Part shown: in pieces, positions 1 to 32,000 of the stretch
Layout of the letters: the number at the start of each line of letters is the position of its first letter
Numbering within the stretch: position 1 is the stretch's first letter
Source of the DNA: Candidatus Saccharimonadota bacterium
GTDB lineage: Bacteria; Patescibacteriota; Gracilibacteria; UBA4473
Assembly (NCBI GenBank): GCA_020632335.1
Contig: JACKFV010000001.1
Coordinates: 598,866 to 630,865 of the forward strand
Reading direction: 5' to 3'
Length of the DNA stretch: 32,000 bases
Translations under genes and position numbers: made by a program
The notes under the pieces: generated by a model
Databases searched by the model: none
What the model was told of the DNA's origin: nothing
Seen by the model: the letters and a program-made list of their open reading frames with translations, nothing else

Positions 1-248
1 GTTATCTCTGGCCGCAGGCTGAGGCTGCGTCCGCGGGGGTCAGTGAAGGTGTAGAGCTCCGAGCTGATGATCTTGGTGTCCAGCCCCAGGGCCTGCTCGT
101 AGAGCGCGGTTTCCTCAAAGGCCGGCACCGCTATCCGCTGGAACCCTGCCTGCCGGAAGCGGTAGCGCACGACCTTCGTGATGAAATTGAAGTAGTCGTG
201 GTCCGCCGGGAGGATGTCGCTCGTGCCTTGAGGAGAAGTAAACGCCAT
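1..248 (-). CDS. hisS: histidine--tRNA ligase, N-terminal 82 codons (gene runs off the window start)
   Basis: Own translation of the minus strand from ATG at 246-248: MAFTSPQGTSDILPADHDYFNFITKVVRYRFRQAGFQRIAVPAFEETALYEQALGLDTKIISSELYTFTDPRGRSLSLRPEI. It fits the class-II HisRS N-terminal pattern (G-x-x-D-x-LP, P-x-F-E, E-x-Y-x-F-x-D-x-x-G-x-x-L-x-LRPE). Absent from the ORF track because it is truncated. Confidence 0.8.
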   Translation of the reverse strand, partial: MAFTSPQGTSDILPADHDYFNFITKVVRYRFRQAGFQRIAVPAFEETALYEQALGLDTKIISSELYTFTDPRGRSLSLRPEI

Positions 249-258
249 GGATACCCCC

Positions 259-287
259 AGTATAGAACCCCAGGGCAGCGCTGTAAA
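259..287 (-). promoter_or_regulatory. sigma70-like promoter for hisS (TTTACA-17 nt-TATACT)
   Basis: The minus strand reads TTTACA (287-282), a 17-nt spacer, then TATACT (264-259). Only 10 nt separate the -10 box from the ATG at 248. Confidence 0.45.
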
Positions 288-291
288 CCAC

Positions 292-326
292 AAAAAAAAG
301 CCCTCGGCATAGAGCTAAGGGGCTTT
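292..326 (-). terminator. rho-independent terminator after the 352..834 gene
   Basis: The minus strand reads AAGCCC(C)-loop-GGGCTT followed by a T8 run (plus-strand A-run 292-299). It lies just downstream of the stop at 352. Confidence 0.7.
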
Positions 327-351
327 GTGAGGGTGCTTGGCGGGGTGGTTG

Positions 352-834
352 TTAATTGTATTTTTTGAGGAAGGCCATAATCACGCCTCCTCCAACGTTA
401 TGGGCCTGGAATGGGTCTCGTAACCCCGTCCCATAATACGCAAAGAGCCATGCATTGGGCGTCACCTGGAGTTCCAGGTTAAGGTCCAACGCGGGCGTCT
501 GGAATTTGCTATCTGTTGAAAAGAACAAATACAGATCCAGATCCTTCTTCTCTGTCAAGAAGTAGCCCTGACTGCAAATGAAGCGTCTGGCCGTGAGGTT
601 ATACCCCACGACGTTATAGCCCCAGTTGTACTCGAAGCTATGGGCTACTATCAGTGCCGCCACGGTGGCAAATGAGGAGTCCCTCGCCAGATCCACCGAG
701 AAGTTCGGCACCACGAACATTCCAGCCGCCAGAGAAACTCTCGGTGCTGGCATAGTCTCAATAGTCTGGGCCTGCACAGACCCCAGAAAGAAACTCAGTA
801 GCAGTAGGATGCTAGCCATCATTTTGTGTACCAT
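352..834 (-). CDS. exported small protein, possible 8-stranded outer-membrane beta-barrel (AT-richer islet)
   Basis: N-terminal signal peptide MVHKMMASILLLLSFFLGSVQA/QT. The mature ~138 aa alternate hydrophobic and polar residues with aromatic girdle residues (FEYNWGYNVVGYNL, LYLFFSTD, WLFAYYGTG). Alternative starts at 822 and 819. No family recognised. Confidence 0.6.
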   Translation of the reverse strand: MVHKMMASILLLLSFFLGSVQAQTIETMPAPRVSLAAGMFVVPNFSVDLARDSSFATVAALIVAHSFEYNWGYNVVGYNLTARRFICSQGYFLTEKKDLDLYLFFSTDSKFQTPALDLNLELQVTPNAWLFAYYGTGLRDPFQAHNVGGGVIMAFLKKYN

Positions 835-852
835 AAGGCATCAATTTTTGAA

Positions 853-901
853 GTGAAAAAATGCCACGGTACTGACCCGCAGTACACAGGCATTTCTTCA
901 C
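853..901 (-). promoter_or_regulatory. long hairpin (terminator/attenuator-like) in the leader of the 352..834 gene
   Basis: GTGAAAAAATGCC (853-865) pairs with GGCATTTCTTCAC (889-901) with one mismatch. An inner stem pairs GTACTG with CAGTAC. On the minus-strand RNA the 3' arm ends in GGCAUUUUUUCAC, 19 nt before the ATG at 834. Confidence 0.45.
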
Positions 902-1033
902 ACCATAAGGCCCTATGGCGCTCCACCAAGCTATGAAAGAACCGGTAGAGCCTCCACACAAGCGGTGAAAAGCTACGGTATTCTTTTTAGCACATACAAA
1001 ATATGTTATCAATACATTACAAAACAATAACAG

Positions 1034-1059
1034 AAAAAAGCCAAGGCATTGCGTTGGCT
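1034..1059 (-). terminator. rho-independent terminator after the 1089..1817 gene
   Basis: The minus strand reads AGCCAA-cgcaatgcc-TTGGCT followed by TTTTTCTG, 30 nt downstream of the stop at 1089. Confidence 0.7.
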
Positions 1060-1088
1060 TCTCTGGTGGAGGGTATCGTTGTGCAGCA

Positions 1089-1817
1089 CTACTGCGCAGC
1101 CTCGACAGTCTCGGTTGTGGTTTCTGCTGTGGTGGCAGCTTCATCTGTGGTCATCTTCACCGCCTCTTCCACCAGCTCTGGAGCCACTTCTTCTACTTCT
1201 CCCAGTGTTTCCAGGCGTTCCAGCTGCCCCAGCTGTGGCATATCCGCTATGGTGATGCTGCTGAGGAAGCTCATAAAGGCCTCATTCCCCAGTGCGTCAC
1301 GGCTACTCTCCAGCTGGTTGATGGTGTAGGCCATACCATTGGCGTCCGTCAGATAGCTGGCCATAGCCGCTGGCACGCCGTCTTGCGTGATGTCCGCGGT
1401 GATCTTAATCACCTCCATACCGTTATCCAGCGTGAGTTCCTCACTGGTGGTGTCCTCCGTAGCCGAGAAATTCCCCGCCACGTAGGCCGCTACTTCCTCC
1501 ACGGTGCTGGCTCCGGGCACATAGGGCAGCGCGCCGATGCGGAAGTTAGACCCCTCCGCCCCCGTACAGGTAACGTAATACCCCCGCAGGTCATCGCCCA
1601 CGCGCTCACAGTCATACCCTGCCGGAGCGGTGTAGGTCAGGCTCTCGGTGATGTCTGGCACCTTGTAGATCTCCACGTCTGCTGGGAGGGGAGTGTCGTC
1701 AGTGGCTTCGGTAGTTGTGTCGGTGACGGGGGCCGCGTCATCGGTATCTTGTCGTCCCCAGCAAGCCGTGAGGAAGACCGGAACCAAGAGCAGTGCCAAG
1801 AGATGGGAGTATTTCAT
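1089..1817 (-). CDS. acidic lipoprotein with Glu/Thr-rich C-terminal tail, function unknown
   Basis: Signal peptide plus lipobox MKYSHLLALLLVPVFLTA-C. C-terminal tail LERLETLGEVEEVAPELVEEAVKMTTDEAATTAETTTETVEAAQ. Sits 27 nt downstream of the thioredoxin-fold gene on the same strand. Confidence 0.7.
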   Translation of the reverse strand: MKYSHLLALLLVPVFLTACWGRQDTDDAAPVTDTTTEATDDTPLPADVEIYKVPDITESLTYTAPAGYDCERVGDDLRGYYVTCTGAEGSNFRIGALPYVPGASTVEEVAAYVAGNFSATEDTTSEELTLDNGMEVIKITADITQDGVPAAMASYLTDANGMAYTINQLESSRDALGNEAFMSFLSSITIADMPQLGQLERLETLGEVEEVAPELVEEAVKMTTDEAATTAETTTETVEAAQ

Positions 1818-1844
1818 GAGAAGAAGAGAGAAAAGAGAAGTCTC

Positions 1845-2546
1845 CTAGAGGGAGCGTTTACGGAAGTACATATAGAGCAGCCCCAGCACCACGATGCCTC
1901 CCACCAGGTACCAGGTAGTGTTATTCCGCATCAGATAGGTGGTGGCCACCTCACCGGCGCTGTCAGGGCCATAGCCGCTGATGTAAAAGCGCTCGTCATT
2001 CGGCGTCGGGAAGGCCATACCCTCAGGGCTTTTCAGCGGCTGGCCAAAGTTATTCACCACCGCCTGGAGGATATCGTCCTTCCGGTAGCCCATGATGACG
2101 TCTCGGTTCGCGATGATATTAGTGGGCACAGCGATGTCGGTATCCTTAATACCCGGGGCAAACTGCTTGACGCGATCACGGAACTGGCTGGCATTCTCGC
2201 TACTAGATCCTACCTCCCAATAGGCAAATTCCACGTCTGGGTAGGTTGCTTCCAGCGTCGGCATGAGTTCGGCCAGCTGCTGCTGACAGTGCGGGCAGGT
2301 AGAGAGATGGTACATCTCAAAGCGCTTGACCACCGGTGTTGTGTCCTCGGGTGTCGTCGCTGCAGCGGTGGTCACTGCTGCTGTGGGTGTAGGAGTAGTA
2401 GGCGCTTCCGTCGCTGTAGGGGCGCTAGTCACCACCGGCGCCGCAAACTCCACTGTGGTGCTGGTTTCCGTCTGCGCCTGGGCCGTCAGGTGCACTACTC
2501 CGCCCAGCAGCACCGTCATGAGTCCGATAAAGACGTATTTTCGCAT
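1845..2546 (-). CDS. exported thioredoxin-fold protein (CPHC active site) with C-terminal TM anchor
   Basis: Start taken at the internal ATG (2544-2546), giving signal peptide MRKYVFIGLMTVLLGGVVHLTAQA. A Thr/Pro/Ala-rich linker follows. Next come FEMYHLSTCPHCQQQ (CxxC) and the cis-Pro element AVPTNII. C-terminal TM is WYLVGGIVVLGLLYMYF. Confidence 0.7.
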   Translation of the reverse strand: MRKYVFIGLMTVLLGGVVHLTAQAQTETSTTVEFAAPVVTSAPTATEAPTTPTPTAAVTTAAATTPEDTTPVVKRFEMYHLSTCPHCQQQLAELMPTLEATYPDVEFAYWEVGSSSENASQFRDRVKQFAPGIKDTDIAVPTNIIANRDVIMGYRKDDILQAVVNNFGQPLKSPEGMAFPTPNDERFYISGYGPDSAGEVATTYLMRNNTTWYLVGGIVVLGLLYMYFRKRSL

Positions 2547-2671
2547 GGTATGCAGTATGGACGCTCGAGCCAGCTTGTCTAGCGAAACCTCCAGACAGTC
2601 TCTTGACAATAGTGAGCGTCTGTGTTTTTTGGCATGTTGCCAAGGGGGTGCGCATCACTACAGTGGCAGAT

Positions 2672-4519
2672 ATGCAGCGCTCTTTCCTCTGGCAGACCGT
2701 CCTCCAGTACCTTACCCGGCCCTTCCGGCTGAGCAGCGCGGGGCTGCTTATTCTCCGTGTGGGGGTGGGGCTGCTGCTGGTGCTGGACTGCCTCCGGCGC
2801 CTGCCCTATGCCGAGGCGTGGCTGAGTGACACCGGGGTGCTGCCACGCGACGCCATGGTGCAGCTGACGGGCGGGCTGTGGTCGTGGAGTGTCTTCTCGG
2901 TCAGCGGGGGCACGTGGTGGGCCGTAGCGCTGCTGCTGGCGGGGGTGGTGACGGGGGCGTTGATGGCGGTGGGGTACCGGACGCGCCTGATGAGCGTGCT
3001 GGCCTTTGTGCTGATTAACTCGCTGGATGTGCGTAATCCGCTCCTCAGCAGTGGTGCGGATCTCCTCCTACGGCTGGCCAGTACCTGGGCCATGCTGCTG
3101 CCGCTGGGGAGGGTGTCCTCGCTGGATCTCGCCTTCGGTCACACCCGGCCTCTACCAGAGAGTGTGCACACCACCGGTTTTCTCTCTGCTGCGAGCGTGG
3201 GGCTGGTGCTGCAGGTAGCGCTTATCTACCTCTCTACGGTGCTGTATAAGGATGCCGCGGTCTGGAGAGAGAGCTTCCTCGCGGTCTACTACGCGCTGGG
3301 GCTGCGGAGCTTTGTGCTGCCGCTGGGGGAGTGGATCTTCCCCTACCTCTGGCTGACGAAGCTGCTGACCGTCTTCACCCTCCTCCTGGAGCTCATCGCG
3401 CCACTGCTGCTCCTCACCCCCTGGCGGAGGACGCGCACGCTGGGGATAGGCCTGCTACTGCTGCTGCACCTGGGCTTTGGGCTGACGCTACAGGTGGGGA
3501 TGTTTCCGCTCATCGGCAGTGTGGTGGCGCTGAGTCTGCTGCCCCCTGGCGTGTGGGAGTCGCTCCGGCAGTGGTGGCACGCGCGCCGTAACCGGCCCTA
3601 CCTGCTGGTCTATACCGATACCCAGTGTGGCCTGTGTGCCCGCTGGGCGGCTATTCTCCAGCAGATAGGCGCGCTGGGGCGTGTGGCCTTCCTCCCGCTG
3701 AGCGAGGCGCCGATGGAGCTCCAGACCCTCAGCCAGAGCAGAGATAGCTGGGTAGCCGATACCCCAGACCACCTGCACCCCACTACGCGCACCGCTGCCC
3801 TGGGGAGGATACTGCGCCGGTCGTGGCTCTGGTGGCCGGTGGGGGGGCTCCTGCTGCTGGCACCACTGCGCTGGCTGGGGGATACGCTCTATGTCTTTCT
3901 CTCGGCCCGGCGGCATGGGGTATGTGCGCTCCCTCTCTCGGGGCTATCTCCAGAGCCTCGCCCGGGGTATTCCCGATGGCTGCAGGGTCTCTGGCAGGGC
4001 TTTGTACTGCTGAATGTGGGCTTCCTCTGCTACTGGGTAGTGCTGGGTACTACGAGTATTACCCCGCCCTCCTGGGCCACCACCTATGCCAATGCCGCCC
4101 GCTGGACCCAGAACTGGAATATGTTCAGCCCGCCCCCCACCGGCTATGGCTGGTACGTGATAGAAGGCCGCCTGAATAACGGCGCTTTGGTAGATGTCTG
4201 GAAGGCCTATGCCGGCTACGCAGACCCCCGTGTCGTCCGCTATACCGTGCCGGAGGACGTGCGCGCCACCACCATCAGCCCCCGGTGGCAGAAGTACCTG
4301 GAGAACATCGCCAGTAGTGACCACACTGCTTTTCGTCCCTCCTTTAACCGCTACCTCTGCCGGTGGTGGAATGCTACCCACCCCGAGCACAAAGACCAGC
4401 TCCAGAGCCTTACCGTGACGTATATGGAGCAGCTCCTGCTGGAGAACTACGTCCGTAAGGCCCCTCAGCGGATAGATCTCTCTCAGCACCAGTGTGGTGT
4501 GGCAGCTCAGCCCTCATGA
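2672..4519 (+). CDS. HTTM (vitamin K-dependent gamma-carboxylase-like) membrane domain fused to a DCC/DUF393-type thiol-disulfide oxidoreductase module and a C-terminal extracytoplasmic domain
   Basis: Start taken at ATG 2672 (MQRSFLWQ...). The multi-TM N-terminal half has the HTTM-like opening LRVGVGLLLVLDCLRRLPYAEAWLSDTGVLPRD. The DCC signature is LLVYTDTQCGLCARWAAILQQ (Cys codons at 3626 and 3635). The C-terminal part carries WNMFSPPPTGYGWYVIEGRLNNGALVDVW, typical of HTTM/VKGC-like lumenal regions. Confidence 0.7.
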   Translation: MQRSFLWQTVLQYLTRPFRLSSAGLLILRVGVGLLLVLDCLRRLPYAEAWLSDTGVLPRDAMVQLTGGLWSWSVFSVSGGTWWAVALLLAGVVTGALMAVGYRTRLMSVLAFVLINSLDVRNPLLSSGADLLLRLASTWAMLLPLGRVSSLDLAFGHTRPLPESVHTTGFLSAASVGLVLQVALIYLSTVLYKDAAVWRESFLAVYYALGLRSFVLPLGEWIFPYLWLTKLLTVFTLLLELIAPLLLLTPWRRTRTLGIGLLLLLHLGFGLTLQVGMFPLIGSVVALSLLPPGVWESLRQWWHARRNRPYLLVYTDTQCGLCARWAAILQQIGALGRVAFLPLSEAPMELQTLSQSRDSWVADTPDHLHPTTRTAALGRILRRSWLWWPVGGLLLLAPLRWLGDTLYVFLSARRHGVCALPLSGLSPEPRPGYSRWLQGLWQGFVLLNVGFLCYWVVLGTTSITPPSWATTYANAARWTQNWNMFSPPPTGYGWYVIEGRLNNGALVDVWKAYAGYADPRVVRYTVPEDVRATTISPRWQKYLENIASSDHTAFRPSFNRYLCRWWNATHPEHKDQLQSLTVTYMEQLLLENYVRKAPQRIDLSQHQCGVAAQPS

Positions 4520-4556
4520 AAAACCCCCTGGACCGTTTGACCGGATTCAGGGGGTT
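4517..4556 (-). terminator. rho-independent terminator (minus strand; sits between convergent genes)
   Basis: Perfect 9-bp stem AACCCCCTG (4522-4530) / CAGGGGGTT (4548-4556). On the minus strand it is followed by TTTTTCAT, which overlaps the TGA of the HTTM gene. Confidence 0.7.
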
Positions 4557-4613
4557 ACAAAAGAAAATAATCCTGGATGGGCCCTTAGGCGCCTCCAAGA
4601 AATACTCCCAGTA

Positions 4614-5069
4614 CTAGGAGAGTAAGAGGGTATCGGCCTCTGCGTCCAGCAAGCCGCCCAGCTGCGCTATGGCATTAGCGTCTAGTCCGGTGAGGGTACT
4701 GGGGCGTAGCACTACGCCAGACCCAGGGCAGAGCACCGTCACGCTCAGCTTCACGGGGTCATAGTTCCCCATGCCGTCAACGGTAAAGAGCATTTCTTCT
4801 GCTATGGTGAGGTTATCTAGCACGCCGAATGCCTTAGACCGGCCGTCAGTTGCCGCAGGGTCATAGAGGTACACGCAGCCCGCATATTGGGGGTCGCTGA
4901 TGGTGGTATACCGACCGAGCACAGCTCCCCGAGGGATGGGGCCACTGTGGGTAATGGGGACTATCAGCTGGTAGGTCTCGGCCCGGCGGAGGTCTGCAGT
5001 GCTGGACCGCGCCAAGATATTGGGGCTGTGGAGCGTGGTAGCAGCAGTAGCAGTGGGGGAATACGTCAT
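4614..5069 (-). CDS. hypothetical protein, weak resemblance to phage head-decoration (lambda gpD-like) proteins
   Basis: Start taken at ATG 5067-5069 (MTYSPTATAAT...). The segment PRGAVLGRYTTIS...YDPAATDGRSKAFGVLDN...LTGLDANAIAQLGG recalls the RGAVLG...AATDGS...ILAEDVDA pattern of decoration proteins. This comes from memory only. Confidence 0.45.
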   Translation of the reverse strand: MTYSPTATAATTLHSPNILARSSTADLRRAETYQLIVPITHSGPIPRGAVLGRYTTISDPQYAGCVYLYDPAATDGRSKAFGVLDNLTIAEEMLFTVDGMGNYDPVKLSVTVLCPGSGVVLRPSTLTGLDANAIAQLGGLLDAEADTLLLS

Positions 5070-5146
5070 AGCGAGGGGGGTTACGCAGCAGCAGTATAGC
5101 AAAAGTACTTGCGATGCACCGCGCGTGCACTACCCTCTTGGCAGGC

Positions 5147-5221
5147 ATCCCTGTAGTTTAATGGATAAAACGTCCCCCTCCTAAGGGGAAACTCCCGGTT
5201 CGACTCCGGGCGGGGATACCA
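5147..5221 (+). tRNA. tRNA-Arg (anticodon CCT), CCA encoded
   Basis: Hand-folded cloverleaf. Acceptor ATCCCTG/CGGGGAT (one G-T pair). D arm GTTT-AATGGATA-AAAC. Anticodon arm TCCCC-CTCCTAA-GGGGA. T arm CCCGG-TTCGACT-CCGGG. Discriminator A plus CCA. 75 nt. Confidence 0.9.
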
Positions 5222-5222
5222 C

Positions 5223-5251
5223 TTGACTTTATTATCTATCTATTGTATAGA
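5223..5251 (+). promoter_or_regulatory. sigma70-like promoter (TTGACT-17 nt-TATAGA) for the AT-rich islet genes
   Basis: TTGACT at 5223-5228, a 17-nt spacer, TATAGA at 5246-5251. Lies immediately 3' of the tRNA. Confidence 0.5.
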
Positions 5252-5307
5252 CAGTACAGTGTCTTTCGCAGTATCGGCAGTTAACGCATTATTATTGCAG
5301 GAGCGCT

Positions 5308-5330
5308 ATTTTTATTTTATTTTATTATTT
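5308..5330 (+). repeat. (ATTTT)n-type simple repeat in the 5' leader of the 5354 gene
   Basis: Reads ATTTTT ATTTT ATTTT ATT ATTT directly in the sequence. Confidence 0.6.
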
Positions 5331-5353
5331 CATCTAACAACAGTGTTTTATTT

Positions 5354-5836
5354 ATGAAAACAATTATTTTAATTCTCGGCACGCTCTGTGCCCTTCTTTT
5401 TGCTAGTACTACTACAACAGTACTCGCTCAGCAAGATACCGCGTCATCCGTGACCACCGTTTCTACTATTCCACTCCCGGACGGCTCTTCTATCATTACC
5501 CAAAGCAATGATCTTGATTCTCTTATTACTTGGAGAAATATTATTAGGCAGAAGCAACTGGAGATTTTCAGCACGAGTGAAGAAAGAGCCCAAAATCGTA
5601 TCGACTCCCTTGAGGAAGTTATCTTCCTTGCTTATGAGGAAATATCGGTTACATTGAATGAAGGTAAAGAGCAAGGGTACGCACTATCCTATATATTGCT
5701 GGTTTACCATATGGTGGATGCATTTGGTTTTATGGTTTTATCTTTTATTCTGGGAGTTGTTCTCACTTGGGAGGTCTTGCCACAAATCATTAACGATAAA
5801 CCAAAAATCATTAACCATAAACCAAAGAAGGGTTAA
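5354..5836 (+). CDS. exported protein with N-terminal signal peptide and C-terminal TM segment (AT-rich islet)
   Basis: Signal peptide MKTIILILGTLCALLFASTTTTVLA/QQ. Helical middle DLDSLITWRNIIRQKQLEIF. TM FGFMVLSFILGVVLTW. C-terminal tail contains an in-frame tandem repeat. Confidence 0.65.
   Translation: MKTIILILGTLCALLFASTTTTVLAQQDTASSVTTVSTIPLPDGSSIITQSNDLDSLITWRNIIRQKQLEIFSTSEERAQNRIDSLEEVIFLAYEEISVTLNEGKEQGYALSYILLVYHMVDAFGFMVLSFILGVVLTWEVLPQIINDKPKIINHKPKKG
5786..5827 (+). repeat. 21-bp tandem duplication (2 copies, 2 mismatches) inside the 5354..5836 CDS
   Basis: atcattaacgataaaccaaaa / atcattaaccataaaccaaag, encoding IINDKPK/IINHKPK. Confidence 0.9.
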
Positions 5837-5925
5837 GACAAAGGGGCCACCTGTTCCCTTACACATGCAGGATAATTCTTATCACAGGCGTAGTCTTACT
5901 ACTTCTGTGCAGCGCTCATACGCCC

Positions 5926-6201
5926 GTGATGGCTCAGGAGAGCTCTCAGCCTGTCTCCGTTATGACGGAGCGGCAACAGGCAACGGTGGATTCTTTAGAG
6001 AATCTCATCACCATAATGAGAGCTCAGATCGACACTATTGTGTCGGAGAGCGCTGATACAACCACCACGAATGCGGTGGAAAGTACTGATACTGATAAAG
6101 AAAATAGGGGACCAAGTGCTATGTTCTGGTTTGGAACAGTGGTGTTTTTTATACTTTTATTTATTGGTAGTGATTTCTCTAGGTTGTTTAAACCCTACTA
6201 A
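5926..6201 (+). CDS. paralogue of the preceding gene (signal peptide, helical region, C-terminal TM); true 5' end probably upstream near 5865
   Basis: The frame is open from 5821 and encodes ...CRIILITGVVLLLLCSAHTPVMA/QESS, a signal peptide homologous to MKTIILILG...VLA/QQ of the upstream gene. No in-frame ATG, GTG or TTG occurs before 5926. VDSLENLITIMRAQIDTIVSES parallels DLDSLITWRNIIRQKQLEIFSTS. C-terminal TM is FWFGTVVFFILLFIG. Confidence 0.55.
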   Translation: MMAQESSQPVSVMTERQQATVDSLENLITIMRAQIDTIVSESADTTTTNAVESTDTDKENRGPSAMFWFGTVVFFILLFIGSDFSRLFKPY

Positions 6202-6213
6202 CTGCCAAAGACA

Positions 6214-6268
6214 CCCCCCGTTGCGCCTCTACATCTGTTGTAGAGTGTCGTAACGGGGTTATTTTTCG
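6214..6268 (+). terminator. compound hairpin terminator between convergent genes (T-run overlaps the def stop)
   Basis: Outer stem CCCCGTT (6216-6222) / AACGGGG (6252-6258). Inner perfect stem CTCTACA / TGTAGAG. Followed by TTATTTTT. Confidence 0.7.
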
Positions 6269-6783
6269 TCGGTGGGGGGCTCATAGCTGGGGCTGCCGCT
6301 CATCCGCTCTGTGAAGAGAATGCCGTTGAGGTGGTCCAGCTCGTGGAGGAAAATCCGGGCGTCCCACCCGCTGAGCTTCTTCTCCACCCGTGTGCCGCTG
6401 GGGGTATACCACGCGGCGTGCACCCGTGCGGCACGGCGTACGTCTCCGTACAGGTGTGGCAGGCTGAGGCAGCCCTCCTCCAGAGTCACCTGCAGGTTGC
6501 TCTCGTGGAGGATCTCTGGGTTGACCATGACCTGCACTTTTCGTCGTTTGTGGAGGTTTCGCTCACTGTCAAAGGCGTTCATGGTCACCACCATCACCCG
6601 CCGGGTGTCTCCCACCTGGGGGGCGGCTATGCCCACGCCTATCTGCCCGTACTCGTTTTTGGTCGTCATGGTGGTGATCAGATCCTCCGCAAAGTTCTCC
6701 AGCGCTGCATCAAATCGCTCCACAGGGCTACACACCGTGTGGAGGATGGGGTTTTGCTCGCCTGTCTGTATAGGGTAGATCAT
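6259..6783 (-). CDS. def: peptide deformylase
   Basis: All three PDF motifs are present: GVGIAAPQVG, EGCLSLP, HELDHLNG. Confidence 0.95.
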   Translation of the reverse strand: MIYPIQTGEQNPILHTVCSPVERFDAALENFAEDLITTMTTKNEYGQIGVGIAAPQVGDTRRVMVVTMNAFDSERNLHKRRKVQVMVNPEILHESNLQVTLEEGCLSLPHLYGDVRRAARVHAAWYTPSGTRVEKKLSGWDARIFLHELDHLNGILFTERMSGSPSYEPPTDEK

Positions 6784-6806
6784 AGCGCCAGTGTAGCGTG
6801 AGCCGG

Positions 6807-7334
6807 CTAGCGCGCAACTGCTGCGGTCATGAGCGTGCTGGTGCGCTGCGCCTGGAGTAGCTCGGCCAGGCGGTCTTGCAGGCTCTGCCAGTCGTAGGGG
6901 AAGTGGTGCGTCTCGGCCGCTCGGATGAGGGCGCGCACGGCTGTCCAGCTATTGCTGGGGTCATAGGTGAAGCCGGTGCCGGTCTCCTTCACGCCGTCGT
7001 AGTCGGTCACTGGTCCTCCCGCGGGGCAGAGCAGCACGGTGTGGTAGCGTTTGCAGCGCTGGAGCAGGCTGTCATCGGGCAGGGTGGGGCTGAGCAGTAC
7101 GTCTGCGCGGCGGTCGATTCGCTCCCGGTGGAGGCTGGTGGCCTCGAGGATATTCAGCTGCGTGGGGTAGGACTCCTGCAGGGTCATCACACGCTGCTGC
7201 ATGGCCTGAGTCCCCACGGCGAGTACGCTCACCTCATACCCCAGGCTGAGTGCGGCCTCAAAGACCGGCAAGAGCCCCTCCAGTGAGCCATCTAGTGCTG
7301 CGGTGACGCCGAGGTGCAGTTCTTTTTGAGCCAT
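6807..7334 (-). CDS. stand-alone C-terminal Rossmann half of a GT-B glycosyltransferase (glycogen/starch-synthase-like)
   Basis: The 175-aa product aligns by eye to the C-terminal half of GlgA-type GT-B enzymes: ADVLLSPTL..., LLCPAGGPVTDY...TGTGFTYDPSNSWTAVRALIRAAE. No N-terminal half is present. Confidence 0.5.
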   Translation of the reverse strand: MAQKELHLGVTAALDGSLEGLLPVFEAALSLGYEVSVLAVGTQAMQQRVMTLQESYPTQLNILEATSLHRERIDRRADVLLSPTLPDDSLLQRCKRYHTVLLCPAGGPVTDYDGVKETGTGFTYDPSNSWTAVRALIRAAETHHFPYDWQSLQDRLAELLQAQRTSTLMTAAVAR

Positions 7335-7457
7335 CTGCTTACCCTACAGCAGACCTCTATGAAATGTCTATGAAGTACCATTGCGCGCTCTACCAGATGT
7401 GAGGAAGTAGCATATACCGCGCAGGCGTATACTAGGGGCGTTTTTATCCCCCTTCCT

Positions 7458-9236
7458 ATGCCCGTAACTGCTCATGTGCTGAACTCCGCAGCGCCCCACA
7501 CCGGCACTAAGGCAAGCGACACCACTGTGTGTAGCTTCCGGACGCATTACCTGCGGGCTGGGCGGCTGCCGCATGCGGATACCCCCGCTCCCATCTGTAG
7601 TGATGTAGGGCCAGCCATACGCGTGCAGCCCTCTGCCTATGCCGTGTGGGTGGAGCGCACCGGGGGGAGTGACAGCTATGGAGGGTTCCACGCGCTGCTA
7701 CAGGTGGGGCCAGACGCCGCCATAGACGTGCCCTATAGCGGTGAGGGAGCGGTGGTGGGGATCATCCGTAATGCGGGGGTGCAGCCCGGGGCCATCACCA
7801 GTAGTGATGGGAGTGCGGAGGCAGCGCTGCAGTTCCTCCCCAACGGCCACACCATGACGGACCAGCAGCTGCGCGCCAGCCTAGCACCAGACTGGCCTGT
7901 GCGCATAGCCGACGTGACCAGCGCTGGGGTGAGTGATGGGCCGCTGGCCATGGGGGTCTTTGCCGGGGGGGTAGACATGCAGGGCAGCAGCATCACGGGG
8001 CTCCTCCCCAGCCCCGCAGACCCCACCGCTGCGGTGAGTAACGCGCAGTTGCAGGGCCTTCTCACCCAGCTGGGCAGCAGTGTGGTGCTTACCCTCACGC
8101 CGAATGGGGGCTGCTTTCCTCATCGGCTGAGCTGGACATCTAGCCTCAGTGGGAGTGGTTTCTTCACCGTATTGCGGAACGGGGTAGCCATCAGCGACCC
8201 CCTGCCCGAGAGCACGCTCAGCTACACCGACTATGACTTTGTCTATGACGAGGTCTTTTATCAGGTGCGGCAGCTCGACACCACCACGGGGCAGATCATC
8301 ACCTCGAATACCGTCGGTATGGTGCCCGAAGACTGCGTGGCGCCGCTAGCGGGTGATTACGGCGACGGGGCTGATGGGGCGCTAGTGCTGAGTAACACCA
8401 CCCACACGCTGCAGCGCGGGCAGGTGTACCGCTACAGCAGTGTGGTGGTGGATGACAGCACGCTGCGGTTTACGGGCAATGGCGGTACGGTGATCTACGT
8501 TGACGGTGACCTGAGTGTGACGGGCAATAGCACGCTGCAGGGTATGCCGGGTATAGACATGCCGCTCATCGAGGTAATGCTCAGTGGTACGGTGTATAGC
8601 CTGCTGGGGGGGCATGGCGCGCATGGCTCTGGGGGGAGTGGGGGAGACGCTACTACTGGCGGCCAGGGGGGGGCTGGTGGGGCTGGCACCGGGAGCTGGG
8701 GCACTGGCCAGGGTGGCGCGGGGGGCTACACTACGGTGAATATGACGGCGGGTGGGCTGCCGGGCTCTGCGGCGAGTATGCTGCAGGCAGGGGGTGGCGG
8801 TGGTGGCGGCGGCGCAGATACCATCGCTACCGGGGGCAAGGGGGGCAATGGCGGCGTGCTGAGCGGGCTGCAGCCGGGGGTATTCTGGCTGGTGCGGGGG
8901 GCCATCACCCTCGACAGCAGCGTCACGATAGACATTGCGGGTGCTACGGGCAGCGGCGGCATCGACGGTAACCCCGGGGGATACAACGCCACGGGGCCCC
9001 GCTATGGGGGTACGGGAGGGGGAGGTGGTGGCGCTGGAGGAGCTGACGGAGCGCACTGGTACTTCTGCAGCGAGGGGGCGCAGACCGTGGGGAGCTACAC
9101 CGCACTCCTCAGCGGAGGGAATGGCGGCCCCGGGGGAGACTCGCTCGGGCAGGCACCAGCGCCGGGGAGCGCCGGCACCAGTGGTACTGCGGGGGCAGCG
9201 GGCTCAGCGGGGGCAGTGCAGTTCATCGCCCTGTAG
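7458..9236 (+). CDS. tail-fibre-like protein with glycine-rich C-terminal half
   Basis: No signal peptide. The motif GSSITGLLPSPADPTAAVSNAQLQGL resembles the I-x-N-L-x-x-P-x-x-x-x-D-A-V-N-K-x-Y element of phage fibres. An FN3/Ig-like segment is present (LSWTSS...FYQVRQLD). GDYGDGADGALVLSNTTHTL starts a beta-helix-like segment. Residues ~384-588 are GGxGG-type glycine-rich repeats. Confidence 0.6.
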   Translation: MPVTAHVLNSAAPHTGTKASDTTVCSFRTHYLRAGRLPHADTPAPICSDVGPAIRVQPSAYAVWVERTGGSDSYGGFHALLQVGPDAAIDVPYSGEGAVVGIIRNAGVQPGAITSSDGSAEAALQFLPNGHTMTDQQLRASLAPDWPVRIADVTSAGVSDGPLAMGVFAGGVDMQGSSITGLLPSPADPTAAVSNAQLQGLLTQLGSSVVLTLTPNGGCFPHRLSWTSSLSGSGFFTVLRNGVAISDPLPESTLSYTDYDFVYDEVFYQVRQLDTTTGQIITSNTVGMVPEDCVAPLAGDYGDGADGALVLSNTTHTLQRGQVYRYSSVVVDDSTLRFTGNGGTVIYVDGDLSVTGNSTLQGMPGIDMPLIEVMLSGTVYSLLGGHGAHGSGGSGGDATTGGQGGAGGAGTGSWGTGQGGAGGYTTVNMTAGGLPGSAASMLQAGGGGGGGGADTIATGGKGGNGGVLSGLQPGVFWLVRGAITLDSSVTIDIAGATGSGGIDGNPGGYNATGPRYGGTGGGGGGAGGADGAHWYFCSEGAQTVGSYTALLSGGNGGPGGDSLGQAPAPGSAGTSGTAGAAGSAGAVQFIAL

Positions 9237-9274
9237 GGTGCTGGTGGGGAGCTCTGGGTACGCTCTGGTTGCAG

Positions 9275-9303
9275 ATCCCCTGCCTACTGGTGGGGGATTT
9301 TTC
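9275..9303 (+). terminator. rho-independent terminator after the 7458..9236 gene
   Basis: ATCCCC (9275-9280) - 12-nt loop - GGGGAT (9293-9298), followed by TTTTC. Confidence 0.65.
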
Positions 9304-9496
9304 ATGACGGATGTCTTCCTCTGGAGGCAGCATAGTAGAGAATCTTACTGAGAGTAGCGCTGCTATTATCTTGTGTATAGTGCTCTGGCAAGAGGCGGTG
9401 CAACACTATAACGGCTGTATATCTCTGTGATGGGGGCTTTATGGTCGGTGACTCCATCAGAGGGACACTGGCACCCCAGCACCAGTTGCAAGAGCT

Positions 9497-11197
9497 CTAG
9501 CGCAGTTTCTCTGCCTGCTCGCGCCGGGTTTTCTCCACCTGCAGGGCGGTGATGTACCCCTCCCACAGCCGCTCTACTACCTGCTCTGCCACCTCCTCGT
9601 CCTCTTGCTCTGCGGCCTGGTGGAGCTCCCAGGTGTTCAGCAGTGCGGTCTCCTCTGGGGTCAGGCTCTCGCCGGTGTGGAGCTTACGCAGCAGCGTGTG
9701 GGGCGGCGTACCGGGGGAGAGGAGGAGCAGCACCTCGGCGTCGAGGAAGTCCTCCACCACCGGAAAAAAGTACCGCACAAACCCCACAAATTCCTCCTCC
9801 CGCGTGAACCGCTCCCGGGACTCCGTATCCCGCTCCTTCAGGCGCTGGGGCTTTCTCGGTGGCGTTGTGAGCTGGAGGCGCTCTAGCTCAGCCATGAGGA
9901 GTTCCTTCGGCTGCCCCAGCGTGCCCGAGAGCAGGGTGAGGAAGTGCTCGCGCTCTATAGGCCGGGTAACGAGGTTCAGCAGTGGCAGGTAGGCGTCTAG
10001 CAGTGCTGTCTGGCCGCTGAGGGTGCCGTTGAGGAGTTTGCTGGCCATGGCATGCAGCAGCGCTTCCAGTGCATGGGGGGGGGTACGCAGCGCTGCATCA
10101 AGAGCGGGGGGCACGGTAGAGCTCGTCTGCCCACGGAGGGTGTCATCCAGGTCTTTCTCGCCCGCAGGCAGCTGCACCAGGTGAGGGGTCATGCCCGCGC
10201 GTAGTGTCATCTCCACGGCACGGAGCGTGGCTTTCTTCCCCGCGGTGTCATTATCAAAGCACAGGTGTAGCGCGTTGGTTACTCGCCTGAGCATGCGCAG
10301 GTGGTCCTCCGTCAGGCTGGTGCCGCAGGTGGCCACCGTGTGCGCATAGCCTGCCGTGTGCGCTGTGATGACGTCAAAGTTCCCCTCCACCAGCAGTGCC
10401 GCACCGTGCTGAGGGATGGCCTTCCGCGCTCTGTGGTAGCCAAAAAGCGTTTTGGACTTTATATACAGCGGGTTCTCCGGACTATTGACGTACTTGGCGC
10501 GCTGGTGGGTGGTACTCTCGGGGAGGATATCTCGGCCACTGAAGGCGATGATCAGCGGGTTCTCCGCCGTGGAGCGGGCGTCATACACCGGGGTGATCAC
10601 CCGCCCCCAGAACCGGTCTTGCATGGTTTTCTCCTCGCCATAGGTGTACGCCACGCCGCTGTGCTGCAGTTCCTCCCGGGTGTAGCCCTGCTGCAGCAGC
10701 CAGTGCGTCAGGCCGTCCTTGGCGTCCCCTCCATAACCGATGCCCCAGCGCTGCTGCGTGGGCGTGTCTATCTGCCGCTGGGTGAGGTAGTCCTGCGCGG
10801 TGCTACTGTGCTGCAGCTGCTGGAGGAAGTACTGGTTGGCCGCCTGGTGCAGCTGGTAGAGGCGCTCTTTAGTGTCCTTCTGCTGTGGGGTGGCCTTGTG
10901 TGAGCGCTTTGGCATCTCCATACCGGCTTCATCAGCCAGGAGTTCTACTGCCTCCAGGAAGCTCAGGTTCTCCGCCTTCTCGATAAACCGGATGACATCA
11001 CCCCCCTCACTCGCGCCAAAGTCATACCAGAACTGCCGGTCACTACTCACGCTGAAGCTGGGGGTTCGCTCGTTGCGGAAGGGACTGCGGCACATGTAGT
11101 TGCGTCCGCGCTTCTGTAGTTCGGCATAGCGCCCCACCACGGCCACGATGTCCGTGCGGTCCTTGAGGTCGTCGAGGAAGCGCTCCCAGCTCTGCAT
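9497..11197 (-). CDS. dnaG: DNA primase
   Basis: N-terminal primase zinc-ribbon-like region (PFRNERTPSFSV). RNA polymerase core. TOPRIM motifs LLVEGNFDVI and CFDNDTAGKKAT. The zinc ligands are substituted (see findings). Confidence 0.9.
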   Translation of the reverse strand: MQSWERFLDDLKDRTDIVAVVGRYAELQKRGRNYMCRSPFRNERTPSFSVSSDRQFWYDFGASEGGDVIRFIEKAENLSFLEAVELLADEAGMEMPKRSHKATPQQKDTKERLYQLHQAANQYFLQQLQHSSTAQDYLTQRQIDTPTQQRWGIGYGGDAKDGLTHWLLQQGYTREELQHSGVAYTYGEEKTMQDRFWGRVITPVYDARSTAENPLIIAFSGRDILPESTTHQRAKYVNSPENPLYIKSKTLFGYHRARKAIPQHGAALLVEGNFDVITAHTAGYAHTVATCGTSLTEDHLRMLRRVTNALHLCFDNDTAGKKATLRAVEMTLRAGMTPHLVQLPAGEKDLDDTLRGQTSSTVPPALDAALRTPPHALEALLHAMASKLLNGTLSGQTALLDAYLPLLNLVTRPIEREHFLTLLSGTLGQPKELLMAELERLQLTTPPRKPQRLKERDTESRERFTREEEFVGFVRYFFPVVEDFLDAEVLLLLSPGTPPHTLLRKLHTGESLTPEETALLNTWELHQAAEQEDEEVAEQVVERLWEGYITALQVEKTRREQAEKLR

Positions 11198-11248
11198 AGC
11201 GGTAGTGTAGTGGCCGCAGAGGAGGGTTCAAGTAATCGGTGGTTTTCG

Positions 11249-11279
11249 TTGACAAATAGCCACTTTTATGGCATATAAC
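11249..11279 (+). promoter_or_regulatory. sigma70-like promoter (TTGACA ... TATAAC) for the 11316 lipoprotein gene
   Basis: TTGACA at 11249-11254 and TATAAC at 11274-11279 with a 19-nt spacer. Alternatively CATATA with a 17-nt spacer. Confidence 0.4.
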
Positions 11280-11315
11280 GGGAAATTATTTTTTCACCCA
11301 TACACAATTTTAATT

Positions 11316-11855
11316 ATGTTTAGATTATTTACGCGTATTGCACTCCTTTTGTTCTTTGTCACCACACTTCCAGGGTGTGTTCCCTATTCTCTTCCTCCAA
11401 GAACACTTTCTGCGCCGCACTATTGCATGCAGATACCATTATTAACAGAAACGGTTCCAGAGACTTGTATACTGGACAAGCATGTACTAGCATCAGTAGC
11501 CGGGGCGCTCCTCCATCATCCAGATGTGGTAGAGGACTCGACGGGTTTTCGTCTAGGAGAGATAGAATTCTCCATAGTCCCAGAGGCTGATACTCTCTGG
11601 TGTCCTCAGCTAAAGACGGTGCCAGATCTGTATTATTGTTTACAGCAGTATTATAAACAACAAGTGATTCTTGATGGATATGCCTACTATTATGTAATGT
11701 ATTGTCTCGACGAGCATGAAATTATAATATTTGCTGCTAAGAATAAAAGTCGGACACATCATAATAATATGCAGGAGTATAGCGTTATCATAGTCATAGA
11801 TAATAGACCACTACCAGAATTATCTTGCAACAAAACTGAGGGCACACAAATGTAA
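11316..11855 (+). CDS. lipoprotein, function unknown (AT-rich islet)
   Basis: Start taken at ATG 11316, giving MFRLFTRIALLLFFVTTLPG-C (signal peptide plus lipobox). The track ORF begins at 11268. Strongly AT-rich codon usage compared with neighbouring genes. Confidence 0.6.
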   Translation: MFRLFTRIALLLFFVTTLPGCVPYSLPPRTLSAPHYCMQIPLLTETVPETCILDKHVLASVAGALLHHPDVVEDSTGFRLGEIEFSIVPEADTLWCPQLKTVPDLYYCLQQYYKQQVILDGYAYYYVMYCLDEHEIIIFAAKNKSRTHHNNMQEYSVIIVIDNRPLPELSCNKTEGTQM

Positions 11856-11873
11856 GTGTGACCCCCCATACAC

Positions 11874-11915
11874 ATATCCCTTTAGTTTTGCTATCAAGAT
11901 CAAAGGGATATTTTA
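11874..11915 (+). terminator. hairpin terminator after the 11316 gene (overlaps the pilT stop)
   Basis: Perfect 10-bp stem ATATCCCTTT (11874-11883) / AAAGGGATAT (11902-11911), followed by TTTTA. Confidence 0.65.
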
Positions 11916-12998
11916 TACCCCGTTTGCCTCTATACCATTGGTCTTGAGGATATTGGTCAGTTGCTCGCTATTGCGGCAGTACTCATAGGCGGTGTCTTTA
12001 GTGATGATGCCGCTCAGCACCAGCCCCGCCAGCGACTGCTCCAGCTGCACCATCTCGCCGCTGGTATCGGCCTGGAAGGCATTGGGGATCTGGTACACTT
12101 TATTCTGCCGGATGTAGTTCTGGATAGCGTAGTTACTGGTGAGGATCTCATACGCCAGCACCAGCCCTGCGCCATCTGCCCGGGGCACGAGCCGCTGAGA
12201 GATCACCATGCTGAGTGTGGTAGCCAGCTGGCTGCGTACTTGCTCCTGCTGGTCGGCCGAGAAGACATCTATGATGCGGCTGACCGTCTGCGGCCCAGAG
12301 CTGGTATGCAGCGTGCTGAAGACCACATGCCCCGTCTCGGCCAGGGTGAGCGTAGCGGAGATAGCCTCTAGGTCTCGCATTTCGCCTACCATGATCACGT
12401 CTGGGTCGGCCCGCAGGCAGCTCTTTATCCCGCTGTGGAAGTCCCGCACGTCTCGCCCTACCTCCCGCTGCTGGATGACAGAGGTATCTGACTGCAGCAG
12501 GTACTCCACGGGGTCCTCTATGGTGATGATATGCCCGGTCTGTTGCTCCGCCCGGTGCTGGAGGAAACTGGCCAGCGTGGTGCTCTTCCCCTGCCCTGTG
12601 GGCCCCACCACCAGCACCAGGCCGTTGCGCATGTGCGCTATGCGCTCCAGGACAAACTCCGGGAAGCCCAGGTCTTGTATCGGGAAGGGCCGCTCACGGA
12701 TGATACGGAAGCTCACCCCCGTGCCCTTATCCTCGTGGAAGGCATTGCCCCGGAGGCGCGTCCCCCCCGCCGTCCGGAAGACAAAATCCACCTGGTGCTG
12801 CTGCTCCAGCTGGAGCTGGTCTTGCTCTTGCAGCATAGCGCCCAGCATCTCGAGGATTTGCTCGTTGGTGATGGGCTCGCCCACGGCCTGCAGTACGGTA
12901 TTGCGCCGCAGGTAGATGCGAGCATTGGGGCTGAAGTGTACGTCACTACAGAGCTCCTGCGCGGCGTAGTCGATGATCTGTTCGTAGTCCAGCGGCAT
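11913..12998 (-). CDS. pilT: type IV pilus retraction ATPase PilT family
   Basis: Walker A GPTGQGKST. Asp box IITIEDPVEY. Walker B DVIMVGEMRD. His box FSTLHTSS. PilT-type signature AIQNYIRQNKVYQIPN (compare AIRNLIREGK). Confidence 0.85.
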   Translation of the reverse strand: MPLDYEQIIDYAAQELCSDVHFSPNARIYLRRNTVLQAVGEPITNEQILEMLGAMLQEQDQLQLEQQHQVDFVFRTAGGTRLRGNAFHEDKGTGVSFRIIRERPFPIQDLGFPEFVLERIAHMRNGLVLVVGPTGQGKSTTLASFLQHRAEQQTGHIITIEDPVEYLLQSDTSVIQQREVGRDVRDFHSGIKSCLRADPDVIMVGEMRDLEAISATLTLAETGHVVFSTLHTSSGPQTVSRIIDVFSADQQEQVRSQLATTLSMVISQRLVPRADGAGLVLAYEILTSNYAIQNYIRQNKVYQIPNAFQADTSGEMVQLEQSLAGLVLSGIITKDTAYEYCRNSEQLTNILKTNGIEANGV

Positions 12999-13000
12999 GG

Positions 13001-13501
13001 TTAGGAAGTTTTAGGTTTCTTGGGAGCGGGTTTGCTGGTTTTTTTAGTCTTCTCGGTCAGGCTGCCGGTGGTTTTTTTGGCCTTAGCGGTGGCGGTGGCG
13101 GCTTTCTTCTGCACGGTGCTGGCCGCTTTTTGCGTGGATTTCTTCACCTGCTTGGTGGTCTTCTCGGCCTGCGCCTTCACCTCAGTGGCCTTCTTTTTTA
13201 CGGCTTTGGTTGATTTTTTCGCGGTGGACTCCACCTGCGCCTTCGCCTTTGTGACGGACTGCTGCACTGCTTTGGTCTTGGCTTTGGCCTTTTTTTCTAC
13301 CGTTTGGCTGGCGTCGTGCAGGTTTTTCTTGGTCTTTTTGGCGCTCTCCTGCGCGGCTTCAGCGGCGTGCTCGGTCTTGTTGCGCAGCATCTCGGTGCCT
13401 TCTTCCATGGTCTTATAGGCATTGCGCCAGAGCTCCTTGGACTTCTGCAGGAATTCCTGAGACGACGTACGCATGTTTTTGGCAAGGGACTTCCAGTCCA
13501 T
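13001..13501 (-). CDS. Lys/Ala/Thr-rich low-complexity protein with ~11/22-residue periodicity (histone-H1-like/LEA-like composition)
   Basis: MDWKSLAKNMRTSSQEFL... is followed by repeats such as TKAVQQSVTKAKAQVESTAKKS and TKAVKKKATEVKAQAEKTTKQVKKS. The stop at 13001-13003 lies 2 nt from the pilT ATG (12996-12998). Confidence 0.6.
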   Translation of the reverse strand: MDWKSLAKNMRTSSQEFLQKSKELWRNAYKTMEEGTEMLRNKTEHAAEAAQESAKKTKKNLHDASQTVEKKAKAKTKAVQQSVTKAKAQVESTAKKSTKAVKKKATEVKAQAEKTTKQVKKSTQKAASTVQKKAATATAKAKKTTGSLTEKTKKTSKPAPKKPKTS

Positions 13502-13579
13502 AGAGGGGACGATTACACCCCTAGTCTAGCAGATACTGGCGCGCCATAGCAACCCTTTTGCCTTGCTTTCTCGGGCTAC

Positions 13580-13607
13580 TTGCGCTGGGGCGTCATTGCC
13601 CTATGGT
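13580..13607 (+). promoter_or_regulatory. candidate promoter for the SOD gene (TTGCGC-16 nt-TATGGT)
   Basis: TTGCGC at 13580-13585 and TATGGT at 13602-13607. The ATG lies 21 nt downstream. Confidence 0.35.
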
Positions 13608-13628
13608 GGGGGTGTATCGCCCCACACT

Positions 13629-14222
13629 ATGCCCCATATGCTACCGCCGCTGCCCTACGCCTATGACGCGCTGGAGCCGCACATAGATGCCCAGACCATG
13701 CAGCTCCACCACGATGTGCACCACGCGGGGTATGTCGCGGGGCTGAACGCCGCAGAGGATACCATCGCTGCGTGTAATGCCTCGGGCGACTATAGCAGGC
13801 TGAAGGAGGCGCTCTACGCGCAGGCATTCCACAGCTGTGGGCATTTCCTCCACAGTGTCTTCTGGCAGAATATGGCGCCGGTGGGCACGGGGGGGCAGCT
13901 GTCTGCTGAGCTTCGTGCGCAGGTAGAGAAGGACTTTGGCAGTGTGGAGGCGCTCAAGAGTTGCTTCCTCGCGGCAGGCAAGGGAGTGGAGGGGAGCGGC
14001 TGGGCCATGCTGCTGAGCGACGGGAAGCAGCTGAAGGTAGGCTTCCACCACAACCACCAGAACTCCAGCCTGGGGGGCGGCTTCACGCCGGTGCTGGTGT
14101 GTGACGTCTGGGAGCACGCCTATTACCTGCGCTACCAGAACCGCCGGGCTGAGTACCTGGAGCACTTCTGGCAGGTGATCAACTGGGCTGACGTGAGTGA
14201 GCGCTTTGCTGCTACTGTCTAA
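13629..14222 (+). CDS. sod: Fe/Mn-family superoxide dismutase
   Basis: Start taken at ATG 13629 (MPHMLPPLPYAYDALEPHIDAQTMQLHHDVHHAGYV). Metal-ligand motifs HHDVHH and DVWEHAYY are present. The track ORF begins at an upstream TTG. Confidence 0.9.
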   Translation: MPHMLPPLPYAYDALEPHIDAQTMQLHHDVHHAGYVAGLNAAEDTIAACNASGDYSRLKEALYAQAFHSCGHFLHSVFWQNMAPVGTGGQLSAELRAQVEKDFGSVEALKSCFLAAGKGVEGSGWAMLLSDGKQLKVGFHHNHQNSSLGGGFTPVLVCDVWEHAYYLRYQNRRAEYLEHFWQVINWADVSERFAATV

Positions 14223-14241
14223 GAAAACCTAAGAGCCATCC

Positions 14242-14526
14242 ATGAATCTCACGCCTTTCCTCACCCAGTACCCCGCATGGCAGGCTCGCAAGCAGATGCT
14301 GCTGCGGCGCTATACCTTCGATGATTACCTCACCGGGCTGGACTTCCTCAACGATGTGGCGAGCCTGGCCGAAGACCTGGGGCATCACCCCGATATGCTG
14401 CTGCAGTACCGCACGGTGAGTCTGAGCCTCACCACGCATGAGGACGGCCCGCAGGTGACCGAGGACGACGTGCGTCTGGCCATGGCTATAGAGCAGCTCT
14501 ATGAGGAGGCGTATAAGATGGGCTAG
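14242..14526 (+). CDS. phhB: pterin-4-alpha-carbinolamine dehydratase (PCD/DCoH family)
   Basis: Family pattern LLRRYTFDDYLTGLDFLNDVASLAEDLGHHPDMLLQYRTVSLSLTTHE. Confidence 0.85.
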   Translation: MNLTPFLTQYPAWQARKQMLLRRYTFDDYLTGLDFLNDVASLAEDLGHHPDMLLQYRTVSLSLTTHEDGPQVTEDDVRLAMAIEQLYEEAYKMG

Positions 14527-14532
14527 CAGCCC

Positions 14533-15840
14533 CTAGCGGCGCTTGGCCACAATCTCTGCGTTCTTCTTCGGCTGCTTCACGGGTTTCTCTTGGGCCATCT
14601 GCCGGTGCACATACCACTGCTGCAGCGAGCCAAACACCGTACTGGTCAGCCAGTAGATGCCCACCGCAGCCGGTACCCCCGCGGTGAAGAACCCTATCAT
14701 CACCGGGAAGATCCACTGCATCATGCCCATCATATTGCTCATGTCGGGCATGCCCGTGGTGGCCTCTGGTGCGGTGGCTTTCTTCTTCTTGGCCCGGCCC
14801 ATGCTGATGCGGATATTCACCCACTGCGCCACCCCCACGATGATGGGCAGCACGTAGGGGTTTGGTCGCGTGAGGTCCAGCGTGAAGAAGTGGTTATTCA
14901 GCGCGCTGAGGTCTATGTACTGGAGGAAGCTATAGAGCCGGTCATGCAGGTGCGGCCCCAGCCCCTCCTGCACCATGTAGTAGAAGCCTATCAGCACCGG
15001 GAACTGCAGCAGGATCGGCAGGCAGCTACTCACCGGGCTGACGTTGTACTGCTTATAGAGTTCCATGGTTTTGAGTGCCAGTAGCTGCTGGTTGTCCTTA
15101 TACTGCTCCTGGAGCTGCTTCAGCTTGGGCTGGATTTCCTTCATGACCTCCTGACTGCGCATGGCCTTCTGGTTCGGGATGAAGAGCAGCAGTCGCACCG
15201 CGAGCGTCACCAGTACTATCCCCCAGCCAAAGCTCTTCCCCGGCAGGGTATTGCTCACCCACGCCAGCACGTTGAAGAGTGGCCGCGTGATGATGCTGCG
15301 GAAGACATTGCGGATGGCCCCGGGGGTTTTGATCGTCACGGGGGTGCTCTGTAGCGTCTCTACTGTGGGGCTGGCCCCCACGGTGTAGGGCAGCTGCAGC
15401 GTATACTGCCCCGCGGTGCCAAACATCGCTGTGTTGTACTCCGGTATGCTGAAGCGATGGCGCATCCCCGGGGTGAGCGTCACCGGCAGTGGGGGCACCT
15501 CGCCCTCGCATAGCGCCGTACTCATGAGCGGCTCGGTGCTCCCCAGGCTTACCTTCTCTATGGTGTAGCGGTCGTTACGGCTCCCGTCACAGGCCATCAC
15601 CAGCGTGATCTCTCCCTCGGTGCGGTTGCGTACCTCCCACAGCACCAGCTGTCCCTCACGGTAGGTGTCCTTGGCTGGGGTTAGGCTCACCACCGGGTCT
15701 GCGGCCGCCTCACGCTCTGCAGCGGGCTTCAGCCAGAACTGCTGCGCGAGGAAGATGACCCCGTACACCACCACAAAGGTGAGAAAGAACCGGCGGTTAA
15801 AGAGCTGGGAGAGAAAACTGGGTTGCGGAGCATCAGCCAT
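14533..15840 (-). CDS. yidC: membrane protein insertase YidC
   Basis: Start taken at ATG 15838-15840 (MADAPQ...); the track start is a TTG. The layout is an N-terminal TM, a periplasmic domain, and a conserved 5-TM core (KSFGWGIVLVTLAVRLLLFP, QPKLKQLQEQYK, YNVSPVSSCLPILLQFPVLIGFY). The basic C-terminus is KKNAEIVAKRR. Confidence 0.9.
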   Translation of the reverse strand: MADAPQPSFLSQLFNRRFFLTFVVVYGVIFLAQQFWLKPAAEREAAADPVVSLTPAKDTYREGQLVLWEVRNRTEGEITLVMACDGSRNDRYTIEKVSLGSTEPLMSTALCEGEVPPLPVTLTPGMRHRFSIPEYNTAMFGTAGQYTLQLPYTVGASPTVETLQSTPVTIKTPGAIRNVFRSIITRPLFNVLAWVSNTLPGKSFGWGIVLVTLAVRLLLFIPNQKAMRSQEVMKEIQPKLKQLQEQYKDNQQLLALKTMELYKQYNVSPVSSCLPILLQFPVLIGFYYMVQEGLGPHLHDRLYSFLQYIDLSALNNHFFTLDLTRPNPYVLPIIVGVAQWVNIRISMGRAKKKKATAPEATTGMPDMSNMMGMMQWIFPVMIGFFTAGVPAAVGIYWLTSTVFGSLQQWYVHRQMAQEKPVKQPKKNAEIVAKRR

Positions 15841-15943
15841 GCAGAGGAGCAAAAGAATACCCGTAGATAATGCTGAGGATCCTCATACTGTCAAACCAGA
15901 GCGATACACTTGCCAAGCCAGCGCCGTGCCCTACAGTGCGCCC

Positions 15944-16504
15944 ATGCTCAACCTCTCTGATATCAAGACCGGCAAAACCATCATTATGGACGACGAGCCC
16001 TATCGCATCACCTGGAACCAGTTCAGCAAGACCGCCCGCCAGGGAGGGGTGATGAAGACCAAGATGAAGAACCTCATCACGGGCAAGGTGGTGGAACAGA
16101 CCTTCCAGGGCAGTGACCGCGTAGAAGAGGCGGAGATCCAGTACCGTCGGGCGCAGTTCCTCTACCAGGCGGGGGAGCAATTTGACTTCATGGACCAAGA
16201 GAGCTTTGAGACCTTCCCCTTCACCGCGGAGCAGCTGGGTGACCAGGCTAACTACCTCAGCGAGGGGATAGATGTGGACATCCAGTACTTCAACGGCAAG
16301 CCGATCAACATCATGCTCCCGGCCAAGATGACCTTCCGCGTGGTGCAGTGCGAGCCGGGGGTAAAGGGAAACACCGCCACCGGAGCCACCAAAAACGCCA
16401 CCATCGAAACCGGCTATGAGATCAAAGTGCCGCTCTTTATTAACCAGGACGACCTGGTGGTGCTCAATACCCTCACCGGAGAGTACGTGGAGCGCGGTAA
16501 GTAG
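15944..16504 (+). CDS. efp: translation elongation factor P
   Basis: Start taken at ATG 15944 (MLNLSDIKTGKTIIMDDEPYRI...), giving 186 aa. This fits the typical EF-P length and its three-domain pattern. The tip-loop sequence is KTARQGG. Confidence 0.9.
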   Translation: MLNLSDIKTGKTIIMDDEPYRITWNQFSKTARQGGVMKTKMKNLITGKVVEQTFQGSDRVEEAEIQYRRAQFLYQAGEQFDFMDQESFETFPFTAEQLGDQANYLSEGIDVDIQYFNGKPINIMLPAKMTFRVVQCEPGVKGNTATGATKNATIETGYEIKVPLFINQDDLVVLNTLTGEYVERGK

Positions 16505-16511
16505 AGCTGCT

Positions 16512-16967
16512 CTACTGGCCTGGGTAGTGGAGGAAGAGCTCCACGCGAGTGAAGCGGGGGTCTGCCTCCCAGGCCGCCAGCAGCTTCTCTACCGTCTCGG
16601 GGCTGCTCTTTTGCAGTGTCATTACCTCCCGTCCGCCCGTCACAGTGGTGCCCATCAGCAGCACCACGCCGTTGCCCGTCAGGCTCATAGCGTCTGGCAG
16701 CGGCACCTGCCCCGCCGTGCAGATGCCCACCAGGGGCACCTCCTCCACCACAGGGGGAGTGACAGGCTCTGCTTTGGGGGCACTCCCCAGCATCACCTCG
16801 GGCTCCTCGGTTGTCTCCACCCGTGCTATGGGCCGCGCGGTGTCACTGGCCTGCCACTGGGTGAGCAGGCTATAGCCGCTCAGCAGCGCCAGCACAAAGG
16901 AGGGCAGCGCCACACCATAGCCAAAGCGTTCACGCGCTGTCATTGCCGGGAGGGGGAATCGAGCCAT
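16512..16967 (-). CDS. membrane-anchored hypothetical protein
   Basis: N-terminal TM YGVALPSFVLALLSGYSLL, a Pro/Glu-rich linker, and a ~70-aa C-terminal domain. No family recognised. Convergent with efp (7-nt gap). Confidence 0.5.
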   Translation of the reverse strand: MARFPLPAMTARERFGYGVALPSFVLALLSGYSLLTQWQASDTARPIARVETTEEPEVMLGSAPKAEPVTPPVVEEVPLVGICTAGQVPLPDAMSLTGNGVVLLMGTTVTGGREVMTLQKSSPETVEKLLAAWEADPRFTRVELFLHYPGQ

Positions 16968-17031
16968 CAGCTCATTCTACGCCCTGGCTGAGGGCATTGT
17001 CAAGAGACGCTTCCGGCAACGCTCTCCTCCT

Positions 17032-17090
17032 ACAAAAGCCCCTTGCGGGGCCTTTATAGGATTCCTAGGTGATGTGTCTCCGAAAGACAC
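17032..17090 (-). terminator. two hairpins downstream of hup; the distal one is a canonical rho-independent terminator
   Basis: The proximal hairpin is GTGTCT-ccgaa-AGACAC (17074-17090). The distal hairpin on the minus strand is GCCCC-gcaa-GGGGC (17038-17051) followed by TTTTG. Confidence 0.65.
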
Positions 17091-17092
17091 GG

Positions 17093-17377
17093 TTATTTTT
17101 TAACGGCGTCTTTTAGGTTTTTACCGGCTTTGAACCGTGGTACAGTCGTCGCAGGGATCTTGATCTTCTGCTCTGGTTTTTGTGGATTCACTCCTGTACG
17201 AGCTTTGCGCTCAGACACGAGGAAGGTACCAAAGCCAGTAATGGTCACAGATTCGCCATTCTGGAGCTGATCTGTAATGATATCCACCAGACCTTCGAGG
17301 ACGTCGCCAGCCAGCTTCTTTGTAGAGCCGGTACGGTGAGCCAGAGCGTCGATGAGGCTTCCTTTAGACATAGACAT
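17093..17377 (-). CDS. hup: DNA-binding protein HU
   Basis: ITGFGTFLVSERKARTGVNPQKPEQKIKIPATTVPRFKAGKNLKDAV matches the HU/IHF beta-arm signature. Confidence 0.92.
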   Translation of the reverse strand: MSMSKGSLIDALAHRTGSTKKLAGDVLEGLVDIITDQLQNGESVTITGFGTFLVSERKARTGVNPQKPEQKIKIPATTVPRFKAGKNLKDAVKK

Positions 17378-17485
17378 GAGAAAGGGTGATTAGAAATAAA
17401 ACCTATCTACCCCCATCTTTAGCCATCATATTCCTTTATGCAAGCGGTTTCATGCCATATTACCCTTGACGAGTGCTGAAAATCA

Positions 17486-18400
17486 TTAGGAAGAGAAATA
17501 TGCCGTTACTCGGTCCCAGAGGGTCTCTGGCTCTTTATTCGCCTCTGCTGACTGCTCTGCGGTGGTGGCTACTACGGGCTTCTTATACTCGGGGAAGTCC
17601 CGCCGTGGGGTGCCGTCTTCGTCATAGAGGCTGGGGTAGCGGTCACGCATCATGGCCGAGTAACTGGCCCGCGTGATGCCGTTTTCCTCACTATACTGTG
17701 CCCAGAGCCGGTTGTTCTCGTACGCGCTGCCACCCTTGGGGTAGATCACCTCGTGCATGCCTCGCCGCCCAGCGCTGGAGGCCGCCACCACGGCATAGAG
17801 GTCTCCGGGGGTCTCATACCCTCCTTTGGGCATGTGCAGATGCCAGTACTGCTCTACGTAGTCCAGTTGCTCCACGGGCCCCAGTGCTCGTAGCGCCTCT
17901 GGGGTGATCTGCAGCTCCTTCGCGGCGGCCTTGCCTATCTGGATATAGCCGTAGTAGCCGCCATTATTCCCGATGTCATGCCGCATCGTCCCCGCCGTTT
18001 CTATATGGAAGGTATGCAGCACCCACTCCTCCGGCACGCCAATACTCGCTGCTACGCTGGCTACCTTGGCCTGTACCTCAGGGCTGGCTATGGCATGCCA
18101 GGTCTTCACCACATCCCCGTTGAACTTCGCCTTGGCGATTTTCTCAAATACTCTCCCTCCTATGTGCTCCCCTTTACGGATATCCTGGCACTCCTGCTCT
18201 ATCTGCTCTTGCGTGTAGCCCTCCTCCACCAGCTCCGCCGTCACGGTATTGTACGTCTCTTCCCCCAGCAGTTTCTTGAAGAAAAAATCTGTCAGGACTT
18301 CTTGCAGGTAGTTCGTCAGCGCACTCGGTCGCTCTACTGCTGCAGCAGGCGCCTCCTCGTGAGAAGCAATAGCCAGTGATTCCGGTACATTATCAGTCAT
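17486..18400 (-). CDS. lytic transglycosylase / lysozyme-like (SLT-type) domain protein, no signal peptide
   Basis: Start taken at ATG 18398-18400 (MTDNVPES...), 10 nt after the upstream stop. SLT-like catalytic region FHIETAGTMRHDIGNNGGYYGYIQIGKAAAKEL (E-S/T ... G-L/Y-x-Q). The C-terminus is ETLWDRVTAYFSS. Confidence 0.6.
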   Translation of the reverse strand: MTDNVPESLAIASHEEAPAAAVERPSALTNYLQEVLTDFFFKKLLGEETYNTVTAELVEEGYTQEQIEQECQDIRKGEHIGGRVFEKIAKAKFNGDVVKTWHAIASPEVQAKVASVAASIGVPEEWVLHTFHIETAGTMRHDIGNNGGYYGYIQIGKAAAKELQITPEALRALGPVEQLDYVEQYWHLHMPKGGYETPGDLYAVVAASSAGRRGMHEVIYPKGGSAYENNRLWAQYSEENGITRASYSAMMRDRYPSLYDEDGTPRRDFPEYKKPVVATTAEQSAEANKEPETLWDRVTAYFSS

Positions 18401-18410
18401 AGAGAGGAGA

Positions 18411-19511
18411 TTAAGAAGCAAACCAAGAAGACACCCGTTCGAGGAAACCCTCAGCCGTGGCAGCATCAGCGGCTTGCTGTGCCGCCTGCTGCTCTCGCTC
18501 TCGGGCAGCTGCTTGCTCCCGGCGCTCCCCCAGGGTGTACATGTAGGGCGTCGGGTCTATGTGCTGGTTCCGCTTACTGCTTGTCCGCTGTGAGACATCA
18601 TCTACCAGAAAGAAGCGGAAGTCCAGATGCGCCCCAGTACTCCGGCCGGTATTCCCCAGCGTCCCCAAGACCGTCATGGTGTCTACCCGGTCTCCTGCCC
18701 GCAGCTCTGGGGTTATTTTATCCAGATGCGAGTAGTACGCGGTGACGTACTGGGCGCTCTCCTGCCCATTCTCGTCAGTACAGCGCGAGACGCAGTAGCG
18801 CACCTTCACGCAGTTGCCCGCACCGCCTGGCTGAGAGAATACTTGTTCCACCAGCCCTGGCCCCATGGCGACAATAGGGTAGCCCTCCTTCCCCGCTTCC
18901 ACCGCAAAATCCATCCCCTCATGGAAGTCATGCCCTCCAAATACTGTACGATTCCCATAGCCCGAGGTAGTGCGGATACCATGCTCCTGTCGATTCTCCT
19001 TAATAGGATTCCGCTCCAGGGGCTGCATATCCATATCCATAATGGGAATAAACCAGCCATCTAGCGGCACCACTGGCAACTCCAGTGACTGCTCCGTGAG
19101 CTCCTTCTGGCTCATGGGCAGGGTGTTGAGGCGCTGCGAGGCACTGGTATTCGTCATCTGCTGCAGCACTTCCTTCCCGCAAGTCTTATAGACCTCCATA
19201 GCCTGCGTCGGGCTCATCTGCTGCACATACTGCTGCACAGAGGGATTGGCGCCCTCCGTAGCAGATACCCAGCCCAGTTTCTCCAGCACTGCTTGCATCA
19301 GCATCCCTGCCCAGTTCTCTCGCACCCACTCCGTAACCCCCTGCTCTGTACGATCCCCCCCATCATAGTAGGCATCGCCAGGCCGCTCCAGACCATCTCG
19401 AGGAGCTCCCATCCCTGCCGCGAGCACCTCAGCCATAGTGGGCTCTGAGGGCATATCTGGCGTATCGGTATTACGATGAGAGAAGGATTCTATCCCCATA
19501 AGAGAGCGCAT
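18411..19511 (-). CDS. M23-family peptidase domain protein, no signal peptide
   Basis: HEGMDF (HxxxD), YYSHLD and GNTGRSTGAHLDFRF (variant of the GxTGxSTGPHLHFE block). One of the few genes here with an SD-like AAGGAG upstream of the ATG. The C-terminus is EGFLERVSSWFAS. Confidence 0.75.
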   Translation of the reverse strand: MRSLMGIESFSHRNTDTPDMPSEPTMAEVLAAGMGAPRDGLERPGDAYYDGGDRTEQGVTEWVRENWAGMLMQAVLEKLGWVSATEGANPSVQQYVQQMSPTQAMEVYKTCGKEVLQQMTNTSASQRLNTLPMSQKELTEQSLELPVVPLDGWFIPIMDMDMQPLERNPIKENRQEHGIRTTSGYGNRTVFGGHDFHEGMDFAVEAGKEGYPIVAMGPGLVEQVFSQPGGAGNCVKVRYCVSRCTDENGQESAQYVTAYYSHLDKITPELRAGDRVDTMTVLGTLGNTGRSTGAHLDFRFFLVDDVSQRTSSKRNQHIDPTPYMYTLGERREQAAAREREQQAAQQAADAATAEGFLERVSSWFAS

Positions 19512-19567
19512 AATCTCCTTATTTATGCCACAAAGCAGCCCGTATCGTCAAGTTCCTGCGCGAGAGT

Positions 19568-19596
19568 TTGACACCCGTCATCACCTCCGCTACGCT
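19568..19596 (+). promoter_or_regulatory. sigma70-like promoter for uvrA (TTGACA-17 nt-TACGCT)
   Basis: TTGACA at 19568-19573, a 17-nt spacer, TACGCT at 19591-19596. Confidence 0.5.
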
Positions 19597-19643
19597 CAGA
19601 GCACGCGCTCGAGCTCGGGCGAGTTTTTGTAGTTCTTCTCTGC

Positions 19644-22559
19644 ATGTCTAACGCTCATATTGCCGTCCGCGGTGCTCGTATGCACAACCTCCAGAATATC
19701 GACGTGGATATTCCTCGAGACCAGCTTACCGTCGTCACGGGGGTGAGCGGGAGCGGCAAGAGCTCGCTGGCGTTTGACACCATCTACGCCGAGGGGCAGC
19801 GCCGCTACGTTGAGAGCCTGAGCACCTATGCGCGGCAGTTCCTCCAGCTGCAGCAGAAGACCGAAGTCGATAGCATCGACGGCCTCTCACCCGCTATCTC
19901 TATCGACCAAAAAACCGCCCCCCGTAACCCCCGCTCTACCGTGGGCACGGTGACGGAAATGTACGACTACCTGCGGCTGCTCTTTGCCAAGGTGGGCATA
20001 CCCGTGAACCCCGAGAACGGCCGCGAACTCATCAGCCAGAGCCCCCAAGATATCTTAGACGCTATAGACTACTGGGACGACGGCGAGAAATATATGGTGC
20101 TGGCGCCACTAGTGCGGGGGAAGAAAGGCGAGCACAAGCACCTCATAGAGCGCGCGCAGAAGGCCGGGTTTGTCCGCCTGCGGGTAGACGGAGAGCTGCG
20201 CATTATCACCGAGGATATCGAGCTGAACCCCAAGCAAAAGCACACCATAGAGGTAGTGGTAGACCGCCTGGTGAAGGCCCCCTACGCTAAGCAGACCGAG
20301 ACGCTGAGCGACGGCCAGGTGATAGAAAAACCCAATGACGAGCGCATGCGCGTGCTGGATAGCATCGAGACAGCGCTGCGGTTTGGCGACGGGATTATGC
20401 TCCTGCACCGGCTGAGCGACGGCACGGACCACCTCTTCTCGGAGCTGCTGAGCGACCCCGACACCGGCTTCTCCTTCCCTCCGCTGGAGCCCCGGCTCTT
20501 CAGCTTCAACTCGCCCCACGGCTGCTGCCCGCAGTGCCATGGCCTGGGGTACCGGCTGGAGGTCGACATCGAGTCGGCCATCAACCCTAATCTCTCCATT
20601 CGGGAGGGGGGGATCCTCCCCTGGGGCAGCCTGGGCACCAACGTGCTGCGCTGGTACCAGAGCGTGCTGCAGGCGGTGGGAGAGGTCTATGGATTCAGCA
20701 TAGACGAGCCCATCAGTAAGATAAAACCCGAGGTGCTGCAGCGCCTCTTTGACGGCTTTGGTGAGGAGGAATTCAGCGTCAGCTTGCGCGGGCAGTTCCG
20801 TGGTAAGGTGACCAAAACCACCTTCCCTGGCATCAGCCAGCAGACCGAGCAGCGGTACAACGAGAGCGATAGTGACTATATGCGCAAGAAGCTGGAGCAG
20901 TTTATGCAAGAGCAGCAGTGTGCGGTGTGCGACGGCACGCGGCTGAACGACTATGCCCGCAGTGTCTACCTGCCGCCAGACCTCAGTAAGAAGCAGCATA
21001 AGGATCTCCGCGCTGAGGGGATCAACCTGCCCAGCGTGGTGCGCATGAGCGTACCGGACTGCAAGGCCTGGGTAGAGCGACTCAACCCCACCCCAGCCAA
21101 TGAGCGGATCCTCAATCCCATCAAGAAGGAACTCATCGAGCGCCTGGGCTTCCTCGAGAACGTAGGCCTGGGCTACCTCACACTCAGCCGCACGGCTAAT
21201 ACCCTCAGTGGTGGGGAGGCCCAGCGTATACGCCTGGCTACGCAGATAGGATCGCACCTGCAGGGCGTGCTGTACGTACTGGACGAGCCCAGCATCGGCC
21301 TGCACCAGCGCGACAACCAGCGGCTCATCACCACGCTGCACCACCTGCGAGATCTGGGGAATACCGTGATTGTGGTAGAGCACGATGAGGACACCATGCG
21401 CAGCGCCGACTACCTCATAGAGATAGGGCCCAAGAGCGGCCAGTACGGTGGCCAGCTGGTCTATAGCGGTACGCTGGAGGCTATGGAACAGAGCCACACC
21501 GAGACAGCTGACTACCTCTTTGGCCGGAAAAAAATCGCGGTGCCAAAGACCCGACGCAAGCCCGTAGGCCAGCTGAAGATCCGTGGTGCCACCGAGAATA
21601 ACCTGCAGGACGTCGATGTCGACATCCCCCTGGGGGTACTGGTGGGCGTCACGGGGGTGAGCGGCAGCGGGAAGAGCAGCCTCATCAACCGCATCTTGGT
21701 GCCTACCCTGGCCAACGAGCTCAACCGCGCCAGCCGCCCCGTGGGCAAGCACACGAAGATCACCGGGGTCGAGCAGCTGGATAAGCTCATCTCTATAGAC
21801 CAGAGCGCTATTGGGCGTACTCCGCGTTCCAACCCCGCCACGTATACCAAGATCTTCGACGACATTCGTACCATCTTCGCCGGCACCTCAGATGCCCGTG
21901 TGCGGGGCTACCAGGCCGGGAGATTTAGTTTTAACGTGAAGGGAGGCCGCTGCGAATCCTGCAAGGGTGATGGCCTGAAGAAGATAGAGATGCACTTCCT
22001 CCCGGACGTCTACGTACCGTGCGAGACCTGTAACGGCAAGCGCTACAATAGTGAGACGCTGGAGATTCTCTACCGCGGGCTGAGCATCTATGACGTGCTG
22101 GAGCTCAGTATAGATGAGGCCGTGAAGTTCTTTGAGCACTTGCCCAAGCTGCACGAGAAGCTGGAGATGATGCAAGACGTAGGCCTGGGGTACATCACCC
22201 TGGGGCAGAGCGCCACGACGCTCTCTGGTGGGGAGGCCCAGCGGGTCAAACTCGCGAACCAGCTCATCCGCAAGGCCACCGGCCAGACCATGTACATCCT
22301 GGACGAGCCCACCACGGGCCTGCACTTCTCAGACGTAGCGAAGCTGCTGAAGGTCCTCCAGCGCCTGGTAGATATGGGCAATAGCGTGCTGGTGATAGAG
22401 CACAACCTGGACGTCATCAAGTGCTGCGATAGCCTCATAGACCTGGGGCCGGAGGGCGGGTCTGGCGGCGGGCACGTGGTGGCTACCGGCACCCCAGAGC
22501 AGGTGGCCAGCGTAGAGGGCAGCTACACCGGGCAATTCCTGAAGGGCATGCTGGGGTAA
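19644..22559 (+). CDS. uvrA: excinuclease ABC subunit A
   Basis: 971 aa with two ABC ATPase modules (GVSGSGKSS twice, LSGGEAQR twice, [11 protein letters not shown]). Zinc-finger cysteines are present ([32 protein letters not shown]). Confidence 0.97.
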
Positions 22560-22656
22560 ATTCCCCCTCCATTTGCTTGCCATCTGCCGAAGATATGGTA
22601 GAAAGCACTTGTCTGCTGGGGTTTTATTCTGGGACCCCGCGGCAATTCTTTTATAG

Positions 22657-22670
22657 TTCGAGACACCTCT
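22657..22670. repeat. left copy of a perfect 14-bp inverted repeat (TTCGAGACACCTCT)
   Basis: It is the exact reverse complement of 23238-23251. Followed by a T8 run. Confidence 0.9.
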
Positions 22671-22732
22671 GTTTTTTTTATCACCTTTTAAAAAAATCCT
22701 GAGCCTTACCGGCTGAGGTAAATGAAAATTGT

Positions 22733-23197
22733 ATGAAAAGATATTTATTTTTGATTGTTGTCGTGATATTCATGATGGCAAGTATGGGCTGTGGTGGTAT
22801 TGATGATACCTCTGCCCCTGGAGAGAAAAAACGCTATTCTGCCATTCACGAAACCAGCGTAATCCCTGTATTGCCAGCTGTGATAGCAGTAGATGCTACC
22901 ACAGCTACAGCGGAATATCCCCCCTTTGACGAATACAATGCCACATTACTGGGGGTTATTGGGCCTAACAACTGTCCTATGAACATGTACCCTAACTTGC
23001 AAGCTTGGTTAACATTAGCGCAAGAATATGGTTGGCAAGTAAAGGAACAGTATTCTGATGCCCTTAGGCAGGATATTACGAATATCAGCGTTCCGGCCGG
23101 AACGCAGGTATTTAAAACTTATACAGGGGCTTTTTGGCTTGAATTGACTGGTGATGAGGGATATATACTCCTGGACTTACCGCCGGACCCCGGCTAA
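22733..23197 (+). CDS. lipoprotein, function unknown (AT-rich islet bracketed by the inverted repeat)
   Basis: MKRYLFLIVVVIFMMASMG-C (signal peptide plus lipobox). No family recognised. Confidence 0.6.
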   Translation: MKRYLFLIVVVIFMMASMGCGGIDDTSAPGEKKRYSAIHETSVIPVLPAVIAVDATTATAEYPPFDEYNATLLGVIGPNNCPMNMYPNLQAWLTLAQEYGWQVKEQYSDALRQDITNISVPAGTQVFKTYTGAFWLELTGDEGYILLDLPPDPG

Positions 23198-23237
23198 CTA
23201 AGCCCCTTAATTATTACTTTATAAAAATATTCTGAGG

Positions 23238-23251
23238 AGAGGTGTCTCGAA
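23238..23251. repeat. right copy of the perfect 14-bp inverted repeat (AGAGGTGTCTCGAA)
   Basis: It is the exact reverse complement of 22657-22670. Followed by TATTTTT. Confidence 0.9.
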
Positions 23252-23266
23252 TATTTTTAGCGTTGG

Positions 23267-23893
23267 CTAGTCGTGCTCTGCCAGACCACTGTAGCAGAGC
23301 GCCGAGACGTCCTTACGCGGTAGGGGGGGCTCGGTTTTTTCGGGGTCTGCGGTGCCCACCGCCACCATGAGGCCAAAGAGATAGCGCTCAGGGAGCTGCA
23401 GTATGGCACGCACTCGTGGCTGCGAGAAGCCCATCATGGGGCAGCTAGCATAGCCGGCGTCCTCCACCGCCAGTAAGAAGCTCATACTCGCCATGGCCGC
23501 TGCCCGCAGCGTCATCTCGCGCACCTGCGCCTCGGGGCGTTCTTTCTCCAGGCTGGCCTGCAGGCTCTGCAACTGCGCGTCGCTCAGGCCCCGTATTTCT
23601 CGCCACTGGCGGAGGATACGCGCCTTCTCGGCCCGCTGCCAGTGCATATCTCCGAGGATAAATACCACACTCCCGGCCTCCGTAATGTGCGACTGGTCAT
23701 GCGCTGCGGCCTGCACGGCTGCCAGTACCGCCGGGTCCGTCACGAGGAGGAAGCGCCACGGCTGCGCGTTATACCCACTGGGGGTGTGGGCCACCACGCG
23801 GAGGAGGGCCTCATACGCGGTCTGCGTCAGCCCCCCACCGGGGAGGAAATGATGTACCGCTCGCCGCGTTTGCATCAGGGTAGGGAAGTCCAT
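23267..23893 (-). CDS. nitroreductase family protein
   Basis: Start taken at ATG 23891-23893 (MDFPTLMQTRRAVHHF...); the track start is a TTG. The N-terminal pattern RRAVHHF...HTPSGYNAQPWRFLLV is classic for nitroreductases. Confidence 0.8.
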   Translation of the reverse strand: MDFPTLMQTRRAVHHFLPGGGLTQTAYEALLRVVAHTPSGYNAQPWRFLLVTDPAVLAAVQAAAHDQSHITEAGSVVFILGDMHWQRAEKARILRQWREIRGLSDAQLQSLQASLEKERPEAQVREMTLRAAAMASMSFLLAVEDAGYASCPMMGFSQPRVRAILQLPERYLFGLMVAVGTADPEKTEPPLPRKDVSALCYSGLAEHD

Positions 23894-23921
23894 AGGCCTC
23901 ACTCTAGGTATTGTTTGCTGC

Positions 23922-23946
23922 AAAAAAAGCCCCAGGGGGACTTTTT
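23922..23946 (-). terminator. weak terminator-like hairpin after the RRM gene
   Basis: The minus strand reads AGTCCCCCTGGGGCT followed by T7. The stem is short and imperfect. Confidence 0.35.
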
Positions 23947-23965
23947 CTACTCCGGAGGAGACTGC

Positions 23966-24352
23966 CTAGAAGGAAGTAAAGTCCTCGCTATCAGCGCCGT
24001 CTTCTACCACTATGGTGGGCTCAGAGGCGTCTGTGAAGGCTGCTGGCGCTGGTGCTGCTGGCCGAGAAAACTCGCCCTCGGGGCGTTCTTCCTTTGGCGT
24101 GGCATACTCTATCTTCAGGTAACGGGTGCCAAAGGGCTTGCCGTCGAACATCTCCTTGGCCTGCGTGGCGTCGGCTATGGAACCCATAGTCACAAAACCA
24201 AAGCCCTTAGACCGCATAGAGTGCCGGTCTCGGATAATGTCTACCTCTACCACCAGACCCGCCGGGGAGAAATACTGAGAAATCGCCTCAGGAGTGGTCT
24301 TCCACGGGAGGCCGCTGACGTACAGCTTCGAACTGGGTTGCTTTTCTGTCAT
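23966..24352 (-). CDS. RRM-type RNA-binding protein with acidic C-terminal tail
   Basis: RNP2 is LYVSGL and RNP1 is KGFGFVTM. Confidence 0.88.
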   Translation of the reverse strand: MTEKQPSSKLYVSGLPWKTTPEAISQYFSPAGLVVEVDIIRDRHSMRSKGFGFVTMGSIADATQAKEMFDGKPFGTRYLKIEYATPKEERPEGEFSRPAAPAPAAFTDASEPTIVVEDGADSEDFTSF

Positions 24353-24597
24353 GCACTTTATGGGGTTAGGAATACAAAAAGCTCCCCCAGCATACCCCAG
24401 TACTGCAAAAGCGCAAGCCAGAGCCCCCTTGACAATATACAGCAGTATGGTGTAGGGTAGCGCTGGAGGCTATTTCACATCGTGGGAGTATAGCGGTGCT
24501 GCAGGGCAGTTGCCCCTACACCGCCCTCGCCAAGAGTGCACACCTCCACAATGGATATATAATTTCATAACTATCATTTAAACAACAATAAAAAATC

Positions 24598-26013
24598 ATG
24601 AACAAAGCAATTATTTTGGCAGCCCTCGCGCTGCTCTTTTGCGGTACTACCGCCTGGGCACAAACCAAAGCCAGCTGCCCCTACACAGCAGAGTCCGAGG
24701 TGGCGCTGAAGAAACACTGGAGTCCTGCAGAACAAGACTCTCTTCGGAAGCTTATTCTGGAGAATACTCCACCAGCGCAACTACCGAGTAACCCACGGGT
24801 AGAGCTCTACTCCATAGAGCTCGACACAACCAGTTCTGGGCAACAAATTATAGGTAGTATTACCTACAACATTACTTTCTCTGTGAAGGGAAAATCGGGA
24901 AAAAAGGGTGTACGTCCTTGCTCGGTGATGACCATCACAGAAGCAGGAGGCGTAGCAACGGTTATGGGCATTGAGCCCTACCGTGAGCAAGTGGACGGGA
25001 AAGACACGAGCATGCAGGACCCTATAGTGGACGCTGCTCCTCCGCCACCACCACCGGTAGACAGTATCAAGCTCGACCTCGAGCAGATGCTGAACGGCAG
25101 AGTAAAGCTCCACTACGAAGATACCTGGATAAATCGTGATACCACCCTGGTATGGCAAGAACTAGAGGCTGCCAATGCTTATGCTGCTGCTAATGCGGCT
25201 TACCAAGCTGATTCAGCACGGTACTACCGCCAAGTCCAGGCATACCAGGACTCCCTCAGGAGGGACTCTCTCGGGAGAGCTACTGATGGGAGGGTATACT
25301 GGTACACCCTAGGAGGAGCACTCCTCTACCAGGAGAGCTCGTCTTTAGGCGAAGGCTATGGTATGCACCTCTCTGTTTTTCGGAATGACATCGCTTTTAG
25401 TTTCTCAGGAAGGTACTTTCAGCACCAATTCCACAGCAGCCAGCTGTCGGTTATCGGGCAGGATACTACCTATCTTATCCAACACACGTTCGATGAGATA
25501 GGCATGCCCTACGACTCGGTATACATCGACGAAATCCGTGATGTATACCAACGAGAAGATCTGCACGCGAGAGCCCACTTTATTCCCATTAACCTGGGGA
25601 TAGAATGGAAGCCATTTTTTGGCATTTATCGGAAGATATTTGCTGAAAAATTTGACGAGACTATGGGCCTGGGAGGTATGCTGCCCCTCGGCAAGCGCTT
25701 TGGCATTGTGCCAGAGTTTACCGTGGGGGCTGAGGTTCAGGCGCTCTTGCACCTGGGGCCCTCAGCGGCGAAAGACCCGTTTTCGGTCTACGTCAGCGGA
25801 GCCATCACCACCGGCGGGGGCTTCACCCTCCATCACCGCAAGGGCTGGTATATTGGCCTGCATGCCCGGAATCCTGTCAAAACCTGGGGGACGGAGAAAC
25901 CCGTCCAGATCAGGGTCCAGACCTCCGACGAGGCAACCCACACGGAGCAGTACTTTGGGCAGAAGGAATTCTACCAACGGGCAATGCTTACCCTGGGCTG
26001 GCGGATACGATAA
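24598..26013 (+). CDS. exported protein, possible outer-membrane beta-barrel in the C-terminal half
   Basis: Signal peptide MNKAIILAALALLFCGTTAWA/QT. Proline linker AAPPPPPPVDS. The C-terminal half has alternating-pattern strands (YWYTLGGALLYQ, YGMHLSVFRNDIAFSFSGRYF) and ends MLTLGWRIR. GC content is lower than the backbone. Confidence 0.6.
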   Translation: MNKAIILAALALLFCGTTAWAQTKASCPYTAESEVALKKHWSPAEQDSLRKLILENTPPAQLPSNPRVELYSIELDTTSSGQQIIGSITYNITFSVKGKSGKKGVRPCSVMTITEAGGVATVMGIEPYREQVDGKDTSMQDPIVDAAPPPPPPVDSIKLDLEQMLNGRVKLHYEDTWINRDTTLVWQELEAANAYAAANAAYQADSARYYRQVQAYQDSLRRDSLGRATDGRVYWYTLGGALLYQESSSLGEGYGMHLSVFRNDIAFSFSGRYFQHQFHSSQLSVIGQDTTYLIQHTFDEIGMPYDSVYIDEIRDVYQREDLHARAHFIPINLGIEWKPFFGIYRKIFAEKFDETMGLGGMLPLGKRFGIVPEFTVGAEVQALLHLGPSAAKDPFSVYVSGAITTGGGFTLHHRKGWYIGLHARNPVKTWGTEKPVQIRVQTSDEATHTEQYFGQKEFYQRAMLTLGWRIR

Positions 26014-26038
26014 TATCCCTACTATCCATTGTAATTTT

Positions 26039-26092
26039 ATAACCGTATACATCTCCCACATGAGTGTTAGAGAGATATACGGTTATTTTTTT
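26039..26092 (+). terminator. strong rho-independent terminator after the 24598 gene (T-run overlaps the ogt stop)
   Basis: Perfect 11-bp stem ATAACCGTATA (26039-26049) / TATACGGTTAT (26076-26086), followed by T7. Confidence 0.75.
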
Positions 26093-26364
26093 GTGAGGTG
26101 CACGCCCTCCTCGGCCAGGAGTGCCCGCTTCACCTCTGGGCCACCACTGCCCGTGCGCACGCCGTTGTAGCCGCCTATGGTGCCGTCTGCTCGCACTACC
26201 CGGTGGCAGGGCAGCGTTGGGTCGGTATTCTGCGCCATGATCCTCCCCACCGCTCGCGCTGCCTGGGGGTTGCCTGCCAGCGCCGCCACCTGCCCATAGG
26301 TCAGGGTGCTGCCCTCGGGTATCTGCCGGACGATGGCCTGCACACGGTGGCTGAAGCGCTGCAT
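26083..26364 (-). CDS. ogt: methylated-DNA--protein-cysteine methyltransferase, single (C-terminal DNA-binding/active-site) domain
   Basis: 93 aa. TYGQVAALAGNPQAARAVGRIMAQN is followed by the active-site motif PCHRVV. No N-terminal domain. Confidence 0.8.
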   Translation of the reverse strand: MQRFSHRVQAIVRQIPEGSTLTYGQVAALAGNPQAARAVGRIMAQNTDPTLPCHRVVRADGTIGGYNGVRTGSGGPEVKRALLAEEGVHLTKK

Positions 26365-26396
26365 ACCCCGAGTCTAGCTATTTTCTCCCTCTGCAC

Positions 26397-26425
26397 AATA
26401 AAACCCCCCCCACGGCGGAGGGGGT
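26397..26425 (-). terminator. rho-independent terminator closing the tail-fibre-like operon
   Basis: The minus strand reads CCCCCTCcgccgtGGGGGGG followed by TTTTATTG. It lies 24 nt downstream of the stop at 26449. Confidence 0.6.
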
Positions 26426-26448
26426 CTTCTCCAGCTGGCTCTACCCTA

Positions 26449-26634
26449 CTAGAGTGCAGAGAGCATCTCCTTAACCCTGGCGATGAGAAACTCGCGCATG
26501 CTAGTCCTGGTGCGGTAGCGGCCGATGATATCCTTAAACGCTACGCCGCGCCAGTGCAGGTACGCTCGCAGCAGGGCCATAGCCTCGGGCTTGGTCTTGA
26601 GGTAGTCGCGGGCGGGGGTGTCAGTGGAGGTCAT
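26449..26634 (-). CDS. small basic protein (61 aa), last gene of the fibre operon
   Basis: It fills the gap between the fibre-gene stop (26659) and the terminator and is preceded by a 24-nt C/T-only tract. The sequence LLRAYLHWRGVAFKDIIGRYRTRTSMREFLIARVKEML is helical and basic. No family recognised. Confidence 0.5.
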   Translation of the reverse strand: MTSTDTPARDYLKTKPEAMALLRAYLHWRGVAFKDIIGRYRTRTSMREFLIARVKEMLSAL

Positions 26635-26658
26635 GAGAGAGGAGAAAAAGAGAAGTTA

Positions 26659-28350
26659 CTAGCGCAGTTGCTCGGCCAGGTGCTGCACCGCACGGAGGGT
26701 GAGCGTCCAGAGCTGGGGGTAGTCTACAGCGAGTGTCGTCCCATCAGCAGAGCGCTTCACGGCCTCGGGCAGCACTGCTTGTTCGTCCTCGGCCATCACT
26801 CCATAGTGCGCTCGGGGGGTAGCGTCGGGCTCATAGGCCTTCTCCCAGTAGTAGCGCTGCACGGGCAGTTGTAGCACCTTCTCCAGCGCCTGCTTGCCGC
26901 TTAGGGGCTCTGCATCACGCTTGCGCACACTGTGGGAGGGGGTCAGGTAAGCGCTGGCCAGCACGTTGCCGCCGGCTACCTCTATCTTCTCGCTGGGGGT
27001 GGAGGTGTCTACCCCTAGGCGATAGTTCCCCAGCCCCAGCACATTGGCCTGGCTGTAGGTGGTGGGCACGTCCCCGAGGGCAAAGACATTCGGCGCGGTG
27101 ACGGTCTGGTCTATCCCCATGGCCACGCTATAGTCACTGCTGACGGTATTTCGCAGCCCCATAGCCACGGCCTGGCTCCCCGCAGCAGTGCAGTCCTGCC
27201 CCTGCGCTAAGGACTGTGGCCCACTGGCCGTACAGCCATTCCCCAGCGCTACGGCCTGCTGGTGACTGGCGGTATTATTCACCCCTTGCGCCAAGGACTG
27301 GTCACCACTGGCGGTGGTGCCATTCCCCCCGGCTAGTGCCTGGGGCCCGCTAGCGACGGTGTCCTTCCCCAGGGCGATGGCCTGGTCTCCCCCAGCGGTG
27401 CACTGGTTCCCCATAGCTAAAGACTGCGCTCCGCTACTGCTGGCCTGGTAGCCATGCGCGAGCGACTGGTCACCGCCCGCCGTGCTGCCATTCCCCAGCG
27501 CTACTGACTGCGCCCCAGTGGCATAGGTGCCATACCCATGGGTGAGCGACTCATTGCCCTGAGCGTTGGTGGCGTTGCCGTAGGCCGTACTGCTGGCTCC
27601 ACTGGCGGTGAGGTTGGTGCCTATGGCGGTAGCATTCCACCCCGTGGCCAGGGAGCCGCTCCCCACCGCGCTGGTGCTGGCCCCCATGGCCACCGCTCGC
27701 ATACCCGCAGCGCTGCTCAGCTGCCCCGTGGCAAAAGCCCCCACACCGCTGGCCACGCACTGCTGTCCACTGCTGAGGCTGTAGCTGCCGCTGGCGGTGG
27801 TGTCCTTCCCACAGGCAAAGGAGTGGGATCCCACATTGGGGGCATTCCACTGCGCGGCGGAGACTTCTCCGGCTCGGAGGGCTCTCTTGGAGGGATCCCA
27901 CGCAAAGACCGTCCCCGCGTCACTCCGAACGGTGAGGGGGCTGTCGGCGCCATTTTCGCTCAGCAGGCCGCCCCCTGCCGTACCGCCCGTGCCCACATGC
28001 AGCGCCACCAGCGGGCTGAGCACCCCCACCCCTACCGCGCCATTATGCGCTATGCTGCCGGAGTAGTCCGCAGGGGTATGCGGGTAGCCGCTATTACCCG
28101 CGGGGCTGCCGGCTTGCTTCCAGTCTTGGTCTTCCGCGCGGGTGAAGATCAGCCAGCCCTCGGCGTTATACCAGCTATAGGTGCCGTCGCCGTTGGAGAG
28201 GTACTTCCCGCTATTGACGTCCCAGGTTACGGTGGAGCCATCAGCGTTCTCGGCCGTGTAGCTGCCGTCATCATTATCCCGCACCTCGGCCCCCTGCTGG
28301 AGGAGCGTAAGCGAGACATCTGCCGGAGGGCGGTGGTCAGTGTGGGGCAT
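26659..28350 (-). CDS. tail-fibre-like protein: YadA/Hep_Hag-type 14-residue repeats plus C-terminal peptidase-S74 intramolecular chaperone domain
   Basis: Neck motif NGAVGVGVLSPLVALHVGTGG. Residues ~175-425 are about 18 degenerate repeats of the S-x-A-x-G-x-x-[ST]-x-A-S-G type. The C-terminal part TPSHSVRKRDAEPLSGKQALEKVLQLPVQRYYW...HYGVMAEDEQAVLPEAV...VDYPQLWTLTLRAVQHLAEQL matches the endosialidase-type chaperone domain, with Ser472 and Lys477 spaced as in the Ser-Lys dyad. Confidence 0.75.
   Translation of the reverse strand: MPHTDHRPPADVSLTLLQQGAEVRDNDDGSYTAENADGSTVTWDVNSGKYLSNGDGTYSWYNAEGWLIFTRAEDQDWKQAGSPAGNSGYPHTPADYSGSIAHNGAVGVGVLSPLVALHVGTGGTAGGGLLSENGADSPLTVRSDAGTVFAWDPSKRALRAGEVSAAQWNAPNVGSHSFACGKDTTASGSYSLSSGQQCVASGVGAFATGQLSSAAGMRAVAMGASTSAVGSGSLATGWNATAIGTNLTASGASSTAYGNATNAQGNESLTHGYGTYATGAQSVALGNGSTAGGDQSLAHGYQASSSGAQSLAMGNQCTAGGDQAIALGKDTVASGPQALAGGNGTTASGDQSLAQGVNNTASHQQAVALGNGCTASGPQSLAQGQDCTAAGSQAVAMGLRNTVSSDYSVAMGIDQTVTAPNVFALGDVPTTYSQANVLGLGNYRLGVDTSTPSEKIEVAGGNVLASAYLTPSHSVRKRDAEPLSGKQALEKVLQLPVQRYYWEKAYEPDATPRAHYGVMAEDEQAVLPEAVKRSADGTTLAVDYPQLWTLTLRAVQHLAEQLR
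27076..27828 (-). repeat. in-frame 42-bp-period coding repeats (Hep_Hag-like) inside the fibre gene
   Basis: Examples are GAQSVALGNGSTAG, GDQSLAHGYQASSS, GAQSLAMGNQCTAG, GDQAIALGKDTVAS, GPQALAGGNGTTAS and GDQSLAQGVNNTAS. Confidence 0.8.
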
Positions 28351-28370
28351 AGGAGGGAGGGTAAGAGAGA

Positions 28371-28556
28371 CTAGAACGGGAGCGTGGTGCGCTGCTCTAG
28401 TGCGGTGCTGAGCTGGCGTAGCAGGTCTCCGGCCTCTACCGTCAGCAGGGTGTAGAGGCGGTCTTGCAGCGCGAATTGCTCCTCCAGCGAGAGGGAATCC
28501 TCAGCGGTGATGGCCTGTTCGAGCGTCTGCAGAGCGGTAATAAAGGGAGTGATCAT
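28371..28556 (-). CDS. small acidic helical protein (61 aa) in the fibre operon
   Basis: It exactly fills the gap between the genes at 28562 and 28350. The N-terminus MITPFITALQTLEQ echoes the N-terminus of the upstream 459-aa protein. Confidence 0.5.
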   Translation of the reverse strand: MITPFITALQTLEQAITAEDSLSLEEQFALQDRLYTLLTVEAGDLLRQLSTALEQRTTLPF

Positions 28557-28561
28557 AGGGG

Positions 28562-29941
28562 TTAGATAAAGGAAGACGTGAAGCTATCTCGTGCTTTGCC
28601 GGTGTTATTCGCCGTGAGGGTCTGTGCATGGGGGCCCAGGCCATAGCAGCCCGAGACGCTGTAGTCCCCCGCACGGAGGATAAACCCCGCACTGGTCGTC
28701 ACCTGCAGGGCGCTGGTGTTGCCATACTGCTGCTGCGAGCTCCCGCTCAGCACGGCGTAGTAGACCTGCCCGGTGGTCATGCCCGTGATGGTCAGCGCAC
28801 TGCGATCCGCCACCTGGCTATAGGCTAGTGGCCTGAGGCTACAGTCTGTTGCGCGGAGGATACCGCCGCTCATCACCTGCACGCCGTAGTGGGCGAGGTC
28901 TGCGCGGATATGCAGCACCGAGCCGTAACTCCCATAGTGGCTATAGTAGAGGCGTGGGCTGGAGTCCAGCAGTTGCACCCGGGCTAAGTCTTGCACGCTG
29001 CTGTAGTAGAGGCGTGGGCTGGAGCTACCGCTGAGGACCACCTCCCCCTGCCCCCCCACCGTGCTGTAGTAGAGCAGCGCTGCGCCACTGGTGTCGCTCG
29101 CGCATCGTCCACGGCCGAGCAAACTCATGCCCTGGAGCGTCAGCGTGCCGGTGCCCGTGTGGGAGAGAAGGCTCTGCCCCTGCAGGCTGCTACTGCGGAG
29201 AAGGAGCGCCCCGGTGCGCACGCTCACACTGCTCTGCTCGCCCAGGGTGCTGTACTGCACTGTCAGCTGGCCGTTACTCGTGGCGGTCAGCATCGCCCCG
29301 GCAGAGATCACCGTGTGCTCTACCCGGGGGCTGAGCTGCCCCGTGAGCACTACCCGAGCGTTGGTCGTCACCTCCACCGCGGTGAACTGCCCGCCCTGCA
29401 CGCTACTGAGCAGACACTGGGCCTGACTGGTTATCTGCACCTCATAGAAAGAAGCGGTGCAGTTGCGGGTATCTAGCAGCGCGCCATCACGCACGCTCAC
29501 CCGGTGGTAGGCCCCGGCGGTGCCCTGGTCTGCGTACCAGCGGGCGCCGGCCACCACGCACTCGGTATAGCGGCTGTCCCCCCAGGGGAAGGCATCTACC
29601 TCATCTCCCACTGCGCCGGAGGCAGCATTGCCCCGGTCATCTCGTAGCGCAGTCAGGCGGTTGCTGGTCAGGTCATAGCTGCCCTGCCAGGGCGTGGTAC
29701 TGTGGGCCGTCAGCACGGTGGCCTCGGGGCCCATGGTGCTCTCGGTCAGGGCTCGCATACCTATAAGCGACAGCCCGGGCGTCCCGCGGGCGTAGTCCGT
29801 CACCCAGTACTGGCAGCCAGGGGTGAGCGCTCCTTGGTCTCGTAGCGAGAGGACCTCCGCCCATGGCAGTGCATGTGAGGCCATGGTGCAGGGCTCCAGA
29901 GCAGCGGTAGTGGTAATGAAAGGGGTGTATTGCAGGCTCAT
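28562..29941 (-). CDS. beta-helix-like repeat protein (tail-spike/fibre-like)
   Basis: 459 aa with no signal peptide. After residue ~150 there are ~20-residue turns of similar pattern (ARVVLTGQLSPRVEHTVISAGAMLTATSNGQLTVQYSTLGEQSSVSVRTGALLLRSSSLQG...). SPRLYYS occurs twice, 20 aa apart. Confidence 0.55.
   Translation of the reverse strand: MSLQYTPFITTTAALEPCTMASHALPWAEVLSLRDQGALTPGCQYWVTDYARGTPGLSLIGMRALTESTMGPEATVLTAHSTTPWQGSYDLTSNRLTALRDDRGNAASGAVGDEVDAFPWGDSRYTECVVAGARWYADQGTAGAYHRVSVRDGALLDTRNCTASFYEVQITSQAQCLLSSVQGGQFTAVEVTTNARVVLTGQLSPRVEHTVISAGAMLTATSNGQLTVQYSTLGEQSSVSVRTGALLLRSSSLQGQSLLSHTGTGTLTLQGMSLLGRGRCASDTSGAALLYYSTVGGQGEVVLSGSSSPRLYYSSVQDLARVQLLDSSPRLYYSHYGSYGSVLHIRADLAHYGVQVMSGGILRATDCSLRPLAYSQVADRSALTITGMTTGQVYYAVLSGSSQQQYGNTSALQVTTSAGFILRAGDYSVSGCYGLGPHAQTLTANNTGKARDSFTSSFI
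28941..29024 (-). repeat. 24-bp direct repeat (1 mismatch) 60 bp apart inside the beta-helix gene
   Basis: ct[a/g]tagtagaggcgtgggctggag occurs at 28941-28964 and 29001-29024. Both copies encode SSPRLYYS. Confidence 0.85.
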
Positions 29942-29953
29942 GAGGGGAGGGGA

Positions 29954-31609
29954 TTACCGAGGAGATACCGCCCCAATGACGTAGTGCACGCTGAGGGTCA
30001 GCGCGTTATCCCCCTGGGGTGGGGTGGGGCTCTCTCGGCGGCTCAGTGCGCGGAATGCCGCTATCTCTTCTCCATAGAGGATGATCTCCGTCCAGCGGCC
30101 GGCCTCATGCCCGGTGCTGGCGGTGGCGTCGTTATACGGGGTGAAGGCTGGCAGTTGCACCCCATCTGCTGTGTAGTTCATGCTGTGGTCTATGAGCATC
30201 TGTGCCTCGGCTACGCTCTCGCTTACGTTGGGGTCGGTGGTGTCGCCCTTGGCCCGGAGCAGCAGGTCCTTGGCGGGCCGCACCTGCACATGCGCATGGC
30301 TGCAGTGGTAGCCCGGTGGCGGGGTGAGCGCGCTGGGGGTGAGGGCATCTACCACGGCGACCTCATAGCTCACCGTGCGGGTCTCGGTATCGGGCAGGGT
30401 GTCGGTCAGCAGTGGCGCGCTGCTCAGCGGTATCATCTGCCCCGTGCTGCGGTTCTCCCACTGCTCGTACACCAGCACGCCGCTAGTGGTCATGGCCTGG
30501 GCATAGCGCAGCAGGTCACCGATGCGGTATTCGGGCGTATTGGCCGTGGTGGCTCCTCCTGCCCAGTAGTAGCGATCCTCTGTAGTGGTGATAAGCCCAC
30601 TGCCGGTACCACAGGGCTGCACGATGTACTGCGGGGTATAGGGCGTGAGGCCGTCCAGCAGGGTGTCGGTCACGGTGAGGGGGCTCCCGTTCTCCACCAC
30701 CAGGTGCCGGAGGAAGGGCGTGCGCAGGCCAGTGGCGGGGTCACTATCACACAGTGGGAGGACGCTATAGTGCTGCTCTGCAGTGCCGCAGGGGGCGAGG
30801 TCTGCCATGCTGGGCGCCGCGGAGAGCACCGCTCCGGTGGTGACGTTGTACCACACCCGGCTCATCAGCGTGCCATCGGTGGTACTCCAGAAGCTCAGTA
30901 GCTGCACCGTCTCCCCCATGGCGTAGCCCGTGCCACTGGCGATGGCGGTATAGCACTCGGTGGTGGGGGCTGACTGCGTGATGTCCTCCGTGAAGAGCGT
31001 GGTGGTGGCGGTCTGGTCTGCACCGGTGATGGGGTCTGTGTAAGTGATGCTGAGCGTGCCAGAGACCTCGTCGTACACGGCCTCCCGCAAGATGCTATTG
31101 CCGTTCTGGTCATACCCCAGGGCAAAGGCGTAGTCGGTCTGTGGGGTGGGGGCTGGGGGTACTTCGCTCAGCGGCATGGCGCTCAGGCCGGTGGTGATGC
31201 CCTCCTCGTCACTTACCTGCGCGTGAAATGTCGTGGCGGAGAGTGCCCGCAGCTGCACCTGGGTGAGGGAGGCCACGTTCACCGTACAGAGCTCACTGAG
31301 GGTCACCCCATAGCTCACCCAGAGCGCGTCTGGGTTTGGCGTCACGTAGTGCGTCCCGCTGAGGCTGGGTACCGTCTGGTACTGGTTTACGCCGCTGGGG
31401 TCTACCTGCTGGTAGGGGTAGTTGCTCACCAGTACCTCCACGCTGCCGGTGGGGGCTTGCAGGCTCAGCATATTCAGCGCCTGTACGTCTAAGATGCACT
31501 GCTCGCCCGTGGCCATCTCTACCCAGTAGTTGTCCCTCCCGCTACGAGCAAAAGCCCCGGGGTGATCTGCAGAGCTGAGTGGCCGACGCTGGTGGTAGAG
31601 GTCAAACAT
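29954..31609 (-). CDS. first gene of the fibre operon; large modular protein of unknown family
   Basis: 551 aa with no signal peptide. It has recurring modules with W/Y-x-N-x-x-T-G-like turns (WYNVTTGAVLSAAP, WENRSTGQMIPLSSAP, YTDPITGADQTAT). Two modules end in PCGT. A 12-nt C/T-only junction links it to the next gene. Confidence 0.55.
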   Translation of the reverse strand: MFDLYHQRRPLSSADHPGAFARSGRDNYWVEMATGEQCILDVQALNMLSLQAPTGSVEVLVSNYPYQQVDPSGVNQYQTVPSLSGTHYVTPNPDALWVSYGVTLSELCTVNVASLTQVQLRALSATTFHAQVSDEEGITTGLSAMPLSEVPPAPTPQTDYAFALGYDQNGNSILREAVYDEVSGTLSITYTDPITGADQTATTTLFTEDITQSAPTTECYTAIASGTGYAMGETVQLLSFWSTTDGTLMSRVWYNVTTGAVLSAAPSMADLAPCGTAEQHYSVLPLCDSDPATGLRTPFLRHLVVENGSPLTVTDTLLDGLTPYTPQYIVQPCGTGSGLITTTEDRYYWAGGATTANTPEYRIGDLLRYAQAMTTSGVLVYEQWENRSTGQMIPLSSAPLLTDTLPDTETRTVSYEVAVVDALTPSALTPPPGYHCSHAHVQVRPAKDLLLRAKGDTTDPNVSESVAEAQMLIDHSMNYTADGVQLPAFTPYNDATASTGHEAGRWTEIILYGEEIAAFRALSRRESPTPPQGDNALTLSVHYVIGAVSPR

Positions 31610-31720
31610 GCGGGGAGGAAAACGCCTGCAGTATACCGTGCCGGAGCGCGCGCCTTGCCTATCCCCATCAGTATCCTCCTCCTACCACCATGCCCCGCGG
31701 GAGCGTTTGAGAGAAAAAAG

Positions 31721-31748
31721 TTGACAGCCCTGTGGTAACTACTACCTT
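31721..31748 (+). promoter_or_regulatory. candidate promoter (TTGACA-16 nt-TACCTT) divergent from the fibre operon
   Basis: TTGACA at 31721-31726 and TACCTT at 31743-31748. If real, it excludes the GTG start at 31732. Confidence 0.35.
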
Positions 31749-31812
31749 GGAGGTAAGTTTTTTTATTTCTTTTTTGAATATTTTTCTTTTCCTAGCTTTG
31801 GGGGGGCTTGTA

Positions 31813-31947
31813 ATGCACTATGTATTACAGTCCTCTTTTTTCTCTCTGGAGGGTTTGCTAGACAAAAGTGTGCTGAGTGCTAGGCTCATGGGGTGGTTCC
31901 TTTGTGTGTTCTTTGCTGCTCTATTTTCTGTACTCTTCTGCCTATGA
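31813..31947 (+). CDS. small hydrophobic peptide (44 aa from ATG 31813; 71 aa if GTG 31732 is used)
   Basis: T-rich, low-GC ORF with a C-terminal TM, LMGWFLCVFFAALFSVLFCL. Its stop overlaps the next ATG (ATGA at 31944-31947). Coding status is uncertain. Confidence 0.3.
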   Translation: MHYVLQSSFFSLEGLLDKSVLSARLMGWFLCVFFAALFSVLFCL

Positions 31948-32000
31948 ACCGTTCCTCCCGCGCCGCCACCGAGATGCTTCTCATCGTCAGCATGCTGGCC
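31944..32000 (+). CDS. 5' end of a membrane protein (runs off the window)
   Basis: Own translation: MNRSSRAATEMLLIVSMLA. It has a charged N-terminus followed by a hydrophobic helix. GC content returns to the backbone level. Confidence 0.35.
   Translation, partial: MNRSSRAATEMLLIVSMLA

Follow-up and report, generated by a model that had tools for sequence, protein, structure and literature searches.

A common C-terminal tail on an adjacent M23 peptidase and lytic-transglycosylase-like protein of a Gracilibacteria-related bacterium: a possible docking helix

The locus and its neighbourhood

A stretch of 32,000 nucleotides, called the window below, out of a contig of at least 630,865 bp, was analysed. 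On its minus strand, a gene for an M23 metallopeptidase and a gene for a lytic-transglycosylase-like (LT) protein lie in tandem, 10 nt apart, and both products end in a similar short tail, referred to here as the tag. The features are as follows.

19512..19643, unstranded: divergent intergenic region between the M23 gene and uvrA, containing the Shine-Dalgarno (SD) site of the M23 gene
18411..19511, minus strand: M23 metallopeptidase gene, 366 aa, ending in AEGFLERVSSWFAS-TAA
18612..18926, minus strand: M23 catalytic domain, aa 196-300
18456..18539, minus strand: Glu/Gln/Ala/Arg-rich linker of the M23 protein, about aa 325-352, YTLGERREQAAAREREQQAAQQAADAAT, predicted helical at low confidence
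18411..18455, minus strand: tag copy 1, AEGFLERVSSWFAS plus TAA, at the M23 C-terminus
18401..18466, minus strand: alternative in-frame LT extension MLPRLRVSSNGCLLGLLLNLLS, signal-peptide-like and overlapping the tag-coding end of the M23 gene
18401..18410, minus strand: pyrimidine-only 10-nt junction TCTCCTCTCT, from the M23 stop to the LT start
17486..18400, minus strand: LT-like gene, 304 aa, ending in PETLWDRVTAYFSS-TAA
17639..18103, minus strand: LT (lysozyme-like) domain, aa 100-254
17486..17530, minus strand: tag copy 2, PETLWDRVTAYFSS plus TAA, at the LT C-terminus

The tandem arrangement reported in the first-pass annotation was reproduced in its coordinates. Co-expression of the two genes is plausible because of the 10-nt gap and because no terminator-like site was found between them, and they are probably co-transcribed as a bicistronic unit. 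The neighbours of the pair are HU, uvrA, efp and yidC, plus a 151-aa single-TM orphan whose gene has its own promoter-like site ahead. The locus recurs at 100% identity in Logan contigs (SRR12358675, SRR12358676).

No secretion or device genes directly flank the pair in the window; the sole candidates are PilT, at a distance of about 5 kb, and a tail-fibre-like gene, about 7 kb from the pair. PilT is the sole secretion ATPase in the window and a clear one (TIGR01420, 364 bits), while genes for a T4SS coupling protein or VirB and for VgrG, PAAR or a tape measure are absent from the 32 kb. Neither holin or spanin genes nor a phage lysis context was found beside the pair, which, together with neighbours such as HU, uvrA, efp and yidC, weakens the earlier suggestion of a holin-independent endolysin pair. 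Origin of the 630-kb contig from a huge phage was considered because tail-fibre-like and gpD-like genes are present, and was rejected on the frequent strand switching, the presence of uvrA, yidC, efp, HU, dnaG, pdf and sod, and the Gracilibacteria affinity of UvrA. The closest UvrA relatives, 72% identical, belong to Gracilibacteria, and the organism, as judged from its sequences, is Gracilibacteria-related. Beside uvrA in these relatives the M23/LT pair is absent; instead, a TM-LysM-M23 gene of conventional type is found 3-4 kb upstream of uvrA. Among GTDB representatives, UvrA identity does not exceed 56% and no synteny with the locus was found.

The two enzymes and their relatives

In the M23 protein, aa 1-175 form an orphan N-terminal region that is largely helical; then come the M23 domain, the linker and the tag. 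Its assignment as a peptidase holds, since PF01551 is matched over aa 196-300 above the curated Pfam cut-off (51.2 bits against 28.7); PDB M23 chains (6smk, 5kqb) are matched at E 3e-7 to 1e-5, and the PHROG matches are to endolysin, tape-measure and minor-head M23 families. The M23 motifs H197xxxD201 and H262 are present and the usual HxH is replaced by H295-L-D297, in which Asp297 may still act as a zinc ligand; the same HLD variant is carried by the homologue P0005. With 28-29% identity to the M23 domains of ejection proteins and 36% to generic M23, the domain is by sequence no closer to the former than to the latter. The gene is called at 366 aa by NCBI and at 341 aa, starting from Met26, by Logan.

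In the LT protein, the helical N-terminal region (aa 1-99) is likewise an orphan and is followed by the LT domain, a linker and the tag. Its lytic-transglycosylase or lysozyme-like nature, proposed at first from the letters alone, is borne out by a match of aa 100-254 to PDB 9udh_A, a 'lytic transglycosidase', at E 1.7e-10, in which HIETAG, the presumed site of the catalytic Glu, aligns with afETge of the solved structure through the shared ET motif. The domain also matches 9k2v_E, the LT domain of the cyanopodophage A4 ejection protein gp28 (E 0.0026), and, among PHROGs, phrog_4928 and phrog_196 baseplate hub. No Pfam family was found in the LT protein at E <= 0.1, so the SLT threshold (PF01464) is unmet; the homologue P0027 falls just under it as well (20.5 bits versus 21.3). 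The linkers of both proteins had been described as Ala/Gln/Glu-rich, which is roughly right for the M23 protein and wrong for the LT protein, whose linker is of the Ala/Thr/Glu/Ser/Pro type.

Word-indexed searches with both proteins returned the proteins themselves and four generic M23 matches, and no orthologues. A phmmer search of the LT protein against 1.84e9 representative proteins gave 730 matches at E <= 1e-3, all 730 confined to aa ~100-260, that is, to the catalytic domain; the 150 top-ranked ones all lack the tag at their C-termini, and three stand-alone LT homologues (P0011, P0015, P0017) have neither the tag nor an M23 neighbour. For the N-terminal regions of both proteins, no homologues were found. 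Furthermore, a strict degenerate DNA pattern for the tag plus stop, which recovers both window copies, had no match in JGI metagenomes and IMG/VR, and peptide-seeded scans gave nothing in IMG/VR for both proteins or in JGI metagenomes for LT. A third tagged protein or a receptor was therefore not found in the window or in the public collections searched, and the literature on signal-peptide-less hydrolases with C-terminal helices yielded nothing specific.

Start codons and export signals

Both proteins had been described as devoid of a signal peptide or TM segment. Neither has a TM segment, the maximum Kyte-Doolittle 19-residue means being 0.95 and 1.03. For M23 the description holds completely: under any start or genetic code, as judged from the translations and their hydropathy, no Sec signal peptide or TM segment was found. 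The ORF cannot be lengthened upstream, and reading it through an upstream in-frame TGA as sense adds RRGGRVSNSRAGTGRYGLLCGINKEI, again with no signal peptide. Code 25 (TGA = Gly) was examined because the relatives are Gracilibacteria; under it both genes still end in TAA and M23 gains no signal peptide.

For LT the description holds from ATG 18400, where NCBI and Logan gene calls both begin and where, by the same reading, no signal peptide was seen; it fails only from the unlikely ATG 18466. From this codon a 326-aa ORF with a 22-aa extension is read, and the extension, MLPRLRVSSNGCLLGLLLNLLS, has two Arg, then a Leu-rich core of about 10 residues, and a Ser preceding the annotated Met. A cryptic signal peptide on re-assignment of starts, which the first-pass annotation had allowed for, thus exists for LT alone and at a disfavoured codon. 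The Leu-rich stretch is an expected by-product, because the T-rich tag codons are here read in another frame. The pyrimidine leader is found at ATG 18400 but is missing at ATG 18466, which has no SD either, and from this context the extension is probably not translated.

The leader itself is ordinary. At least 75% pyrimidine at -12..-1 is found at 9 of the 20 gene starts examined here versus 8.8% of all ATGs, and a classical SD occurs at only one of the 20, that of M23 (AAGGAGATT-ATG). The C/T-only junction between the genes, singled out earlier, is therefore present but not distinctive: it is this genome's usual start leader, and its position would suit coupled translation of M23 and LT. By eye, WXG/YxxxD-type T7SS motifs, an OMP beta-signal and sortase-type sorting signals are absent from the two proteins.

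The shared tag

The two tails follow the pattern E-x-hydrophobic-hydrophobic-[ED]-R-V-[ST]-[SA]-aromatic-F-[AS]-S-COOH, with hydrophobic residues spaced at i, i+1, i+4, i+7 and i+8, as in an amphipathic helix. Hydrophobic moments are 0.51 for the last 11 residues of M23 and 0.45 for the LT tag; each tag has one acidic and one basic residue, so that the net charge is 0, or -1 when the terminal carboxylate is counted, with Glu upstream. The AF2 models place a helix at 325-365 in M23 (pLDDT <60) and at 294-303 in LT (low confidence); with mean pLDDT at 42-43 for the two proteins, neither model can be relied on in the N-terminus or the tail. From the spacing, we infer that the tags are three-turn amphipathic helices with an aromatic hydrophobic face. 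Both faces are conserved, namely the hydrophobic one and the polar one with [ED]-R, [ST] and the terminal [AS]-S, a constraint that would be more in keeping with specific recognition than with a general affinity for lipids.

The likeness, first noticed by reading, is real and statistically unusual. Aligned from their ends, the two 14-mers score 26 in BLOSUM62 (P = 2e-5 under a random model), and no other of the 5253 ORF-tail pairs in the window does as well, the runner-up reaching 18; after correction for adjacent pairs or for all window gene pairs, P is ~6e-4 to 9e-3. The pattern ends 2 of the 103 long ORFs of the window, plus one spurious ORF. In controls from 80 loci, 3 of 8949 within-locus pairs score >=26, all three being full-length paralogs with rest-of-protein Smith-Waterman scores of 691-1256, while the non-paralogous pairs among the 8949 do not exceed 22. 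The M23/LT pair scores 42 outside the tail, and the two proteins are, on sequence comparison, otherwise unrelated. A match by chance thus looks unlikely.

Nor does the tail seem recently copied, because at four of the five identical residues the codons differ between the genes; recent duplication was rejected on this ground and on the 24/45 nt identity of the tag-coding DNA. The similarity is either old and kept by selection, or convergent. Convergence without any shared function, in which chance or composition produced two similar helical C-termini in fast-evolving orphan regions, is on balance unlikely. In its favour, the sample is n = 2 from one genome; BLASTP of the tail alone gives E = 0.33; the same two proteins share, at non-equivalent positions, a chance 14-mer match that scores higher (39); helices inside the LT domain of unrelated homologues reach 27 against the tags; and many genes were scanned before the motif was picked, an implicit multiple-testing burden. 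Against it stand the fixed-end P and its corrected range, the control maximum, and the placement of the match on two adjacent, functionally complementary, signal-peptide-less enzymes. Should chance nonetheless be the answer, the locus would be merely two lineage-specific muralytic enzymes.

A possible docking helix and its alternatives

The explanation tentatively preferred, held at somewhat less than even confidence, is that the tail works as an amphipathic helix common to both proteins, a docking or address signal by which two complementary muralytic enzymes, both Sec-independent, are co-targeted. The bicistronic unit would encode a peptide-cutting M23 enzyme and a glycan-cutting LT, neither of them exported by Sec, and each enzyme would end, after its linker, in the same helix acting as a protein-docking 'address' peptide. 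Both helices would bind one common partner, so that the enzymes arrive at the same place and the same patch of wall is cut together. Candidates for the partner are an export or loading machine outside Sec and a device for injection or at the cell surface; helicity of the tail, partner binding and partner identity are all deductions from sequence. The M23-then-LT module of one-chain podophage ejection proteins would then be reproduced in two polypeptides. Docking to a pilus, fibre or particle was among the options of the first-pass annotation, and it is somewhat strengthened by the fact that injection devices (phage ejection proteins, tape measures and VgrG/PAAR fusions) are the main carriers of the LT family. 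Against the docking reading count the two instances in one genome, the lack of orthologues and of a third tagged protein in the searches, the absence of flanking device genes and the M23 domain's equal distance from ejection proteins; no partner was found in the window.

The competing proposals share the helix and differ in what it binds. A membrane-binding helix, lying flat on the cytoplasmic membrane and anchoring both enzymes, had also been suggested, and we consider it distinctly unlikely. The tail is C-terminal and amphipathic, its W/Y/F face would suit the membrane interface, and its moment of 0.45-0.51 comes near the 0.57 of the E. coli FtsA tail on the same scale; FtsA ...WIKRLNSWL... 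resembles FLERVSSWF, a resemblance to be taken as a lead. Yet the tag fits poorly, because it is neutral or carries a single negative charge and acidic residues lie upstream, while known membrane-targeting sequences are cationic. The helix is also only ~11 residues long, its polar face is conserved though lipid binding does not need it, and without export a location on the cytoplasmic face would keep the enzymes off the wall. The suggestion is weakened accordingly, the amphipathicity itself being present.

In another proposal, the tails pack against each other, or into a small bundle, to form a heteromeric bifunctional M23-LT hydrolase. Such mutual association predicts the motif on these two proteins only, as was found at all search depths used; the hydrophobic heptad-like pattern allows helix-helix packing, and one-chain M23-LT fusions exist elsewhere. 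It is nevertheless improbable in our view, as a stable coiled coil would ordinarily need more than three helical turns and the route of either enzyme to the wall is left unexplained. Quite improbable, too, is the boldest form of the docking idea, in which the tail would address a matched pair of wall-cutting effectors to a route, Sec-independent and so far undescribed, that loads or exports them, with further effectors elsewhere in the genome tagged alike; this route would run through the type IV pilus/secretion apparatus or a phage-derived device, and by it a Gracilibacteria-related, probably host-dependent CPR bacterium would breach the host cell wall. Finally, the two could be ordinary exported hydrolases, with LT made from ATG 18466 behind a Sec signal, M23 leaving by an unrecognised route and the tails incidental, but this is very improbable, for although MLPRLRVSSNGCLLGLLLNLLS offers two Arg, a Leu-rich core and a Ser before the annotated Met, its ATG has no SD or pyrimidine leader, 66 nt of dual coding across the M23 tail would be demanded, both gene calls, made independently, begin at 18400, and for M23 no choice of start or code yields a signal peptide.

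If the docking-helix reading is right, the address peptide would offer a sequence handle on the secreted or loaded effectors of an uncultivated CPR lineage and a clue to the delivery of wall-degrading enzymes without a Sec signal. Such delivery is a gap in the understanding of how episymbionts or predators attack. Lineage counts in favour of the docking reading as well: the organism is Gracilibacteria-related, and its sister CPR lineages live as episymbionts or predators considered to attack the walls of their hosts (PMC8080830). As an evolutionary example, the pair would show how the wall-breaching 'M23 plus LT' module of phages can be divided between two polypeptides that a shared peptide keeps together.

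Comparison with known systems

The logic of unrelated enzymes bearing, after a linker, a common terminal peptide of ~10-20 residues that docks to one partner is that of encapsulin cargo-loading and microcompartment encapsulation peptides, the latter being amphipathic helices. In contrast to these systems, no shell or encapsulin gene lies near the pair, the tag falls outside the known consensus motifs, and wall hydrolases as cargo have no reason for encapsulation. C-terminal amphipathic membrane anchors or targeting sequences are found in E. coli PBP5/PBP6, MinD and FtsA. They resemble the tag in being amphipathic, at the extreme C-terminus and after a linker, and PBP5/PBP6 are wall-active as well; however, these helices are cationic and the PBPs are first exported by Sec, whereas the tag is neutral to acidic and M23 is signal-less.

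C-terminal signals also direct type IV secretion in the Xanthomonas XVIPCD and Dot/Icm substrates, which include signal-peptide-less wall-degrading effectors. The tag is similar to Dot/Icm signal statistics in its hydrophobics at -3/-4, Ser/Thr at -5/-6 and Glu upstream, but XVIPCD is a domain of ~120 aa against a 14-mer, and the window has no VirB or coupling-protein genes.

The enzymes themselves have counterparts in the T6SS and tail-device fusions, in which a homologous LT domain is carried on a device as a Sec-independent, muralytic domain: P0018 is a tape measure-LysM-LT protein, P0020 a DUF4280-LT-CHAP and P0027 a DUF2345-LT, with DUF4280 taken to be PAAR-like and DUF2345 VgrG-type. In these the attachment is covalent, while the window pair would be attached at most through a short terminal peptide.

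The podophage ejection proteins (A4 gp28, P0031 and P0053) have the LT family and the M23-then-LT order in common with the window pair. They lack a signal peptide because the machine delivers them. The window pair differs in being two small proteins (366 and 304 aa) rather than one chain of ~1000 aa, in missing the ~600-aa helical-bundle N-terminus, in its housekeeping neighbourhood and in an M23 domain that is not specifically related; conversely, the tag is absent from the phage LT homologues. In P0031 and P0053, proteins of ~1000 aa, M23 lies at ~637-733 and LT at ~830-950. A4 gp28 (PDB 9k2v chain E) is likewise a podophage ejection protein with M23 and LT, and its C-terminal lytic part contacts another protein of the ejectosome (PMC12002296).

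Gene pair and catalytic domains

The tandem arrangement described in the first-pass annotation was confirmed: the open reading frames for an M23 metallopeptidase (M23) and a lytic-transglycosylase-like protein (LT) lie head-to-tail on the minus strand, with the 10-nt spacer TCTCCTCTCT between them.

18411-19511, minus strand, M23 gene, 366 aa, C-terminus AEGFLERVSSWFAS, stop TAA
17486-18400, minus strand, LT gene, 304 aa, C-terminus PETLWDRVTAYFSS, stop TAA
18621-18629, minus strand, second zinc motif of M23 (residues 295-297), H295-L-D297 replacing the canonical H-x-H

Both enzymatic assignments were upheld as well. M23 matched Pfam PF01551 at residues 196-300 with 51.2 bits (cut-off 28.7), as well as M23 chains in the PDB, and its zinc/catalytic residues HxxxD (H197, D201) and H262 were seen. 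The H-L-D variant of the zinc motif was also found in P0005, an unrelated M23 protein. The Pfam search gave no family match for LT; residues 100-254 aligned with PDB 9udh, a 'lytic transglycosidase' (E 1.7e-10), including the presumed catalytic Glu of HIETAG, and also with the LT domain of 9k2v_E, the ejection protein gp28 of cyanopodophage A4, in which LT and M23 domains are both present (PMC12002296). Each of the two catalytic domains is a new and divergent representative of a family already known.

The neighbours of the pair are as follows.

Downstream, same strand: HU, followed by an orphan of 151 aa that has one TM segment and is preceded by a separate promoter-like site
Past HU and the orphan: efp and yidC
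Upstream, divergent: uvrA
Farther off in the window: pilT, dnaG, pdf and sod

Taken with a weak promoter-like site before HU, the lack of any terminator-like site between M23 and LT makes a putative bicistronic unit the simplest reading. The idea of an endolysin pair was weakened, since the neighbours are of housekeeping type and neither a holin or spanin gene nor any other sign of a phage lysis cassette was found around the pair.

The shared C-terminal tail

The motif reported at the ends of both hydrolases is indeed present. Searched at the DNA level, a degenerate pattern of tag and stop codon matched exactly two sites in the window, those of M23 and LT, and none in shuffles. In an end-anchored, ungapped comparison over 14 residues, the two tails scored 26 (BLOSUM62), where random tails would give -13.5 ± 7.9 (P = 2e-5), and ranked first among the 5253 ORF-tail pairs of the window, the second best scoring 18. 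Among 8949 within-locus protein pairs from 80 unrelated bacterial loci, used as a control, three scored at least 26, each of them paralogous over the full length (Smith-Waterman 691-1256 outside the tails), and the top non-paralogous pair reached 22; M23 and LT outside their tails gave a Smith-Waterman score of 42, i.e., nothing. With ~30 adjacent or ~435 total gene pairs open to comparison, the corrected P is ~6e-4 to 9e-3. BLASTP by itself gave the tail match an E of 0.33, and only two instances of the tag exist. The resemblance was judged real but not overwhelming, and its origin by chance or convergence unlikely.

Recent local duplication or gene conversion of the tail was ruled out, because four of the five identical residues are encoded by different codons; nucleotide identity is 24/45. 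A stronger 14-mer match (BLOSUM62 39) was observed between residues 36-49 of M23 (APRDGLERPGDAYY, 19365-19406) and 190-203 of LT (MPKGGYETPGDLYA, 17792-17833), located at non-equivalent positions, the N-terminal region of the former and the catalytic domain of the latter; it looks like chance.

Translation starts and export signals

Both proteins had been described as devoid of an N-terminal signal peptide or TM segment, which holds for M23 under all readings and for LT from 18400, whereas LT read from a disfavoured ATG at 18466 would gain a signal-peptide-like N-terminus. No hydrophobic stretch of TM length was found in either (highest 19-residue Kyte-Doolittle means 0.95 and 1.03). The M23 frame begins at the earliest possible start past an in-frame TGA stop; because the lineage proved Gracilibacteria-related, this TGA was also read as sense, which added 26 residues RRGGRVSNSRAGTGRYGLLCGINKEI with neither a Met nor a signal peptide.

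18401-18466, minus strand, upstream extension of the LT frame; from ATG 18466 it adds MLPRLRVSSNGCLLGLLLNLLS, signal-peptide-like and open through the tag-coding end of M23

Initiation at ATG 18466 is unlikely, because 18400 has the pyrimidine leader whereas 18466 has neither leader nor Shine-Dalgarno sequence, because 18400 lies 10 nt past the M23 stop and is suited to translational coupling, because the gene calls of NCBI and Logan both start at 18400, and because the Leu-rich reading consists of T-rich tag codons in another frame. The signal-peptide-like MLPRLRVSSNGCLLGLLLNLLS is probably a by-product of those codons.

The C/T-only junction noted at first exists but is not special: at least 75% pyrimidine at -12 to -1 was found at 9 of 20 gene starts, compared with 8.8% of all ATGs in the window, and the junction is thus an ordinary start context of this genome.

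18401-18412, 17378-17389, 19632-19643, 1818-1829, 28351-28362 and 29942-29953, examples of pyrimidine-rich leaders, CT-rich and G-poor, such as TCTCTTCTTCTC and TCCCCTCCCCTC

Genes with such leaders include uvrA, HU, several lipoprotein genes and a tail-fibre-like gene, and a classical AAGGAG Shine-Dalgarno sequence was seen only at M23 among the 20 starts examined. The leaders suggest that this lineage initiates translation in a non-SD mode.

Lineage and stop-codon use

The pair is encoded on an NCBI contig of 630,865 bp, and identical short contigs were found in Logan assemblies of SRR12358675 and SRR12358676. The UvrA proteins of GTDB representatives were at most 56% identical, a Peregrinibacteria MAG coming first, and no synteny was found with representatives located in this way; the nearest UvrA proteins in a 5.8-billion-protein collection were 65-72% identical and named Candidatus Gracilibacteria. 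Two of these Gracilibacteria relatives, with a GC content of 38-41%, have a LysM-M23 gene a few kb upstream of uvrA, encoding an N-terminal membrane segment in one, and in both the tagged pair is absent near uvrA. In public data, the tagged pair is confined to this high-GC lineage.

In-frame TGA codons occur in one of these relatives, four of them at 3284-6031 of L087. The 27 confident genes of the window stop with TAA (15), TAG (11) or TGA (1, at 4517-4519), and none contains an in-frame TGA; as a trinucleotide, TGA is the commonest of the three stops in this ~58% GC window (860 versus 389 and 754). The pattern points to a high-GC relative of the Gracilibacteria that recode UGA, one with hardly any use of this codon; UGA might serve as an infrequent Gly codon (code 25), or be in a state before or after reassignment.

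Relatives of the two proteins

Word-indexed searches recovered no orthologues of M23 or LT, only the proteins themselves and, for M23, generic matches of at most 36% identity over the domain. An exhaustive phmmer search with LT through 1.84 billion cluster representatives yielded 730 matches, all within residues ~100-260 and none extending over the first 99 residues or into the tail; no tag-like C-terminus was found among the best 150 of the 730. Scans seeded with peptides yielded no relative in IMG/VR or the JGI metagenomes, the strict tag pattern matched nothing in either collection, and all three stand-alone LT homologues inspected in their contigs were without an M23 neighbour and without the tag.

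Among the homologues, the LT domain occurs in the ~1000-aa proteins P0031 and P0053 (M23 at ~637-733, then LT at ~830-950), in a tape-measure protein with LysM (P0018), in a PAAR-like DUF4280 protein with CHAP (P0020) and in a VgrG-type DUF2345 protein (P0027). In agreement with this, PHROG gave matches to baseplate-hub families for the LT domain and to minor-head and tape-measure families for the M23 domain. The family relatives are signal-peptide-less proteins delivered by injection devices.

Four LT-bearing homologues, P0014, P0051, P0055 and P0073 (three of ~1000 aa; P0014 a truncated call of 285 aa), have a conserved extreme C-terminal tail of their own, NMHI.IP..S... followed by F..M(S/N)..L.., at the end of which the hydrophobic residues are spaced much as in the window tag. 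Terminal helices behind the LT domain may thus recur.

Other features of the window

26659-28350, minus strand, 563-aa tail-fibre-like protein with YadA-head repeats, C-terminal Peptidase_S74 (endosialidase chaperone) and phage long-tail-fibre PHROG matches
28562-29941 and 29954-31609, minus strand, two large ORFans with no family match, directly upstream of the tail-fibre-like gene
4614-5102, minus strand, gene like that of lambda head-decoration protein D (gpD), PF02924, E 1e-4, weak and sub-threshold
5147-5221, plus strand, tRNA-Arg(CCT), adjoining the gpD-like gene
5001-6000, low-GC island (44.6% GC) encoding a signal-peptide protein
7458-9236, plus strand, 592-aa Gly-rich ORFan with no family match
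11268-11855, plus strand, ORFan between dnaG and pilT, within a second low-GC island (11001-12000, 45.6% GC)

The tail-fibre-like gene and the two ORFans may form a phage-derived fibre or adhesin module, and the gpD-like gene, the tRNA and the first low-GC island may be the remnant of an integrated element.

Possible role of the tail

In both tails the residues i, i+1, i+4, i+7 and i+8 are hydrophobic and for the most part aromatic, and would fall on one face of a three-turn helix. The hydrophobic moments of the tails are 0.51 and 0.45, the tail of FtsA reaching 0.57 by this measure, and AF2 predicted helical tails in both models with very low confidence. Tentatively, the tail is proposed to be a docking address peptide that would bring M23 and LT to one common protein partner, which could be a machine for loading or Sec-independent export, or else a device for injection or at the cell surface. 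There the two would act jointly, comparable to the M23-LT module in the single chain of a phage ejection protein. This proposal was made because M23 is without a Sec signal, because the two activities are predicted to be complementary and the genes to be co-expressed, and because the LT domain has device-type relatives. The analysis demonstrates the motif with its statistics, the domains and the missing signals; that the tail forms a helix, that it binds a partner and which route it serves are inferred.

A membrane anchor for both enzymes is quite unlikely: membrane-targeting sequences are cationic whereas the tail helix would be net neutral to acidic, and the polar positions [ED]-R, [ST] and [AS]-S-COOH are kept along with the hydrophobic face. 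Very unlikely, too, is an association of the M23 and LT tails with each other into a heteromeric enzyme, which would account for the copy number of only two. Export of LT by the ordinary Sec route from the upstream start is highly improbable.

Comparison with known systems

P0031 and P0053 share with A4 gp28 the M23-then-LT layout in one long chain. The window M23 is 28-29% identical to ejection-protein M23 domains and not specifically close to them, so that the likeness of the pair to ejection proteins is only architectural; on the sequences compared, the parallel is no evidence of a recent split into two proteins. The tag offers a clear lead, open to testing, in a little-known CPR lineage, and forces no surprising conclusion at present. 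As a docking address, the putative tag would be a new variant, in two copies within one genome, of the known principle of short terminal peptides on unrelated proteins.

Follow-up and report, generated by a model that had tools for sequence, protein, structure and literature searches.

The window analysed here is a 32,000-nucleotide stretch from a 630-kb contig of a 'Candidatus Peribacteria' MAG of the Candidate Phyla Radiation (CPR), and close to its right end it contains five minus-strand open reading frames, g1 to g5, at positions 26449-31609. All five are intact and tightly spaced, and the coordinates and intergenic gaps (12, 5, 20 and 24 nt) are exactly those of an original prediction made from the sequence, which had also proposed a single transcription unit closed by its own terminator and flanked by ogt and a membrane-protein gene. 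A terminator-like hairpin is indeed present at 26404-26424 on the minus strand, found by the terminator scan and in the sequence; it consists of the GC-rich CCCCCTCCGCCGTGGGGGGG followed by TTTTATT and sits 25 nt past the g5 stop codon, closing the operon. The scan reported six terminator-like sites in the region against 2.1 expected. A non-coding leader of ~120 nt (31610-31731) lies 5' of g1 and is followed by a stretch of 34% GC, beyond which divergent plus-strand ORFs continue to the edge of the window. A sigma-70-like promoter was not found. In its layout the group resembles a single transcription unit that ends in a terminator of its own, as predicted. The distance from the g1 start to the end of the window is 391 nt, which is all of the sequence visible upstream of the operon. 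Genes on the visible flank are those of the host (ogt, an RRM protein, a nitroreductase and UvrA), and the operon genes themselves are indistinguishable from host core genes in codon usage, with GC3 of 0.77-0.82 and an RSCU correlation of 0.95.

The most readily interpreted product is that of g4 (26659-28350, minus strand), a 563-aa fibre composed of an N-terminal part, a YadA-head-like beta-roll and a C-terminal S74 chaperone. The first 160 residues contain DG-x-Y/W repeats and a GVGV...LHVGTGG neck, and match nothing. Residues 177-442 (27025-27822, minus strand) form 19 in-register 14-residue units of the YadA_head/Hep_Hag type, where about 18 had been anticipated; the repeat is visible in the DNA as a 42-nt periodicity, and self-identity is 0.35 at offset 14 and 0.39 at offset 28. 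The Pfam YadA_head model matches in seven stretches (3.9e-23), and sequence matches include BpaC (1.7e-20) and the YadA head (5e-8). The C-terminal segment (aa 472-563; 26662-26937, minus strand) corresponds to a Peptidase_S74/MYRF-type intramolecular chaperone: Pfam Peptidase_S74 (PF13884) matches aa 477-532 at 3e-9 (37.5 bits, with a curated cut-off of 22), and the putative catalytic dyad S472-HSVR-K477 lies at the start of the match, K477 being profile position 6. The S74-type domain with Ser472-x4-Lys477 that had been predicted is therefore matched above the cut-off, with its dyad in place. The MYRF ICA domain (7dc3) gives a remote match to the same end of the protein (4e-3), a PHROG 'long tail fiber distal subunit' family matches g4, and in tblastn searches alignments of its C-terminus reach proteins annotated as long-tail-fibre distal subunits in Vibrio and Thermus phages. 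Pfam and NCBIfam scans detected no YadA membrane anchor in g4 and neither a sortase signal nor a secretion gene in the operon, and the NCBIfam models for trimeric autotransporter adhesins all score far below their cut-offs. Comparison at the sequence level shows g4 to be a fibre protein whose shaft is a beta-roll of the YadA-head type and whose C-terminal S74 chaperone domain bears the Ser/Lys dyad.

The product of g2 (28562-29941, minus strand) is a 459-aa spike/fibre protein belonging to an uncatalogued phage family, recognised by profile searches and AlphaFold modelling. The database gene call begins at Met20 (440 aa), a start that would widen the first intergenic gap to 69 nt. An exhaustive HMMER search recovered 160 relatives. 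Of these, 92 score E<=1e-10 and the best reach 3e-34; identities are all about 34% or less. Common to these relatives is a 105-aa N-terminal domain that starts anywhere from 14 to 470 residues into the protein; in g2 it occupies aa 24-128 (29558-29872, minus strand) and has invariant residues Y45, W85, D101, N105 and W120 among 60 sequences. g2 aligns with the family end to end, including a conserved C-terminal motif. The AlphaFold model, built on the 60-sequence alignment (pLDDT 83.7, pTM 0.82), has a beta-sandwich N-terminal domain followed by a predicted beta-solenoid at aa 129-425 (28667-29557, minus strand) with a period of ~21 residues, and regular strand triplets run through aa 125-425; the modelled fold agrees with an earlier description of the protein as beta-helix-like. 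In structural comparison the model scores highest against two viral proteins (1.8e-9 and 7.5e-7), and weak matches to tailspikes and adhesins come next; matches to beta-helices are weak. No family model in Pfam, PHROG or NCBIfam covers g2, and the family, of about 160 clusters, is uncatalogued so far; across it the N-terminal domain is conserved and the beta-solenoid varies. We infer that the N-terminal domain attaches the protein to a particle and that the solenoid, the variable part within the family, binds a receptor.

All eight g2 relatives with readable surroundings are in phage genomes, a count that includes one short, annotation-free contig (L008). Terminase, portal, protease, sheath and baseplate genes are present in contig L002, a major head protein gene in L003, endolysin and exonuclease genes in L004, an amidase gene in L006, and SU10 portal and adaptor genes in L007; in L005 terminase and portal flank the g2-like gene on either side. 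The relative in Streptomyces phage Xkcd426, gp20, lies between capsid and tail genes. g2-like genes adjoin head genes in L002, L003 and Xkcd426, a position that by analogy recalls head spikes.

Two neighbours of g2 also recur in these phages. The 551-aa modular protein encoded by g1 (29954-31609, minus strand) contains two PCGT motifs, at aa 273 and 332, corresponding to the PCGT modules noted originally. Three parts of it (aa 217-273, aa 359-456 and the C-terminal domain) have homology to the ORF that immediately precedes the g2-like gene in L003 and L002: among 415 window ORFs the top match of the L003 ORF is g1 (E 7.7e-9; reverse search 2.9e-5), and the L002 ORF matches a two-sequence profile at 2.3e-3. 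These alignments show g1 to be homologous to the gene preceding g2-like genes in two phage contigs, and in the phage contigs, unlike here, the g1-like gene comes directly after other structural genes. Downstream of g2, g3 (28371-28556, minus strand) encodes a 61-aa acidic helical protein (pI 4.1). In L002, L003, L004 and L007 the g2-like genes are followed by acidic helical ORFs of 54-90 aa, and in L005 and L006 by longer ones; g3 is the counterpart of these ORFs in six phage loci by position only, its sequence homology to the small phage ORFs being not significant (profile E 2.2). The last gene, g5 (26449-26634, minus strand), also encodes a 61-aa helical protein, which is basic (pI 10.3; the predicted acidic and basic characters of the two small products both hold) and has no family match in Pfam, PHROG or NCBIfam scans. 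Neither g4 nor g5 has a counterpart in the phage loci carrying g2-like genes. The purely positional likeness of g3 and the lack of counterparts for g4 and g5 in g2-type loci count against regarding the operon as a phage module.

Inside the window the operon has no neighbouring gene for a capsid, portal, terminase, tail, integrase or lysis protein, and within 26 kb downstream there are no phage structural or packaging genes and no integrase. Because only 391 nt separate the operon from the window end, the original statement that the window holds no phage body genes stands for the downstream side only, and even there one exception is seen, an ORF at 4614-5102 with a weak capsid-related match to the lambda gpD-like head-decoration proteins. 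The match is below the curated threshold, and the ORF lies 21 kb from the operon among housekeeping genes. No att-like direct repeats bracketing the operon were found, and the sole tRNA gene is 21 kb away. The window also contains a PilT-type ATPase gene. Compared with 5.8 billion proteins, the operon is a singleton that lacks close relatives.

We consider it probable, at roughly 60%, that g1-g5 make up the host-recognition module, with fibre and spike genes, of a tailed phage resident in a Peribacteria chromosome, either the end of a prophage whose remainder lies beyond the window or an intact-looking remnant. The genes are read as phage virion hardware because the g2 relatives are in phage genomes and because the g1 and small acidic ORF partners recur there; the fibre/spike-like nature originally ascribed to the products is supported for g4 by its YadA-like repeats and S74 domain and for g2 by its beta-solenoid. 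We rate the operon, as a prophage module or remnant, to be of an ordinary kind; what is unusual is its host. Counting against the phage-module reading are the absence of adjoining phage genes in the window, the leader and divergent ORFs upstream, the lack of att repeats, the distance to the tRNA gene and the host-like codon usage.

As had been predicted, signal peptides are absent from all five proteins; by inspection no N-terminus is hydrophobic or signal-like, including that of g4 (MPHTDHRPPADV...), and none of the five has a lipobox. Since none carries an export signal, all five would be made in the cytoplasm, and the absent signals fit cytoplasmic assembly onto a particle rather than a cell-surface adhesin. 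In a plausible order of events g4 would trimerise, guided by its S74 domain, which would then cut itself off after Ser472. The N-terminal domain of g2 may dock onto the particle or onto g1, so that the variable solenoid is turned towards a glycan or protein on a surface. g1 could be an adaptor or a second binding protein, and g3, judging by the phage ORFs found in the same position, a small protein that helps in assembly.

A distinctly less likely reading is that the operon is a decaying prophage fragment of no present function, whose body genes have been deleted while the fibre genes are still free of lesions. In its favour are the well-supported phage ancestry, the singleton state of the unit, the divergent gene upstream and the absence of neighbouring phage genes in the window, but the five ORFs are intact and compactly spaced, the terminator has been kept, g2 aligns to its family through to the C-terminal motif and the g4 dyad is preserved. 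Dead DNA would, moreover, be expected to be purged quickly from small CPR genomes.

It is less probable still that the locus is domesticated, with host-kept fibre genes supplying, in trans, a GTA-like or tailocin-like particle encoded by unlinked clusters. In favour of this, the operon begins with a leader and ends with a terminator of its own, host genes flank it where the flank is visible, its ORFs are intact and att repeats are lacking on its flanks; its codon usage equals that of the host; a second isolated phage-structural match exists in the gpD-like ORF; and the g2-like genes beside head genes recall head spikes. No particle genes are seen within the window, however, the gpD-like match is under threshold, no relatives were found that would show conservation, and we know of no GTA in CPR bacteria. 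Host-like codon usage and intact ORFs in a small CPR genome fit host maintenance and a well-adapted temperate phage equally. The step from a window without particle genes to a domesticated system kept away from them is not supported, because the upstream side ends 391 nt past g1 and the g2 relatives that can be read are all from phages. We regard as similarly improbable the broader proposal that a Peribacteria bacterium captured a phage host-recognition cassette as a host-regulated operon, to serve either a dispersed-locus particle (GTA- or tailocin-like) or an attachment device against its own host cell. An adhesion apparatus of the episymbiont itself, with fibres exported to bind the host cell, is very unlikely: CPR bacteria depend on attachment to host cells, YadA-head repeats are typical of bacterial adhesins and a PilT-type ATPase gene is in the window, but the five proteins lack signal peptides and lipoboxes, the operon has no YadA anchor, sortase signal or secretion gene, g4 ends in an S74 chaperone domain instead of an anchor, and the g1 and g2 relatives are all phage genes where the context is readable. 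Nothing in the analysis shows a new host-owned adhesion system.

To our knowledge, the phages of CPR bacteria and their targets on these tiny episymbiotic cells are almost unknown, and an intact fibre/spike module in a Peribacteria chromosome provides concrete receptor-binding proteins for study. Newly brought out as well is a phage spike family of ~160 clusters in which the putative N-terminal docking domain is conserved and two partner genes recur; such docking domains are needed for understanding fibre-gene swapping and for predicting host range. Were the operon maintained by the host rather than borne by a prophage, a minimal-genome lineage would be added to the cases of phage-part domestication, and with a captured, host-regulated cassette the CPR would have its first domesticated phage-fibre system.

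Among known systems, the Rhodobacter capsulatus GTA has unlinked head-spike and tail-fibre loci, whose products are supplied to the particle in trans. Phage-type fibre genes forming their own transcription unit among host genes would be a feature in common with this operon, a likeness drawn by analogy, no particle cluster being seen in the window. Trimeric autotransporter adhesins (YadA, BpaC, UspA1) have the head-repeat beta-roll in common with g4, which differs in lacking a signal peptide and in having an S74 domain in place of the C-terminal YadA anchor barrel; from its sequence g4 is of the predicted trimeric-fibre type and not an autotransporter. It can also be compared with phage fibres and tailspikes with S74 chaperones, of the K1F endosialidase or T5 L-shaped fibre type (PF13884), which likewise have an S74 domain with Ser-x4-Lys, a repetitive beta-structured shaft before it and no export signal. 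g4 departs from these in its N-terminal 160 residues, in self-cleavage that is predicted, and in a shaft of YadA-head-type 14-residue units, which are less usual in phages but do occur in Flavobacterium, Acinetobacter and Verrucomicrobia phages (tblastn). For g2, the comparison is with Xkcd426 gp20 (AMD42761, 'hypothetical protein') and its family, further exemplars being the g2-like genes of IMG/VR contigs 3300002056_000004 and 3300027325_000007. Although identity is only 25-34% and the operon, unlike the phage relatives, has no adjoining head, tail or lysis genes in the visible DNA, g2 has the same 105-aa N-terminal domain, beta-solenoid and C-terminal motif, and its locus shares the upstream g1-like partner with L003 and L002 and the small acidic ORF downstream with the L-series contigs.

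The five-gene operon at the upper end of the window is phage virion hardware in two parts, a spike cassette (g1-g2-g3) and a self-chaperoned fibre (g4) accompanied by the small basic g5. The genes are all on the minus strand and are transcribed from g1 (29954-31609, 551 aa) through g2 (28562-29941, 459 aa), g3 (28371-28556, 61 aa) and g4 (26659-28350, 563 aa) to g5 (26449-26634, 61 aa), with intergenic gaps of 12, 5, 20 and 24 nt. These ORFs and gaps match exactly those placed by the original prediction, which had also called a dedicated terminator, ~120 bp of non-coding DNA ahead of the unit, and five products lacking signal peptides. All of these features are seen: the operon (minus) strand carries a GC-rich hairpin at 26404-26424 with TTTTATT after it, ~120 nt of non-coding sequence precede g1, and none of the five N-termini resembles a signal peptide. 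Beyond the non-coding segment are a 34% GC stretch and divergent plus-strand ORFs toward the window edge, the window reaching only 391 nt upstream of g1. One database gene call places an alternative start of g2 at Met20.

For g4, Pfam matches include YadA_head in seven stretches (3.9e-23) and Peptidase_S74 above its cut-off (3e-9), and residues 177-442 comprise 19 in-register 14-residue units, bearing out the Hep_Hag/YadA-like repeats and the C-terminal intramolecular chaperone proposed for this protein; the S472-HSVR-K477 dyad marks the start of the S74 match. Sequence matches in the PDB are to trimeric-autotransporter heads (BpaC, 1.7e-20; YadA, 5e-8) and, weakly, to the MYRF intramolecular chaperone domain. 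Through PHROGs and tblastn, the C-terminus is linked with distal subunits of long tail fibres, and the repeat region with tail spikes and fibres from phages of Flavobacterium, Acinetobacter and Verrucomicrobia; no close relatives of g4 were found in viral contigs. Trimeric autotransporters share the head repeats with g4, but their anchor and signal peptide were both looked for in g4 and neither is present; it is therefore a phage-type self-chaperoned fibre and not a YadA-class adhesin. Its model match and catalytic dyad place g4 in the S74-chaperone fibre class, with self-cleavage predicted.

The 459-aa product of g2 has no match in Pfam, PHROGs or NCBIfam, and word-indexed homologue searches with g1 and g2 return the query itself only; the same type of search with a g2 family profile finds just three proteins. 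An exhaustive HMMER search with g2 recovers 160 cluster representatives, none above ~34% identity; 92 of these reach E<=1e-10. Common to the family is a domain of ~105 residues (g2 aa 24-128, with invariant Y45, W85, D101, N105 and W120), whose distance from the protein start ranges from 14 to 470 residues and after which come a variable beta-rich body and a short conserved C-terminal motif. Phage receptor-binding proteins classically join a conserved N-terminus to a distal part that varies, and we infer that g2 is a protein of this kind. AlphaFold modeling without an alignment is unusable (pLDDT 35), and with the family alignment it yields a confident model (pLDDT 83.7, pTM 0.82) of a small beta-sandwich leading into a regular solenoid of ~14 coils, in keeping with the beta-helix-like character originally predicted for this product. 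Two viral proteins are clearly the best Foldseek matches to the model (1.8e-9 and 7.5e-7), one of them equal in length to gp20 of Streptomyces phage Xkcd426; tailspikes, autotransporter passengers and polysaccharide lyases match it only weakly. The family profile also matches designed 'Pizza' propellers in the PDB, which we rejected as repeat-composition artefacts. The phage family to which g2 belongs is unnamed and lies outside every curated library searched.

Every g2 relative with readable DNA is in a phage genome. In a 52.8 kb IMG/VR contig (L002) the g2-like gene has terminase, portal and protease genes on its 5' side and sheath and baseplate hub genes on its 3' side, and in a second IMG/VR contig (L003, 43 kb) a major head protein gene lies 5'. 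Two Saprospiraceae MAGs have endolysin and phage exonuclease genes just 3' (L004) or an amidase gene 3' (L006), a 28 kb Logan contig (L007) has SU10-type portal and adaptor genes around the g2-like gene, and in the cultured phage Xkcd426 gp20 lies between the major capsid and major tail protein genes; one further locus (L008) is a short contig without annotation. A Planktomarina MAG (L005) has its g2-like gene (3576-5618) between the large terminase and portal genes, where fibre or spike genes are not usually found. The differing positions in the phage genomes suggest that the g2 cassette is movable. The family alignments A1 and A2 are too diverse for locus scans, viral contigs gave no match with A4 or with the closest relative, P0003, as query, and tblastn against GenBank phages with g1, g2 and a 592-aa glycine-rich ORF of the window gave none.

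The neighbors of g2 recur to differing degrees in these loci. Among 921 ORFs searched with g1, the L003 ORF directly 5' of the g2-like gene matches (E 2.9e-5), and in the reverse search against 415 window ORFs g1 is the best match (E 7.7e-9), the alignment covering g1 modules at aa 217-273 and 359-456. A profile of the two sequences also detects, in L002, the ORF directly 5' of the g2-like gene (E 2.3e-3). The L003 upstream ORF is homologous to g1, for which viral contigs gave no close relatives. Small acidic helical ORFs (54-90 aa) are directly 3' of the g2-like gene in L002, L003, L004 and L007, with longer ones in L005 and L006, and these 3' ORFs agree with g3 in size, charge and position; a profile of the small ORFs ranks g3 second among the 415 window ORFs but falls short of significance (E 2.2), and we therefore count the likeness as positional only. 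No counterparts of g4 or g5 were found in the loci with g2-like genes. Separately, the genes at 8068-9673 in L004 and 8233-9996 in L007, two unrelated phage loci, each lie upstream of the g2-like gene and have in common a cysteine-bounded module of ~53 residues (C-x-T/D...DG...Y...G...C-P/G), present once or twice per protein with profile E-values down to 1e-39 and 4e-21. This is apparently a fibre-associated phage module that has gone unrecognised. An equivalence with the PCGT modules of g1 was dropped because the module profile does not match g1.

The remainder of the window is ordinary chromosome, with genes for peptide deformylase, DnaG primase, a PilT-type ATPase, superoxide dismutase, YidC, an M23 peptidase, UvrA, a nitroreductase and an RRM protein; an ogt-type DNA-binding protein gene directly adjoins the terminator downstream. 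The g1 product has exactly the sequence of 'hypothetical protein H6771_02950 [Candidatus Peribacteria bacterium]', encoded on a contig of 630,865 bp, which places the host in the Candidate Phyla Radiation. No direct repeat bracketing the operon was found, in agreement with the original att check, and the sole tRNA gene in the window (tRNA-Arg) is 21 kb away. No syntenic relative came from a genome-collection scan with g1 or from querying with the 71-aa divergent ORF, and a metagenome scan with UvrA returned 80 loci at just 53-56% identity that have no neighbors in common with the window.

Several other genes deserve mention. A 471-aa protein (24598-26013, plus strand), its gene flanked by the RRM gene and by ogt, which alone separates it from the operon, has a signal peptide, no family match, no relative in the metagenome scan, and codon usage unlike the remaining window (GC3 0.59, RSCU correlation 0.55). 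At the window end a divergent plus-strand ORF (31947-32000) begins MNRSSRAATEMLLIVSMLA and continues beyond it; its hydrophobic N-terminus suggests a membrane protein, or is faintly pilin-like. A 162-aa ORF (4614-5102, minus strand), isolated among housekeeping genes and adjoining tRNA-Arg(CCT) (5147-5221, plus strand), has a sub-threshold likeness to protein D, which decorates the lambda head (Pfam HDPD E 1.1e-4, 22.7 bits vs a cut-off of 29.1; PHROG head-decoration families, E 5e-3) and may be a second phage-derived fragment; beyond it, ORFs for membrane or signal-peptide proteins lie in a stretch of 45% GC (5200-6250). The 592-aa ORF (7458-9236, plus strand), between the deformylase and DnaG genes, has an FN3-like middle, a 'GDYGDGADGALVL' motif, a long glycine-rich GGxGG tail and a GC2 equal to the high level of the fibre genes. 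Pfam, PHROGs and NCBIfam give no match for its product, which lacks an obvious signal peptide and could be a further protein of fibre-like or surface type. A 326-aa ORF matching phage peptidase and baseplate-hub lytic-domain PHROGs (5.6e-17) overlaps or abuts the M23 peptidase gene (17486-18466 and 18411-19511, both minus strand); the pair, with GC3 of 0.66-0.68, below that of their neighbors, are probably host cell-wall hydrolases.

A prophage or prophage remnant is the best explanation of the operon, because all relatives have a uniform phage context and because of the base rate of prophage fragments; the operon could be either the end of a prophage or an orphaned remnant. Domestication, as originally proposed, would make it an accessory locus kept by the host, in favor of which are the divergent genes upstream, the host-like codon usage (operon GC3 0.77-0.82, RSCU correlation 0.95) and the intactness of all five ORFs; beside the prophage explanation we give it a low probability. 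The missing export signals argue against a surface adhesin of the bacterium itself and fit proteins assembled in the cytoplasm onto a particle. The whole is a known kind of object, a cluster of phage fibre genes within a bacterial chromosome, of note chiefly because the host is a CPR bacterium and because it brings to light the uncatalogued g1-g2-g3 cassette.
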